Assembly: GCA_963793245.1 (NCBI GenBank)
Contig: CAWBZG010000005.1
Span: 843,993 to 907,992 of the forward strand
DNA: 64,000 nt
Reading direction: 5' to 3'
Origin: Rhodothermales bacterium
Lineage (GTDB): Bacteria; Bacteroidota; Rhodothermia; Rhodothermales; BA12
This document shows positions 1 to 64,000 of this stretch, in pieces. Position 1 is the stretch's first letter; the number at the start of each line of letters is the position of its first letter. The notes below the pieces were generated by a model that did no database searches, had not been told where the DNA came from, and saw only the letters and a list, made by a program, of their open reading frames with translations. Position numbers and translations under genes: made by a program.

Positions 1-2089
1 AGGTTGACCGTCTTGCTGATCGCGCCCGAGATGAACGGCTGGCAGGCGGCCATCATGCTGATGTGGCCCATGTAGCCGATGGCGCGCGTGCCGTTGTACG
101 GCTTGAACGCGCAGTCGAAGACCGCCAAGTGCTCGTCTTTGAGGCCCGGAGCGCCTTCGATGGTGTCGTTCTCGTCGATGAAGGTGCGGATCGCCTCGGC
201 GTCAGCTTTGGTGTAGCCCAGCGCTGCGAGCGCTTCGGGGACCGTCTGGTTGACGATTTTGAGCATGCCTTCGCCTTTTCCGGCGAGCAGCTTGTACTTG
301 ACGAGCGCGATGTCCGGCTCGATGCCGGTCGTGTCGCAGTCCATCATGAAGGCGATGGTGCCGGTCGGCGCCAGGACGGTTGCCTGAGCGTTGCGGTAGC
401 CGTGCTTCTCGCCTAGATCGACCATGCGATCCGCCGATTCCTGAGCGGCTGTGCGCAGGTAGTCGGGGCATGTCGCGCCGATGTCAGCAACGGCGTCGCG
501 GTGCATGCGCATCACTTCGAGCATCGGCTCCTCGTTGCCCTTGTATCCGGGGAACGGGCCGATCTTCTTGTTCGCGGCGATCTCGGCGCTACGGGCATAC
601 GCCTCGCTGTGCTCGATCGCCATCAGCGCGGCGGCGACGCTGCGGCCCTCGTCGCTGTCGTACGGCAGTCCCATCGACATCAGGAGCGCGCCCAGGTTGG
701 CGAAGCCCAGTCCGAGCGGACGGTACTTGTGGCTGTTCTCGGCGACTTTGGCCGACGGATAACCCGCCGAGTCAACCAGAATCTCCATCGCCGTGATGTA
801 GATGCGAGCCGCGGCGCGGTAGCGCTCCACGTCGACCGTGCCGTCGGCGTTCTGGAATTTGCGCAGGTTGAGGCTGGCGAGGTTACACGCCGAGTCGTCC
901 AAGAACATGTACTCCGAGCACGGATTCGACGAGTTGATTTCGCCGCTGTTCTTGCACGTGTGCCATTTCTGGATCGTGTCTTCGTACTGCACGCCCGGAT
1001 CACCGCACAGGTGCGTGCCCTCGGCGATGCCGTCCAGGATCATCTGCCCGTCGACTTCCAAGACCGTCGACCCGTCCGTCACGCTGCGCAGCGCGTAGGG
1101 CGTGCCGTTTTCGACTGCCTCGAAGAGCGCGTCTTCCAGCCGGACGCTCTGGTTCACGTTCTGGAACGCGACCGATCCGTAGGCCGGACCGTTGAAGCTG
1201 CCGTCGTAGCCCTGCTCGATCAGCGCCCACGCCTTCTTCTCCTCCTCCTGCTTGGCCTCGACGAACTCCATGATGTCCGGGTGCCACGACTTGAGCGTCT
1301 GCATGATCGCCGCGCGCCGCGTCTTGCCGCCGCTCTTGATCGTGCCGCCCGTCGCGTCCTGCACGCGCATGAAGCTGACCGGACCGGCTGGAATGCCGCC
1401 GCCGACTGAGCTTCTCGTGCGAGCTACGCAGTTTGGACCAGTCCGCACCGACGCCCGAGCCGTACTTGAACAGGCGGGCGCTCTCGCCCATCAACTGCCA
1501 GATGTCGTCGATCGAGTCCTTGACCGAGATGATGAAGCAGGCCGATGCCTGAGGCCGCTCGTACGGATCGACGTCGACGACCTTGCCTTCCTTATCGCTC
1601 CAGCCGCTGATCGTTTTGCCGCCCGTGTCGCGTACGCCGTAGAGGTGGTGCAGGCCGACGTTGAACCAGACCGGGCTGTTGAACGCGCCGTACTGGTTGG
1701 TGCAGAGCCACGTCAGTTCGTCGTAGAACGTCTCGGACTCTGCTTTGCTGGCGAAGTAGCCCTTCTCCTGCCCCCAATCCGTGATCGTTCGCGTGACGCG
1801 GTGCACGAGTTGGCGCAGGCTGTGCTCGCGTCCATCCTCTGCCGGGTCGACACCGTTCTTGTCGACGTCGCCGTAGAAGTACTTCGACGAGACGACGTTT
1901 GTGGCGAGCAGGCTCCAGTCGCTGGGAAACTCGACGCCCTTCTGCTCGAAGACCGCTTCGCCCTTTTGGGTTGCGGATGGCGGCATCACGCGTCTCCCAC
2001 GTGACCGAATCAAAAGGGTCCTGACCGTCGGTCGAGAAGACGCGGTCAATGGTGAGGCCTTTGGCGAGGCGGGCGGCGGACTGAGCCAT
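1..2089 (-). pseudogene. nrdJ: Class II (adenosylcobalamin-dependent) ribonucleotide reductase NrdJ; C-terminus runs off the window; frame interrupted at ~1407 and ~1966
   Basis: Three minus-strand frames join into one protein: MAQSAARLAKGLTIDRVFSTDGQDPFDSVTWETRDAAIRNPKG | EAVFEQKGVEFPSDW..VVSSKYFYG..ASACFIISV..KYGSGVGADWSKLRSSHEKLS | GGGIPAGPVSFMRVQDATGGTIKSGGKTRRAAIM..NPCSEYMFLDDSACNLASLNL. There is one extra base at each junction. ATG at 2089-2087. Confidence 0.9.
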
Positions 2090-2513
2090 GCAAGTGGGGA
2101 TGAGGTGATGTGCAGCAACTCCCAAACGCGCAGAACCACTCTATATCCGTGAGCGACATGTGTCTCCGGGAGTCCGGGCGTTCGGGTATCCAAGAAAGTC
2201 AGCAGACAGGCGAAGCGCAAATCGGCTTTTCAACATGTGGGAGAGTCGATCAGATGAGCCGCTTTGCAAAACGGCTATATAAAACAGGCTCATTCCAGCT
2301 CTATTGGAGCACTTTGGATACAGTCAAATATCCGTTTTTCAGACATTCGCTTGATTTGTCGCACATATAGACCCGCTTGATTGGGGCTGCAACAACGAGG
2401 TTATCCACAGGTGTGCAGAGATAGCGGACATCGAAAAAGCCGATGGTTAGGGGGCAAGCCAGGCGAGCAGATTCCTATTCTAACGCAGTCCTCCTCCGTC
2501 TGCCTCACTCCTC

Positions 2514-3203
2514 GTGCGCTCACTCATTCTGTGTCTCGCGCTGCTTGGCGCTTCGGGCTGCGTCAGTCATGCGCCGATGAGTGTGCTGTCGTCCGGGCCA
2601 CTTGCTGGATCAGCACAATCGAAACCCAAAGCCGGAATCGTAGCGTCTGGACAAGCGCTCTCTGGCATCGAACCGCTCATCGTGATGCGGTCGCCCTGCT
2701 CGCGTACACCCGACGACGCCCCTCCCGGCGCATGCGACGAACAGGCGTATAGAGGCGTCTATCAAAGTGCCTTCGGGATCGGCGGATACGCAGTATCGAG
2801 CGAGAGGTCCAACACCGCACTATCGGTGACGCTCGGGCTGGGCGTCGCAGGCATCGACGTGACGTGGTGGCCGGTCGAGCGCGTCGCCGTTACCGCAGCA
2901 CTCTCGGCGCCGAGCATGTGGGCAGGTTACCTGACGTACGTGCCCATCGCCAACCAGACCGCGGCGCTCGTCGCCGGTGCCTACGTGCGTCGGCGGACAG
3001 ACACGTTCGGGTTCGACTACCCATCCGAATCGTACACGCCGCAGTGGGAATCACGCGCCTCTCACGACGCTGGCATTCGCTTGGTCTTGCGCCTGCGCGA
3101 CCCATCCGGCGGCCCCATTGGGCTGGTGCTCGACGGGCGAGCGGGCTACGACTGGGCACTCGGCGGATTCGTCCTCGGAGTGAGCGCCGCTTTGGGCGGT
3201 TGA
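2514..3203 (+). CDS. Hypothetical lipoprotein (signal peptide plus lipobox LGASGC)
   Basis: 229-aa ORF with GTG start. N-terminus MRSLILCLALLGASGCVSHAPMS. Gly/Ala-rich C-terminus ..YDWALGGFVLGVSAALGG. No family recognised. Confidence 0.55.
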   Translation: MRSLILCLALLGASGCVSHAPMSVLSSGPLAGSAQSKPKAGIVASGQALSGIEPLIVMRSPCSRTPDDAPPGACDEQAYRGVYQSAFGIGGYAVSSERSNTALSVTLGLGVAGIDVTWWPVERVAVTAALSAPSMWAGYLTYVPIANQTAALVAGAYVRRRTDTFGFDYPSESYTPQWESRASHDAGIRLVLRLRDPSGGPIGLVLDGRAGYDWALGGFVLGVSAALGG

Positions 3204-3252
3204 CTCCCACCACTCCCTCAACCGCCAGTATCAGCTGGCTTTCGCTCTCTAG

Positions 3253-3957
3253 ATGTTTCGATTGTACCTCTCTGCCTGCGCACTTCTCGCCAGCCTTCTG
3301 TTCACTGGATGCGCCAGCCACGTGCCGATGAGTTCTGCGGCGCTGCTTGCGACCTGTCGAGACGCAAAAGGGGATTCGGGGTCACCGTGTTCGGTGCGTC
3401 GCTGGCCGACCGCCCCAGTCCGACTGTTGACGGTGAGCGAGTGTGAAGTCCAGAACTTCCCGGCCCCGAACTGCTCCGCCCCTACTCCTCCGTGCGCGCA
3501 AATCGGAAATACAATCCGAACGGCATTGGTGGCGGTCTGTACCTGACGGCCCAGTCTGAACGGTTCGCGGTTTCGGCCACGGTCGGTGTGCCGGTCGCTG
3601 GGCGTCGATGCGTCTGTACGCGTTGCAGATCCGCCGTCGTGACAGCGGCCTATTCCGGTGGGCAGCGATGGAGCGCAGGTGCGTCGTTCGGCGAGTCCAT
3701 CGCCGACGATCTATTCGCCTTGGCGACACTCGAATATCGCCGTCGCGGCCTGACGTACGACGACCCACTGGGCGGCGATCCACCTACTCGTTCGTCACCT
3801 TCACCCGGTACAGCGACGAGGTCAGCGCACGACTCTCGCTCTCCTGCGAGGCGAGGGCGTCGCACGGCGAACCGGCGTACTGCTCCACGTCTCGGCAGGC
3901 TACGATGTGACGCACACGGCACCCACGCTGGGCTTCGGCATTGCGTTCGGCGGCTGA
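3253..3957 (+). pseudogene. Paralogue of the preceding lipoprotein, frame interrupted several times
   Basis: N-terminus MFRLYLSACALLASLLFTGCASHVPMSS parallels ..GCVSHAPMS of the upstream gene. C-terminus YDVTHTAPTLGFGIAFGG* (stop 3955-3957) parallels YDWALGGFVLGVSAALGG*. Start and end share one frame, but the middle (about 3490-3900) reads in other frames. Confidence 0.45.
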
Positions 3958-3958
3958 T

Positions 3959-4441
3959 CTAGAGCCAGCGCCGCACGCGCCGAGCGTACGCGCCGAACTC
4001 CGCCCCGAACACCTCTCGCAGCGCATGCTCTTCGGGCACGATTTGGAAGCGCGTCAGGTAGGCAACGAACACGACCACGCCGATCAGTGCAAGCGGATGT
4101 GCCAGCCACACCGCCCAGCCAGCCAGCGCCAGCGCCATTCCCAGATACATCGGATTGCGCGTGGCGCGGTAGACGCCCGACATGACGAGCGACGACGCTT
4201 TGGAGGGCCGCGTCGGATCGACCGTTGTCCGAGAGCGCCGAAATGCCAGCACGCCCGACACTGCGATACCGAAGCCGACTACCACAAGCACGGCGGCCAG
4301 CGATCTGCGAAACGGAATCACGATTGTCAGCGACGGCAGCGCTCGGGCCAGTCCCCAAGACAGCCCGGCGCACAGCAAGGCCACGAGGACAGGCGGTAGT
4401 TTGAGTTCGAGCGCCTTCACTGCCCGCCGTGGAAAAACCAC
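3959..4441 (-). CDS. Isoprenylcysteine carboxyl / phospholipid methyltransferase family membrane protein
   Basis: 160 aa, multi-TM. Motif ..LVMSGVYRATRNPMYLGMALALAGWAV..EEHALREVFGAEFGAYARRVRRWL is typical of ICMT/PEMT-family enzymes. Confidence 0.75.
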   Translation of the reverse strand: MVFPRRAVKALELKLPPVLVALLCAGLSWGLARALPSLTIVIPFRRSLAAVLVVVGFGIAVSGVLAFRRSRTTVDPTRPSKASSLVMSGVYRATRNPMYLGMALALAGWAVWLAHPLALIGVVVFVAYLTRFQIVPEEHALREVFGAEFGAYARRVRRWL

Positions 4442-6219
4442 AATCCGCCCGCCTGATGACCGAGCGTGAGGTCCGCGATGCCGTCGCCGTCTACGTCGAA
4501 GAGTGTGGGCGCGAGGTCGGCGGGCATGGGCTTGTCCGGGAGGTTGAGATCGTGAGGGGCGAAGTCGGCGCTTCCGAGCGCGGCTTGCCGATAGCCGACG
4601 AGCGTTCCGCCGCGCGTGCCGATGACGAGGACCAACAAGCCGTCTCTGTCGCGGTGGAGTGTGGGGCGAGCGCCGCTGCCGTTGCGATCGACGAGCGCTT
4701 CGGATTGGGCGACGAAGGGACCGGGCGCGGTCCGCGATCCGTCGTTGCGCAGCAGGTTGAGGTCGCCCGACGACTCGCCGACGATCAGGTCGATGTCGCC
4801 GTCTCCGTCTACGTCCATCGCGGTCGGAGCGGCGAAGTTGCCGCGTGGGACTTCGGCGAGGGGCGATCCGTCGGTCGTCATCGGCGCGAACTCCATCGCG
4901 CCGGTCTGTCGGAACGCGAACACGTCGCCCGAGAACGAGCCGACGAGCAGGTCGGATAGTCCGTCGCCGTCCAGGTCGGCGATCGTAGGAACGAAGCTGT
5001 ATCCGCCTAAGTCGGGCAGGTCAAGGCGCGCAGCGCGCAGACTAGGTACAGCGGGCGTGCCGACGTTCTCCCAGACGAACAACTCGCCATCCGTCGTACC
5101 GACGACCAGATCCGCATCGCCGTCGCCGTCCAAATCGCCCCAGGCCGGAGCCGAGCCGGAGCCTGCGTCGAGTCCGGGAACGAGTGTGTCCGTGACGCGC
5201 GTGAACGTGCCGTCTTCGCGCTGGGTGAGCAGGTGGAGGTTGCGCAGCGGCGCCGTTCCAAAGGCGCCGCCGACGACGCCGACGGTGAGGTCGTCGCGCC
5301 CATCGCTGTTCACATCTGAGACCGCAGCCGCGTTGTATCCCGCCGTCCGCAGCGCCGATGTCGGAAACGCCGTCGTTGCGATGGGAAACGCAGGGTGCGG
5401 GCACGTGCCGTCGTTTTCGAGCAGGTAGAGGCTGGGAGAGAAGAAGTCGCCCCAAACCAGGTCGTTGTCGCCGTCGCCGTCCACGTCTGCCACGTCGAGT
5501 GCGCTCGCGCCGTGCTTGGGCCGCCCACTTTCGCCCGGAGCCGACGGGCCGTAGTCGTCGAATTCGAACGGCGAGGGCGCCGACTTTTGATCGCCGATGA
5601 CCAGCACGCCAGGCCATTCCTCTTCGAGCAGTTGGAAACGCGGCACGCCGTCGGCACCCGGCCCCAATCCCTCGAAAACCGTCAGCGTGCCGTCGACCTG
5701 CGCTTGCAGCAGATCCAGAATCCCATCGCACGTCACGTCGGCCAGCGCGGGGACGTTTTGTCGATCTGCCGAAATGGGATCACCCGACCGCGCGTCGACC
5801 AGCGGGCCGATCGGGTCAGCAAATCCCTGATCGGCTCGCTGGTAATAGCGAATGCCCGAGAGCGGTTCTTCGGCGAGCACGTCACCGTCGCCGTCGCCAT
5901 CGAGATCAGCGACACGCGCCCACTGCCCGACGCGCAGATCGTGCCAGTGATCGGTCCGCCACGCCAGATCCGTCGGAGCCGGGCCGACGCGCTCCCACAG
6001 CGTCAGCGCGTCGGCGTAGGTCTGCACGAGCAGGTCGAGGTCGCCGTCTTCGTCCACGTCCCACCACTGCGGACGCGGCGCCGCCACACCTCCTGCAAAC
6101 GGATCGCGCACGATCGTCCCGCTCGGGTCGACGACCGAAAACGGAGCCGAATCACGTGTCCACGTCTGCGCGCTCGCCGGAGCGACAGCGAGCGCGAGAA
6201 CCAAAAACGCCCGCGTCAC
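4417..6219 (-). CDS. Secreted FG-GAP/VCBS repeat protein
   Basis: 600 aa with signal peptide MTRAFLVLALAVAPASAQ. Repeated D-x-D-G-D-G-D-x-D-L-(V/L)-V-G calcium-loop / FG-GAP units (DVDGDGDIDLIVG, DLDGDGDADLVVG, DVDGDGDNDLVWG). Confidence 0.8.
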   Translation of the reverse strand: MTRAFLVLALAVAPASAQTWTRDSAPFSVVDPSGTIVRDPFAGGVAAPRPQWWDVDEDGDLDLLVQTYADALTLWERVGPAPTDLAWRTDHWHDLRVGQWARVADLDGDGDGDVLAEEPLSGIRYYQRADQGFADPIGPLVDARSGDPISADRQNVPALADVTCDGILDLLQAQVDGTLTVFEGLGPGADGVPRFQLLEEEWPGVLVIGDQKSAPSPFEFDDYGPSAPGESGRPKHGASALDVADVDGDGDNDLVWGDFFSPSLYLLENDGTCPHPAFPIATTAFPTSALRTAGYNAAAVSDVNSDGRDDLTVGVVGGAFGTAPLRNLHLLTQREDGTFTRVTDTLVPGLDAGSGSAPAWGDLDGDGDADLVVGTTDGELFVWENVGTPAVPSLRAARLDLPDLGGYSFVPTIADLDGDGLSDLLVGSFSGDVFAFRQTGAMEFAPMTTDGSPLAEVPRGNFAAPTAMDVDGDGDIDLIVGESSGDLNLLRNDGSRTAPGPFVAQSEALVDRNGSGARPTLHRDRDGLLVLVIGTRGGTLVGYRQAALGSADFAPHDLNLPDKPMPADLAPTLFDVDGDGIADLTLGHQAGGLWFFHGGQ

Positions 6220-6797
6220 AGCGGACGGACCGGCACGCGCACGTCGACGCCCGCCCAGCGGATGCGCAGATCAACGCCGCCCTCGACGGCCACGAAGTCG
6301 TAGACAAGCGACTGCTCGTAGCTGTCGGCCTCGTAGGTCGTCATCGGAGCCACGACTACATCGAGCGCAGCATCGTACTCGTCGGCGAGGTGCTGACCGG
6401 GATGCGTGTTGAGGTGGATCGTCCACGGCTCGGCCTCGCGCGGCGTCGTGAAGACGGCATAGACGCCTGGTGCCAGCGTCTGCCCGCCTACCATGACGAA
6501 GTCCGTCACGACGAGTTCGGTCGCCATGTGCGCTCCGGTCGACCAGATCTGATCGTAGCCGACCAATCCGCCGAAAACCGTCCGGCCTCGCGCATACGGC
6601 TTCCCGTGCACGACATGGAGGTAGGTGCCGTCCTCGAGCGTCGCCCCGGCCCGTCCGACCGCGCTCCCTGGCGGCGGGTCCGACTCGTCGACGCGCAGTC
6701 CGGTGACGACGAAGGTCTCGGCATCGGCTTCGACGGGGGCTTGCGCCCACGCGAGGCAGGGCATGAGTAGAGCAAGAATCAGTAGGAGCGTGCGCAT
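6216..6797 (-). CDS. DUF2911-family secreted protein
   Basis: Signal peptide MRTLLLILALLMPCLAWAQ. Core ..VVHGKPYARGRTVFGGLVGYDQIWSTGAHMATELV..GGQTLAPGVYAVFTTP..WTIHLN matches my memory of DUF2911. The upstream ORF extension to 6833 is not used. Confidence 0.7.
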   Translation of the reverse strand: MRTLLLILALLMPCLAWAQAPVEADAETFVVTGLRVDESDPPPGSAVGRAGATLEDGTYLHVVHGKPYARGRTVFGGLVGYDQIWSTGAHMATELVVTDFVMVGGQTLAPGVYAVFTTPREAEPWTIHLNTHPGQHLADEYDAALDVVVAPMTTYEADSYEQSLVYDFVAVEGGVDLRIRWAGVDVRVPVRPL

Positions 6798-6934
6798 GGT
6801 TGGGAGACGAGTGATACACCGATAACGCCGCATGTCGCCGCGTCGTGCCCGCGCTCACCGCGACTGCGAAAACCTATCGCGTTCGAGTGTGGCACCTTGC
6901 GCCAGCGGACGCGTTTGGTCATCTTACTGATTCC

Positions 6935-7005
6935 GGTGCCTTGGCCGAGTGGTTAGGCAAGGGTCTGCAAAACCCTGTACAGCGGTTCGAATCCGCTAGG
7001 CACCT
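6935..7005 (+). tRNA. tRNA-Cys (anticodon GCA), CCA not encoded
   Basis: Cloverleaf read by eye. Acceptor GGTGCCT/AGGCACC. Anticodon stem AGGGT/ACCCT with loop CTGCAAA. T arm AGCGG-TTCGAAT-CCGCT. Discriminator T. Confidence 0.9.
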
Positions 7006-7011
7006 CCCGAT

Positions 7012-7043
7012 CCGCCCACTCAGTTGTGCTGAGTGGGCGGTTT
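7012..7043 (+). terminator. Rho-independent terminator after tRNA-Cys
   Basis: Perfect 12-bp stem CCGCCCACTCAG / CTGAGTGGGCGG with loop TTGTG, followed by TTT. Confidence 0.6.
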
Positions 7044-7108
7044 GCGTTTCGGGTGACACAGCGGCGTCAGCGCACGCGGGTATCTTGCGGCTGCCCAACG
7101 CCGAATCC

Positions 7109-7705
7109 ATGATTACCTACGTCTCAGGAACGCTCGTCGAGAAGAAGCCCACACACGCCGTCGTCGATGTCGGCGGGCTAGGGTACCTGGTTCAGATTCC
7201 TGTTTCCACGTACGAGGCGCTCGGCGACGTCGGCGCAGCGACGAAGCTGCATACGGTCTTCGTCGTGCGCGAGGATGCTCAGCAACTCTACGGCTTTTCG
7301 AGCCTGGCCGAGCGGACGATCTTCGAGGCAATGACATCGGTGTCGGGCATCGGGCCGAAGATGGGATTGGCGGCGCTCTCGGCCTCACGGCCCGCCGACC
7401 TGCAAGACCGCATCCTGTCGGGCGACGCGGCCCAACTCACCTCCATCCGGGGCGTCGGGCGCAAGACAGCCGAGCGGTTGGTCGTCGAACTCAAGGACAA
7501 GATGACGACGATGGACCTGGGCGGAAGCGGCGCGCTCGGAAGCGGAGACGATGCCAAAGCCGCCGCACGTGCCGACGCACTGGCTGCCCTCGAAACGCTG
7601 GGCGTCCCCCGTGCGACGGCCGAGCGCAATCTGCGCAAAGCCATCCGCGCCAACCCCGGCGCCCAATCCGCTGACGAATTGATTCGACTAGCACTCCGCG
7701 AATGA
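7109..7705 (+). CDS. ruvA: Holliday junction branch migration complex subunit RuvA
   Basis: MITYVSGTLVEKKPTHAVVDVGGLGYLVQIPVSTYEAL..LYGFSS..ERTIFEAMTSVSGIGPKMGLAALS..LTSIRGVGRKTAERLVVELKDK. The annotated ORF start at 6845 would read through the tRNA, so it is rejected. Confidence 0.9.
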   Translation: MITYVSGTLVEKKPTHAVVDVGGLGYLVQIPVSTYEALGDVGAATKLHTVFVVREDAQQLYGFSSLAERTIFEAMTSVSGIGPKMGLAALSASRPADLQDRILSGDAAQLTSIRGVGRKTAERLVVELKDKMTTMDLGGSGALGSGDDAKAAARADALAALETLGVPRATAERNLRKAIRANPGAQSADELIRLALRE

Positions 7706-7739
7706 GAATCGGCCTGGACTTCTCGGCGTACCCTCGCCC

Positions 7740-8207
7740 TTACGCGCCCCCCAGAAGCTCTCGAATGGTCGCCTGCCGAAAGTCGAAAATCCGATCCAGT
7801 TGCCATCGCACGATGGGATGCGCAATCTCGCCCAATGGATAGAGCGGCAGCGCATAGCGCACCGCATCCTCGACGCGTGTGCCGCCTTCTTCTTCCTCAA
7901 ACGTGTGCGTGTGATGCCACACGCGGTACGGCCCCTTCCGCTGTTCGTCGACGAACAGGCTGGGTGGCTCCCATCGGCTGATCTCGGTTCGCCAGCCGAA
8001 TGGGATGCCGAACAGTGCCAAGCGGTACTCGATGATCGCGCCCTGCACCATCTCATCCGGCGCTTTGGCGATGCGGAAGTCCAACTCAGGCGGCGTGATG
8101 CGGCCCAGGTTTTCGGCCTCGGCGAAGAACGCAAACACCTCTTCGCGCGGCAGCGGGACGTGCGTCGTGCGCGTGAGCAGGTGTGTCCGGGGCAGGGCGA
8201 AAGCCAT
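7740..8207 (-). CDS. SRPBCC (START/polyketide-cyclase-like) family protein
   Basis: 155 aa. ..VPLPREEVFAFFAEAENLGRITPPELDFRI..FGIPFGWRTEISRWEPPSLFVDEQRKGPYRVWHHTHTFEE is a pattern typical of COG4276-type SRPBCC proteins. Confidence 0.7.
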   Translation of the reverse strand: MAFALPRTHLLTRTTHVPLPREEVFAFFAEAENLGRITPPELDFRIAKAPDEMVQGAIIEYRLALFGIPFGWRTEISRWEPPSLFVDEQRKGPYRVWHHTHTFEEEEGGTRVEDAVRYALPLYPLGEIAHPIVRWQLDRIFDFRQATIRELLGGA

Positions 8208-8211
8208 CTGT

Positions 8212-9384
8212 TTACAGGTTCGCCGCTGCTGCTTTGAGTTCGTCGACCTTGTCAGTCCGTTCCCACGTGAATGCGTCGCCTGTGCGCCCGAAGTGGCCGT
8301 AGGCGGCGGTCTGGCGGAAGCGGGGGCGTTTCAAGTCGAGCGCGCGGATGATGCCGGTCGGCGTCAGGGGGAAAACGTCGCGGACGATTTTGGACAAGTC
8401 CGCTGATGCGTGCGAGCCGGTCCCGAACGTGTCGACGTTGACCGACACGGGCTGGGCGACGCCGATGGCGTAGGCGAGTTGGACGAGCACTTCATCGGCC
8501 AGCCCCGCAGCGACCAAGTTTTTGGCGACGTAGCGCGCCATGTACGCGGCCGAGCGGTCGACTTTGCTGGCGTCCTTACCGCTGAACGCGCCGCCGCCGT
8601 GCGCGCCCTTGCCGCCGTACGTGTCGACGATGATCTTGCGGCCTGTCAGTCCGGCGTCGCCATGCGGACCGCCGATGACGAATTTGCCCGTCGGGTTGAC
8701 GTGGAGAATCAGGTCGGCATCCACAAGATCAGCCGGAAGGACGCGCGGAAGCAGGTGCTCGACGACGTCGGCCTTGATCTGTTCGAGCGAGACCTCGTCG
8801 GCGTGCTGCGTAGAGACGACGACGGTGTGGACGCGCTCGACGGTTTTGCGGTCGTTGGCGTACTGGATCGTGACCTGGCTCTTGGAGTCGGGGCGCAGAT
8901 ACGTCATCACCTCTCCCCCCTTGCGGATCGCTGCGAGTTCTTGGACCAAGCGGTGCGACAGGTGCAGACCGAGCGGCATCAACTCTTCGGTTTCGCGCGT
9001 GGCGTAGCCGAACATCATACCCTGATCGCCCGCCCCTTGCTCTTCGTGCAGTCCGCCGCCCTCGTTGACGCCCTGGGCGATATCGGGGCTTTGCTCATGG
9101 ATCGACGAGATGACGCCGCAGCTTTCGGCGTCGAAGCGGAGGGCTGGATTGGTATACCCGATGTCGCGGATCACGTCGCGGGCGACCTGCTGCACGTCGA
9201 CCCATGCACTCGACGTCACCTCTCCGGCCAGCACGACGAGTCCAGTCGTGACCAGCGTCTCGACGGCGACGCGGCTTTCCGGATCTTGTTCGAGAAGCGC
9301 GTCGAGGACGGCGTCCGAGATCTGGTCGGCGACCTTGTCGGGGTGGCCTTCTGAGACGGATTCGGACGTGAAGAGGTACGGCAT
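8212..9384 (-). CDS. metK: S-adenosylmethionine synthase
   Basis: [79 protein letters not shown]. Start taken at internal M67 of the ORF. Confidence 0.95.
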
Positions 9385-9631
9385 CGAAAAACGGTGGGTC
9401 GAGCGAGTGGGGAGCGTCAGCAGGCGTAGGGAACGCGAAAGCCGCTTTGTAAGCCCGTCGGCGCGGCAGGTTCGCGCATCCGGTCGGCATTTTGCACGCA
9501 GCAGTGTTCGGAACAGCGGCCCGCGCGGGCGCGTGGTTGCCCGTCGTGGACAGCCGCCGTAGCTTTCGGATGACACATCCACTTGTCGGCATGCGCCGAC
9601 TCCTCCTCTTACTCATCCCCACATCCGCATT

Positions 9632-9868
9632 ATGAGCACCGTAGCAGACCAGGTCAAAGCCATCATCGTCGACAAGCTCGGCGTAGACGCCCCCGACGTC
9701 GTCACCGAAGCCTCGTTCACCAACGACTTGGGCGCCGACTCGCTCGATATCGTCGAACTCGTCATGGAGTTCGAAAAGGAGTTCGGCATCAACATCCCCG
9801 ACGAGGACGCCGAGAAGATCTCGACCGTCGGCGACGCCGTCAGCTACATGGAAGAAAAGACCGCGTGA
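9632..9868 (+). CDS. acpP: Acyl carrier protein
   Basis: 78 aa with [21 protein letters not shown] (phosphopantetheine Ser in the DSL motif). Confidence 0.95.
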
Positions 9869-9921
9869 CCTCGCGGACAGACGACGCGGCTGTTAGGGCG
9901 CGCGTCTCGTGACTCCTTGAC

Positions 9922-9965
9922 GACGCACCCGCGATCCAGCTTCGGCTCGGAATCGCGGGTGCGTC
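9922..9965 (+). terminator. Strong intercistronic hairpin between acpP and fabF (attenuator or partial terminator; no U-tract)
   Basis: 14-bp perfect stem GACGCACCCGCGAT / ATCGCGGGTGCGTC with a 16-nt loop. No T-run follows, so its function is inferred only. Confidence 0.4.
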
Positions 9966-10056
9966 GCTCGTATAGAGCAATGCGCGCCGGAGTGCATCCC
10001 AACGCACCACCCGGACGTATCCACCACCTTCGGCTTTCTCACCCAAACCGCTCCCC

Positions 10057-11331
10057 ATGCCTTCCCCTACCACTGACCCCTCCCGCCGCGCTGTCGTCAC
10101 CGGACTGGGCACTGTTTCGCCGCTGGGCATCGACACTCCGAGTTCGTGGGACGCGCTGCGCGAAGGCCGCAGCGGAGTCGGCCCGATCACACGCTTCGAC
10201 CCGGCTGACTACCCGACGCACTTCGCAGCCCAGGTACCGGACAGCTTCGACCCGCACATCGCCATCGACAAAAAACTGTCGCGCCGCCTCGACCCGTACG
10301 CCCGGTTTAGCCTGGTCGCCGCGAGGGAAGCTATCCTCGACGCCGGACTCGACACCGCGTCGATGACCGACAAAGAGCGCGCGCGCGCGGGCGTCACATT
10401 CGGAGCGGGCATGGGAGGCATGCACATCTACTACGAGCAGGCGCAAAACCTGATGAACTATGGGCCGAGCCGCGTCTCGCCGTTCTTCATCCCGATGCTC
10501 ATTACGGACATGATTCCGGGTCTGATCTCGATGGAGTACGGACTGCGCGGCCCCAACTACGCCATCGTATCTGCCTGCGCGACGGGTAACAACAACATCG
10601 GCGAGGCCGTCATGCTCATCCAGGCCGGACGTGTCGACGTGATGGTCACCGGATCGGGCGATGCGTCAGTCAACGAAACGGGCGTCGCAGGCTTTACGGC
10701 AATGAAGGCGATGTCGACCCGCAACAACGATCCGCAGACGGCCAGCCGCCCATTCGACCTCAACCGCGACGGCTTCGTGATGGGCGAAGGCGCCGGAGCG
10801 CTCGTCGTCGAGAGCCTCGCTCACGCTCAGGCGCGCGGCGCCCGCATCTACTGCGAGATCACCGGGCTGGGCATGAGCGCCGACGCGTATCACATTACGG
10901 CTCCGCACCCCGAAGGCATCGGTGCCGCGCTGGGCATGCAAGGCGCCCTCGACGACGCCAGCCTCAACGCGTCCGACGTGGACTACCTCAACATGCACGG
11001 CACGAGCACGCCGCTGGGCGACATCGCCGAGACGAACGCTATCAAGCATGTCTTCGGCGAGCACGCCTACACGATGAGCCTGTCGTCGACTAAGAGCATG
11101 ACGGGCCACATGCTGGGTGCCGCTGGTTCGTTCGAGGCCATCGCGTCGATCCTCGCGATCCACCACAACGTGATCCCTCCGACGATCAACTTCGAGACTG
11201 CCGACCCGCAGTGCGACTTGGACTACACGTTCAACGAGGCCAAAGAGAAAGACGTCAAGATCGCCGTGAGCAACGCATTCGGCTTCGGCGGCCACAACAC
11301 GTCGGTCGTGTTCGAGCGCTTCGAGGGGTGA
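10057..11331 (+). CDS. fabF: 3-oxoacyl-ACP synthase II
   Basis: 424 aa. ..AVVTGLGTVSPLG..IVSACATGNN..AYHITAPHPEG..LNMHGTSTPLGD..NAFGFGGHNTSVVFERFEG. Confidence 0.95.
   Translation: MPSPTTDPSRRAVVTGLGTVSPLGIDTPSSWDALREGRSGVGPITRFDPADYPTHFAAQVPDSFDPHIAIDKKLSRRLDPYARFSLVAAREAILDAGLDTASMTDKERARAGVTFGAGMGGMHIYYEQAQNLMNYGPSRVSPFFIPMLITDMIPGLISMEYGLRGPNYAIVSACATGNNNIGEAVMLIQAGRVDVMVTGSGDASVNETGVAGFTAMKAMSTRNNDPQTASRPFDLNRDGFVMGEGAGALVVESLAHAQARGARIYCEITGLGMSADAYHITAPHPEGIGAALGMQGALDDASLNASDVDYLNMHGTSTPLGDIAETNAIKHVFGEHAYTMSLSSTKSMTGHMLGAAGSFEAIASILAIHHNVIPPTINFETADPQCDLDYTFNEAKEKDVKIAVSNAFGFGGHNTSVVFERFEG
11305..11331 (+). repeat. Direct repeat copy 1 (last 27 nt of fabF including stop)
   Basis: GTCGTGTTCGAGCGCTTCGAGGGGTGA. 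It matches 11993-12019 at 26/27 positions. Confidence 0.85.
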
Positions 11332-11352
11332 GCTTTTGACCCTGCTGCTCCC

Positions 11353-11591
11353 ATGAAGCCAACAGACTACTTCAGCGCAGAACGAGCGAGCGAGGCGTCA
11401 CGATGGCTGACGTTGAACGTGCGTTGGCGAACGAACTCAGGCGCGAGATACAACCCGATGGACGCACACGTATATGGGGCTGGGCAGACGCGCTCGACCA
11501 ATGCCTTCGCGTCATCGTGGACTCAGATGGCGAGATGTTGATCAACGCGTTTCCTGATCGAAATTGCACCAAAAGCCACAGGTCCCCATGA
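11353..11591 (+). pseudogene. DUF4258-type toxin-like protein, one frame break near 11385
   Basis: MKPTDYFSAER(A/x) in frame 1 continues as ERGVTMADVERALANELRREIQPDGRTRIWGWADALDQCLRVIVDSDGEMLINAFP in frame 3. This fits the H-A-x-E-R-x-x-E-R-G-I-T ... RVVV..dg..ViT pattern of DUF4258. The break lies inside a GAGCGAGCGAG stretch. Confidence 0.55.
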
Positions 11592-12019
11592 TTGAATCCA
11601 AGCGCCCCGCTATACGCTTTCAGTACCATGCCGAGACAGATATGCTGACGATGGTTCTGGTCGACACGCCCTATCAAAGCGATGGGGCTGAAGACACAAA
11701 CGACCCAGACATCGTCTTACACTACCGAGATGATGGTCGCCTCGCCGAAATCGAGATTGAGCACGCATCGACCAAGGTCGATCTAGAGGCGATGCGAAAG
11801 AGTCCAATCTTCAGCGATTTCCAATCCGAGTTGGATGTTCGATCCATCCGCGAAAAGCTCGGGTTGACGCAGGCGGATTTCGCGGACTCGCTCGGCGTAA
11901 GCGTAGGTGCGGTTCGTAGTTGGGAAAAGGGTAAGCGAGCACCACGCGGTCCGGCTCGACGGCTGATCGAACTGTCTCGCGACCGTCCAGGCGTCGTGTT
12001 TGAGCGCTTCGAGGGGTGA
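11588..12019 (+). CDS. DUF2283 plus XRE/MqsA-like HTH antitoxin-like protein
   Basis: MIESKRPAIRFQYHAETDMLTMVLVD..IVLHYRDDGRLAEIEIEHAS (DUF2283-like), then IREKLGLTQADFADSLGVSVGAVRSWEKGKRAP (HTH). The start overlaps the upstream stop (ATGA). The last 8 residues, VVFERFEG, are copied from fabF. Confidence 0.65.
   Translation: MIESKRPAIRFQYHAETDMLTMVLVDTPYQSDGAEDTNDPDIVLHYRDDGRLAEIEIEHASTKVDLEAMRKSPIFSDFQSELDVRSIREKLGLTQADFADSLGVSVGAVRSWEKGKRAPRGPARRLIELSRDRPGVVFERFEG
11993..12019 (+). repeat. Direct repeat copy 2 (duplicate of the fabF 3' end)
   Basis: GTCGTGTTTGAGCGCTTCGAGGGGTGA. One mismatch to 11305-11331. Confidence 0.85.
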
Positions 12020-12048
12020 CGCGCATCCTCTCGCACTTTAGGCATAAA

Positions 12049-12082
12049 GCCGCTCTGGTCGATAGACTGGGGCGGCTTTTTT
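12049..12082 (+). terminator. Putative rho-independent terminator downstream of the fabF/TA block
   Basis: GCCGC...GCGGC stem (extendable to AAAGCCGC/GCGGCTTT) followed by TTTTTT. The loop is long (~18 nt), so confidence is modest. Confidence 0.4.
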
Positions 12083-12083
12083 C

Positions 12084-14505
12084 ATGCGTCGATTAAGAAG
12101 GAGGCCGATGGAACCGATAGCGAAAGCGACTCCCCTACATCCCACCTCCATGTTCGACGCTTCTCGCGCCCTGTCCATCCGCGCCCGACTTTACGCTGGG
12201 TTCGGCGTGATGCTGATCCTCTTGATCGCTACAGGAGCGATGGCGCTCTACATCAGCCACACGTTTCGCGCCGAGCGCGCCTATGCACAAACGCACATCC
12301 TGGCGCCGCTCGAGCGGGTCAGCCACATGGCGACCGCGTTTCAGCAGATGCAGACCTACGCAGCACGAGCCGTTCAGGATGACGATCCCACGACCTTCGC
12401 GGCCAACGTCGACCGAGTGGGCGAACTCGGTGCTGAACTTGCCGAGCAGGAAGCGGCCTTCCGCTCCGCTCTCTCCGATGGCGAACTGGTTGCCGTCTAC
12501 GACGAGTGGACAGACGTACGAAAGGCATACGAACGCGAAATCGAGTCCGTCGGCGATCTGGCGATGACAGGTGATACGGAAGCTGTCCGGCTGGCGGTGT
12601 CTACGACCGTCTACGACTCGGCGCAGGAGGTGATGGCGGGGATCGCGAATCTGCGCGAGCAGGTGCTGGCCTATGGAGCAAACGCGACCGCACAGAACGA
12701 TCAGCGCCAAACAGGACTTCGGTGGATGCTGGCGCTACTCGTCGGCGTGTCCGTCTTGATCGGGATCGCATTGGCGGCCCTTGTCTCGCGGCGTGTCGCT
12801 GATGGGTTGTCGGACCTCGGCGCCAAGTCGGATCGGCTCGTCGCGGGTGATCACACGGCTGAGTTCGATACGCAGCGGCAAGACGAGATCGGCGCGCTCG
12901 GTCGCACGCTCCAGCGGATGGGCGGTCGGCTCGTCAAGCGGCAGGTCGCTATCGAAGCGATTCTCAACGTGTCGAAGGCCGTCAATCAGGAGCGCGATCT
13001 AGACAAAGGGCTGTATCTGGCGCTCGAAGCCGCGCGCACGATCGCAAGTTCGCGATTTGCTGCGCTCGCCCTGACCGATGCACGTGCGTCTCAGCCGTTC
13101 GTGCAAGTAGGACTGGGCGATGCGTCCAGCCGAAAGACGGCGGACCAGGCGATCTACTCGCTGCTAGAAGCGCATCCCAACGCCGACGCCCCTGAACTCG
13201 GCACGATCCGTCCGCTTCTGGCGCTTCCCGTTCGCGTCAACGACCATCAGGTCGGCACGCTCTATCTCGGGCAGCGGCACGTCGGCGATGGTGCCTTCTC
13301 GCAGGACGACCGCGACATCGTTTCGGCTCTCGCCGCCGTCCTCGCGGTCACGGTCGACAGCTATCAGGCGGCTGCGGCGCGGCGTTCGGTTCGGAAGCAG
13401 TTGGAGCAGAGCGTCGGCGTGATTCTCGATGCGATGAGCGAGTTCGCTGACGGCAACCTGTCGGTCCATCTGGACGAAGCGTCCGTCGCTGGCTCGTCGA
13501 TGACCGAACTGCCGCGCTTATACGCCGGGTTCAACCGCACCGTCGCCCACGTCGGGGCAGCGATCAAGGAAGTCAGTAATTCCGTCGACGCACTGGCTGC
13601 GGCGTCGGTCGAAATGAGCGCGACGGTCGAGCAGATCGCCTCCAGCACGGACCAGCAATCGCACCAGGCGCAAGACGTGACGCACGCGATGGGCGAGATG
13701 GTCGACACGATCAACGCCAACGCGTCGGTGTCGATGCAAGCGGCGGAAGCGGCAGCGTCCAACGGTCAGTTTGCTCAGGACGGCGGCGCGATTGTGCACC
13801 AGACCGTCGAAAAAGTGCGCGAGGTGGCGCGCGTGTCGACCGAGACGGCGCAAGACCGTCGCCCGCTTGGGCGCGTCGAGCCGGGAGATCGGCACCATCG
13901 CCGCGACGATTGCCGAGATCGCCGAGCAGACCAACTTGCTCGCGCTCAACGCCACGATCGAGGCCGCCCGAGCCGGGGAGAGCGGACGCGGATTCGCCGT
14001 CGTCGCCGACGAAGTGCGCAAACTCGCCGTCCGCACAGCCGACGCCACGCGCACCATCGAGCAGACCATCGCGACGATTCAGACCGATACCGAAACGGCA
14101 GTCGGCGCCATCGAGCGGAGCCGATCCGAAGTCGAACTGGGCGTCTCGCTTGCCGAACGAGCAGGCCAAGCGCTCGAACGCATCGTCGAGGGTACCCACG
14201 CCGCGCGCGACCGCATGATGCAGATCGCAGCGGCGACCGAGGAGCAAAGCGTCACGTCGGCGATGGTCGCCCAGAGCATCGACGCGATCACGGCGGCGAC
14301 GTCCGAAGCGGCGCACGGCACGCAGGATGTCGCCCACGCCACCAACGAACTCAGCCGATTGGCGGTATCGCTGCAAGGGACCGTCCACCGCTTCCGCTTC
14401 GACGCGCCTCCTGCCGCTTCGGGCGATGGATACGCAGCGGATCGCGGAGCCATCGCGCCCTCGGCCAGCGTGTCGCCGGTTCATGCGGGCGTTGTGCCGA
14501 GTTGA
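12084..14505 (+). pseudogene. Methyl-accepting chemotaxis protein (4HB sensor - HAMP - GAF - HAMP - MA domain), one frame break near 13853; true start may be 12150
   Basis: TM MLILLIATGAMALYISH, then a second TM plus HAMP. A GAF-like block is followed by ..VSTETAQ | [58 protein letters not shown] (the highly conserved MCP signalling hairpin) in a second frame (ORF 13771-14505). Confidence 0.85.
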
Positions 14506-14539
14506 CGGATGGGCTTTGGCTCCCTGCCAGGTCTCCCGG

Positions 14540-16636
14540 TCAACCCAACTTATCGCCTGACTCCAGCCGCTCGCGCTGCTCTTTGCGCTCGGCCATTTCC
14601 GCGCGCTCCTGTGCCACGACGGGCGGGTCGTCCGCATGAAGCGTGGCGGGTTCTGCCGACGGCGCTTCGCCAACGCCCGGCGGCGGTGTGCCCATGCGCG
14701 GCTCTCCCAATGCTTCGAAGTCGTTCGGGTCCAGCGTGGGCAGTTCGACGCCCGAGTCGACGAAGGCGATGAGTAGGTCGCCGGGGAACGCTTTGGTGTC
14801 GTCCAGTCCTTCGGCGACGACGCGCACCTTGCCCGCGCTGGGAACGACGAAGAGTGGAATGGAGCGCTTACCGAACTGCTTGGTGAACGCCTGGGCGTCG
14901 AACGCCTCGGTCAGCCGCACGACTTCGAGCGAGGCGCCCTTTTCGAGTCGCTCCTCGATGGAGCGATACGTCGTGTGCGCGCCGAAGAGCGGACGCCCGC
15001 GCAGGTGCGTCGCAAGCTCGCCCTCGGAGTCTGCCGCCGAGTCCTGCCGAGCCGACAGTTGGTAGACATCGTTGGTGCCGAACGCTTCGGCGAAGTTGAG
15101 TGCGGCCAGACTGTTGACCTCGTCGTTGGGCGTCAGCGCAAGCAGCCTGCCGATGCCGCCCAGATCGAGTTCGTCGAAGATCGTTTCGCTGAGCACGTTG
15201 GCCTGAATCGCGTCGAGTTTGGCGCGGTGCGCGTTTCGGACGTGCATCGGGTTCGCGTCGATCAGCAGCACTTTGACACCCTGCTCTTTGAGCGCCCTGC
15301 CGATGCGCCACGCCCACGCATGCGCGCCGACGATCAGCACGCCCTGTGGATCCGGGTGCGCCAGTCCCAGCCAGCGCGCCAGCGGCGAGATCGTCAGTCC
15401 ATAGACGAGAACCGTCCCGACGATGACCAGAAAGATGATCGGCACGATGATATCGCCCTGCCCCGGCAGGATCTCGTTGACGCGAATCGAGAAGATGCTC
15501 GCGACGGCAGCGGCGACGATTCCGCGCGGAGCCAGCCACGCCAGAAACGCCTTCTCGCGCCAGTCGATGCGCGTCCCGATCGTCGACAGGTAGACGGCGA
15601 GCGGACGGATCGCCAGCATCATGACGGCCAGAAACGCGAGGCTTCCGGGCGTCACGTAGTCCAGCGCGGACTTGTCGAGCCGGGCGCTCAGAATGATGAA
15701 CAAGACCGAGATCAGCAGCACGCGCAGGTCCTCTTTGAACTCAACGATGCGGCGGATCGGCGCGTAGTTCTGGTTCGCCATGAAGATGCCCATCAGCGTC
15801 GTCGCCAGCAGGCCGCTCTCGTGTTGCAGCATCTCGGTCAGCGCAAAAACGGCGACGACCACCATCAGCGCGACGGAGTTTTGCAGGTAGTCGGGCAGCA
15901 GTCGCCGACGCAGCAGCATCACCAGCAGCGCCGCGCCCGCCAGCGCCCCGCCGATGCCGATAAACAGTTCTTTGACGATGCCCTCGAACGTGTGGAAGAC
16001 CAGCGCGCCCAGGCCTTGTACGCCCGGCTCGTTGATGAGCAGAATCGTTTCGAGCACCAGGACCGCCAGAATCGCCCCGACCGGATCGACGACGATTCCC
16101 TCCCACTTGGCAATCGTCCCGACGCGCCCCGTCGGACGCACGTGGCGCAGCAGCGGGATGATGACCGTCGGCCCCGTGACGGTCAGGATGCCGCCGATGA
16201 TCGCCGCGATGCTCACGCTCACGCCCAGCAGCCAGTAGGCCGCCAGCCCGGTCAGCACGCCCGTCACGGCAACGCCAATCGTGATCAGGTTGCGCACCAC
16301 GTTGCCCACGCCTTCCAACTCGCGCAGCCGGAGCGTTAGCCCGCCCTCGAACAGGATGATGCCGACGGCCAGCGACACAAAAGCGAACAGCCCGTCACCT
16401 TGCAACAAGGCTGGGTCGAGCATCCCCGTCACCGGCCCGGCGAGAAACCCGAACGCCAGCAGCAGCAGGATCGACGGCAGCCGGAAGCGCCACGCGAGCC
16501 ACTGCGCACCCACGCCGAGTACGAATACGGCGCCGGCGGCGAGGAGGAGAGTTTCGGTCAAAGCGAGTCGGAAAGGTGAGCCGAAAGGTACGGACACGCC
16601 AGTTTTCGACACTTCGCGCCTGTACCCATCGGACAT
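14540..16636 (-). CDS. Cation:proton antiporter (CPA1-type) with C-terminal RCK/TrkA-N domain
   Basis: ~12 TM N-terminal half (..LPSILLLLAFGFLAGP..), then GVLIVGAHAWAWRIGRALKEQGVKVLLID (Rossmann GxGxxG-like). Start taken at M49 (MSDGYRR..). Confidence 0.85.
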   Translation of the reverse strand: MSDGYRREVSKTGVSVPFGSPFRLALTETLLLAAGAVFVLGVGAQWLAWRFRLPSILLLLAFGFLAGPVTGMLDPALLQGDGLFAFVSLAVGIILFEGGLTLRLRELEGVGNVVRNLITIGVAVTGVLTGLAAYWLLGVSVSIAAIIGGILTVTGPTVIIPLLRHVRPTGRVGTIAKWEGIVVDPVGAILAVLVLETILLINEPGVQGLGALVFHTFEGIVKELFIGIGGALAGAALLVMLLRRRLLPDYLQNSVALMVVVAVFALTEMLQHESGLLATTLMGIFMANQNYAPIRRIVEFKEDLRVLLISVLFIILSARLDKSALDYVTPGSLAFLAVMMLAIRPLAVYLSTIGTRIDWREKAFLAWLAPRGIVAAAVASIFSIRVNEILPGQGDIIVPIIFLVIVGTVLVYGLTISPLARWLGLAHPDPQGVLIVGAHAWAWRIGRALKEQGVKVLLIDANPMHVRNAHRAKLDAIQANVLSETIFDELDLGGIGRLLALTPNDEVNSLAALNFAEAFGTNDVYQLSARQDSAADSEGELATHLRGRPLFGAHTTYRSIEERLEKGASLEVVRLTEAFDAQAFTKQFGKRSIPLFVVPSAGKVRVVAEGLDDTKAFPGDLLIAFVDSGVELPTLDPNDFEALGEPRMGTPPPGVGEAPSAEPATLHADDPPVVAQERAEMAERKEQRERLESGDKLG

Positions 16637-16797
16637 CGCGAGATGGACTCGCCTGGATCCTGACGACACGGAATATGGAGCGCGGAGGCTTCGCCGCAGA
16701 GGGCGCGCAGACTGCCACCCACGCGTAACGCCCTCGTCGTCGGCGAACGCGATGGGAGCGCGAGCGTGTGGACTGCTCACCCAACTCCGACCTCATT

Positions 16798-17658
16798 ATG
16801 TCCGCATCCAATTCCGGCACGTTCCTCATCGGCGGCGACCTGCCCGTCCACCGCCTCGGCTACGGCGCCATGCAGATCACCGGCGAGGGCGTCTGGGGCG
16901 ATCCGGCGGATCCCGATCAGGCGCTCGCCGTGCTCAAGCGCTCCGTCGAGCTAGACGTCACGCTGATCGACACGGCAGACAGCTACGGCCCGTTCGTCAG
17001 CGAAGACCTGATCTGTGAGGCGCTGCACCCGTACGCGGACAACGTGGTGATCGCGACTAAAGGCGGCCTGACGCGGACGGGACCGGGCAAATGGCACGCG
17101 GTCGGACGCCCGATGTATCTGCGCCAGTGCCTCGAAATGAGTCTGCGCCGCCTGAAGCTGGAGCGCATCGACCTGTACCAACTCCACCGCGTCGACGACA
17201 AGGTGCCGATGGAAGACCAACTCGGCGAGTTGAAAGCGATGCAGGACGAGGGCAAAATCCGCCACATCGGGCTGAGCGAGGTGACGGTCGAGCAGATCAA
17301 GCAAGCACGCAAGATCGTCGACGTGACGACGGTTCAGAACCTCTACAACATCGGCACGCGCCAGCACGAGGACGTGGTCGACTACTGCGAGGCCAACGAC
17401 ATCGGCTTCATTCCGTGGTATCCGCTCAACACGGGCAAACTGCTCCAGACCGACGACAGCCCGCTCGCCCGCGCCGCCGCCGACCTGGACGCCACGCCCG
17501 CCCAGGTCGCTTTGGCGTGGCTGCTCAAACGCTCGCCCGTCATGCTTCCGATTCCCGGCACGAGCAAGGTCGCGCACTTGGAGCAGAACGTCGCCGCCGC
17601 GGATCTGGAACTGAGCGACGAGGTCTTCGCCAGCCTGAGCGACGCGGACCACGACTGA
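16798..17658 (+). CDS. Aldo/keto reductase
   Basis: ..[58 protein letters not shown]. Confidence 0.9.
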
Positions 17659-17782
17659 GCGCTGCACGCACTGCGGCGTTTGATGGGTTGAGTTGGGCGA
17701 TAACACCTCCCGAGTCTCAAACCTGTCAGGTTTCCGCTCCGAATCCACAGCACCGGACGAGTAGGCGTCGCATCTTGGGCGG

Positions 17783-18838
17783 ATGACGATAACGGTCCAC
17801 CCCCTCTACACCTTGCTGTTCTGCCTCATCCTGTCGGGGTGTTTGCCGAACAGTTGCCGCCGCGAGGAGGACCGCTCGCTCTCCGCCGCCGACAGCCTGT
17901 CGATCGCCCTGGCCGAAACGATTGCCATCGACACGCTCGAAGTCGTGTGGCAGTCGGGCGATTTCGATTTCCCTCGCACAGTGCGATGGGCACCGGACGG
18001 CGCGCTGTGGGCCGTCGACGCGGAGCGGGCGCAGGCGATGGCGTTCGACGGTGCCGGAGCGATCACGCGGCTGATCGGAACGGATTTGGAAGCCCCCTAC
18101 CTCGCCGGATTCCGAGGCGATTCGCTCGTGCTGTTTCAGCCATCGCCCGCCTTGTTCGCCATCTACGGAGCCGATGGCGATGCGCCACGCCGGTTCAACG
18201 TACCCGACCTGCCGGACGAACCCGCGATGCTGCGCTACGGCTCAGTTTGGGGCGACGGCTTCGTGTTCAAGGGCCTGAGCGAGACTACGCCGCCGTTCCT
18301 CCTCACGACCGACGCAAGCGGCGAATCGGCCCAGCGCTACGCCTTGCCCGGTCCGTTCTGGCGCTACGCCGGGCTGATGAAGCCGACCCCAAACGGCGAC
18401 CTACTCAGCCTCGCCGGTTTTCGCCCCGTCGCCGACCGCCTGTCGCGCGCATCGCTCGTCGACACGACGGCAACGCCCGACACACTGCGTTTGGACGGTT
18501 TCTCGGCCCCCGTCCCAATCATGGCCCGCGCGCGCCGATTCGCCCAAGGCGAAGACACCGAGCCTCCGCTGTTGACCGCGTCCGCTGACCAAGCAGGCGA
18601 CCTGCTCTTCGTTCTCAACATGCGTCCCGGCTGGCTCCGCATCGACGCGTACGACGCATCGGGGATGCTGCGGCACGTGTTCAACGAACCCAACCCACAG
18701 GCAGGCAAAAACTTCTACCCGCGCGACATCGCCGTGCGGCAATCGGACGGCGGATACGACATCGCCGTAGCCTTCACCGATCCCGAACCGCGCGTCGCCG
18801 TATACCGCTGGACTCCCGCCTTCCCCCAACTCCCGTAG
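17783..18838 (+). CDS. Hypothetical lipoprotein
   Basis: 351-aa ORF with lipobox LILSGC. No family recognised. Confidence 0.5.
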   Translation: MTITVHPLYTLLFCLILSGCLPNSCRREEDRSLSAADSLSIALAETIAIDTLEVVWQSGDFDFPRTVRWAPDGALWAVDAERAQAMAFDGAGAITRLIGTDLEAPYLAGFRGDSLVLFQPSPALFAIYGADGDAPRRFNVPDLPDEPAMLRYGSVWGDGFVFKGLSETTPPFLLTTDASGESAQRYALPGPFWRYAGLMKPTPNGDLLSLAGFRPVADRLSRASLVDTTATPDTLRLDGFSAPVPIMARARRFAQGEDTEPPLLTASADQAGDLLFVLNMRPGWLRIDAYDASGMLRHVFNEPNPQAGKNFYPRDIAVRQSDGGYDIAVAFTDPEPRVAVYRWTPAFPQLP

Positions 18839-18939
18839 CGCCGTAGCACGCTACGGCGACTCTCAGACCACGCAAGCCTGCAGCCAATCGCAAAAGACGA
18901 CGGGATGTATCCCGTCGCTACGGGCACGATCAGAACGCA

Positions 18940-21400
18940 TCAGTTGCCGATAGGCGAGCCGGGCGGCGGCGTTAGCGAGCGTGGCAACTCGGCGTCCGGT
19001 GCGTAGTCGCGGGCGAGGTAGCGCGTGATGCGGTCTCGAGAGCCAGCGGGCGTGATCGTCGCCGGTCGATAGGTCGGTGGCGAGTTGGGCGAGGTGCGCG
19101 TCGGTTGTAGCACGGACCGTCGATGCCGCGCGCGTATTCGAGGACAACTCCATCAGCGCGCGCGTCCACTCGGTCCAGACGGATTGGCGCACGTTGGCGT
19201 GATAAGCGTCGTCGGTTTGGGCGCCACTTCCAATCGTGGTGGTCGTCCGGTCGAGGAGACCCGAGAACGAAAGGAGTGACGCGTCGAGAGCGGGCTGATA
19301 GGCGAGGCGCGTCGCACGGGTGGCGTCGAGCAGATAGCCGAACGTCAGTGCGGCGCCGGTCTCGGCGGGGGCGACGGGGTCGAACGTCAGTCCCGTCCGC
19401 CCGTCGAACAGCTCGCGCGTGCCCCAGTAGCCGGGCGGACGCGGCGGAATCAGGCCGCGCAAGCTGGCGGGCAGCGCGAGGGCTTCGGGAGTGACCGTGG
19501 CGAGAAGTGCGGCGAGGGCGTCATTTTGGGATCGGGCGTCGACCGGAGCCATCCGCTGCGAACCGTCGCTGCGTTCGACGTAACCGTACGAGACACCACC
19601 CACCAAGTGCGCGGCGGCGTCGACCTGATAGCGATGACCGAGGTAGAGCGGCACGAGCGCTTCTTCCAGCGTGGCGAGCGGACGCCCCTGACGGATCGCG
19701 GATTCTCCGAAGCGGTCGAGCGCCATTGCGGCGGATCGCCATCTGATCGCGCAAGGCTTGGGCCGCGTCCGTGCCGTTGTCCCACAGCGCGCCGACGGGC
19801 GTTGCGGCTCCGGTCGGGCGTGCGTCGGTGTCGGACAGGTAGCGCAGACCGCGCTCGCGATTCTCGCGCAGCACGGTTTGCATCGTCCCCGCATCGTGCG
19901 CGTAGCCGTAGCGGATCGCCTGCACGTCCCACTCGCCGACGCCGACGCCGTACGCATCGGACAGATCAATTTCCCCATCCGCCAGCGTGACGAGGGGCGC
20001 CGGATAGTCCATTACAGTCGAGCGGTCTTGCGTGCTTCCGGCAAAGTTGTGCGCCAGCCCAATCGTGTGGCCGACCTCGTGCGCCGACAGTTGCCGCAGA
20101 CGCGCCAACGCCAGTTGCAGCATCGGGTCGTCCGCCTCGCTGCCAAAGCCGTCCGCGTTCGCACCGACGTAGGGCGACAGCAGCCCCTCGGCGATCAGAT
20201 AATCCTGCCGCACACGCAGCGATCCAAGTGACACGTGGCCCTTGAGAATCTCGCCCGTCCGCGGATCGACGACCGAACTGCCGTAGCTCCAGCCGCGCGT
20301 CGAGCGGTGGACCCACTGAATCGTGCTGTACCGAACGTCGAGCGGGTCGACGCTAGTCGGGGCGCACTTCGACGCGGTAGCCGTCGCGGAAACCGGCAGC
20401 CTCGAACGCATCGGCCCACCAGCGCGCGCCGTCGAGCAGGGCCGAGCGGACCGGCTCGGGCGTGCCGGGGTCGAGGTAGTAGACGATGGGATCGGCTGCG
20501 TCGCACAGGCCGGACGCGTCGGGCGGAGCGGCGCACTCTAACCGGTGACGCGTGATCAGGCGCTGTGTCAGGTCCTCGCCGATGGGAGCGGCATAATCGG
20601 CGTAGCTCATCGCGAAATAGCCCGACGCGGGGTGGAAGGCGCGCGGCGTGTAGCCGTCGTCGGGCAACGCGACGAGCGAGTGGCGGACGCGCACCGTCAC
20701 CGCTTCGGCATCGGCGGCGACGCTGCGCACTTCGCTTCCGGGCGACGACGAGGCGAACGTCAGGCGCGCTTCCATCTCGGAGTTTTCAGGAAACGCTTTG
20801 AGCATCGTCGGCACCAGAGCGCTGCGTTTGGCGTCGAGCGAGAAGGTGCCCTGCCCGGTTCCTCTGAGCGTTTGCGCCACGCCTTGGGCATCGCGCACCA
20901 CGAACGGCGTCGCGTCGACGAGCACGCGCCCGCCCGTTTCCGCCACGACATCGAAGGCCCATACAACGCTCGACGCAAACGCATCGGCGACGGCCAATCG
21001 CTCAGCCGGATTGTCGCTCTCGGCGCGGTAGTCGAGGTTGGGCTGCACCATCAGAATGCGCGGGCCGACACGCTCGAACCGGACGACGCGCGTGCCGGTC
21101 AGCTTTGAGCGGTCCAGTCCCACATCGTTCGACCCCAGTCCGGCGGCCAGACTCGTCACGTAGAGCAGAGTCGGCGTCCAGCTCGGCGATCTCCATCCAC
21201 ACCTTGCCCTCTTTGGCGTCCCACCAGAGCGGCCACATCCCGTCGCGCCGATCCATGCCGTCGGTCTTCTTGGCAATCGTCGGCAAACCAGACGATGAAG
21301 CCGAGGCGGACGCAGACGAGGGCGGCGAAGCGGGCGGCGCCGTCGACGAGCAGCCGAGGGCGAACAGGACGAGGGCGGCGAGGGGGAGCAGGCGAGGCAT
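18940..21400 (-). pseudogene. Secreted zinc-dependent metalloprotease (DUF5117/DUF4953-type, HEVGHTIGL), about 4 frame breaks
   Basis: Five frame segments join: MPRLLPLAALVLFALGCSS..WWDAKEGKVWMEIAELDA | ..LLYVTSLAAGLGSNDVGLDR..MVQPNLDYRAESDNP..RVEV | ..[45 protein letters not shown] | MALDRFGESAIRQGRPLATLEEALVPLYLGHRY.. | ..RDRITRYLARDYAPDAELPRSLTPPPGSPIGN*. Breaks are near 21170, 20360 (G4 run), 19740 and 19050. Confidence 0.8.
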
Positions 21401-21485
21401 CGGCGGAGCGGTTGGGACGCCGCTAAAATAGACGACTTGGCGCGGAGCACCGATGTGCGCCCTGAAACCAAGTGCCCTGCGGTCG

Positions 21486-21610
21486 AAAGCGTCGGCGAAA
21501 GCTCCGAAAGTGCCAGCGTAGGTACCAAAAGCGTCGGTGTATGGCCCAGATGTGCCAGCGTAGGCACCAAAAGCGTTGGTGTAAGCCTCGGAACCGTCGA
21601 TGTAAGCCTG
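21486..21610. repeat. Tandem repeat, about 3 units of 41-42 bp, upstream of the protease start
   Basis: Units begin at 21486, 21527 and 21569. Consensus is AAAAGCGTYGGTGTA....GTGCCAGCGTAGGYACC. It translates on the minus strand as YTNAFGAYAG / YTDAFGTYAG but lies upstream of the signal peptide. Confidence 0.7.
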
Positions 21611-21727
21611 CACCGGGAGGTTCGCGTGCTCCGCAGCGAGAACAGGGCACGCGGCGACGCCTCGGTCTGCTTCGAGGTTGGGCGCGCTACCCTTGGAGAG
21701 TGGTAGGCGCCTACGCTTGGCCGGATG

Positions 21728-24213
21728 CTACTCCGCCCCTTCCAGCGGCAGCCACACGCGCAGCGTCGATCCTACCCCTTGCTCCGACTGCACGTCGAGC
21801 CGGGCGCCCAGCATATCGGTCAGGCGCCGAACGATGGACAGGCCCAGCCCGCTTCCCTCAAACGTGCGCGACATGCCGTCCGACTCCTGGCGAAACGGCT
21901 CGAACGCTGCCTCTACGAACGACGGCGCCATACCGATGCCCGTGTCGGCGACCTCGATCCACCCATACTCCTCGCTCGCGCCCACACGCACGTCGACCCG
22001 TCCGCGACTCGTAAACTTGACGGCGTTGGAGACCAGGTGCCCCACGAGTCGGTCTACGGCGTCACGGTTCGTCGTCAGCCAGAGAGGGTGCGAGGGAGCC
22101 GCGACGGTGAGGCTGAGGTGTTTGGCGCGGGCGCGCGATGCGTAGGGATGAACGGCATCGCGGACGATGCGCACCACGTCTACGCGGTCGGCCTCGAACG
22201 GAATCCCGCTTTCGAGTTGAGCGAAGTAGAGGACCGAGTTGAGCGTGTCGAGCAGCCGCTGCGCGCTCGTCTGAATGATGCTGACCGTTTCGGGATCGGG
22301 ATCGTCGGGGTCGTCGGCAAGCAGGTCGGCGAAGCCCAGGATTGCTGTGAGCGGCGTGCGGATCTCGTGGCTCATGTTGCTGATGATGCCCGTCTTGAGC
22401 CGCGCGGCTTCCTCGGCACGCTCTTTGGCTTCGAGTGCGGCGGCGCGCGCTTCCTCGAGTGCTTGCGCGTGCCGCTTCTCATCCGTCACGTCCTGCGACA
22501 CGCCTGCCATGCGCGTCGGGCGACGACCTTCAGCGTGGATGCGACCCAGCGTGCGCACCCATCGCTCCTCGCCCGCCACCACGACGCGGTACTCGACCGA
22601 TACGTCAGCGACACCCGATACAGCAGCGCGCAGCATGGCAGATTTGAATGGCTTCGTCACCGACGCACGATCCTCGCGCACCACTTGGCGAAGCGCCGTA
22701 ACAGCACGCCCGTCGAAGCTGACAACGCCGTGGATGGCGCACGTCTGCGAGGACCAGTTGCCGAGATCGGCCCCGAAGTCGTAGTCCCACACGCCGATGT
22801 GCGCCGACTCGACGGCCATCTGCAGATACTGCTCGCTCGCTACCAATCGGCGTTCGGCGGCTTGGCGTTCCGTCGCATCTACGATCGAGAAGGAGCACAG
22901 CGGCACACCCGCATCGGTATACCCGACGAGGTTGACGGACACCTCCAGATAGGCGTCCCCAGAAAGCATCGACTGGCGGTAGGCAAAGTAAACCGGCTCT
23001 TTGGTTCGAATCGCGGTCCGATACGCGTCGAACCACTGAGCAAGAGCGCCCAATTCCGGACCGATCTCCCGCACACTCCCATCCGGCATCGGTACACCCG
23101 AGCGCCCGAAAAACGTTCGGGTGGCGGCATTGGCGATGACGAACACTATGTCGTCAGGGTGGACCTCGACCACGCCCATCATGCCCGGCACGGTGTCGAA
23201 GAAACTCTGGAGGATCGCCGTCTGCCGCTCGAAGTCGCTCCTCGCCCGGCGCGCCTCGTCTATGTCGACGCACGTGCCGACGAACTCAACGAACTGCTCG
23301 CTCCTCAAAGACCGGAACGACCTGCGCTCGCGTCCACCGATAGGCGTCGTCGCTTTTGCTGCGGTACTCCGTCGTGTACGGACGGCGCGCCTGGATCGCT
23401 TCGCGCCAGCCCTCGGTCACCCGGAGTGCGTCATCCGGGTGCAGGGATTCGACCCACCCCCATCCTTTGGCTCTTTCCGAAGAGAACGACTCGCTAAGCG
23501 GATGGACACGGCGCAACTCGGTCACATCGCCTCCTGCATCGGCTACGAACGTGACCTGCGACGTCGTCTCGACCAACGCGCGGAAGCGGCGCTCGCTGGC
23601 GCGCAGATTGAGTTCGGTCGTGATGAGATCGCTCAGTTCCTCCAGCGCGACGCGGTCGTCGTCGGACCACTCGTGCGGCTCGAGTGTCGATGGCGCAGAG
23701 CGAGCCGATGACGACCCCGTCCGACGCGCGCACCGGGACGCCGAGATAGGCGACGCACGCCCATATCGACAGACTGCCCGGTTGTGTCGCAGAACGGCGT
23801 GCTCGAGAACGTCCGGCACATTTAGGAGGCCGCTCGTCACCACAACGTACTGACAAAGCGATGCATCGAGGCCCGACCTCTCGTACGTGACTCAGATCGT
23901 TCGGAAATCCGTGGGTGCTCTTGAAAAAACTCCGGTTGTGATCGAGGAGCGAGAACAGCGACACGGGTGCGCCGATTATACGCGCCGCGAGCCGAGTAAA
24001 CCGATCGAATGTCTCCTCCTCGCAAGAATCGAGCAGGCCGGTGCGATACAGGGCAGCGAGACGAGCAGGGTCGTCCAGCGCGTGGGGAGAGGAGGAAGGA
24101 CATGCGTACAGAGACGAGAAGCCCGAAGAGTATCGGCAGGCCCGAAAGAAAGGTAACCGGCTGTTTTCCCTCGGTCCAATCGGCGCATACGGATTCACGA
24201 GATGCATTCGCAC
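21728..24213 (-). pseudogene. GAF-PAS-PAS sensor histidine kinase, about 4 frame breaks
   Basis: GAF: ALDDPARLAALYRTGLLDS..FDRFTRLAA..REVGP | DASLCQYVVVTSGLLNVPDVLEHAVLRHN | PGSLSIWACVAYLGVPVRASDGVVIGSLCAIDTR | PHEWSDDDRVALEELS..PAS.. | ..SHEIRTPLTAILGFADLL (HisKA) ..DTGIGM..GSGLGLSIV (HATPase). Breaks are near 23858, 23765, 23680 and 23300. Confidence 0.8.
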
Positions 24214-24330
24214 ACGTGCCAGCGGTTCTGACCGGAGGTTTGGAGATCCCGCAACCGGCGTTTTTTCTCGCGGATACGCGCGCTGTCGCTATTTTTCAGG
24301 CTTCCCAACTCTGCCCTTTCACCACACGCT

Positions 24331-26536
24331 ATGCCGCCTGAAGATCTGCCTTCGTGGATGCACGACGTGATCGCGCAGACAGAGGGCGATAGCCGGAGGG
24401 TACTGCTCGAATCCGTCCTCGGCTTTACGGTTACGGGCTTCGGCGGCGAGGAAACCGAGGATGCGCGCCCGGCGAACGCCATCGCGCGCGGCCACGTGGT
24501 ATGGCGCAGGCGAGCCGGTCGTCGTGGCGGGGCGAACGCTGCGCCGCGTCTACGTCGCCGACGATCTGCCGCAACGCTCCTATCGTGACGAGCACAAGAG
24601 CCTGATCGTCCGCTCGCTCGACGTGGCCGACTCGGGCGGCGAGCGCCCATCGTTTCTCAACTTCTGGTCTGGCTACCGCGACGCAGGCACTCGGCAGCGC
24701 GGGGCCTATCTCGACTGGCTCGCGGGCGGCGCCCAGACTCCCGTCGACAGCTACTACGCGCTGCTCTACTTCTACGGACTCGAACGCCGCTTCTTCCGCG
24801 ACACCCCGAGCGGCGAAGAGCGCGCCGATCTGATCGCCGAAGTCCGGCGGCTGCGGGGCGTCATGGGGACCGACCATTCGTTTCGCTACCGATCCGACGC
24901 GTTTCTGGCGGCTGCCGCCGCGTTTTCACCGGAACGGCATTACCTGACCGAGCCGGACATCGAACTGCGAAGCCAGCCAAGTCATGGGCTGCTGATCGCA
25001 CTCGGCCAGGCAGCGCTCGACAAAGCGCCCCTCTCGGCAGATTGGATGCTGGCGTGGCTGTACCAGGACGAACGCGTGCACAAGTCTGCGGCGGCGCGGC
25101 GCTGCCTCGACGAGGTCCGCGTGCTGTTCGGCCAGCGCTACCGCGCGCAGTTCGGCGATGGAATCGTCGTCAAGCCCGGAAAAGAGCACCTCTCGACGCT
25201 CTACCACGCCGCCTCGGGCGACTTCACCAAGGTGGCGTCGGACCACGGCGTGCCTGACGTAAGCCGCTCGCGCAAACCACTGAGCGACGCGCTGCCGCTG
25301 TTCGACAAGAGCGTCGCCGAGTTGGACGCCTACAGCCGCTGGCTCGCTCGCAACCCCGCAGATCGCGACTCGGCCCAGGCGCTGGCGCTGCTCCCGCTCG
25401 ACCTCTCGCGCCAGCGGCTGGCCGATTCGTTCGACCCGTTCCTCAAATGGGTGCGCGATGCCGTCGACAGTGAGGCATTTGCCCAAGTCGACGCCGTCGA
25501 TTTGGGGACGCAGTGGCTGGGATCGTCGGGCACGCTCAACAAGTCGGGCGCACTTCCCAAGCGGCAGGCTGAACTGCTAAGCGAACTGCTCGGACGGATG
25601 GACATCGGCATCGAACCCGACGTGCGACGAGGCGGAAAGGCAGTCAAAAAAGGCCAACACGCTGTCCTGTTTCGCGCGACGGATGCCGACCTACATCGAC
25701 CGTCGACGGCGTTTCGGTCGCCGAGGTTGCGCTCGTCCTGATGGCTGCTGCGGCCCACGCCGACGGTGTCGCGTCGGACGCTCAGTGCGCGCACGTCCGC
25801 GCGTTCGCCCAATCGCACGACGTACCGGCGTACGAAACCGAGCGGCTGTCGGCCCGCGCCGTCTTCCTGCTGCGCCATCCGCCCGCTCTGCGCGACGTAC
25901 GATCTGCCGCCAAGAGCCTTGCCGATTCTGACACGGCAGGAGTTGTCGCACCACGCGCTACTGACGGCCAGTCTCGATGGGACGCTGACGCCCGACGCGA
26001 GCCGTACGATCAGCAAACTGTACGAAGCGCTCAGCCTGCCCACCTCGGCGCTCTACTCCGACCTGCATGCGATGCAAACGGGCGTCGACGCGCCTACCCT
26101 CGTCCGTCCAGGCGGCAACGCATCGCTCGGGTTCGCCCTCCCCCAGCGTCCGAGCGACGCGCCCGCGCCGACGTTCACGCTCGACCTCGACGCCGTCCGC
26201 GCCAAACTCGCCGACACACACCGAGCCTCGGCTCTCCTCGCAGACGTCTTCGCCGACGAAGAGGAGACCGAAGCCGCCTCGCCTATCGCAGAGCCGGACG
26301 CCCTGCCCGGCCTCGACGCTCCCCACTCGGCGCTGACGTTGGTGCTGGTCGAACAAGCCGAGTGGTCGCGCGACACCTTTGAAGCACTGGCCAGCGAACG
26401 CGGACTGATGTCCGGTGGCGCACTCGAAGCGATCAACGAGTGGGCGTTCGATGCGTTGGGCGACGCGCTGATCGAAGACGACGATCCGCTAACGGTGGAC
26501 CTCGACGCGTGGCGCGCGTACCAGTCGGCTGCCTGA
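24331..26536 (+). pseudogene. sngA: TerB_N - TerB - TerB_C protein (Shango SngA-like); frame interrupted near 25700 and 25915, and possibly near 24480 if the 24331 start is real
   Basis: TerB_N: ATWYGAGEPVVVAGRTLRRVYV..YLDWLAGGAQTPVDSYYALLYFYGLERRFF (frame 2, 24461-25741). TerB-like: VAEVALVLMAAAAHADGVASDAQCAHVRAF (frame 1). TerB_C: LDLDAVRAKLADTHRASALLADVFADEE..GLDAPHSALTLVLVEQAEWSRDTFEALASERGLMSGGALEAINEWAFD (frame 2, to 26536). Confidence 0.7.
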
Positions 26537-26560
26537 CCCATTTCCACCGACCTCCTACCG

Positions 26561-27889
26561 ATGCAGCCCGACGACCGCCCCAAGATCCGCCCTCGCGAAC
26601 GAAACGCGCTCGTCCAGGCGCTCCGCGCAGGCGTCGTGCCGCGCAGTGGGTTGCAGCACATCCAGGTGGGCCGCAGCAAAGAACTCGACGCCCTGCTGCG
26701 CAACATCGACCACGTCTCCGACGGCGGATCGGCGGTGCGGTTCGTGATCGGCGAGTACGGCTCGGGCAAGACGTTTTTCCTCAACCTGATCCGATTGGTC
26801 GCCCTGGAGCGCGGCCTGGTCACCCTCAGCGCCGACCTCACACCGGACAAGCGGTTGCAAGCCGCAGGCGGGCAGGCGCGGGCACTCTACGCCGAGTTGA
26901 TGCGCAACCTCGCCACGCGCACCAAACCGGACGGCGGAGCGCTGCCGTCGATCGTAGAGCGGTTCGTATCGCAGGCAGCAAGTCAGGCGCAGAGCGAGGA
27001 CCGTGACGTCGAAGAGGTGATCCGCGAGCGGCTGACGTCGCTCGAAGAGTTGGTGTCGGGCTACGACTTCGCTTCGGTGATCGCGCACTACTGGCGGGCA
27101 CATCAGGACGGCGACGCGGGCGGTAAGGCCGACGCGCTGCGGTGGCTACGGGCCGAATATCCCAACCGCTCGTCGGCCAAAAAGGACTTGGGCGTCTCGG
27201 CGATTATCGACGATCAGTCGTGGTACGACTACCTCAAGCTGATGGCGCGCTTCGTGCGGCTGGCGGGCTACGGCGGAGTGGTCGTCGTGCTCGACGAGGT
27301 CGTCAACCTGTACAAGATGCAGCACAAGACGGCACGGAGCCGCAACTACGAGCAGGTGCTCCGCATCGTCAACGACAGCTTGCAGGGTGTATCGGAAGGC
27401 GTGCTGATGCTCTTCGGCGGCACACCCGAGTTCCTGATGGACCCATATCGCGGACTCTACTCGTACGAAGCCCTCCAAACACGCCTGGCCGAAAACACAT
27501 TCGCCCGCGACGGCCTAGTCGACCTCTCCGGCCCGGTCATGCGCCTGCAAAACCTGTCGCCCGAGGACCTGTATGTGCTGCTCGCCAACATCCGCCGCGT
27601 GTTCGCCGAGGGCGACGACAGCAAGCACCTCATCCCCGACGACGCGCTGCAAGCGTTCATGCGCCACTGCTCCGAGCGCATCGGCGACGCCTACTTCCGC
27701 ACGCCGCGCACGACCGTCCGCGCCTTCACCGATCTGCTCGCCGTGCTAGAGCAAAACCCCGACGCCGACTGGCACTCCCTCCTCGGCTCCGTCGCCCTGG
27801 CACCCGAGTCCAACCCTGACCTGGAGCCGCTGGCCGCCGGTGATGACGCGGAGGACGATGCCGATGGCCTGTCGTCGTTCACGATGTGA
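26561..27889 (+). CDS. sngB: DUF2791/BrxD-like P-loop ATPase (Shango SngB-like)
   Basis: 442 aa. N-terminus ..RERNALVQALRAGVVPRSGLQHIQVGRSKELDALLRNIDHV..GGSAVRFVIGEYGSGKTFFLNL (Walker A), then GGVVVVLDEVVNLY (Walker B). Confidence 0.8.
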   Translation: MQPDDRPKIRPRERNALVQALRAGVVPRSGLQHIQVGRSKELDALLRNIDHVSDGGSAVRFVIGEYGSGKTFFLNLIRLVALERGLVTLSADLTPDKRLQAAGGQARALYAELMRNLATRTKPDGGALPSIVERFVSQAASQAQSEDRDVEEVIRERLTSLEELVSGYDFASVIAHYWRAHQDGDAGGKADALRWLRAEYPNRSSAKKDLGVSAIIDDQSWYDYLKLMARFVRLAGYGGVVVVLDEVVNLYKMQHKTARSRNYEQVLRIVNDSLQGVSEGVLMLFGGTPEFLMDPYRGLYSYEALQTRLAENTFARDGLVDLSGPVMRLQNLSPEDLYVLLANIRRVFAEGDDSKHLIPDDALQAFMRHCSERIGDAYFRTPRTTVRAFTDLLAVLEQNPDADWHSLLGSVALAPESNPDLEPLAAGDDAEDDADGLSSFTM

Positions 27890-27922
27890 TGGAGAGGTTG
27901 TGAGCGTTGAGTCAGCAAGGGA

Positions 27923-28317
27923 GATTGCCACGTCCCCCGATCAAGCCGAGGGCAGGCTGCTTCGCTCCTCGCAATGACAAAGTGGAGAGAGGTGGAGACT
28001 TTGCGCCAACACTCCGAGCCGACGTGTTTAGAATCGGCCTTAGACGATCCGGCGATCAGATGCAGAGTGGAGCGAGCGTCCGAAGAGCCGTTCGTGTCTG
28101 AGCGCAGCGTCTCGACGCGTAGCGAGTTGAACGGGTTCAGCGAACGCAGCGCCGCATCAGCCGGATCGACGTAAGCCTTGATCTTTTGGTTCTTTTGTAT
28201 CAAGACAAAAGGGCCGGACAACACAACCGGCACACTCACGGATCACAACTCATCACGATCTAGCCTGGCAAGTAGTTGTGGATCCCTGCCTTCGCAGGGA
28301 CGACGGTTGGAGAGAGG
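27923..28317 (+). repeat. Modular intergenic repeat, locus A (modules M1 27923-27978, M2 28031-28211, M3 28279-28317), between sngB and sngC
   Basis: M1 is GATTGCCACG..CTCGCAATGAC. M2 is ..GAATCGGCCT..TGAGCGCAGCG..AGCGAGTT..CGACGTAAGCCTTGATCTTTTGGTTCTTTTGTATCAAGACAAAAG. M3 is GGATCCCTGCCTTCGCAGGGACGACGGTTGGAGAGAGG. Copies occur at loci B-E. Confidence 0.8.
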
Positions 28318-28363
28318 CAAACCATGCGGCGCGTTATATACCGGCGTCGCCAAGACTTCTACT

Positions 28364-30547
28364 ATGCCCACAGCCTCCTCCGCCTTCGAGAGCCTCCACC
28401 CGTCGGTCCAAAAGTGGGTGTATCGCCAAAACTGGACGCACCTCCGCGATCTCCAGGAGCAAGCCATCGCCCCGATCCAGGCAGCCGAGCGCGACGTGAT
28501 CCTGGCAGCCGCCACCGCGAGCGGAAAGACCGAAGCCGCCTTCTTACCCATCCTCTCGCGCCTCGCCGAACGCAAGCCCCAACCCGGCTTCGGCGTGCTC
28601 TGCGTCAGCCCGCTCAAAGCGCTGATCAACGACCAGTACGACCGGCTCGGACTGATGGGCGAAGCGACGGGCATCCCCATCCACCGCTGGCACGGCGACG
28701 TGGCGCAGAACCGAAAGACGACCGCACTGCGCAACCCAAGCGGCGTCCTGCTGATCACGCCCGAGTCGCTCGAAGCCCTGTTCGTGCGGCGCGGACTCGA
28801 AGTGCCGGGCCTGTTCGCTGGCCTCGCCTACGTCGTCGTCGACGAGTTGCACGCGTTCATGGGCGACGAGCGCGGGCGACAACTCCAGAGCCTGCTGCAC
28901 CGCGTCGACCTGGCGATTCGGCGCAGCTGTCCCCGCATCGCGCTCTCGGCCACGCTGGGCGACATGCGGCAAGCCGCCGAATACCTGCGTCCGGGCGATG
29001 GCGAGCGTGCCGTCATCATCGAAGGCAGCGGCGACACCTCCGAACTGCGGATGCAACTGCGCGGCTACGTCGAAGAGGCGCCGGACGACGACACCAACCA
29101 GCCGTCCGCTGTCGAAGCCATCGCCGATCACCTCTACCAACACCTGCGCGGACACGACAACCTCGCGTTCGCCAACAGCCGCGCGTTCGTCGAACTGCTC
29201 TCGGATCGCCTGCGCCTCAGGTGCGAAGCCGACAAAGTCCCCATCGAGTTCTTTCCGCACCACGGCAACCTGTCGCGCGAACTAAGGGAGAGCGTCGAGG
29301 CCGCGCTGGGATCGAACCGCCCGACGACCGCCGTCTGCACGTCGACGCTCGAACTGGGCATCGACGTGGGATCCGTCCACTCAATTGCGCAGATCGGCCC
29401 GCCGCCATCCGTCGCCAGTTTGCGCCAACGCTTGGGGCGATCCGGTCGGCGAGCAGGTGAGGCGGCGATCCTGCGGATGTACGTTACCGAGCCTCCGACG
29501 ACGGGCGACGACCGAGCCGACGTAGCGCTCCGCCTCAAACTCGTCCAGTCGATTGCGATGGTCGACTTGCTGCTCGACCGCTGGTACGAGCCGCCCGGCG
29601 AGCAGGCGCTCCACCTGTCGACGCTCGTGCAGCAGGTACTCTCGATGATCGCCCAGCACGGCGGCGCTCGGGCCAATCAGCTATTCTCCGTGCTGTGCGC
29701 CCACGGCCCCTTTCGACGCGTCACGCCTGCGCTGTTCGGCGACTTGCTGCGCTGTTTGGGAAAAGGCGACGTGCTCCACCAGTCGAGCGACGGGACGCTG
29801 ATGTTGGGTCCAGTCGGCGAGCGGCTGACGGGTCACTACTCGTTCTACGCTGCGTTTGCGACTCAGGACGAATACCGACTGGTCTGCGGCGGATCGTCGC
29901 TCGGAACGCTGCCAGTCACCTACGCCGTCATGCCCGGCATGCATTTGGTGTTCGCGGGCAAGCGGTGGAAAGTCCTCGCAGTCGAGCAGAGCGAAAAGCG
30001 CATCACGGTCGAAGCCGGACCTGCAGGAACGGCGCCCTCATTCGGAACGAGCGTCGGCGGCCTGCACACACGCGTCGTCCAGCAGATGAAGGGCGTCTAC
30101 GAGCGCGACGACGCACCCGGCTACCTCGACGCCCGAGCTAACACGCTGCTCTCCCAGGGTCGCCGCCAATACGCTGCGCTGAAGCTGGCCGACCGCGCCC
30201 TCGTCCCAGCAGGCGAAGACACGCTGCTCTTCCCCTGGCTAGGCAGCCGCGCTCTCGACGCACTCGCCTTGGCGCTTGCCCATTCAGGAGTCGCCCCTGA
30301 GCGCTACCCGATCCACCTGTCCGTTCCCACGTCCGCCGCCGATCTCAAAGCGCGCCTCCGCTTGCTCGCCCGCCGCGATCCGTCCGACCCTGCCGTTCTC
30401 GCCGACCTCGCCCAAAACAAAGCGACCGAAAAGCACCATCGCCTCCTCTCCGACGACCTCCTCAGCGCCGACTACGCCTCGTCCCACCTCGACGTAGCCG
30501 AAGCGTGGGAGTGGCTGCGCGCGTGGGCGCGGACGAAGGCGGTATAG
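28364..30547 (+). CDS. sngC: Lhr/BrxHI-like DEAD/DEAH-box SF2 helicase (Shango SngC-like)
   Basis: MPTASSAFESLHPSVQKWVYRQNWTHLRDLQEQAI..AATASGKTEAAFLPIL (motif I), VVVDELHAF (II), SATLG (III), TSTLELGIDVG (V), QRLGRSGRR (VI), plus a ~300-aa C-terminal extension. Start set at M63 because the first 62 codons translate the repeat. Confidence 0.8.
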   Translation: MPTASSAFESLHPSVQKWVYRQNWTHLRDLQEQAIAPIQAAERDVILAAATASGKTEAAFLPILSRLAERKPQPGFGVLCVSPLKALINDQYDRLGLMGEATGIPIHRWHGDVAQNRKTTALRNPSGVLLITPESLEALFVRRGLEVPGLFAGLAYVVVDELHAFMGDERGRQLQSLLHRVDLAIRRSCPRIALSATLGDMRQAAEYLRPGDGERAVIIEGSGDTSELRMQLRGYVEEAPDDDTNQPSAVEAIADHLYQHLRGHDNLAFANSRAFVELLSDRLRLRCEADKVPIEFFPHHGNLSRELRESVEAALGSNRPTTAVCTSTLELGIDVGSVHSIAQIGPPPSVASLRQRLGRSGRRAGEAAILRMYVTEPPTTGDDRADVALRLKLVQSIAMVDLLLDRWYEPPGEQALHLSTLVQQVLSMIAQHGGARANQLFSVLCAHGPFRRVTPALFGDLLRCLGKGDVLHQSSDGTLMLGPVGERLTGHYSFYAAFATQDEYRLVCGGSSLGTLPVTYAVMPGMHLVFAGKRWKVLAVEQSEKRITVEAGPAGTAPSFGTSVGGLHTRVVQQMKGVYERDDAPGYLDARANTLLSQGRRQYAALKLADRALVPAGEDTLLFPWLGSRALDALALALAHSGVAPERYPIHLSVPTSAADLKARLRLLARRDPSDPAVLADLAQNKATEKHHRLLSDDLLSADYASSHLDVAEAWEWLRAWARTKAV

Positions 30548-30578
30548 ACAGGACGCGCTATTAGGGCTTGTCTGAAAT

Positions 30579-30877
30579 AGCGGCCTGATCTCGGTCCGGC
30601 GAAAAAGACGCGGAGAGAGCGAGCGTCAAGAAAAGCTGCTGTTTGAGCGAACGCAGAGAGCGAGTTTGCAGGTTTCCAGCGAGTGATCGCAGTGTCAGCC
30701 GGAGCGAGTCCAGCCTTGATCTTTTGCTTCCTTTTGCATCAAGGCAAAAGAAGGCCCCGCGCAGCGGACATGAAGCACCATCCTTTAACCCGTATCAAGC
30801 CGGAGAGCAGCGTCATTGTACTATCCGACTTCGGTAGTCAACTCAGATTGACACGTCGCTTCGCTCCTCGCAATGAC
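30579..30877 (+). repeat. Modular intergenic repeat, locus B (M2 30579-30750, M1 variant 30846-30877), immediately downstream of sngC
   Basis: ..GGTCCGGCGAAAAAGACGCGGAG..TGTTTGAGCGAACGCAG..AGCGAGTTTGCAGG..AGCCTTGATCTTTTGCTTCCTTTTGCATCAAGGCAAAAG, followed by GATTGACACGTCGCTTCGCTCCTCGCAATGAC. Confidence 0.8.
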
Positions 30878-30913
30878 GAAGTGAGTGGTTGTAGCCGGAC
30901 CTGGAATACCTCG

Positions 30914-31651
30914 CTATGCTTCCTCCACGCGCGGCTTCTTCCCCGGCCACACGCACAAGTCGTACACCGGGCACCGCTCGCACGCCGGATTGCGCCAGTA
31001 GCAGCAGCGTTGGCCATGCAGCATCAGCGCCTCGTGGTGGTCATAGACGGTCTGCGCATCCCAATCGCGCGGCAGCAGTTCGGCGAGCAGATCGTGCGAC
31101 GGACCGACCGCGACCTTTTCGCCGATCAAGCCCAGCCGTTGCGCCACGCGATGGTGGTGGCTGTCGACCGGTAGGGCGGCGATGCGCAGGTTGCTGAACA
31201 GCAAGACGGCGGCGCTCGTTTTAGGGCCGATGCCTTTGATCCGTTCGAGCCATTTGCGCGCGCGGGCGGCAGGCCAATCGGCCAGGGCGTCGAGCGAGAG
31301 GCCATCGGTTTCGGGGGCGTCGCGGATGGCGGTCAGCACCTGCTGGATGCGCGGCGCTTTCTGCTCGGGCCACGTGGCGGCGGAGATGGCAGTCTCTATC
31401 TCTGCGATCGGCGCGTCGATCACATCGTCCCACGTCGGAAAGCGTGCACGGAGCGATGTGTAGGCGCGTCCGCTGTCGGCGTTTTTGGTGCGGTGGGAGA
31501 GTAAGGCCGACACGAGTTCGCTCAGCGGGTCCTTGTCCGAGAAATAGGCGATGGGGCAACCGTACGCCTCGCACAGCCGCTCGTGAACGTCGAGCGCTCG
31601 GCGCCGCAGCGCATCGGGATCGGCAAGAGCAGAGTCGAACAGATTGGACAT
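30914..31651 (-). CDS. Endonuclease III family (HhH-GPD) DNA glycosylase with FeS cluster loop
   Basis: ..LSHRTKNADS..IKGIGPKTSAAVLLFS..PVDSHHHRVAQRLGLI..CCYWRNPACERCPVYDLC. Confidence 0.8.
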   Translation of the reverse strand: MSNLFDSALADPDALRRRALDVHERLCEAYGCPIAYFSDKDPLSELVSALLSHRTKNADSGRAYTSLRARFPTWDDVIDAPIAEIETAISAATWPEQKAPRIQQVLTAIRDAPETDGLSLDALADWPAARARKWLERIKGIGPKTSAAVLLFSNLRIAALPVDSHHHRVAQRLGLIGEKVAVGPSHDLLAELLPRDWDAQTVYDHHEALMLHGQRCCYWRNPACERCPVYDLCVWPGKKPRVEEA

Positions 31652-31738
31652 GCCCCTACCACGCAGGCGCGACGAACGCTGTTCAGCGGGCGCCACATCG
31701 GTACGGATGCGTCGATTTCGTACCGTGGAGAGCGCAGG

Positions 31739-32692
31739 CTAAAAGATGTCGACCAGATCGAGGTGACGCAGGTAGCGGCCGGGGCTTTCGCGGAAGTCGC
31801 GCAGGAGTAGGTCGAAGTCGGTCAGCGTCGAGTCCATGCGCAGGTAGAGCGTCGAGTCCCCGAGCAGGCTGGCGATGTTGCCGCCGCCACTGCCGACGAA
31901 CAGGGAGTCAAGCCGCTGCGACGAGCGGGTTAGGGCTTGCAAGCCGGGTTGCAAATCGGCGAGCGTCTGGTCGGCGCGGGACGAGGCGTTGGCGAGGCTG
32001 CGCAGGATGGCGGCGAGCGAGTCGGCGTTGGCGTCTGAGTCGCGGGCGAGGGCTGCGGTAAGCACTTCGGTGTTGGCCGTGATCCGGTCGATGCGGCGCT
32101 CCTGCGATTCGGCGATGCGCGTCAGGGCGGCGGTGGCGCGCGACAGGTCGGCGAGCGTTTGGCGCAGGTCGCTGTTAGGATCGGCGAGCAGGCGTTCGGT
32201 CGCCGACAGCGTGGCCGTCGCCGTGGCGGTCAGCGTATCGACGCGGCCCAGCAACAGCGGGCCGGACTCTTGGGCGCGCGTGAGGATCGAAGGCGTCGGG
32301 TCGGTCTGGATTTCGGATCCGTCGGGCAGCAGCGGAGCGCCGGGCGGCGGCGCCTCCAAGTCGAGCGTGACGCTTCCTAACGCCGCGACGCCGCCGACGG
32401 TCGCCAGCGTACCCCGCATGATCGGCGTTCCGTCGTTGACCGTCAGATCGACCTGCACACGGCTCGTCTGCGCGTCGAATGCGACCTGCGTCACGCGACC
32501 GACCGGCACGCCGTTGAGCTTGACTTCCGATCCCGTGACCAGTCCGCCCGTCTGCTCCATCCGCACGAAATACGAGTCGACGCCTGCGAACAGCGGCAGC
32601 CCGTCGAAGAAGCGAACGCCGAGCAGCACGACGATCAAGGTGGCGACGAGGGCGAGGCCGACGAGGACTTCGGTTCCGAGTTTGGAGCGCAT
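31739..32692 (-). CDS. mlaD: MlaD/MCE-family substrate-binding protein
   Basis: N-terminal TM, then ..YFVRMEQTGGLVTGSEVKLNGVPVGRVTQVAF (MCE fold signature). It lies in an operon with MlaF and MlaE. Confidence 0.8.
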   Translation of the reverse strand: MRSKLGTEVLVGLALVATLIVVLLGVRFFDGLPLFAGVDSYFVRMEQTGGLVTGSEVKLNGVPVGRVTQVAFDAQTSRVQVDLTVNDGTPIMRGTLATVGGVAALGSVTLDLEAPPPGAPLLPDGSEIQTDPTPSILTRAQESGPLLLGRVDTLTATATATLSATERLLADPNSDLRQTLADLSRATAALTRIAESQERRIDRITANTEVLTAALARDSDANADSLAAILRSLANASSRADQTLADLQPGLQALTRSSQRLDSLFVGSGGGNIASLLGDSTLYLRMDSTLTDFDLLLRDFRESPGRYLRHLDLVDIF

Positions 32693-33456
32693 CAGGTCGT
32701 GGTAGAGGTGAGGTCGGGGCGTCCGATCTGGTATTCGCTGGCCCGTACGAACGAGAGCAGGATGTCGTCGGTCGCGCGGTGCAGGTCGTCGGGCGTGCCG
32801 GTCCAGTGCAGCGTCCCTTCGTGGACGAACGCGATCCGGTCGGCGACGCTCAGGACGGCGTGCATGTCGTGCGTCACGACGACACTTGTAATGCCCAGCG
32901 TGTCGGCCAGGCGGGTGATGACTTCGTTGACGGTGTCCGACGTCTGCGGGTCGAGTCCGCTCGTAGGCTCGTCGTAGAGGATGTAGCGCGGTTCGAGCGC
33001 GATGGCGCGGGCGAGGGCAGCGCGCTTCTGCATGCCACCGCTGATCTCGCTCGGCTTGCGGTCCGCCGCCTCGGTCATCAACACGAGTTCGAGGCAGACC
33101 GCGACGCGCTCGGCGACCTGGGCAGGCGTCATCCGGGTAAACATCTCCAACGGAAACGCGACGTTCTCGGCGATGGTCTCCGAGTCGAACAACGCGCCGC
33201 CCTGAAACAGCATCCCAAAGCCCTGCCGGATTTTGCGCAGTTCGCGGTACGAAACGGTCGTCAAGTCATCGCCATCGACGCGGACCGTACCGACATCGGG
33301 CTTGAGCAGGCCGATCAGGTGCTTCATCAAGACGCTCTTCCCCGAACCGCTTCGCCCGATGATCGCCAGCGTCTCGCCGTCGCGCACGTCGAGGTCGATG
33401 TCGTAGAGCACCTGACGACCGTCGAATGATTTGCACAGGTTGCGGACTTCGATCAC
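32692..33456 (-). CDS. mlaF: ABC transporter ATP-binding protein MlaF-like
   Basis: GRSGSGKSVLMK (Walker A), LSGGMQKRAALARA (signature), ILYDEPTSGLD (Walker B). Likely GTG start at 33456, forming a GTGA overlap with the mlaE stop. The ORF track extends it to 33504. Confidence 0.9.
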   Translation of the reverse strand: MIEVRNLCKSFDGRQVLYDIDLDVRDGETLAIIGRSGSGKSVLMKHLIGLLKPDVGTVRVDGDDLTTVSYRELRKIRQGFGMLFQGGALFDSETIAENVAFPLEMFTRMTPAQVAERVAVCLELVLMTEAADRKPSEISGGMQKRAALARAIALEPRYILYDEPTSGLDPQTSDTVNEVITRLADTLGITSVVVTHDMHAVLSVADRIAFVHEGTLHWTGTPDDLHRATDDILLSFVRASEYQIGRPDLTSTTT

Positions 33457-34220
33457 AGCAGCAAGACGGCTAAGAGAAGGTCGGCGAACAGGATATATAC
33501 ACACGCCGTCACCGCCGCCTGAGTCGTCGCGCGGCCCACACCTTCGGCGCCGCCGCGTGTATAGAAGCCTTTGTAGCAGGCGACGGACGTGATGATGAAG
33601 CCGAACGAAACGGCTTTGATCAGCCCAAAGACCGCGTCGAACGGGCGGAAGAAGTCGCGCGCGCCGCTCACGAACTCGCCCGTCGTAACAGCGCCCGTCA
33701 CCTCGCCGACAAAGATCGCCGCGCCGATGCCGACGACGCAGGCCGCCACGTACAGGACGGGCACCATGATCACGCCCGCCAGCACGCGCGGCGCCACCAA
33801 GTAGCTCGCCGCGCTAAGCCCCATCGCTTCCAACGCGTCGACCTGCTCGCTGACGCGCATCGTCCCTAGCTCCGCTGCAATCCGCGCGCCGACGCGTCCG
33901 GCCAGCAGAAACGCCGTGATGACGGCGCCCAGTTCGAGGATGATCGACGGAGCGACGATGGCGCCGATGATGCTCGGCGGAATGAACGGCGACACGAGTT
34001 GGTAGGCCGCCTGCACCGTCGTGACGGCGCCCGAAAAGCCTGCCGCGAGCACGACGATGGGCAGCGACGCAAAACCCAGACCGACGCACTGCTCGGCCAG
34101 ATTGCGCCGCAGCACGCGGATGTCGACGGTCGCGAACGCACGCCACAGCAGCATCGTGTAGCGTCCCAGCGCCCGAAACGGCGAGAGCAGCGGTCGAGCG
34201 AGGGCGTGAGTACCGGGCAT
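33453..34220 (-). CDS. mlaE: ABC transporter permease MlaE-like
   Basis: ..LGFASLPIVVLAAGFSGAVTTVQA..EQVDALEAMGLS..VVGIGAA..GAEGVGRATTQAVV. Start set at MPGTHALARP. Confidence 0.85.
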   Translation of the reverse strand: MPGTHALARPLLSPFRALGRYTMLLWRAFATVDIRVLRRNLAEQCVGLGFASLPIVVLAAGFSGAVTTVQAAYQLVSPFIPPSIIGAIVAPSIILELGAVITAFLLAGRVGARIAAELGTMRVSEQVDALEAMGLSAASYLVAPRVLAGVIMVPVLYVAACVVGIGAAIFVGEVTGAVTTGEFVSGARDFFRPFDAVFGLIKAVSFGFIITSVACYKGFYTRGGAEGVGRATTQAAVTACVYILFADLLLAVLLL

Positions 34221-34410
34221 AGAGGGAGCGCTAACGGAGACGGGCGCAGTGGTTCCGGTACGAACGGTCCGTTTGCCCGAAAGCGCGCGCGCTTCACGGT
34301 CTTTCTCTCTGACACCTCTCCCCACACTCATTCGCATCGGACGAGCGCGTCAGCACGTACCAACCACACGAACGCTAACCGTAGTTTACCCAGCGACTTC
34401 CCAAGAAACG

Positions 34411-34665
34411 ATGGCCCTCTTCGACACGCTCTCGCCCAGAACCTTGCACGTGCTGAGATTTGCGCTAGTGTGGGCTGTCGTTATGGTCATGTTGATTTCG
34501 CTGATCAACTGGTTTCTTGTAAATGAGTACGAGGGATTGCTTTACCTGCTCATGATGTTCAGCGCTCATTTCGCTTTTGGGTTGTTCATGGGCTGGATCG
34601 ACTGGCACGGACGCATCGAGTTGAAGCGCCGTGCAAAGCGAAAACGACACGTGGAAACCGACTGA
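34411..34665 (+). CDS. Small 2-TM membrane protein, paralogue 1
   Basis: MALFDTLSPRTLHVLRFALVWAVVMVMLISL.. 84 aa, in a lower-GC patch. No family recognised. Confidence 0.45.
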   Translation: MALFDTLSPRTLHVLRFALVWAVVMVMLISLINWFLVNEYEGLLYLLMMFSAHFAFGLFMGWIDWHGRIELKRRAKRKRHVETD

Positions 34666-34672
34666 CCGTCTC

Positions 34673-34969
34673 ATGGCACTTCTCGACACGCTCTCGCCCA
34701 AAAGCAGACACATCATCCGTCACGGACTACTGTTCGCGCTGACCGTCTTTGTAGGAATGACCGCGTACGAGTGGTTTTTCGAGGACGGCATCGATTGGCC
34801 TCGCCACCTGCTCATCGGAGCGATCGTATACCTGCCGATCGGATGGATAGCGGGTTGGTTTAACTGGCGCACGCATGAGCGATTGCGGATCGAGCGCGAG
34901 ACGTTGGAGCGTGAGGACGAGGAACAGCGGCTGGCGGCACTCGCGCTGATGGAGAGTCGGAAGCGGTAG
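34673..34969 (+). CDS. Small 2-TM membrane protein, paralogue 2
   Basis: MALLDTLSPKSRHIIRHGLLFALTVFVGMTAYEWF.. 98 aa. It shares the N-terminal MAL(F/L)DTLSP(R/K) and ..GW(I/F)(D/N)W..R(I/L) pattern with the preceding gene. Confidence 0.45.
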   Translation: MALLDTLSPKSRHIIRHGLLFALTVFVGMTAYEWFFEDGIDWPRHLLIGAIVYLPIGWIAGWFNWRTHERLRIERETLEREDEEQRLAALALMESRKR

Positions 34970-35112
34970 GCGAGCCAGCAAGAGGCCTGTTGCTCGGCCA
35001 GCGTTTCAGCACACTCCTCTTCAGCAGATGGAGTCGCCGTGCTCGTCTGCTTCGGAGCGGCACCGACTGGCCCCGCTGAGCGTTACCGGCGTCTCACCCT
35101 ACCCACTCGCTC

Positions 35113-35547
35113 ATGGAACGCGGCTCACTGATCTACGGCCTCATCATCTTTGTTCACATCCTCGCCGCGTTTGGCTGGTTTGGTCTTTCGCTGCGGTTGC
35201 AGGCGCTCGCCAAACTCAACGTGACAGACGACATCGCTAGTGCCGGGAAGAAAGCGACGGTGGCGATGACGGCGACGGCGGTCCTGTTGTGGGCAGGCGG
35301 GTTCGTCGGGATGCTGATCGGCGGCGGGTTTGCCAGCTACGGCGCGACGTACCACACGAGCGTCACGCTGATTCTGGTTCTCGTCGGCGTTCAGGTGTTC
35401 GGCATCGGGCGGGCGTGGAACGGATACGCGGCAGGCACTACGCCTGGCAAACGCGTCCAGATGTGGATCGGTATCGGCCACTTGCTGTGGTTCGTCACGC
35501 TGATCCTGATGCTGTGGCCGCAGTACTTCGCCCCGGCGCTGGGCTGA
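35113..35547 (+). CDS. Hypothetical 4-TM membrane protein
   Basis: 144-aa ORF with four hydrophobic segments (IYGLIIFVHILAAFGWFG, AVLLWAGGFVGMLIGGGF, VTLILVLVGVQVFGI, IGIGHLLWFVTLILMLW). Confidence 0.5.
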   Translation: MERGSLIYGLIIFVHILAAFGWFGLSLRLQALAKLNVTDDIASAGKKATVAMTATAVLLWAGGFVGMLIGGGFASYGATYHTSVTLILVLVGVQVFGIGRAWNGYAAGTTPGKRVQMWIGIGHLLWFVTLILMLWPQYFAPALG

Positions 35548-35626
35548 GCCTGCTGGACAGGCGGCTGGAGAGTCTACCTTTCGCGAGGTCGCACGTGTCG
35601 TGTGGCGCCTCGAAACGAGAGAGATC

Positions 35627-35983
35627 ATGCAGCTTGCCGCCCAACTCATCGTCGCGCTCGTCGGACTGATCCACGTCTACATCTTCGCGCTGGAGACCTT
35701 CCTGTGGGAAAGACCGGCGGGCCTGCGCGCTTTTGCGATGACGAGAGAGCGAGCGGCGGACACCAAGGTGCTGGCGATCAATCAGGGCGTCTACAACGGC
35801 TTCCTCGCCGCTGGGCTGTTCTGGGGATTGAGCCAGGGAGCCGATGGCGCCGACGTTCAGGCGTTCTTCCTGATCTGCGTTTTTGTAGCGGGCGTGGTCG
35901 GCGCGGCGACGTTCTCGCGCAAGATCCTCTTCGTCCAATCGGTCCCCGCCGCGCTCGGGTTGCTGCTGCTGTTTCTCGCGTAG
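35627..35983 (+). CDS. DUF1304-family membrane protein
   Basis: MQLAAQLIVALVGLIHVYIFALETFLW..AINQGVYNGFLAAGLFWG. This matches my recollection of DUF1304. Confidence 0.65.
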   Translation: MQLAAQLIVALVGLIHVYIFALETFLWERPAGLRAFAMTRERAADTKVLAINQGVYNGFLAAGLFWGLSQGADGADVQAFFLICVFVAGVVGAATFSRKILFVQSVPAALGLLLLFLA

Positions 35984-35992
35984 AACCGCCCT

Positions 35993-36832
35993 CTACTCGG
36001 CGGCGGCCTGCAAAATGCCCTCGCGCGTCAGAATGGCGTCGACGATGCGCAGGCGGGCGCCGACGAGGTCGGTAGCATCGCTCGCGGCTTCGGCGTTGAG
36101 CGCAAACACGACATCGCCGCCGTCGGCTTCTGGGCGTTCGACCCATCCGACGAGCCATCCGATCTGCGAGCCGCCAACCGCATCGCTCAAGCCGGTTTTG
36201 CCCAGCAGCCGGGCCGAGCCGCGTTCGATCAGGACCGGCACGATGCCACGGACGGTCGCTTCGGTGGCATCCGAAAACCCTGTATCGCCCATGCGGAGCG
36301 CGTCGACGAAGCGCACCTGCTCGTCTGCCGAAATCTGGAGCGAGCGGTCGAGCCAGAACAAACCTATGTCGTCGCCGACGACGCCGTTGCCGTAGGGCGT
36401 GCGGGCGAATGCGTCGAGGTAGCGCTGCCGTCCCACGTCGCGGGCGACGCGTTGGTAGAGCCAGACGACGGAGTTCGCCATGCCGGTGCGCAGCGTGTGA
36501 TCCTGATTCCAAGGACGAATCGACCGCTCGATACCGTCCCACACGAACAGGGAATCCACATCGCGCACAACGCCTGTCTCGACGGCGACCAAGGCGTTGT
36601 ACAGTTTGAACGTCGACGCGGGCAGGTAGCGCGTCGCGGCCCGCTCGGAGTCGAAGCGCTCGGTGTGCCCCGTATCTGGATGGTAGAGCACGAACGTGCC
36701 GCGTGTGTCCTCGGCAGCGAAGGCGTCGGCCCAATCGGGGCGTTCGGTGTCGACGAGCGGCGGCTCAAGCGTCGGCTGGGGCGCGCATCCGGCGAGCGCA
36801 AGCAGCGCGATGGCGAGAAAACGAGAGCGCAT
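35993..36832 (-). CDS. Class D (OXA-type) beta-lactamase family lipoprotein
   Basis: Lipobox LALAGC. Active-site motifs PASTFKLYNAL (STFK), ANSVVW (SxV) and GKTGL (KTG). Confidence 0.75.
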   Translation of the reverse strand: MRSRFLAIALLALAGCAPQPTLEPPLVDTERPDWADAFAAEDTRGTFVLYHPDTGHTERFDSERAATRYLPASTFKLYNALVAVETGVVRDVDSLFVWDGIERSIRPWNQDHTLRTGMANSVVWLYQRVARDVGRQRYLDAFARTPYGNGVVGDDIGLFWLDRSLQISADEQVRFVDALRMGDTGFSDATEATVRGIVPVLIERGSARLLGKTGLSDAVGGSQIGWLVGWVERPEADGGDVVFALNAEAASDATDLVGARLRIVDAILTREGILQAAAE

Positions 36833-37027
36833 ATCGGATCGAGGCGTGTCGTAAGGTAACCGCAAAGCGTCCCGTAGGGATGACCGCTTGTGTCGCCCTT
36901 CTCAGCAGACAATCAGCACGTTCGAAAGCGAAGCCGAACAGTCCGCAGAGAAAGACCAACGCCCGCATCGAGGCGAAACGCGACAGACCGAAGTCGGTAG
37001 CTTGCCTCTCCACTCGCCGCCCGCCTG

Positions 37028-38350
37028 ATGTCCGTCCGCCGCCTCCGCTCGCAGTTCGAGCGCGCCTTGATCCTCGAAAATCCGCATCCCGACCTGGATG
37101 GGTACCTGTCGGAGTTGGGCATCGAACCGGAACGCCTCCCCGAAAGCGCGACGCAGGACGAAGCATTCGTGCGGCAGCGGCTAACCGAAGGCGGACACGA
37201 TCTGTTGTTCAAGCGCTCGCGCTTTCCGGTCGACGAAGCGTTGCTCCAATCTGCGCCCCACCTCGCCGCTGTCGTCCTCTGCTGCATCGGCGACGACAGC
37301 GTCGACAAGGAGGCGTGCGCGCGGCATGGCGTTCTCGTCCTCAACGATCCGGTCTCGAACGGGCGCAGCGTCGCCGAATTGGTGATGGGCGAGATGATCT
37401 GCCTCGCGCGGCGCATCTTCGACAGCCACGACGCCGGACGACGCCACCTGTGGACCAAGGACGCAAACGAGCGCTACGAACTCAAAGGCAAGACGCTGGG
37501 CATCATCGGCCTGGGCAACATCGGCAAGCAGGTGGCGCGCATGGCCGACGCGTTCGGAATGGACGTGCTGTTCTACGATACGCACGTCGTCGCGCGCGAG
37601 GTCGGGTTGGCGCTGGGCTGGCGGTCGGTTGGATCGCTGGCCGAGGCGTTTGCCCAGTCGGACGTAATCAGCCTGCACGTGTCCGCCGAGGACCGATCCG
37701 GACGCAGCAACCGCGACCTGATTACGCCCCAGCACCTGGCGAGTCTGGCGTCCGAACGCGGACCGGGCAGCCCGCGCCTGTTTCTCAACGCCGCACGCGG
37801 CTTCCTCTACGAACCCGACGACTTGGTCGCCGCCGTCGAAGCCGGACACGTGCGCGCCGCTGCCGTCGATGTGTTTCCCCTCGAACCCGGCAGCAAGCGC
37901 GACGCGTGGGAGAATCCGTACGCCAAGGAAGGCGGCATCGTTACGACGCCCCACATCGGCGCCGCGACTCAAGAGGCCCAGCCGCGCATCGCCCGCTACG
38001 TCGCCGGGTCGACGCGACTGTTGCAGCAGTACGGCACGGTCCGCGACACCGTCTACATGCCGCAGCACACGATCGGCGTCGAGTCGGACGCGCCGTACTG
38101 GACGCTCGCCGTCGTCCACGCCGACGCACGCGGCACGCGGAAAGCTATCGCCGACACGATCTACGACGCAGGCGTGAGCACGCTGCACTCGGCCCACCGC
38201 GACTTTGCCACGTACGGCATCGCCTACGACGTGTCGGCCCTCGACGCCCCACTTCCCGATGACGCGCTCGACGCTATCGTCGACACCGCTGCCCGCCTGA
38301 CCGGAAACGCCGACGCTATCCGCTCGATTCGGCAGTTCGAGGTCACGTAG
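37028..38350 (+). CDS. D-3-phosphoglycerate dehydrogenase-like 2-hydroxyacid dehydrogenase
   Basis: GKTLGIIGLGNIGKQVA (NAD fold), ..LNAARG..AAVDVFPLEP..TPHIGAAT. The C-terminal ~90 aa is ACT-like. Confidence 0.8.
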   Translation: MSVRRLRSQFERALILENPHPDLDGYLSELGIEPERLPESATQDEAFVRQRLTEGGHDLLFKRSRFPVDEALLQSAPHLAAVVLCCIGDDSVDKEACARHGVLVLNDPVSNGRSVAELVMGEMICLARRIFDSHDAGRRHLWTKDANERYELKGKTLGIIGLGNIGKQVARMADAFGMDVLFYDTHVVAREVGLALGWRSVGSLAEAFAQSDVISLHVSAEDRSGRSNRDLITPQHLASLASERGPGSPRLFLNAARGFLYEPDDLVAAVEAGHVRAAAVDVFPLEPGSKRDAWENPYAKEGGIVTTPHIGAATQEAQPRIARYVAGSTRLLQQYGTVRDTVYMPQHTIGVESDAPYWTLAVVHADARGTRKAIADTIYDAGVSTLHSAHRDFATYGIAYDVSALDAPLPDDALDAIVDTAARLTGNADAIRSIRQFEVT

Positions 38351-38759
38351 GTGACGTTCGCGCCGTGGGTCGAACTGGGCTGGGGAGTAGCGTTGGCGCT
38401 GGTAGTGATCGTCGGCGCGAGGATGGTTGGAATGGACCGAGATCGTTCGTTCTATCCGACGCTTCTCATCGTGATTGCGCTGCTCTACCTGCTGTTCGCG
38501 GCAATGGGCAGCAACGCGTCTGTTTCTCGTAGAGGCCGCCGTTGCATTCGCATTCGTAGGGATGGCGACGATGGGCTATCGGAGGTCGACGTGGTGGCTC
38601 GTGGCAGGCTACCTGCTGCACGCCGGGTGGGATGTAGCGCACGACGTAGTGACGACCAATGACGGAGTGCCGCACTGGTGGCCGGGATTCTGCTTCGGGT
38701 TCGACGGCGTCATCGCGGCCTACCTTGCGTGGCGCGAGAGGTCCAGCAGCGCGAATTAG
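38351..38759 (+). pseudogene. Small membrane protein, one frame break near 38520
   Basis: ORF 38351-38662 (..YPTLLIVIALLYLLFAAMGSNASV) continues in ORF 38475-38759 (FLVEAAVAFAFVGMATMGYRRSTWWLVAGYLLHAGWDVAHD). Confidence 0.5.
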
Positions 38760-38851
38760 GCGTCCTGAAAGCGCCGAGTGCACAGCGCAAGGCCATACGA
38801 AACCCCCTACCCGGTTCGTATGTAACTGGTAGGTCACTCCGCCGTCTTTTC

Positions 38852-39799
38852 ATGACCCGATTTTCGCGCCTAGGCTCGCTCGTGCTGGTGTTCGCTGTCG
38901 TGGCGACCCTGGCAGAGCCTGTCCTTGCGCAGCGGCCATTTCACGTCTACGATCCGTTCTACCGCAGTGAGACGGCGCGGCGGGCGTTTCATGAGACGTA
39001 CGCCGTTTCGGGCGAGGTGTCGTACCGTGCGGCGGGGCCGGTCCAAGGCAGTCAGAACGCCATCGCCCCCGATCCGCTGGGCGTCGCGTTTCGACTCGAC
39101 TATGCGCTGACCGACTACCTCGACGCCGGTGTCATCGTCGATGCCGCCGGAGCGACAGGCGCCCGCGCGATGCGGTGGAGTTGGGTCGTGCTGACCTACC
39201 ACCGGACGGAAGGGTTCGACGATTACGCCTTTCGCCTCGCCCTCGACCCGGACGCGGATGGACGCGTCGGTTTTCCCCAAGCGGATCTGGCGCTGATTGC
39301 GTCGTCCGTGCTGTCGCCGCGCGTGTCATCGGACTTCGTCGTCGGTGCGCGTAGAGTCAAACGTGGGTATCAGCAGTTCGAATCGCTCGAAGACATTCAA
39401 GCCGCTCCGCCCGCCGCGCCTCAGCCGTCGTACGCGCTCCACAACGCACGCGCGTTGGGCTATGAGGCGAACCTGATGATGACCTACAATCTGCACCTGG
39501 GACCGAGCGGAAGCAAAGCCTATCTCGGCATTCTGGGACAGCACGGCGAATACCGCCTGCACCGCTCGCCCGGAGCCGACGAGGTCGTCCGCGCCTCGCT
39601 TTCCGCCGACGCTGGCGAGCCGGATGAGCAGGTTCAGCGGTTCAGCGGCGGCGTGCTATGGATCCGCCCCGGCTTCGAGTACCACCGTCCGCACTACCGC
39701 CTGACGCCGTTCCTCAACCTGCCCATCGTGCAGTGGAATCCGCGCGAAGGATCGCCCCGCGCCCGACCGCACGTCGGCGTTCAACTGATGCTGCGCTAG
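38852..39799 (+). CDS. Hypothetical secreted protein
   Basis: Signal peptide MTRFSRLGSLVLVFAVVATLAEPVLAQ. 315 aa. No family recognised. Confidence 0.5.
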   Translation: MTRFSRLGSLVLVFAVVATLAEPVLAQRPFHVYDPFYRSETARRAFHETYAVSGEVSYRAAGPVQGSQNAIAPDPLGVAFRLDYALTDYLDAGVIVDAAGATGARAMRWSWVVLTYHRTEGFDDYAFRLALDPDADGRVGFPQADLALIASSVLSPRVSSDFVVGARRVKRGYQQFESLEDIQAAPPAAPQPSYALHNARALGYEANLMMTYNLHLGPSGSKAYLGILGQHGEYRLHRSPGADEVVRASLSADAGEPDEQVQRFSGGVLWIRPGFEYHRPHYRLTPFLNLPIVQWNPREGSPRARPHVGVQLMLR

Positions 39800-39802
39800 T
39801 CT

Positions 39803-40339
39803 GTGGGGCCAATTCCCTCGCCCTACACGCGCATCGACCTGCCCGACCGCGCCGTCGTCGGCCTCGTGTCGGATACGCACGGCTGGTACCACGACGGACT
39901 GGACACCGATCTGGCCGGATGCGATCTGATCCTCCACGCCGGAGACGTGGGCACGCCCGACATCCTCGACCGGCTCGAACGCTTGGCGCCGACCTACGCC
40001 GTTTGGGGCAACATCGACGGGCGACCGATCCGCAACCGCGCGCCCGAGCATCAGCGGCTCGACTTGGGCGGATTGCGCGTGTGGATGACGCACATCGGCG
40101 GACATCCCAAGCGGTGGGCCAAAGGCATCGGCCCAGTTCTGACCGCCAATCCGCCAGACCTATTTGTCTGCGGCCACAGTCACATCTTGCGCGTCGAGCG
40201 CGTGCCGCGTCTGGGACGAATGCTCTACGCCAATCCGGGCGCGGCGGGACGGCAGGGCTTCCATCAGGTGAAGACGTGTCTGCGGCTGACGGTCGAAGGA
40301 GGGAAAGCCGTCGGAGCCGAAGTCGTGGAATTGTCCTGA
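39803..40339 (+). CDS. YfcE/MJ0936-type metallophosphoesterase
   Basis: GLVSDTHG..ILHAGDVG..VWGNID..CGHSH motifs in the canonical order. Confidence 0.8.
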   Translation: MGPIPSPYTRIDLPDRAVVGLVSDTHGWYHDGLDTDLAGCDLILHAGDVGTPDILDRLERLAPTYAVWGNIDGRPIRNRAPEHQRLDLGGLRVWMTHIGGHPKRWAKGIGPVLTANPPDLFVCGHSHILRVERVPRLGRMLYANPGAAGRQGFHQVKTCLRLTVEGGKAVGAEVVELS

Positions 40340-40397
40340 CGCGTTGGCGATGGGGCGTGCCGCATCGGTACGTTACAGGTGAATCATCCGCCCCATC

Positions 40398-42152
40398 ATG
40401 GCTCCCGACCTCACGCCCCGCGCTCAGCGCACCGAACGCTTTGACCTGGGCGCGCTGCGCGAAACGAGCCTCTTGCTCTCGTCGTCGCTCGACCCCGCGT
40501 TCATCTTCGGCAACTTGCTGCTGACGGTGATGAGCAAGCTGCTCGTCACACGCGGAGTCGTCTTGATTCCCGACGATGACGGCTGGCACGTGGCGGCACA
40601 CCGGGGACTGCGCGGTATCGAGATCGGGGCGCTGCTCGCTCCGCATCCCGAAATCGGCCCCGGCGCGTGGGACGATGCCGACACGACAGCGGCCCTCGCC
40701 GATCATCGGCTGACGCACGTGATGCCTATCGCGTTCGATGGCGATACGCTGGCGATCCTCGCGCTGGGCAAACCGCTCCGGGGCGAGATTCCAGACGAGG
40801 CGAGACGCTTCACCGATTTGCTGCTGAGCATGGCCGCGCCCGCCGTCCAGAACGCTCAGACCGTCGAGGCGCTGCGCACGAGCAACCGGACGCTCGACGG
40901 CAACGTCCACCGGCTGAGCACGCTGTTCGCCCTGGCGCAGCAATTCGCCGCAACGCCCGACCGCAAGCAGCACGCGCGCACGCTCGGCCTGACGCTGATG
41001 GGCCAGATGACGGTGAGCCGCTACTTGTTCGTCGCCGAACGGACGGCAGGAGGGGCGGGCTACGAGATGGTCGCCGCGCGTGGGCTGCCCAAAGACGCGA
41101 CGACCGATGGGTTCAGCCCCGACTGGGTGTGCGAACTCGACCGGACGCTGACGCCCGATGACGAGTGGCCCGAAGCCTACGCCGGACTGCGCGACTGGGG
41201 CATCGACCTGCTCATTCCGCTTCAACAGCAAGGACGCACGTGCGGGCTGATGGGACTCGGCGCGCGCATGAACAAGCAGCCGTTCGTGGGCGGCGACATC
41301 GAACTGCTCGAAGCCATCGGCCAACTCGCCTTGACCGCCGTCCGCAACTCGTTTCTGCTCGACGAGCAACTGCAGAAGCAGCGGATGGAGGAAGAGATGC
41401 AGATCGCCCGGTCGATTCAGGAGCGGCTGCTGCCCCAGTCGCTGCCCAACGTACCCGGAGCCGAAATCGTCGCCGTCGCCGTGCCTGCGCGCGAAGTCGG
41501 CGGAGATTACTACGACGTGATGGAGTTGTCGGACGGTCGCATCCTACTCGCCATCGCCGACGTGACCGGCAAAGGCATGGCTGCCGCGCTGCTGATGGCG
41601 AACATCCAGGCGTGCCTACATACGCTCCGCCCGATGGAGATGGAGCTATCTGAAGCCGTCAGCCACATCAACCGCGTCATCTGCGCCAACACGACGTACG
41701 ACCGCTTCATTACGTTTTTCGGCGCGATCTATCATCCCGACACGCGCAGGCTCGACTACGTCAACGGCGGCCACAACCTGCCCTACATCCTGCGCGTCGA
41801 CGGCTCGCTCGAAACGCTCGAAGAGGGCGGCCTGCTGCTCGGCGTGATGGACGGCATGCCGTACGAAACCGGCCACGCCACACTCCAGCCCGGCGACACG
41901 CTCGTCACGTTCACCGATGGCGTGACCGAAGTCCACAGTCCCCAGGGTGAAGAGTGGGGCGAGGAACGTCTCGAACCGCTCCTCTCCGCTCACGCCAACT
42001 CCCCCGTCGCCGACCTGCGCGATCTGATCCTGAAGGCCGTCGATGATTTCCAAGGTCCCAACGTCGAACCTTTCGATGACCTGACGATGGTCCTCCTGCG
42101 CGCCCTCCCCGAAACACTACCGCCCGCAACACCGAGCAAGGGCGATTCATGA
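40398..42152 (+). CDS. GAF-domain PP2C (SpoIIE/RsbU-type) serine phosphatase
   Basis: Two GAF-like N-terminal blocks, then ..EMQIARSIQERLLP..VGGDYYDV..LAIADVTGKGMAAALLMA..FTDGVTE..DDLTMVLL. Confidence 0.85.
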   Translation: MAPDLTPRAQRTERFDLGALRETSLLLSSSLDPAFIFGNLLLTVMSKLLVTRGVVLIPDDDGWHVAAHRGLRGIEIGALLAPHPEIGPGAWDDADTTAALADHRLTHVMPIAFDGDTLAILALGKPLRGEIPDEARRFTDLLLSMAAPAVQNAQTVEALRTSNRTLDGNVHRLSTLFALAQQFAATPDRKQHARTLGLTLMGQMTVSRYLFVAERTAGGAGYEMVAARGLPKDATTDGFSPDWVCELDRTLTPDDEWPEAYAGLRDWGIDLLIPLQQQGRTCGLMGLGARMNKQPFVGGDIELLEAIGQLALTAVRNSFLLDEQLQKQRMEEEMQIARSIQERLLPQSLPNVPGAEIVAVAVPAREVGGDYYDVMELSDGRILLAIADVTGKGMAAALLMANIQACLHTLRPMEMELSEAVSHINRVICANTTYDRFITFFGAIYHPDTRRLDYVNGGHNLPYILRVDGSLETLEEGGLLLGVMDGMPYETGHATLQPGDTLVTFTDGVTEVHSPQGEEWGEERLEPLLSAHANSPVADLRDLILKAVDDFQGPNVEPFDDLTMVLLRALPETLPPATPSKGDS

Positions 42153-42159
42153 ATCGCCC
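42140..42159. repeat. Palindromic REP-like motif GGGCGATTCATGAATCGCCC (copy 1, overlaps the phosphatase stop)
   Basis: Perfect 20-nt palindrome. An extended copy lies at 44707-44734. Confidence 0.75.
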
Positions 42160-42392
42160 CAACGCCAACCATGAGCACAGCAAGAGAAAGGTCCTAATCA
42201 CTCAAATGCAACGCGAAAGTAACGAAGCTCAATAAATCTCTCAACAGGTCTTTCGCCGAGGGGGGCTAACTCCGTATCGTTTGGACATCAGCGCGGATCA
42301 CGTGAGAAATCACTTGAAGTCCGACATTCCTCCTTTTGCGCGGACCCATGACGCCTCCTGCCCACTTTCGCACTCCCCGCCGCTCGCGTGGC

Positions 42393-44573
42393 ATGCGTCG
42401 CCTGCTTGCTGTGTCGGCCCTTGCCGCAGCTCCGTTCTTTGTCGGCTGCGCGTCGATGCAGAGCGACTACGCCGCCCCGGAGCGCTCGCAAAGCGCGACG
42501 ACGTTTGCCGCGACGCCCGCTCAGCGATACCTCGCACTCGAAGACGAGATGGTGTCGGATTCGCTGAGTGAGGAGCAGGCCGTGCTCGTGATGAGCCGCG
42601 TCTACCGCTACCAGTCCGACATCCTGCTCGCGCTCTCCGCCGACGACACGGACGAAGCAGAAGGCCTTTTCGACCTGGCGATGGCGGATCTCGCCCGCCT
42701 GCGTGACCACGAAGACATCCTGGGCGAAGTCGACCGCCCGCGCTACCGCGAACTCTACCGCTCGGTCATCACCGAGTATGAGCACTACTACGGCGTCGCG
42801 CCGGACGATTTGCAGACGCAGCGTGGCGGCGTGTTCGCCCTGCGCGCCGAGATGTTCGCCGCCCTCAACGACGACCTGGCGTCGCTCGACGGTGTGAGCC
42901 TGCCCGACCTGCGGCCTGCCGAGACTGAGTTTCCGATGACGCGCCACCGCCTCGTCGATCAGAGCATCGCCTACCTGCTCAAAAGCCCCGACAAGCACCT
43001 CTATCGCTGGATCGAGCGCTCGCACACGTATTTCCCGATGATCGAGCAGATCCTCGAAGAGGAGGGCGTGCCGGACGAGTTGAAGTACCTCGCCATGATC
43101 GAGAGCGGTCTGCGTCCGAACGTCAACAGCTGGGCGCAAGCCGGTGGTCTGTGGCAGTTCATCCGCCCGACCGGACGCGCCTACGGACTCGAAGTCAACG
43201 AGTGGGTCGATGAGCGCATGGACCCCGAAAAGGCCACGCGCGCTGCGGCTCGCCACCTGCGCGACTTGCACACGATGTTCGGCGGCGACTGGCAACTGGC
43301 GCTGGCGGGCTACAACTGCTCGCCTGCCCGCATCAAACGCGCCCTTCGCCGCGCCGAAAGCCGTCTGGGACGCACGCCGACGTTCTGGGACATCTACGAC
43401 GACATCCCGCGCGAGACCCGCAACTACGTGCCGCAGTTCATCGCCACGGCGCTGCTGGTCTCCAACCCGTCGGCCCTCGACCTGACGAGCCTGACGCCGG
43501 GACCGCGCTACACCTATGAGCGCGTCGCCGTCAAGGGACCGCTTCCGCTCGACCGCGCCGCCGAACTCGCGGGCGTCGACGAGCAGGTGCTGCGTGCGCT
43601 CAACCCCGAACTGCGCCGGGCCATCGTGCCGCGCACCAACGGGCACTACGCATTGCGCCTCCCCGCTGGCACTGCCTCAACGCTCGTTACGGCGCTGGGT
43701 GGATCGGAGCAGAGCGGTCCCGAAACCGAGCATACTGTCGAAACGGGCGACTCGCTGAGCAAGCTGGCTCGTCGCTACGGAACGACTGTCGAAGCGATCC
43801 AGGGCCGCAACAACCTGGCTTCCAAAGAGATCATCCTGGGCGAAGCGCTCATCATCCCGGCACCTTACTCGGAAGCTACCGGCGGCGTCGCCCTAGCTAG
43901 CGGGCAGATCGAGTACGTTCAGTACGCCGCACGCCAGTCGCGTCCGATCCAAATGGGCGATGGCTCGCAGATCACCCCGACCTTCACGGCAAACCGCTCG
44001 ACCTCGTCCAGCAACGCGCGTTCGTCTTCGTCCGCTTCTTCTGCGAGCCGCAGCACGCCGACGCGGACCGCATCCGCCGAAACCCGCTCGCGGACGGTCT
44101 ACCGCGTCAAGCGCGGCGACAACCTGTCGAAGATTGCACAGCGCTACAGCGTCACGGTCGGGCAGATCCGCAACTGGAACGACCTGTCGGGCAGCACCAT
44201 CCGATCCGGTCAACGCCTGACGCTCTACACCAACGGCTCGGCTCCGGCTGCTGCGTCGGCATCGTCAACGCCTGTACGCTCGGCCAGCTACCGCGTCCAG
44301 CGCGGCGACAACCTGTCAGAAATTGCCCAACGGCACGGTACGACGGTCGCCAACCTACGCGCGTGGAACAACCTGTCGGGCAGCACCATCCGCTCGGGAC
44401 AAAATCTCAAAGTCCAGGCGCCCACTTCAGCATCTACGCACCAAGTCAAACGAGGCGACAACCTGACCGCGATTGCGCAGCGCTACGGCGTCACCGTCCA
44501 GCAACTGCGCTCGTGGAATGATCTGTCCGGTTCTACCATCCGCCCAGGCCAGCGCCTGCGCGTGAGCGGCTGA
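42393..44573 (+). CDS. MltD-like lytic transglycosylase lipoprotein with about five C-terminal LysM domains
   Basis: Lipobox FFVGC. SLT core ..YLAMIESGLRPNVNSWAQAGGLWQFI..AGYNCSP. Repeated YRV(K/Q)RGDNLS(K/E)IAQRYG.TV..(I/L)R.WN LysM units. Confidence 0.85.
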   Translation: MRRLLAVSALAAAPFFVGCASMQSDYAAPERSQSATTFAATPAQRYLALEDEMVSDSLSEEQAVLVMSRVYRYQSDILLALSADDTDEAEGLFDLAMADLARLRDHEDILGEVDRPRYRELYRSVITEYEHYYGVAPDDLQTQRGGVFALRAEMFAALNDDLASLDGVSLPDLRPAETEFPMTRHRLVDQSIAYLLKSPDKHLYRWIERSHTYFPMIEQILEEEGVPDELKYLAMIESGLRPNVNSWAQAGGLWQFIRPTGRAYGLEVNEWVDERMDPEKATRAAARHLRDLHTMFGGDWQLALAGYNCSPARIKRALRRAESRLGRTPTFWDIYDDIPRETRNYVPQFIATALLVSNPSALDLTSLTPGPRYTYERVAVKGPLPLDRAAELAGVDEQVLRALNPELRRAIVPRTNGHYALRLPAGTASTLVTALGGSEQSGPETEHTVETGDSLSKLARRYGTTVEAIQGRNNLASKEIILGEALIIPAPYSEATGGVALASGQIEYVQYAARQSRPIQMGDGSQITPTFTANRSTSSSNARSSSSASSASRSTPTRTASAETRSRTVYRVKRGDNLSKIAQRYSVTVGQIRNWNDLSGSTIRSGQRLTLYTNGSAPAAASASSTPVRSASYRVQRGDNLSEIAQRHGTTVANLRAWNNLSGSTIRSGQNLKVQAPTSASTHQVKRGDNLTAIAQRYGVTVQQLRSWNDLSGSTIRPGQRLRVSG

Positions 44574-44628
44574 ACCGGACGCAGTGGGGTGGAGGAGAAG
44601 AGGCTGTGGCTGCCTCACCATTCCCCAA

Positions 44629-44672
44629 CGAGGGCGCGTGCATTCCCCCGCACGCGCCCTCGGCTGCGTTTT
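44629..44672 (+). terminator. Rho-independent terminator after the mltD-like gene
   Basis: 13-bp stem CGAGGGCGCGTGC / GCACGCGCCCTCG, loop ATTCCCC, then GCTGCGTTTT. Confidence 0.6.
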
Positions 44673-44706
44673 AGGCAAAGCCATCCTTCGGTCGTAGCGG
44701 TCAGTC

Positions 44707-44734
44707 GTAAGGGCGATTCATGAATCGCCCTTAC
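44707..44734. repeat. Palindromic REP-like motif GTAAGGGCGATTCATGAATCGCCCTTAC (copy 2)
   Basis: Perfect 28-nt palindrome between convergent genes. It shares its 20-nt core with 42140-42159. Confidence 0.75.
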
Positions 44735-44738
44735 GGGG

Positions 44739-45833
44739 TCACTTGCTCAGGTAGCGATCCAGGATCGCGCGCCAGCTGGGGCTTTCGGTGCGTTCGAGCA
44801 GGGCGCGTGTCAGCGGCTCACGCAGCGCGCTGCCCGGGGCGACAGCCAGTGCCCACTGTTCAGACACCGATGCGATCGACGACACATCGACATCGCCTTC
44901 GATGTTTAACGCAGCCAATTGCGCGTTGATAACCGGAACGGCGTCGATGAAGGCATCAAGGCTGTCGGCTTGGACGGCGATCAGGCCCGATCCGAGATCG
45001 CGGAAGGTGCGAAAGTCGAGTCCCTCGGCACGTAACACATCGGCGGCGTACGACCCGGCGACGGCGCCGACGGTTTTGTCTTTCAGGTCGCCGGGGAGTT
45101 GGACGCCGCCGCTGCTTCCGCTGCCGCCTCCACCAACGCCCAGCGCGGCGACGAGGGCCGTCGTCAGCGCGGCAGTCACGGCCATCGAGACGAGCATCCA
45201 CATCAGCGCCGAAATGCGTCCCCCGACGGACTGAGGTGCTTTGTCGCCGTAGCCAATCGTCGTCATCGTGACGCCTGCCCACCAGAACCCGTCCCAGATG
45301 CCGACCTTTCCCGTCCGAAACTCCTCGTCGTTTTCGGAGCGCTCGAACGCCCACACGATCACGCCGACGACGAGCAGCATGACTGACAGGCCGAGCACGA
45401 TGCGCAGAAACGTCGGGTTGAAAAAGTTGACGAGCACTTTGGCCAGCGCGCCCTGCTGTTTCTCGGCGATGCCCAATCGGGGTGCGTAGTACGCAGGAAG
45501 GAAGTCGGCGCGGTCGAGATCTTGGAGCGTGACGGTCGACGTGAGGGCTACGTCGGCGCCTCGGCTCAGCGCGCGCGTGAGCAAGCTATCGGCGTCGACC
45601 TCCATCAACTGCGCATCGAATCCGGCCTCACGCCCCATCGAGCGCCACAACTCGACGGCGGCTCCGTCCCACGTGCCATCGGCCAGCTTGATCGCGAACG
45701 GCGGCGCGTGGTGGACGGCGGCGGTCAGCGTTCCGCTCAGCGTGGAAGAGCGGAGGCTGTCGGCGGGTTGCGCGGACAGCGGCGCGACGGTCAGAAAGGC
45801 GAGGAGTAAGACGAGGCGCACGGAGTCAGACAA
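44739..45833 (-). CDS. GluR0-type ligand-gated K+ channel (split periplasmic binding domain flanking an M1-P-M2 pore)
   Basis: Signal peptide. SBP lobe (..PPFAIKLADGTWDGAAVELWR..ADFLPAYYAPRLGI). TM. Pore WWAGVTMTTIGYGDKAP (TxGYGD filter). TM and a Gly/Ser linker. Second SBP lobe (..KTVGAVAGSYAADVL..AFIDAVPV..). Confidence 0.75.
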   Translation of the reverse strand: MSDSVRLVLLLAFLTVAPLSAQPADSLRSSTLSGTLTAAVHHAPPFAIKLADGTWDGAAVELWRSMGREAGFDAQLMEVDADSLLTRALSRGADVALTSTVTLQDLDRADFLPAYYAPRLGIAEKQQGALAKVLVNFFNPTFLRIVLGLSVMLLVVGVIVWAFERSENDEEFRTGKVGIWDGFWWAGVTMTTIGYGDKAPQSVGGRISALMWMLVSMAVTAALTTALVAALGVGGGGSGSSGGVQLPGDLKDKTVGAVAGSYAADVLRAEGLDFRTFRDLGSGLIAVQADSLDAFIDAVPVINAQLAALNIEGDVDVSSIASVSEQWALAVAPGSALREPLTRALLERTESPSWRAILDRYLSK

Positions 45834-45900
45834 TCAGGTGAAGCCCTGACACCGATTGAGCATAGCTTCCGTTCGTCCGTCACGATACCGTCGCCGACGG

Positions 45901-47127
45901 CTACTCGCGCCGAAGTGCTTCGATGGGATCCAGTTTGGACGCACGCCACGCCGGGTAGACGCCGAACGAGAGCGCGAAGCCGGTCACCCCGACGACGGCG
46001 ACGATCACCCAGACCCACGGCACGACAAACGGCGCCTCGAAGAAGACCGCCACGATGTTGCCGACTCCGACGCCCAGGATGGTGCCGATCACGCCGCCGA
46101 TCTGACACAGGATGACGGCTTCGATCAAAAACTGACGCAGGATGTCGCGCCGCTTGGCACCCAGCGATTTGCGCAGCCCGATCTCGCGCGTCCGCTCGGC
46201 GACCGTCACGAGCATGATGTTCATGATGCCGATGCCCGCCGCCAGCAGCGTCAGCAGGCCGATGGCGACGCCGCCGATCGTCACGCCACGCGTCAGTCCT
46301 CGAAACTGCGACAGGTTTTCCTCAGCCGTGCTGACGGCAAACGTGTTCTCCTCTCCCGGTCCGACGGCTCGAATCACGCGCAGCGCGCCGATGACTTCGT
46401 CCTGCGTCTGATCCATTGTTTGCATCGACGGCGCGCGCACGTCGATCGACAGGTTGCGGTTGGGCCGTCCGTACATCGAAAACAGCGTCGTGATCGGCGT
46501 CAGCGCCATCTGATCCTGATCCTGACCGAACGCGCTGCCTTGCTCCTCAAATACGCCGACGACGTTTAATCGACCTCGGTCCGTCGACACGGTCTCTCCC
46601 AGCGGATCGCGTCGTGGAAAGAGTTCTTTGGCGAGCGACGAACCCAAGATCACGACGGGTCGATCGTAGCGCACGTCGTCCAGTGACAGGCCGCGTCCGC
46701 TGGCGACTGTGCGGTTGTTGTTGTCGATCCAGTCCTCGGTCGAGCCGATCAGTTGCATCGACGGTTCGGTCGCGATGCCGCCGTAGCGAAAGCGGACGCC
46801 GCCCTCTCCGGTCGACGGGCTGATGCCTGCGGGAAGACTGGTGCGCTCGGCGAGTAGGGCGGCCTGCTCGTACGTCAGGTCCGGCACGCGCCGCTTGCGC
46901 TCTCCGGCGCCCTCGACCTGCAAGCCGCTCGACTTGAAGACCTGAAACGTCGTCGCTCCGAACGACTCGACCGTCGACACGACCGAGTTCGAGATGACCT
47001 CGACGGCTGTGACCGATACGATGATCGCGAACACGCCGATCACCATGCCGAGCAGCGTCAAGGCGGAGCGCAGCTTGTTGGAGCCGAGCGCCGATGCGGA
47101 CATGGAGAGGAGTTCGCCGGAGTTCAT
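45901..47127 (-). CDS. ABC transporter permease, MacB/FtsX family
   Basis: 408 aa. N-terminal TM, large periplasmic domain, C-terminal FtsX module ..ERTREIGLRKSLGAKRRDILRQFLIEA.. Confidence 0.85.
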   Translation of the reverse strand: MNSGELLSMSASALGSNKLRSALTLLGMVIGVFAIIVSVTAVEVISNSVVSTVESFGATTFQVFKSSGLQVEGAGERKRRVPDLTYEQAALLAERTSLPAGISPSTGEGGVRFRYGGIATEPSMQLIGSTEDWIDNNNRTVASGRGLSLDDVRYDRPVVILGSSLAKELFPRRDPLGETVSTDRGRLNVVGVFEEQGSAFGQDQDQMALTPITTLFSMYGRPNRNLSIDVRAPSMQTMDQTQDEVIGALRVIRAVGPGEENTFAVSTAEENLSQFRGLTRGVTIGGVAIGLLTLLAAGIGIMNIMLVTVAERTREIGLRKSLGAKRRDILRQFLIEAVILCQIGGVIGTILGVGVGNIVAVFFEAPFVVPWVWVIVAVVGVTGFALSFGVYPAWRASKLDPIEALRRE

Positions 47128-47220
47128 GGGCGGTCTTGGCTTGTGCGTCCGATAAGTTCTGCGCCTCTAACAGATGAGGCTTCAGAGATCGGCTCGTTCT
47201 TCGTCTTGCTGACGTGTGTC

Positions 47221-47488
47221 GTTCTTTTCGCTTGATCGAAAAGAACCAAAAGATCAAGGCTTACGTCGCACCGGCGGACGCTATGCTTCGGGCGCTGAAA
47301 TCGTCCAAACTCGCTCGCAGGCTCGCTCAAACAGGACGATTTCGGACGCTCCCTGCGCTCCGCGTCTTTTTCGCCGGTCCGCCTCAGGCCGATTCCTTCT
47401 CTTCCGGAATGACTTTGAAGCCGCTGAAAATTTGGCACTGCATTCTCCTCATTTCTCCAAACCGTCGTCCCGGACGTGATCCGGGACC
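47221..47488 (-). repeat. Modular intergenic repeat, locus C (M2 47221-47394, M3 47444-47488, reverse orientation) within the 481-bp spacer between two FtsX permease genes
   Basis: The reverse complement reads ..GGATCACGTCCGGGACGACGGTTTGGAGAAA..GAATCGGCCTGAGGCGGACCGGCGAAAAAGACGCGGAGCGCAGGGAGCGTCCGAAATCGTCCTGTTTGAGCG..AGCGAGTTTGGACGATTTCAGCG..GTGCGACGTAAGCCTTGATCTTTTGGTTCTTTTCGATCAAGCGAAAAG. It is near-identical in stretches to locus E. Confidence 0.8.
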
Positions 47489-47608
47489 CAGGACGCAGAA
47501 CGAGTTTCCCCACCTGACGCAAGTCGGTCCTAGGACAAGGCTTCGCCGCTATAATTCGGAAGTCGAAATAGCTTCTTACCGCTGTAGCAGAAGTGATCTC
47601 CGTCCGCA

Positions 47609-48850
47609 TCATTCGTAGCGGAGCGCGTCGATGGGCTTTTGCTTGGCGGCCTGCCACGCGGGGAGGAAGCCGAACAGGACACCGACGCCGACGCAGATGC
47701 TGAGCGCCAACACGACGATGCCGGGCGAGAGCGAAGCCGTAAACACCATGTTGATCGCGAGCGTCGTCAGCACCGAAATGCCCAAGCCGATCACGCCGCC
47801 GAGCAGCGAAACGCCGATGGCTTCGAGCAGAAATTGCAGCAGGATCGTCCGGCGTTTGGCGCCGATGGCTTTGCGCAGGCCGATCTCGCGCGTCCGCTCC
47901 TTGACGGACACGAACATGATGTTCATCACGCCGATGCCGCCGACGAGCAGCGACAGCGCCGTCAAGAACAGGCCGATGCCGTAGATCGTCGCCTTGACGC
48001 CAGCGACCTGCTCGCGGAAGCTATCGGTCTTGTTGATGGCGAAATCGTCTTTGTCGAATGCGTCCAGACCGCGCGCAGATCGGGCCATACCGCGCAGTTC
48101 GTCCTCGACATCGGCGGGGGAAGCCCCATCGCGCGCTTTGAGGTGGATCGTGTAGTTCCAGCGCTGCGTGTTGTAGAGCTTGCGCGCCGTGCGGAGCGGA
48201 ATCTGAAACTGTTCGTCGAACGAGAACAACCCCAGAAACTTACCCTGAGGAGCCAGCACGCCGATCACTTCGAAGCGGGCACCTTCGATGCGGACGCGCT
48301 TGCCGATGGCCTCTTCGTTGGGAAACAGCGTCTCGGCGACATCCGAGCCGAGCACGACGACGTTGCGCGCCGTCTGCTCCTCGAAGTCCGAGAAGTACCG
48401 CCCCTCCTCCACCGACATGTTGGCGACGTTGGTGTACGACGGCTTGGTCGCGGTCGCCCGGACACCGCGTGCAGCCCTATCGCGGTATTGAATCGAGCCG
48501 CCGAAGTCGAGCGTCGGCGCGGCGGCGAGAATCGTATTTGCGGTCGTGGAGCGTTCGAGGATGCGTTCGGCAACGGCCAGCGTGAACTGCGGACGTCGGC
48601 GCATCTCCTCGCGCGCACTCGGCGGCGTGAACCACGGACGCTGCTGGACGAAGTACGTGTTGATGCCGAACAGCTCCATCGACTTGTCGAAGGCGCGCTC
48701 CATGCCGTTGATCGTCGTCATCGTGGTCGTGACCATGACGATGCCGATCACGATACCCAACGTCGTCAGCAGCGCGCGGAGCTTGTTCTGGCGGAGCGCA
48801 TCGGCGCTGTTGCGGACGCCTTCGCGCAGTTCGTAGAGGATCGCGTTCAC
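47609..48850 (-). CDS. ABC transporter permease, MacB/FtsX family
   Basis: 413 aa with the same architecture as 45901-47127. ..ERTREIGLRKAIGAKRRTILLQFLLEA.. Confidence 0.85.
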   Translation of the reverse strand: MNAILYELREGVRNSADALRQNKLRALLTTLGIVIGIVMVTTTMTTINGMERAFDKSMELFGINTYFVQQRPWFTPPSAREEMRRRPQFTLAVAERILERSTTANTILAAAPTLDFGGSIQYRDRAARGVRATATKPSYTNVANMSVEEGRYFSDFEEQTARNVVVLGSDVAETLFPNEEAIGKRVRIEGARFEVIGVLAPQGKFLGLFSFDEQFQIPLRTARKLYNTQRWNYTIHLKARDGASPADVEDELRGMARSARGLDAFDKDDFAINKTDSFREQVAGVKATIYGIGLFLTALSLLVGGIGVMNIMFVSVKERTREIGLRKAIGAKRRTILLQFLLEAIGVSLLGGVIGLGISVLTTLAINMVFTASLSPGIVVLALSICVGVGVLFGFLPAWQAAKQKPIDALRYE

Positions 48851-48913
48851 GTGGCGGACCGGGTGGGGAGTCCGCAGAATACGACGATGCGCGCCGTCCG
48901 CTCCCTACCCGGC

Positions 48914-49781
48914 TCAGAACGTCGTTGAAAGCCGAGATAAGGACAAACGGAAACCCGCCCACGTCGCCCGTGATGATCTCCGACGTGGTGAACAGAGCAA
49001 AGTCGGTAGACAGGCGATCACCAAAGAAGCGGACTCCACCCGACAGCACGGCCTGTACGCCTCCGCCTACAGAAAACACGTAGTTCTCAGAAATCAACTT
49101 CGTTCGGTTGCCGATCTGGTGCTCTCCGCCCAAAAGCCCGAATACGTTGCTTGCATTCCCGTCGGCATAGCCCTGAGCTACCCCAACGGTCACGGCACTC
49201 TCCCGACTTCCGAACGTGCCGACGGCGTATCCAATGCCGAAGATCGGAGACTCATCTCCGTCGAGTCCAAAGAAGGCACCAGCGAAGCCACCCACGGCCA
49301 GATCGACGCCGTCCGACGTCCACACCGTCGCTTTCGGCGCTGCGTAGATCAACTGCCCCGGCGCGCCGGGAATCAGCGAGATGCCTCCTGCGAGCGTCAG
49401 GACGTCTCCCGCGCCCACGGCGACGAATGGAAAGAAGAGTTCGTACAGTGCGGCATAGCCGTTTCCGTTTCCGATGGATCGTGCCGTCGGACCGATAAGC
49501 AGCCGCGTCGGATTGGGGTCGACGCCCGCAAACTTCCGCCCGCTCATCGACTCGATCACCCGCACTTGGTCGCGCGGAATCGTCATCGTGATACCGCCGT
49601 CGGTCGTCAGGCGTAACTCGGCAGCCGTCATCGACTCGACGACGCCCATAACGCGCGTTCCATCTACAAGCAGAACCGTGACACGAGCGCCGACGGTGTC
49701 AGCGGACGCGGTGGGCATTTCCTGAGCACGCGCTGGAGCAGCGAACGCAAGCAAGGCTGCCAGTAGGACAATGCGAAGCAT
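48914..49781 (-). pseudogene. Hypothetical outer-membrane-type protein, frame break near 48940
   Basis: Signal peptide MLRIVLLAALLAFAAPARAQ. Gly-rich beta-strand-like repeats. The ORF reads through into the next gene, but a 1-nt shift near 48940 gives a C-terminus ..LSTTF* with terminal Phe and stop at 48914-48916. Confidence 0.45.
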
Positions 49782-49901
49782 GAGGGCGTGGCGTGATGTG
49801 TCGAAACAAACGCCCGATGATACGCCGCTGGCAGTGACGGCGAAAGATAATCTCGTCGACCGTCAGGAGGCTGGAGATCACGAGGCGCGCCGACAGCGGT
49901 T

Positions 49902-50909
49902 CTATGCCTTCGTGCTGGTTTCGAGCACCATCTGGAAGACGAGCGGGGCGACGATGGTGGCGTCGCTCTCGACCAAGAAGCGCGGCGTATCGGCGGCGAG
50001 TTTGCCCCAGGTGATCTTCTCGTTGGGCACGGCGCCCGAGTAGCTGCCGTATGAGGTTGTCGAGTCCGAGATCTGGCAGAAGTAGGCCCACAGCGGCGTC
50101 CTTCTGTCCATGTCCTGTTCGAGCATCGGGACGACGCAGATCGGGAAGTCACCCGCTATGCCGCCGCCGATCTGGAAGAATCCGATGCCGCTACCGACGC
50201 CTTCGCTTCCGGCTTCTCCGGCGTTGTCGGTGTACCAGTCGGCAAGCCACGTCATGAACTCAATGCCGTGCTTGACGAGGTGCGGGCTTTTGAGATCGCC
50301 GTTGAGGACGTGCGACGCGAAGATGTTGCCCGTCGTCGAGTCTTCCCAGCCGGGCGTGACGATGGGCAGGTCCTTCTCGGCTGCGGCGACCAGCCAACTG
50401 TCTTTGGGGTCGATCTGATAGAACTCCTCCAATCGTCCCGAGCGGATGATCGAGTACAAGACCTGGTGCGGAAACGCGCGCTCTCCAGCGGCCTCCATGC
50501 GCGTCCACTCGTCGACCAGGGCGGCTTCCAATCGGCGAAACGCTTCCTCTTCGGGGATACAGGTGTCGGTGACGCGGTTCATGCCACGGTCGAGGAGCGC
50601 TTGCTCGTCGGCAGGCGTCAGGTCGCGCCAGTTGGGAATGCGCTCGTAGTGATCGTGGGCGACGAGGTTGAACAGGTCTTCCTCCAGGTTGGCACCCGTA
50701 CACGAAATGATATGCACCATGTCGCGCCGGATCATCTCGGCCAGACTCAGCCCTAACTCAGCCGTCGACATCGCCCCGGCCAGCGCGACGAGCATCTTGC
50801 CGCCGCCGTCGACGTGATCGCGGTAGCCGTGCGCGGCATCCACCAGCGCGGCGGCGTTGAAGTGGCGAAAGTGGTGAGTGACGAAGTCGGAGATCGGGGT
50901 CGCGGACAT
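49902..50909 (-). CDS. Deoxyhypusine synthase-like protein (bacterial DHS/homospermidine-synthase-like)
   Basis: ..LAGAMSTAELGLSLAEMIRRDMVHIISCTGANLEED..GWEDSTTGN..FFQIGGGIAGDFPICVVPM..ISDSTTSYGSYSGA..EKITWGKL. Start set at MSATPISDF. Confidence 0.8.
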   Translation of the reverse strand: MSATPISDFVTHHFRHFNAAALVDAAHGYRDHVDGGGKMLVALAGAMSTAELGLSLAEMIRRDMVHIISCTGANLEEDLFNLVAHDHYERIPNWRDLTPADEQALLDRGMNRVTDTCIPEEEAFRRLEAALVDEWTRMEAAGERAFPHQVLYSIIRSGRLEEFYQIDPKDSWLVAAAEKDLPIVTPGWEDSTTGNIFASHVLNGDLKSPHLVKHGIEFMTWLADWYTDNAGEAGSEGVGSGIGFFQIGGGIAGDFPICVVPMLEQDMDRRTPLWAYFCQISDSTTSYGSYSGAVPNEKITWGKLAADTPRFLVESDATIVAPLVFQMVLETSTKA

Positions 50910-51091
50910 AGACGGGCGTGAGATTCGGTTGAGTGGAGTAATAACCGACAGTCTAGGCGCCGGGTTCATCCGAGCGCACGTGCAGGTACACGGTTCGGCA
51001 TCTTCACCCACATCCCGCATCTGCGGTCGAACTCCGCCGCGCGCGCTCACGTTTATATCGCTCCATCTACCTTCTCAAACCTACCAGCCCA

Positions 51092-53044
51092 TTGGAGATC
51101 GCACCGCCGCCCGCCGCCGTCGACGCCTGGACGTCCACCGATTCGGAAGCGCTCTACCGCGTGCCTGCCTGGGGCGAGGGATACGTCTCCATCACCGACG
51201 CAGGACACATCGCGATGAAGCCCGATCCTGACGGTCCGGCCATCAGCCTGCCTGCCGTCGTCGAGGAGTTGGTGGGGCAGGGCGTTCGGCTGCCTCTGGT
51301 CGTCCGGTTTCAGGACCTGCTCGCTACGCGCGTCAAACTGCTCAACGAGTCGTTCCGCACCGCCGTCGAGGAGAGCGGCTACGGCAACGGGTATACGGGC
51401 GTCTACCCGGTCAAGGTGAACCAACTGCGCGAAGTCGTCGACGAGATCGTCGAGGCAGGCAAACCCTATGGCTACGGACTCGAATGCGGCTCGAAAACCG
51501 AACTGATCGCGACGCTGCCCCGGCTCGAAGACGACGAGACGCTGCTGCTCGTCAACGGCTACAAGGACAGCGAGATGCTGCGCCTGATCACGACGTTCCA
51601 GAAGCTGGGCCGACAGGTGCTGCCCATCGTCGAGAAGACGACCGAACTGCGCCGAATCCGCGAGTTGGCCGATGAAGCCGGAGTCGACCCGCAGTTCGGA
51701 GTCCGAGTCAAACTGTCGACCGTCGCCGAGGGCATGTGGCAGACTTCGTCGGGCGACCTGTCGAAGTTCGGCGTCGCGCTGCCCGAGTTGGTCGACGCCG
51801 TCGACGAGTTGATCGCGGCGGGGCAGAACAAGGCGCTCAGACTGCTGCACTTCCACATCGGCAGTCAGATCGGCGACGTGCAGGCGATCAAGTCGGCCGT
51901 CCGCGAACTGACGCGGATTTACGCACACCTGACGCGTCGCGGTCTGGAGATCGAATACCTCGACTGCGGCGGCGGTCTGGGCGTCAACTACGACGCGCTC
52001 CCTTTGGGCGGCGGACGCGGCGGCGTCGACTACACGATGCAGGAATACGCCAACGCCATCGTCTACGCGGTCCAGGAAGTCTGTGAAGCCGAAAACGTGC
52101 CGCCGCCGCGCATCGTCACTGAGAACGGACGCGCAATCACGGCGCACCACTCGGTCCTGGTCGTCGACACGCTGGGCCGCACCGAGAAGCCGACCGTCGC
52201 CGACGGATTCGAGTTGCCCCAAGGCTCGCACGAAGTGGCGCAGAGTCTGTTCGAGATGATCGCGAGCGTCGAAACGGCGGCGGGGCTGGGCGAACTGCTC
52301 GAAGTCTACCACGACGCTGTCGACGTGCGCGAAAAGGCCCACGCGCTATTCGGCTACGGCTACCTGCCGCTCGATCAGAAAGCCCTCGCTGAGCGGCTGT
52401 TCTGGACGGTCTGCAACCGCCTCTACGTCCGCGTCGAAGCCGCCGGACCCGACTGGGTACCCGACGAACTCGTCCGCCTGGGCGACGCGCTGACGGACCA
52501 ACTGCTGTGCGACTTCTCGGTCTTCCAGTCGCTGATGGACCACTGGGCGCTAGGCCAACGCTTCCCCATCGTCCCCATCGACCGGCTCGATCAGCGCCCG
52601 ACGCGCCGTGCCCGATTAGTCGATCTGACGTGCGACTCGGACGGCAAGGTCGCCCGCTTCGTCAACGGCGGAAAGGAGAAGCGCGCACTCGAAGTCCACG
52701 ATATGCCCGAGGGCGAAACGTACCGTCTGGGCATTTTCCTGGTCGGCGCGTATCAGGACATCCTGGGCGATGCGCACAACCTGTTCGGCGGTGTGTCCGA
52801 AGCACACGTTTACGTCGACGATGAGGAGCCGAGCGGGTACTACATCGAAGAGATCCTCAAAGGCACGTCGGTAGAAGAGATGCTCGCTCGCGTCCAATAC
52901 TTCCCGCCCGGACTGCAACAGCGCGTTCAGAAGACGCTGCGTCAGAAGTCGAAAAGCGGTACGATCCGCCCCAAAGAGGCCCAGACGATTCTCGAACAGT
53001 ACCGCGCCTTCTTCGCCTCAACGACGTACCTCGACCCGCACTGA
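51092..53044 (+). CDS. speA: Biosynthetic arginine decarboxylase
   Basis: 650 aa. ..YRVPAWGEGY..YTGVYPVKVNQLREVV..GLECGSKTEL..LHFHIGSQI..LDCGGGLGVNYD.. Confidence 0.9.
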   Translation: MEIAPPPAAVDAWTSTDSEALYRVPAWGEGYVSITDAGHIAMKPDPDGPAISLPAVVEELVGQGVRLPLVVRFQDLLATRVKLLNESFRTAVEESGYGNGYTGVYPVKVNQLREVVDEIVEAGKPYGYGLECGSKTELIATLPRLEDDETLLLVNGYKDSEMLRLITTFQKLGRQVLPIVEKTTELRRIRELADEAGVDPQFGVRVKLSTVAEGMWQTSSGDLSKFGVALPELVDAVDELIAAGQNKALRLLHFHIGSQIGDVQAIKSAVRELTRIYAHLTRRGLEIEYLDCGGGLGVNYDALPLGGGRGGVDYTMQEYANAIVYAVQEVCEAENVPPPRIVTENGRAITAHHSVLVVDTLGRTEKPTVADGFELPQGSHEVAQSLFEMIASVETAAGLGELLEVYHDAVDVREKAHALFGYGYLPLDQKALAERLFWTVCNRLYVRVEAAGPDWVPDELVRLGDALTDQLLCDFSVFQSLMDHWALGQRFPIVPIDRLDQRPTRRARLVDLTCDSDGKVARFVNGGKEKRALEVHDMPEGETYRLGIFLVGAYQDILGDAHNLFGGVSEAHVYVDDEEPSGYYIEEILKGTSVEEMLARVQYFPPGLQQRVQKTLRQKSKSGTIRPKEAQTILEQYRAFFASTTYLDPH

Positions 53045-53076
53045 CGGCGCTGCGTCTGCCTCATGCTCTCCACCTT

Positions 53077-53245
53077 GTCATTGCGAGCGAAGCGTGGCAA
53101 TCTTCCGATTTAGCCACAAGCACGGCGATTGCCACGTCCCCGGATCAAGTCCGGGGCAGGCTGCTATGCTCGTCGCAATGACATAAAGTTAGGTCGCTCT
53201 GCCGCCCGTTTCTGCCTCATCCGCCCGACGCAGCATGCTGCGTCG
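53077..53245. repeat. Modular intergenic repeat, locus D (inverted M1 arms 53077-53102 / 53127-53182, plus palindrome 53226-53245), between speA and aguB
   Basis: GTCATTGCGAGCGAAGCGTGGCAATC ... GATTGCCACGTCCCCGGATCAAGTCCGGGGCAGGCTGCTATGCTCGTCGCAATGAC, then CGACGCAGCATGCTGCGTCG. Confidence 0.8.
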
Positions 53246-53263
53246 CTACAACACGCCTTCCCT

Positions 53264-54172
53264 ATGCCTGATACGATTCACCTAGGCCTCGTCCAGTTCT
53301 CGATGACGCCGGATGTAGACGCGAACATGGCGAAAGCCATCGACGGTATCCGCGAGGCGCACAAGCAAGGCGCAAGCGTCGTGTGTTTGCCCGAACTGTT
53401 TCGCTCGCCGTACTTCTGCCAGACCGAAGACGCCGACCACTTCGCGCTCGCCGAAGCGATTCCTGGTCCATCGACCGACGCGCTGGCGGATGTTGCGCGT
53501 GAGTTGGATGTCGTCGTTGTGGGCAGTCTGTTCGAGCGTCGCGCCAAGGGACTGTACCACAACACGGCGGCGATTCTGGACGGCGACCGGGGCTACGTCG
53601 GCAAGTATCGCAAGATGCACATCCCGGACGACCCGCTGTTCTACGAGAAGTACTACTTCGCACCGGGCGACCTGGGCTTCCAGACGTGGGAAACAAGCAA
53701 GGGCGACCTGGGCGTGCTGATCTGCTGGGACCAGTGGTATCCCGAGGCCGCGCGCTTGACCGCGCTGCAAGGCGCCGACGTGCTCTTCTACCCGACCGCC
53801 ATCGGCTGGCATCCGTCGGAGAAAGCCGAGTATGGACACGCCCAACGCGAAGCCTGGATCACGGCCCAGCGCGCCCACGCGATCTCCAACGGTGTCTACG
53901 TCGCTGCCGTCAACCGCACGGGCTTCGAGCCGACCGATTGGAACGACGAAGGCGCTCACGAAGCCGGACGCGGCATTCAGTTCTGGGGCGGATCGTTCGT
54001 CGCCGGACCGGATGGGCAGATCGTCGCGCAGATGGGCGAGCAGGAAGAAGGCGTTTTGGTCGTCGAAACCACGCCCGACCTGATCAGCGGACAACGCCAC
54101 GGCTGGCCCTTCCTCCGCGACCGCCGCATCGACGCGTATTCGGATCTCACGCAGCGCTATCTGCGCGGGTGA
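53264..54172 (+). CDS. aguB: N-carbamoylputrescine amidase (nitrilase superfamily)
   Basis: MPDTIHLGLVQFSM..VVCLPELF..YFC..YRKMHIPD..LICWDQWYPE.. (catalytic triad E-K-C context). Start set at M46, because the upstream ORF codons translate the repeat. Confidence 0.85.
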   Translation: MPDTIHLGLVQFSMTPDVDANMAKAIDGIREAHKQGASVVCLPELFRSPYFCQTEDADHFALAEAIPGPSTDALADVARELDVVVVGSLFERRAKGLYHNTAAILDGDRGYVGKYRKMHIPDDPLFYEKYYFAPGDLGFQTWETSKGDLGVLICWDQWYPEAARLTALQGADVLFYPTAIGWHPSEKAEYGHAQREAWITAQRAHAISNGVYVAAVNRTGFEPTDWNDEGAHEAGRGIQFWGGSFVAGPDGQIVAQMGEQEEGVLVVETTPDLISGQRHGWPFLRDRRIDAYSDLTQRYLRG

Positions 54173-54198
54173 CGCGGTCTTTGTGCCTCAACACAGGA

Positions 54199-54443
54199 CC
54201 GGCCTCAGGCGTATCGGCGGTCAAGACGCGGAGCGCAGGGCGCGGCCAAAATCGTCCTGTTTGAGCGCAGCGAGTTTGGACGATTTTAGCAACCGAAGCG
54301 TAGCGTCCGCCGGTGCGACGTAAGCCTTGACTTTTTGGTCCTGGCGCCTGCCCTGAGCGAAGCCGAAGGGGATCAAGTCAAAACGACGGACAAACGACTA
54401 CCAGCAACATCCAGATTGCCACGGCCTACGGCCTCGCAATGAC
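54199..54443 (+). repeat. Modular intergenic repeat, locus E (M2 54199-54385, M1 variant 54414-54443), between aguB and aguA
   Basis: ..GACGCGGAGCGCAGGGCGCGGCCAAAATCGTCCTGTTTGAGCGCAGCGAGTTTGGACGATTTTAGC..GTGCGACGTAAGCCTTGAC.., with an inserted GCCTGCCCTGAGCGAAGCCGAAGGGG hairpin, then GATTGCCACGGCCTACGGCCTCGCAATGAC. Confidence 0.8.
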
Positions 54444-54465
54444 AGCCAAGGGAAAACACACAGCT

Positions 54466-55524
54466 ATGACCACCGACACCTTCGCTACCCGAGGCTACCG
54501 CATGCCCGCCGAATGGACGCAGCACGAAGCGACCTGGCTTACGTGGCCCCACTGCACCGAAACGTGGCCCAACACCGATCTTGATGCGCAAGTCGTCCCC
54601 GTCTTACGTCGCTATGATTCGGGCGCTGATGACCGGCGAAACGGTCCACGTCACCTGCCCGGACGAGGAGCGGCTGCGCTCGGCCCAGGCGCGGTTGAAG
54701 GCCGAAGGTATTCCGTTTGGAAACGATACGCCCGTCCGCCTACACCTCGTGCGCGACGGACGATGAGTGGATCCGCGACTATGGCGCGCTCTTCGTCGCG
54801 CAACGACAAGGGCAACCGGATCGCGACCGATTGGCAGTTCAACGCGTGGGGCGGCAAGTACGACCGGACCGAGCAGAACAACCGCGTCCCCCGAGCGATG
54901 GCCGAGTTGCACGGCGTCGAGCGCGTCGCCTTCGAAATCGTCCTCGAGGGCGGATCGGTCGAGATGAACGGCGAGGGCCTATGCCTGACGACCGAAAGCT
55001 GCCTGCTCAACCCCAACCGCAATCCTGATCTATCGCGCGCCGACGTGGAGGCCTACCTGCGCGATGGCCTGGGCGTCACCCAAACGATCTGGTTGGGCGA
55101 TGGCATCGCGGGCGACGACACCGACGGCCACATCGACGACATGACGCGGTTTGTCGGTATCAACAGCGTCGTAACCGCCGTCGAATCCGATCCTGACGAC
55201 GCCAACTACGAACCGCTCAAAGACAACCTCGACCGCCTGCGCGCGTGGCGCAGTTCGACCGGGTCGGCGCTCGACGTACACACGCTTCCGATGCCGCCCG
55301 CGCTCTTCCGCGACGATCAGCGCCTGCCCGCCAGCTACGCCAACTTCCTGATCGGCAACGCTGCCGTCTTGATGCCTTCGTTCGATGCGCCCAGCGATGA
55401 CGAGGCCGCCGACATCCTATCGCGCTTGCTCCAGCGTCCCGTCGCTCGCATTCCGGCGCGGGATCTGGTGTGGGGACTGGGCGCGTGCCACTGCCTCAGC
55501 CAGCACGTGCCCGTCGGAAGCTAG
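54466..55524 (+). pseudogene. aguA: Agmatine deiminase, three frame breaks (~54585, ~54750, ~54800)
   Basis: MTTDTFATRGYRMPAEWTQHEATWLTWPH | ..PSYVAMIRALMTGETVHV..RLHLV | TDDEWIRDYGALFV | ..IATDWQFNAWGGKY..EGGSVEMNGEGLCLTTESCLLN..NPDLS..GDDTDGHIDD..ASYANF..GLGACHCLSQ. Confidence 0.85.
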
Positions 55525-56060
55525 CGAGCGCGTTTGGCGAGTTCATCGGACCCGATACCTAGCGGTCCGGCCTGGAGGTTGTGGTAGTTCTCGACGGCGT
55601 TGAGCCACGTCAACTCGACGATCTCGGTCTCCGAGAAGTGCGCCTGAACGCCCAGAAACGTCTCGTCGGCGACGCTGTGGCTGCGCGTCGCCTCCTCGCA
55701 GTAGAGCAGCGCCGCCCGCTCGCGACGGGTGAAGCGGTCGGACGTGCGGTAGTCGGCCAGCGCGTCGAAGCGTTCGGCTCCCATCTGTGACCGCAGCGCT
55801 TGGGCACGTTTCAGATCTGAGCAGAACGCGCAGCCGTTGACGCGCGACGCGTTGGCGCGGATCAGCAGTTGCAACCCTGAGTCGATGGACAGGCCGCTAG
55901 CGATGCGCTCCATCTTCTGCGCCAACAGACCCAGCTTCGGCTTGCGCGCGTAGATCACCCGAATCGGACCGATGACGGCGCCAAACATCCGCCGCGACAG
56001 CGCAAATGCAGTCCGCTCGAACAAGCTGCGCGGTGTGTCGATGGGGACGAGGCGAGGCAT
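55521..56060 (-). CDS. Carboxymuconolactone decarboxylase (AhpD-like) family protein
   Basis: ..LLIRANASRVNGCAFCSDLK.. (CxxC-type AhpD-like core). Its stop shares the tetranucleotide CTAG with the convergent aguA stop. Confidence 0.7.
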   Translation of the reverse strand: MPRLVPIDTPRSLFERTAFALSRRMFGAVIGPIRVIYARKPKLGLLAQKMERIASGLSIDSGLQLLIRANASRVNGCAFCSDLKRAQALRSQMGAERFDALADYRTSDRFTRRERAALLYCEEATRSHSVADETFLGVQAHFSETEIVELTWLNAVENYHNLQAGPLGIGSDELAKRAR

Positions 56061-56086
56061 AGGATCAGAGGGAGAGATCCGCTCTG

Positions 56087-56770
56087 TTATCGGCCCAGCA
56101 GCACCTGAAGTAAACCCGCTCCGTGAAGACTGACGCTCGGTACGACGATGATAGAGTTAGTGCGCAGATCGAGCGCCGAGTCGTCGTAGAACACACCGAC
56201 TTCCAGACTAATGCCCAGATCTGTCGTCCCTAGTCGGACGCCTCCAAATGGGCCGATGGTCGGCAGATCGCTCACGGCCTCACTCGACAGCGGAAACGTC
56301 TGCATGAACCGCATGCCGCCGTAGGGCGTCGCGATCAAGTCTTCGCGTCCCGACGCGATCAGCGTGGCTTCCAGATGCGCGTTCAGTCCGCCGTTGATGA
56401 CGCCCATTCCGCCCATCGCGGCCCATCCGAGCGGAGCGCCAGGCTGGGCCGCCTGAAACTGATGCTTGGCGTTGACCACGATGCCCGAGTAGCCGGGCGC
56501 GTAGATGCCGATGTCCGTCGATGGCCCGATTCCGAAACGCGCGCCGGTCGATGCGAGGAAATAGGCACCCGAATAGCCGTCCTGAATGTCGTCTTCGTCG
56601 TCGCGGTATTCGACTCCGACAGGTACGAGTGCGATAGAGGTCGTGGTCTGGAGTTCACCCTCAGGAGCCGTCGCCGCCGTCGTGCCGACGGTGTAGGGCA
56701 CGCAGCCGGTGAGCAGGTGCGACGCCGCAGCGAGCAGTAGCAGGAGTGGGACGAGGGAGCGCATACGCAT
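56087..56770 (-). CDS. Hypothetical lipoprotein
   Basis: MRMRSLVPLLLLLAAASHLLTGC lipobox. Gly-rich, beta-strand-like body. No family recognised. Confidence 0.5.
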   Translation of the reverse strand: MRMRSLVPLLLLLAAASHLLTGCVPYTVGTTAATAPEGELQTTTSIALVPVGVEYRDDEDDIQDGYSGAYFLASTGARFGIGPSTDIGIYAPGYSGIVVNAKHQFQAAQPGAPLGWAAMGGMGVINGGLNAHLEATLIASGREDLIATPYGGMRFMQTFPLSSEAVSDLPTIGPFGGVRLGTTDLGISLEVGVFYDDSALDLRTNSIIVVPSVSLHGAGLLQVLLGR

Positions 56771-56852
56771 GGTGGAAAAACGCCGCACTATCGCGCATCC
56801 GGTCGATTAGATCCGCGTGCGCCGTGAAGACTGCCGATCGGCGACCTCGTCG

Positions 56853-57632
56853 TCAACTTGGCCCACAGTCATCAAGCAGCCGACGCTGAGATTCGGCCTC
56901 GATTTTCGGGACAGTCCCAGCGATGGTGCGGGCCAAGCGATCGGCGAGGGCTTCGAGTTCGCGGTCTTTTTTTGCGCGCCAGTTCACGTCCAAGTTGCGG
57001 ATCAGCGGGCCGAAAACGAGCATGCCGACGGCGAACACGCCCAGACCAATAAACGCGGCCTTGACCATGATCAACGCCACGACAGCGGCGAGTGCAGCGG
57101 GAATCAGCGCGTATGTCATTCCCTCAGCAGTCGGCGACCCCCATCCTACTTTCTGGCTCATCCGCACTTGGACGCCGTCCCCTCGCGGGCGCATCTGGAC
57201 CGTTGTAACGACGCCCATGCTGGTCGTGTGGCGCCACTCGAATGTCTTGCCGATCTGCTCGGTGTCGTGGACGCCGTAGCCCAGCGCGCGCATGATCGGA
57301 TCGCTCGTCATGCCGAAGCGGTGTCGCAGTTCGACGATAACTTCTTCAATGGCGGCGGCGAGCGAGTCGTCGTCGAGGTCGGGAAACGAAACGAAGCGCT
57401 CGGCGAAAATCTGTGTATCCGACTGCTCGTCCGTCGCCTCTCGGCTCACACCGCCCATTTCGCGCGCGGCCTGCCTGAGTGCCGCCGGATCGATGCCCGA
57501 ACTGGCGGCAACGGCTTCGAGTTCGTCGAGCGTCAGGCCGTCCTCGTCGCCGGTCGGTCCGTGCGATTGGAGTTCGGCGGCGCGCTCCATCAGCGCAGCG
57601 ATTTCTTCGCGAGAGTAGGTGCGTCCGTTCAT
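56853..57632 (-). CDS. Hypothetical membrane-anchored protein
   Basis: Soluble N-terminal ~190 aa, then two TM segments (YALIPAALAAVVALIMVKAAFIGLGVFAVGMLVFGPLI). No family recognised. Confidence 0.45.
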   Translation of the reverse strand: MNGRTYSREEIAALMERAAELQSHGPTGDEDGLTLDELEAVAASSGIDPAALRQAAREMGGVSREATDEQSDTQIFAERFVSFPDLDDDSLAAAIEEVIVELRHRFGMTSDPIMRALGYGVHDTEQIGKTFEWRHTTSMGVVTTVQMRPRGDGVQVRMSQKVGWGSPTAEGMTYALIPAALAAVVALIMVKAAFIGLGVFAVGMLVFGPLIRNLDVNWRAKKDRELEALADRLARTIAGTVPKIEAESQRRLLDDCGPS

Positions 57633-57684
57633 AGTAGGCCAAACGTACGACGACAAGTTGAGTTACGCACGCGGTGCCAGCGCG

Positions 57685-60132
57685 TCATCGAACGACGACA
57701 AATTGCTGCGTCGCCTGCCGCCCGTTCTGGCTCAACCGAAGCAGATAGGCACCGGGCGCCAGCGCGTCGGTCGACACCGTGACTTCGTGCGGACCGGCGG
57801 CGAACGTGCCGTCAACGACGAGCGAGACACGGCGACCAAGCACGTCGAAGGCTTCGATCAGCACGCGCCCTGCCGTCGGCGTCTCGAACGCAATGCGAGC
57901 CGAGCCGCGCGCCGGATTAGGAGCCGGAGCGTGCAGCGCCAGCCTATTGGCGGCTTGGGACTCGTCGGCGCTTGTGACCGTCGACAGAGCGAATATCTGC
58001 GTCTGGTGCGGGCCGATGTCTAGACCAGACAGCGAACTGCCTGTTGCCGTGACATCGGACGTACCGCCTTTGAGCACGTCGACTAAGGTGTGGTCTCCCG
58101 GAGCGATCAGTCCGGGCGGCAAGCCCAGCGTCATCGCACCCGACGCATCCGCCGTCAGGTTCGAGACGACCAGAACCGCCTCGCCATCCAGTTCTCGCAC
58201 AAAGGCCATGACGGAGTTGGGCGCTCCCGTAACGGCGAGGTAGTCGCCCCGGCTCAGCGCGGGCGACGCCGTCCGCGTCTGGATCAGACGCCGATAGTGG
58301 CTGAGCAGCGAGCCGTCGTCCCCAGACTGCCCTGAGACGTTCGGGACGTATAGCTGCCGTCAACGGCGATCCACGGATTGCCGCTCGTGAAGCCCGCGCC
58401 GGATGCGCCGGTCCATTGCATCGGCCGACGGATCTGCTCGTCGGGTTTGACGCCGGTCTGCCCGATCTCCTCGCCGTAGTACAGATACGGCGTTCCAGGC
58501 AACGTGAGCAGCAGCGACGCAGCGCTTCGAGCGCGGTTCTGATCGCCGCCGAGCACGCTCATCACGCGATCCTGGTCGTGGTTGGTCAGGAACGTAGCAT
58601 AGCTCAGGTGTGGATATTCGCCGTACGCCGCCTGCACGTCCGCTGCCAACCGCCGCGCGTCGCCCGAGCGGACAGCGTTGAGCATCGCCCCGGCCACGTC
58701 GAACGCGAAGCACTGCGACAGGCTACCGGGCGCGACGTACGGAAGTACGCGATCTCGGCTAGACCACGCCTCACAGACCGTGTAGGCGTCGGGATCGGCC
58801 TGCCGCGTGCGGGCGGCGAAATCGGCCCAGAGCGCGTGTGTCTGGGGGAGATCCTCGTACGTGTTGCCGTCTTCGAACAGATACTTGACCGCGTCCAACC
58901 GGAAGCCGTCTATACCCACGTCTTCGAGCCAGAAGTCGGCGGCGGAGAACAGGCTGTCGCGGACAGCAGGCGTCTCGAAGTTGAGATCCGGCATCCCGCC
59001 CCAGAACACGCCCCAGTAGAAACCGCGCGAGCCACGGTGCCACGCCGTCCCGAGCGGCCCACCCGTACTTCCAGGCGACGCGTTCCAGCGGTAGAAGTCA
59101 CGGAACGTCGCGTCGCCCTGGCTCGACGCCGTAAACCACGGATGGCGGCTCGACGAGTGGTTCATCACGTAGTCGATCACGACGCGGATGCCGCGCGCGC
59201 GTGCTTCGCGCATCAACTCGCGCATGTCCTCTATCGTGCCATAGTCCTCCTCGACGCCCCTATAGTCGGTCACGTCGTAGCCGTGGTAGCTAGGCGACGG
59301 ATTGATCGGCATCAGCCAGAGCGCGGTCACGCCCAGGTCGTCGGTCGTCGATGGGTCGCCATCGTTGAGGTAGTCGAGGCGCGAGATCAGGCCCTGCAAA
59401 TCGCCGATGCCGTCGCCGTCGGAGTCTTGGAAGCTGCGGACGAACACCTCGTAGAAGACCGCGTCGTGCCACCAGTTGGCCTCGAACGGCGGACGCTCTG
59501 CGACGGTTACGGCATCGCCGAATCGTCAGCGTGTCGGCACCTTCGGGACCGGACGCGATCAGCGTCGCATCGTACGAGCCGACGGTCGAGTAGCGCACGA
59601 CTGGACTCTGATCGGTCGAAGTAGACGGCACTCCACCCTCGAACGTCCACGTCCAGCCTGTCACGTTGCCACTGGATCGGTCTCCGAAGTAGACGACACC
59701 GCCTTCGGTCGTGCGGGCGGGCGAGGCGCGAAACTCGGCGATGGGTGGGCCGGTCGGCGGGGCTTCGTCGCTGTACCACACGCGGATCGTGTTGCCGCTG
59801 GGCAGGACGCGATACTCGCGGTTCGGCCCGGCGTTGGGAAACTCCTCGGTCCCCGCCCAACTCCCGTCGATCCGAAACTTGAACGCGATGTCGCTGCCTA
59901 CCGAGAAGCCGCCTTTGGTCAGCGCATAGACCGAGTCGCCATCGGCATCCGCCAGCCGATCACCTGCGCCGTCCCAGCCGTTGAAGCTGCCCGCCACATC
60001 GACGTATTGCGTCGCCGGATCGAACTGCCCCTCGGTGATCCGATAGCGCATGTCGACCTCGAAATCGATGGCGACGGTCTGGGCGTGCGCAACGGGCGCG
60101 GCGAGAAGAGCGAGGAGTAGGACGAGGCGCAT
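57685..60132 (-). pseudogene. Secreted alpha-amylase family (GH13) enzyme: signal peptide - CBM-like beta-sandwich - PKD - catalytic domain - T9SS C-terminal sorting domain; frame breaks near 59515 and 58335
   Basis: MRLVLLLALLAAPVAHAQ..AGSFNGWD..; PKD ..VYFGDRSSGNVTGWTWTFEGG.. | ..WWHDAVFYEVFVRSFQDSDGDGIGDLQG..YHGYDVTDY..VIDYVMNHSS..GFRLDAVKY.. | ..SLLSHYRRLIQ..; tail ..GAYLLRLSQNGRQATQQFVVVR. Confidence 0.8.
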
Positions 60133-60191
60133 CTGAGGCGGGCTGGGACTGATCTCGCCCAACGGTCGAGAGGCAGGAGCGATCCGAGACT

Positions 60192-62138
60192 CTACCCCTG
60201 ACGCCCCGCGATCAGGCTGTCGACGACGCTGGAGTCGGCGAGTGTTGAGGTGTCACCCAGGCTATCGGTTTGGTTTTCGGCGATTTTGCGTAGGATGCGG
60301 CGCATGATTTTGCCACTGCGCGTCTTGGGCAGACCGTCGGCGAACTGGATGGCGTCGGGTTTGGCAATCGGGCCGATCTGGTCGCGGACGTGCTGGATCA
60401 GCTCGGCGCGCAACTCTTCGTTGGCCTCGAAGCCGTCGCCGACCGTCACGTAGGCGTAGATGCCCTGCCCCTTGATGTCGTGCGGCATGCCGACGACGGC
60501 AGCTTCGGCGACGGCGGGGTGGAGGACGAGGGCGGATTCGATCTCGGCCGTTCCCATCCGGTGGCCGGATACGTTGATCACGTCGTCGATGCGGCCCGTA
60601 ATCCAGTAGTAGCCGTCCTCGTCGCGGCGGCAGCCGTCGCCGGTGAAGTAGCGGTTTTGGAAGTGCGAGAAATAGGTCTGCTCGAAGCGCGTGTGATCGC
60701 CGTAGACCGTTCGCGCCTGTCCGGGCCAGCTCTGCTTCATCAGCAAGATGCCCTCGCCCGGACCTTCGAGCACGACGCCGTTCTGGTCGACGACTTCGGG
60801 TACGATGCCGGGCAGTGGAAGCGTCGCCGAGCCGGGTTTGAGCGGTGTCGCACCCGGCAAGGCCGAGATAAGCACGCCGCCGGTCTCGGTCTGCCACCAC
60901 GTGTCGACGATCGGGCAGCGGCCTTGGCCGACGACGCTGTGATACCAGCGCCACGCTTCGGGGTTGATCGGCTCGCCGACGGTACCGAGCACGCGCAGGC
61001 TGCTCCGGTCGGTCGACTCGACGAACGAATCGCCCTTCGCCATCAGCGCACGGATCGCGGTTGGCGCGGTGTAGAAGAGCGTGACCTGATGCTTGTCGCA
61101 GACCTGCCAGAAGCGGCTGGCGTCGGGGAACGTCGGCACGCCCTCGAAGAAGACTTGCGTCGCGCCGTTGAGGAGCGGGCCATAGACCATGTAGGTGTGG
61201 CCCGTAATCCAGCCGACATCGGCGGTGCACCAGAACACGTCGTCCGGCTTGAGGTCGAAGACGAGTTCGTGCGTGTAGCTCGCGTAGACGAGGTAGCCGC
61301 CGGTCGTGTGGACGACGCCTTTGGGCTTGCCCGTCGAGCCGGACGTGTAGAGGATGAACAGCGGGTCCTCGGCGTCCATCGGCTCGCAGGGGACGTCGGC
61401 GGACTGACCCGAGACGGCGTCGTGGTACCACACGTCGCGTCCGTCCTGCATCGTCACGCCGCAGTTGGTGTTCTGAACGACCAAGACGGTGTCGACGTCG
61501 GGGCACATATCGAGCGCGGCGTCGGCGTTGGCTTTGAGCGGGACCGTGCGTCCGGCGCGTTTGCCTTCGTCGGCGGTGATCAAGCAGGTCGACGAACCGT
61601 CGAGGATGCGGTTGGCCAAACTGTCGGGCGAGAAGCCGCCGAACACGACCGAGTGAACGGCGCCGATCCGGGCGCAGGCCAGCATCGCATAGGCCGCTTC
61701 GGGGATCATCGGTAGGTAGATCGTGACTCGGTCGCCCTTCTGGACGCCGCGCGCTTTGAGTGCTCCGGCCAGTTTGGATACCTGCTCTTTGACCTCGGCA
61801 TAGCTGATGCGGCGCGCTTCGTCCGACGGATCGTCCGGCTCGAAGATCAACGCGGTCTTGTCGCCGTTCCCAGCCTCGACGTGTCGGTCGACGGCGTTGT
61901 AGCAGGCGTTCGTCTTGCCGCCCTGGTACCACTCGATCGACACGCCGGGCGCGTTCCAGTCGACATTCATCACCTGGTCGAACGGTTGCATCCAGTCGAT
62001 GCGCTCGGACTGCTCACGCCAGAAGCCGTCGGGATCGTCGGCGGCTCGTTTGTATAGGGCGCGGTAGGCGTCGAGCGAGCCGATGTGGGCGGCGGCGGAG
62101 AAGTCGGCTGAGGGTGAGTAGACGGCGTCGTCGGACAT
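60192..62138 (-). CDS. acs: Acetyl-CoA synthetase
   Basis: 648 aa. ..[85 protein letters not shown]. Confidence 0.95.
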
Positions 62139-62248
62139 GGCAGGGTGTTCGTGTGAAGGATCGGCAAGGTAACGGACGCAGTGACGTGCGAAAGCGTTTC
62201 CGGCTGGCTGAGATCGGCACCGATGCCCCAGCGACGCGTCTCACTGAC

Positions 62249-62794
62249 ATGACTCGAATCTGCGTGTACTGCGGCTCTCGGCACGGCGCCGACCCTGATT
62301 TTACCCATGCCGCCCGAGCGCTGGGCCGTTCCATCGCCGAGCGCGGTATAGAACTCGTCTACGGCGGCGGTCACGTCGGACTGATGGGCGAGGTCGCCGA
62401 TGCAGCGCTCCAGGCGGGCGGCGAGGTAACGGGCGTCATTACCGACTATCTGGTCGGACGCGAAGTCGCGCACCGGGGGTTGACGAGCCTGGAGATCGTG
62501 TCGACGATGCACGAGCGTAAGGCACGCATGATGGAGTTGTCGGACGCGTTCGCAGTCTTGCCGGGCGGACTAGGCACGCTCGAAGAGCTGTTCGAGACGT
62601 GGACGTGGGGACACATGGGATTGCACGTCAAGCCAGTCGGATTGGTCGACGTGGGCGGCTTCTGGCAGCCGTTGCGCACGTTAATTGAGCAGCAGGTCGC
62701 AGCGGGCTTTGTCCCCGAGCGCTCGCTCGCCAACCTCCACGTGCGCGCCACGCCGGATGATCTGCTCGACGCGCTGACGGCTGACCTCGCATGA
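62249..62794 (+). CDS. LOG-family nucleotide 5'-monophosphate nucleosidase (TIGR00730-type)
   Basis: MTRICVYCGSRHG..LVYGGGHVGLMG..AFAVLPGGLGTLEELFE (PGGxGTxxE). Confidence 0.85.
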   Translation: MTRICVYCGSRHGADPDFTHAARALGRSIAERGIELVYGGGHVGLMGEVADAALQAGGEVTGVITDYLVGREVAHRGLTSLEIVSTMHERKARMMELSDAFAVLPGGLGTLEELFETWTWGHMGLHVKPVGLVDVGGFWQPLRTLIEQQVAAGFVPERSLANLHVRATPDDLLDALTADLA

Positions 62795-63324
62795 GCGGAC
62801 GGCTCCATCACCCCGATCCCGCTCTCGTCCGCGAGATTCTGCGGGGCTACACCTTGCCTATGATGGGCGATCACGGCGCCGGGCACTGGGCACGCGTGCT
62901 CGAAAACGGCTTGCGGATGGCCCCGATGACGGGCGCCGATCCGGTCGTCGTCGCCCACTTCGCCGTCTTCCACGACGCGCGCCGCGTCAACGAATACGAC
63001 GACGAACACCACGGCGAGCGCGGCTCCCAACTGGCACGCGCGATGCGCACCAAGTGGCTCTCGTTCCTATCCGACGATCAGTTCGCGCTCCTCACCCACG
63101 CCTGCGACCGCCACACCGACGGCACGACCCAAGGCGACGTAACCGTGCAGACCTGCTGGGACGCCGACCGCCTCGACCTGTGGCGCGTCAGCATCGAACC
63201 GTCCGACGTGTACCTCTGCACCGCCGCCGCCAAAAGCGACGAAATGAAAGCGTGGGCGTACAGCCGCAGCCTGTTCAAGCGCGTGCCGAATTACGTGCGG
63301 TCGGAGTGGCTGGCAGGAGACTGA
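62791..63324 (+). CDS. HD-domain-like hypothetical protein, 4-nt overlap with the LOG gene
   Basis: ..GAGHWARVLENG..AHFAVFHDARR..DEHHGERGS.. has His/Asp spacing reminiscent of HD phosphohydrolases. The family is not firmly recognised. Confidence 0.5.
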   Translation: MSGRLHHPDPALVREILRGYTLPMMGDHGAGHWARVLENGLRMAPMTGADPVVVAHFAVFHDARRVNEYDDEHHGERGSQLARAMRTKWLSFLSDDQFALLTHACDRHTDGTTQGDVTVQTCWDADRLDLWRVSIEPSDVYLCTAAAKSDEMKAWAYSRSLFKRVPNYVRSEWLAGD

Positions 63325-63365
63325 ATGCGCGGCGGTAGATTGGGCGCTGTCTTTCCCCTCTGCCG

Positions 63366-64000
63366 ATGAGCTTTCTCCCTTCCGCCTCGCGCACCCGTCC
63401 GCCCGGCTTCACGACGCGCCTGCTGGGGCGAGTCGAGACGCTAGGCAACAAACTGCCCGACCCCGCCATCCTGTTCGTCCTCGCGCTGGCGATTACGTGG
63501 GTGCTTTCGGCGATTCTCTCGGGCGTCGCGTTCGAGAGCCTGGACCCACGTACGGGCGAGGCGATTCGGGTCAACAACCTGCTGACAGGGACGGCGCTGG
63601 CCGAGTTCACGTCGAACATGGTGACCATCTTTACCGGTTTCGCGCCGCTGGGCGTCGTGCTCGTAGCGATGCTCGGCGTCGGCGTGGCGGACTCGGCGGG
63701 GTTCTTCAACACGGCGATCAAGCTGATGCTGAGTAAAACGTCGGCGAGCCTGCTGGCGCCGATGGTCGTGCTCGTTGGCATTTTTAGCAGCAGCGCCGTC
63801 GACGCGGGCTACGTGCTCGTGATTCCGCTGGGAGGCATCATCTTTCACGCGGCAGGACGGCACCCCATTGCAGGCGTCGCGGCAGCGTTCGCGGGTGTGT
63901 CGGGCGGATTCAGCGCCAACCCCGCGCCGTCGGCCCTCGACCCGCTGTTGCAGGGCTTTACGCAACCGGCGGCGCAGATCATCGACCCGTCGATCCTCGT
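63366..64000 (+). CDS. AbgT-family transporter, N-terminal part (continues past the window)
   Basis: Manual translation from ATG 63366: MSFLPSASRTRPPGFTTRLLGRVETLGNKLPDPAILFVLALAITWVLS..FAPLGVVLVAMLGVGVADSAGF..SSAVDAGYVLVIPLGG.. Confidence 0.75.
   Translation, partial: MSFLPSASRTRPPGFTTRLLGRVETLGNKLPDPAILFVLALAITWVLSAILSGVAFESLDPRTGEAIRVNNLLTGTALAEFTSNMVTIFTGFAPLGVVLVAMLGVGVADSAGFFNTAIKLMLSKTSASLLAPMVVLVGIFSSSAVDAGYVLVIPLGGIIFHAAGRHPIAGVAAAFAGVSGGFSANPAPSALDPLLQGFTQPAAQIIDPSIL

What the first reader, a model, noticed from the sequence alone, without database searches (positions are those of the whole stretch)
24331..30547. Shango-like TerB / DUF2791-ATPase / Lhr-type helicase defence cassette
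Three co-directional genes form the only clearly accessory, conflict-type locus in the window. (i) One protein carries TerB_N hallmarks (ATWYGAGEPVVVAGRTL, YLDWLAGGAQTPVDSYYALLYFYGLERRFF), a central TerB-like segment (VAEVALVLMAAAAHADGVASD) and a TerB_C tail (GLDAPHS..WSRDTFEALASERGLMSGGALEAINEWAFD). (ii) A P-loop ATPase has the DUF2791/BrxD layout (LRAGVVPRSG..VGR, GEYGSGKT, VVVVLDEV). (iii) An SF2 helicase has motifs I-VI (ASGKTEAA, VVDELH, SATLG, QRLGRSGR) and a long Lhr/BrxHI-like C-terminal extension. From memory, this triad was flagged in comparative work on Ter systems as a membrane-linked DNA-processing module. It was later named Shango (SngA/B/C) in the 2022 anti-phage screens, and no mechanism has been established. 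The ATPase and helicase also resemble BrxD and BrxHI of type 2 BREX, which suggests a shared effector module. If the three TerB-type domains are really fused in one ~730-aa polypeptide here, that architecture should be compared with the canonical SngA.
Basis: partly seen in the sequence, partly recalled or inferred. Interest (0 to 1): 0.85.

Follow-up and report, generated by a model that had tools for sequence, protein, structure and literature searches.

The report
Shango defence cassette with broken sngA
This is an ordinary three-gene Shango anti-phage cassette (a TerB-type protein, a BrxD-like ATPase and an Lhr-like helicase) whose first gene is interrupted, as sequenced, by two one-base frame errors that are probably assembly artefacts.

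Summary
The window carries sngA (24461-26536), sngB (26561-27889) and sngC (28364-30547), co-directional and in the canonical order. PADLOC models score SngB 1.8e-174 and SngC 2.4e-265. SngA matches in two pieces (1e-28 and 1e-33). The A-B-C order recurs in nearly all of 160 related loci.

Three corrections:
- sngA starts at 24461, not 24331.
- A ~700-aa TerB_N-TerB-TerB_C protein is the norm among relatives (136 of 139 loci, median 702 aa), not an unusual fusion.
- sngA is not one open frame here. A -1 shift near 25715 and a +1 shift near 25930 put the first half of the TerB domain in another frame, and a TGA at 25739 truncates the product to 426 aa.

At least four other genes in the window, including class II ribonucleotide reductase, carry the same kind of one-base lesion. 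I therefore judge assembly error more likely than real decay.

The 474-nt sngB-sngC spacer is real and unusual (median gap in relatives is -5 nt). It consists of dispersed REP-like repeats. The nearest relative also has a long spacer, and sngB and sngC are under strong purifying selection (dN/dS 0.04 and 0.10).

The Shango mechanism remains unknown. This is a new member of a known kind, of low interest.

The parts
24461..25716 (+). sngA 5' part. It covers TerB_N (aa 17-210) plus the helical middle region. As sequenced, this frame runs on to the TGA at 25739-25741, giving a 426-aa ORF.
   Evidence: Pfam TerB_N 6.9e-33. PADLOC SngA 1.1e-28. Family HMM positions 7-430 match in this frame.
25712..25720 (+). 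First frame break in sngA, equivalent to a 1-nt deletion just after the TTT codon for the conserved aromatic residue.
   Evidence: Family HMM position 430 is reached in frame 2 at nt ~25720 and resumes in frame 1 at nt 25717. Sequence read. There is no long homopolymer.
25739..25741 (+). Premature TGA that ends the sngA 5' ORF. It overlaps an ATG (TGATG) in the frame of the middle segment.
25717..25932 (+). sngA middle segment, the first half of the TerB domain (VAEVALVLMAAAAHADG...), encoded in a different frame from the rest of the gene.
   Evidence: Family HMM positions 430-503 match only in this frame (E 3e-9). After conceptual frame correction, Pfam TerB aligns at aa 424-530 at 18.4 bits, below the gathering score of 24.4.
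25922..25935 (+). Second frame break in sngA, equivalent to a 1-nt insertion, which returns to the original frame.
   Evidence: HMM 499-503 overlap between the two frames. Sequence. The frame-corrected 691-aa product matches the family HMM end to end at 596 bits.
25934..26536 (+). sngA 3' part. It covers the second half of TerB, an acidic linker and TerB_C, with stop TGA at 26534-26536.
   Evidence: Pfam TerB_C 3.6e-25. PADLOC SngA 1e-33. HMM 499-699.
26561..27889 (+). sngB, a 442-aa P-loop ATPase of the BrxC/BrxD family, with Walker A GEYGSGKT (K70) and Walker B VVVVLDEV (D245 E246). The ORF is intact.
   Evidence: PADLOC SngB 1.8e-174, full length. Pfam PF10923 2.2e-153. dN/dS 0.04 against L002.
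27890..28363 (+). 474-nt sngB-sngC spacer with no coding potential, built from dispersed REP-like repeats: R1 ~27923-27984, R2 ~28136-28215 (strong hairpin) and the R3 hairpin 28280-28306.
   Evidence: Repeat copies occur elsewhere in the window. Labelled non-coding by the codon-usage Viterbi scan. No Rfam match. The gap is an outlier among 149 loci.
28364..30547 (+). sngC, a 727-aa Lhr-like SF2 helicase with motifs I (K55), II (DELH 160-163), III (SAT) and VI (QRLGRSGR), plus winged-helix and C-terminal domains. The ORF is intact.
   Evidence: PADLOC SngC 2.4e-265, full length. PDB Lhr core 5v9x 5.5e-37. AF2 model pLDDT 88.7. Foldseek 5v9x TM-score 0.72. dN/dS 0.10.
30643..30883 (+). Second copies of repeats R2 (30643-30760) and R1 (30789-30883) just downstream of sngC, in the same orientation as the spacer copies.

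Best explanation
This locus is a canonical three-gene Shango anti-phage system (sngA-sngB-sngC). It sits alone between housekeeping genes in the chromosome of a high-GC bacterium related to marine Rhodothermales.

What is shown. SngA is the standard ~700-aa TerB_N / helical middle / TerB / acidic linker / TerB_C protein with no convincing transmembrane helix. SngB is a BrxD-like P-loop ATPase. SngC is a four-domain Lhr-core-like DExH helicase. sngB and sngC are intact and under strong purifying selection.

What is inferred about mechanism. SngA acts as the sensor or scaffold, possibly peripherally at the membrane or through its metal- or ligand-binding TerB module. The SngB ATPase licenses or loads SngC. 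By analogy with Lhr, SngC translocates 3'-to-5' on single-stranded phage DNA and dismantles replication or recombination intermediates. In about a quarter of relatives a DEDD 3'-5' exonuclease is fused to or follows SngC. This suggests the unwound 3' strand is the thing attacked. This locus has no such nuclease, so it would rely on displacement alone or on host nucleases.

The two one-base frame breaks in sngA are most likely assembly indel errors, so the organism probably has an intact system. The 474-nt spacer is a lineage-specific build-up of REP-like repeats. It uncouples sngC from sngB translation but has not relaxed selection on either gene.
For: Identity: the PADLOC SngA, SngB and SngC hits are best by a wide margin, with matching Pfam domains. 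A-B-C synteny holds in 151 of 160 related loci, and the rest lack sngC downstream; most of those nine are short or truncated contigs. Published anti-phage activity exists for E. coli and P. aeruginosa Shango.

Helicase type: the best matches are Lhr core and MrfA, by sequence and by fold. All SF2 motif residues that are invariant in 48 homologues are present.

Selection: dN/dS is 0.04 for sngB and 0.10 for sngC against L002, at dS ~0.5.

Exonuclease association: 36 of 160 loci carry it.

Artefact reading of the frameshifts: the frame-corrected SngA matches the family HMM end to end with no other lesion. Class II RNR, an MCP, a Met-zincin and a GAF-PAS histidine kinase in the same window are also split between frames with contiguous profile coordinates. 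No nonsense lesion was seen in any of them.

Spacer: its repeats recur in other intergenic regions, and the nearest relative, L002, has a 389-nt spacer at the same place.
Against: No step of the Shango mechanism has been shown experimentally anywhere, so the sensor-loader-motor scheme rests on domain analogy. The frame breaks are not in long homopolymers. Three of the five broken genes lie next to each other (18.9-26.5 kb), which could also reflect a real decaying region. No close relative with sngA was found for comparison. The TerB domain is below Pfam's threshold even after frame correction (18.4 against 24.4 bits). No promoter for sngC could be identified, although that scan does not cover Bacteroidota-type promoters.
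Confidence: 0.85

Rival explanations
1. The frame breaks are real. sngA is a recent pseudogene and the cassette is an inactivated or decaying Shango remnant within a small region of gene decay (18.9-26.5 kb).
For: As sequenced, the sngA product stops at 426 aa. The neighbouring Met-zincin and GAF-PAS kinase genes are also broken. The breaks are not at long homopolymers. 3 of 139 related loci also have a split sngA, so natural disruption does occur.
Against: An RNR gene 23 kb away and an MCP gene 11 kb away carry the same kind of lesion. All lesions are single-base indels with no nonsense codons or deletions. The sequence on both sides of each break is still a good family match. sngB and sngC show no relaxation of selection.
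Confidence: 0.22
2. The split is real and functional. The lineage runs Shango with a two-piece SngA: a TerB_N protein, translationally coupled through the TGATG overlap at 25739-25743 to a TerB/TerB_C piece. This would need a further +1 recoding event near 25930.
For: There is a TGATG stop-start overlap exactly after the first break. The two shifts are compensating, so the last 200 aa are back in the original frame.
Against: The ORF starting at 25741 runs out of the homologous frame after ~64 codons. There is no slippery sequence at 25922-25935. 136 of 139 relatives have a single ORF.
Confidence: 0.04
3. The ATPase and helicase are the BrxD and BrxHI genes of a type 2 BREX system, not Shango.
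For: BrxD and BrxHI models do match, at 1.5e-50 and 2.7e-125.
Against: The SngB and SngC models score 3.4 and 2.1 times higher. NCBIfam BREX_BrxD scores 168 bits against a 350-bit cut-off. No PglX, PglZ or other BREX hit appears in any large ORF of the window. A TerB_N/TerB_C gene sits immediately upstream, as in Shango.
Confidence: 0.01
4. The cassette is a housekeeping stress-response or DNA-repair module (Ter-type, Lhr-like repair helicase), not a phage defence system.
For: Lhr and MrfA are repair helicases. The locus is not in a defence island. Its GC content matches the surroundings.
Against: Homologous cassettes protect E. coli and P. aeruginosa from phages. The flanks are not conserved with the nearest full-length relative, which suggests an accessory, mobile cassette. 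The Lhr equivalog cut-offs are missed by a wide margin.
Confidence: 0.05

Closest known systems
Shango (SngABC) of E. coli (Millman et al. 2022) and P. aeruginosa PA14 (Johnson et al. 2023)
   Same: It has the same three components in the same order: a TerB-type protein, a BrxD-like ATPase and a DEAD/DEAH helicase. The SngB and SngC models match over their full length, and the SngA model matches over the N- and C-terminal parts.
   Different: The host lineage is different (Rhodothermales-like). SngA is about 690 aa against a 528-position PADLOC profile, though that length is the norm in this clade. sngA is frame-broken as sequenced. A 474-nt repeat-filled spacer replaces the usual sngB-sngC overlap. 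The locus is not in a defence hotspot.
BrxD / BrxHI of type 2 BREX (Pgl)
   Same: The ATPase belongs to the same Pfam family (PF10923), and the helicase belongs to the same SF2 clade and is alignable over its full length.
   Different: There is no PglX methyltransferase, PglZ phosphatase or other BREX gene. The scores are well below the Shango models and below the NCBIfam BrxD cut-off.
Lhr-core (M. smegmatis, PDB 5v9x) and MrfA/YprA (PDB 6znp) repair helicases
   Same: The four-domain architecture is shared (RecA1, RecA2, winged helix, C-terminal domain), with TM-scores of 0.72 and 0.62 and a DExH motor.
   Different: Identity is only 16-22% in the structural alignments. No DEAD_assoc Pfam domain is detected. 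The Lhr-family NCBIfam cut-offs are missed. The operon context is with SngA and SngB, not with repair genes.
Other TerB-containing defence systems (Bunzi BnzA, Dionysus DinB)
   Same: They include a TerB-type module in an anti-phage operon.
   Different: Those systems pair TerB with transmembrane or pore-forming partners. Here TerB sits between TerB_N and TerB_C, and the partners are an ATPase and a helicase. No clear transmembrane helix is present.

Membership tests
Shango (SngABC) | SngA-type protein (TerB_N ... TerB_C) detected by the family model | tested here: met
   PADLOC SngA scores 1.1e-28 (N part) and 1e-33 (C part). Pfam gives TerB_N 6.9e-33 and TerB_C 3.6e-25.
Shango (SngABC) | sngA present as one intact reading frame | tested here: not met
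   There are two frame breaks (~25715 and ~25930) and a TGA at 25739. I judge them probably artefactual, but this is unproven.
Shango (SngABC) | SngB ATPase with intact Walker A and B motifs | tested here: met
   PADLOC SngB scores 1.8e-174 over 4-427 of 439 profile positions. GEYGSGKT and VVVVLDEV are present.
Shango (SngABC) | SngC SF2 helicase with motifs I-VI | tested here: met
   PADLOC SngC scores 2.4e-265 over 3-718 of 720 profile positions. The invariant motif residues are present.
Shango (SngABC) | Three genes adjacent and co-directional in the order A-B-C | tested here: met
   The window coordinates show it. The same order occurs in related loci. The B-C distance of 474 nt is atypical.
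Shango (SngABC) | Confers protection against phage | not testable with these tools
   This is known only for the E. coli and P. aeruginosa homologues.
BREX type 2 | BrxD equivalog score at or above the curated cut-off | tested here: not met
   NF033438 scores 168.2 bits against a 350-bit cut-off.
BREX type 2 | PglX methyltransferase and PglZ phosphatase in the locus | tested here: not met
   No BREX hits appear among the large ORFs of the window. The neighbours are a histidine kinase, a Met-zincin, an EndoIII-like gene and the Mla operon.
Lhr helicase family | Four-domain Lhr-core fold | tested here: met
   The Foldseek top hit is 5v9x_A, E 2.3e-27, TM-score 0.72, on an AF2 model with pLDDT 88.7.
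Lhr helicase family | Equivalog-level sequence membership (NCBIfam Lhr / ligase-associated DEXH helicase; Pfam DEAD_assoc) | tested here: not met
   TIGR04121 scores 225 bits against 850, and PRK09751 scores 110 against 1496. No DEAD_assoc hit at E <= 0.01.
TerB domain (PF05099) | Score at or above Pfam's gathering threshold | tested here: not met
   The domain is seen only after conceptual frame correction, at 18.4 bits against 24.4 (E 0.0027, aa 424-530). Homologues P0002 and P0007 pass, at 46.9 and 32.1 bits.

The most novel reading that the evidence does not exclude
Both sngA frame breaks are genuine, and this Rhodothermales lineage has remodelled Shango. SngA would be made as separate pieces, or dispensed with. 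sngC would be transcriptionally and translationally uncoupled from sngAB by a REP-repeat spacer and bracketed by direct repeats that could let it be lost or exchanged as a module. That would make this a natural dissection of which Shango parts are needed together.
Probability: 0.07. Interest if true: 0.45.

Novelty: new member of a known kind. Interest (0 to 1): 0.2.

Why it matters
The finding mainly serves as a correct annotation. It extends a catalogued but mechanistically unsolved defence system to a marine Rhodothermales-like genome, and it warns that the public gene call (a 426-aa 'SngA') is a truncation.

Two side results may help people working on Shango. First, the sngB-sngC overlap, otherwise almost universal, can be replaced by about 0.4-0.5 kb of repeats without loss of purifying selection. 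Second, roughly a quarter of related cassettes add a DEDD 3'-5' exonuclease to SngC, which points to a 3'-ended nucleic acid as the target. Neither result makes the mechanism more testable here than in the E. coli or P. aeruginosa systems already in hand.

Tried and rejected
- I looked for a close relative with an intact sngA to place the indels at nucleotide level. Exact-product look-ups failed. A metagenome scan with SngA found nothing. A scan with SngB gave at most 65% identity. The only close relative, L002, is a 3.4-kb contig without sngA.
- I rejected the 24331 start. That ORF has no family hit and no tblastn match in the 160 related loci, although it has some coding potential in its own frame.
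- I rejected a structured RNA or riboswitch in the spacer. There is no Rfam hit at E <= 1, and the overall fold has z = -0.65.
- The sigma-70 promoter and terminator scan was uninformative.
- The whole-protein fold search of SngA gave only the TerB domain (2h5n, 2ou3) plus weak winged-helix matches for TerB_C at E ~3. That is too weak to claim DNA binding.
- SngB has no solved relative by sequence.
- I rejected BREX membership.
- I rejected a defence-island context.
- The Anantharaman 2012 paper could not be read. Its content is cited only through Millman 2022 and Johnson 2023.


Full report
**What is there**

The window is about 65% GC throughout, and the locus does not stand out in composition. 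Between 24.4 and 30.5 kb the + strand carries three co-directional genes.

Pfam finds these domains:
- TerB_N in ORF 24461-25741 (6.9e-33)
- TerB_C in the ORF ending at 26536 (3.6e-25)
- BrxC_BrxD, PF10923 (the former DUF2791), over the whole of 26561-27889 (2.2e-153)
- DEAD plus Helicase_C in the first half of the last gene

PADLOC-DB gives SngA as the only hit for both TerB pieces (1.1e-28 and 1e-33). It gives SngB at 1.8e-174 (BrxD only 1.5e-50) and SngC at 2.4e-265 over 3-718 of 720 profile positions (BrxHI 2.7e-125). The helicase ATG is at 28364. This gives a 727-aa protein identical in length to the database entry for this genome and a spacer of exactly 474 nt.

**Relatives and synteny**

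A scan of one genome per species found 448 loci encoding SngB relatives, and a metagenome scan found 467. I kept 160 loci. In these:
- sngC follows sngB in 151, and the other nine lack it; most of those are short or truncated contigs.
- The N- and C-terminal parts of SngA lie in one ORF in 136 of 139 loci, with median length 702 aa.
- The sngA-sngB gap has median -4 nt and the sngB-sngC gap median -5 nt (95th percentile 56 nt).

Database homologues of SngA are typically 680-745 aa and carry TerB_N, TerB and TerB_C. The three-domain ~700-aa protein is therefore the norm, not a special fusion.

The nearest relatives are a marine Rhodothermales MAG contig (L002: SngB 96%, SngC 93% identical) and a Bacteroidota MAG (L001: 75% and 63%). 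The flanks of L001 share nothing with the window. Only about eight viral contigs carry an SngC-like gene.

In the window the neighbours are a GAF-PAS histidine kinase and a Met-zincin upstream, and an EndoIII-like gene and the Mla operon downstream. No notable defence-model hit was found among the large ORFs elsewhere in the window, and the wider flanks are housekeeping genes.

**The sngA reading frame**

I built a profile from 30 full-length homologues and searched it against the three forward frames. It matches as follows:
- positions 7-430 in one frame (nt 24461-25720)
- positions 430-503 in a second frame (nt 25717-25935, 'VAEVALVLMAAAAHADG...', the first half of the TerB domain)
- positions 499-699 back in the first frame (nt 25922-26518)

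The profile coordinates are contiguous. The lesions are therefore a one-base loss just after the TTT codon at 25712-25714 and a one-base gain within 25927-25933. Read as sequenced, the gene stops at the TGA at 25739-25741 after 426 codons, which is exactly the product recorded in the protein database for this genome (P0001).

A conceptual frame-corrected translation is 691 aa. It matches the family profile end to end as a single domain at 596 bits. Only then does Pfam TerB align (aa 424-530), and at 18.4 bits it stays below the 24.4-bit gathering score. Two homologues pass it.

It has no family hit and no tblastn match in the 160 related loci.

**Artefact or pseudogene?**

The same kind of lesion occurs in at least four other genes of the window:
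- Class II ribonucleotide reductase is split at about 1398. Profile positions 1-50 are in one ORF and 50-494 in another, and the sequence is a perfect RNR match on both sides of a (GGC)3 run.
- A methyl-accepting chemotaxis protein has its signalling domain in another frame.
- A DUF5117/DUF4953 Met-zincin is in three frames.
- The GAF, PAS and HisKA-HATPase parts of the upstream kinase are in three frames.

A self-trained codon-usage Viterbi scan shows the same frame switches, while most other genes look intact.

All these lesions are single-base indels. I saw no nonsense codons or deletions. A break in the ribonucleotide reductase gene, normally a core function, points to consensus indel errors in the assembly, and I put that at roughly three in four.

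Three facts count against it. The breaks are not at long homopolymers. Three of the five broken genes are adjacent. No close relative with sngA could be found for comparison.

**The spacer**

The 474 nt between sngB and sngC have no coding potential, no Rfam match and no exceptional global fold. They are built from short repeats that recur in other intergenic regions of the window:
- R1 (about 27923-27984) recurs at 30789-30883 and 53127-53183.
- R2 (about 28136-28215, with a strong hairpin) recurs at 30643-30760, inverted at 47237-47268, and at 54316-54339.
- R3 is the hairpin GGATCCCTGCCTTCGCAGGGACGACGG at 28280-28306.

L002 has a 389-nt spacer at the same place with different sequence except for R3. 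In R3 the stem changes in a compensatory way.

Among 149 measurable loci only L002 and one other have a gap above 73 nt. Even so, sngB and sngC have evolved under strong purifying selection since the window and L002 diverged. For sngB, dN is 0.021 and dS 0.53. For sngC, dN is 0.043 and dS 0.44. The spacer is therefore compatible with function.

**What the proteins look like**

SngC's best solved relatives are M. smegmatis Lhr (5v9x, 7lhl) and B. subtilis MrfA/YprA. An AlphaFold2 model (pLDDT 88.7, pTM 0.87) superposes on ssDNA-bound Lhr core over its whole length (TM-score 0.72, E 2.3e-27). The 'long C-terminal extension' is therefore the Lhr-type winged-helix plus C-terminal domain. It is Lhr-like rather than an Lhr orthologue, because the NCBIfam cut-offs are missed by a wide margin and no DEAD_assoc domain is found.

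SngB has no solved relative by sequence.

A model of an SngA homologue (pLDDT 84) matches only TerB-fold structures. The winged-helix-like hits for TerB_C are too weak to use. None of the three proteins has a convincing transmembrane segment.

**Mechanism**

The papers I could find establish only that Shango protects E. coli and P. aeruginosa from several phages, modestly on plates and more clearly in liquid culture. SngC groups with BrxHI, DruE and DpdJ in a defence-specific SF2 clade. As of September 2025, how TerB-domain defence proteins work was still described as unclear. Later searches found no mechanistic paper.

My proposed scheme is inference from domain homology:
- SngA senses or scaffolds.
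- SngB licenses or loads.
- SngC translocates 3'-to-5' on phage single-stranded DNA.

One new piece of comparative support is that 36 of the 160 related loci have a DEDD RNase_T-type 3'-5' exonuclease fused to the C-terminus of SngC or encoded just after it. The window has none.

**Verdict**

The Shango interpretation is supported. The locus is a new member of a known kind. Its only unusual features are a probably artefactual double frameshift in sngA and a repeat-filled spacer shared in position with its nearest relative. Interest is low.

Noticed in passing
window 6-2217 (- strand), break near 1398: The class II (B12-dependent) ribonucleotide reductase gene is split between two frames at a (GGC)3 run. 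Profile positions 1-50 are in one ORF and 50-494 in the other, and the sequence is perfectly RNR-like on both sides.
   Followed up: partly
window 12084-14639 and 13771-14505 (+ strand): A methyl-accepting chemotaxis protein has its 4HB_MCP-HAMP-GAF part in one frame and its MCPsignal domain in another. This is a further single frameshift somewhere between ~13355 and 13855.
   Followed up: partly
window 18863-21570 (- strand): A DUF5117/DUF4953 Met-zincin metalloprotease gene is broken into three overlapping ORFs in different frames. DUF4953 profile positions 4-178 and 161-310 lie in separate ORFs.
   Followed up: partly
window 21731-24213 (- strand): In the sensor histidine kinase directly upstream of sngA, the GAF (23494-24213), PAS (23289-23843) and HisKA-HATPase (21731-23416) parts are in three different frames. 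The long + strand ORF 21725-23497 on the opposite strand is spurious.
   Followed up: partly
L017, L078, L009, L006 and 32 other related loci (e.g. L017:9779-10348): About a quarter of related Shango cassettes carry a DEDD RNase_T-family 3'-5' exonuclease fused to the C-terminus of SngC (proteins of 936-1145 aa) or encoded just downstream. It is absent from the window. I found no mention of this variant in the papers searched.
   Followed up: partly
window 27923-28306, 30643-30883, 47237-47268, 53066-53183, 54316-54444: There are at least three families of short REP/MITE-like intergenic repeats with hairpins. Their translations give the 'ASLLAMT' and 'WIPAFAG' peptides often seen in spurious ORFs. 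sngC is bracketed by direct copies of two of the families.
   Followed up: partly
window 24338-24490 (+ strand): A stretch with coding-like codon usage lies in the frame of the 85-aa ORF 24331-24588, just upstream of and overlapping the sngA start. It has no family hit and no counterpart in relatives. It could be a small gene, a third frame error in an N-terminal extension, or noise.
   Followed up: partly
L160, L024, L079, L139: One unrelated locus (L160) also has a ~472-nt sngB-sngC gap. In three loci the SngA N- and C-terminal matches do not fall in one ORF (in L024 the best C-terminal match lies elsewhere in the locus). I did not examine these further.
   Followed up: no
window 30914-31696 (- strand): An EndoIII-like HhH-GPD glycosylase with an Fe-S motif lies convergent with sngC. 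It gives a weak PADLOC hit to a 'type II nicking endonuclease' model (4.2e-9), which is most likely generic family similarity.
   Followed up: no
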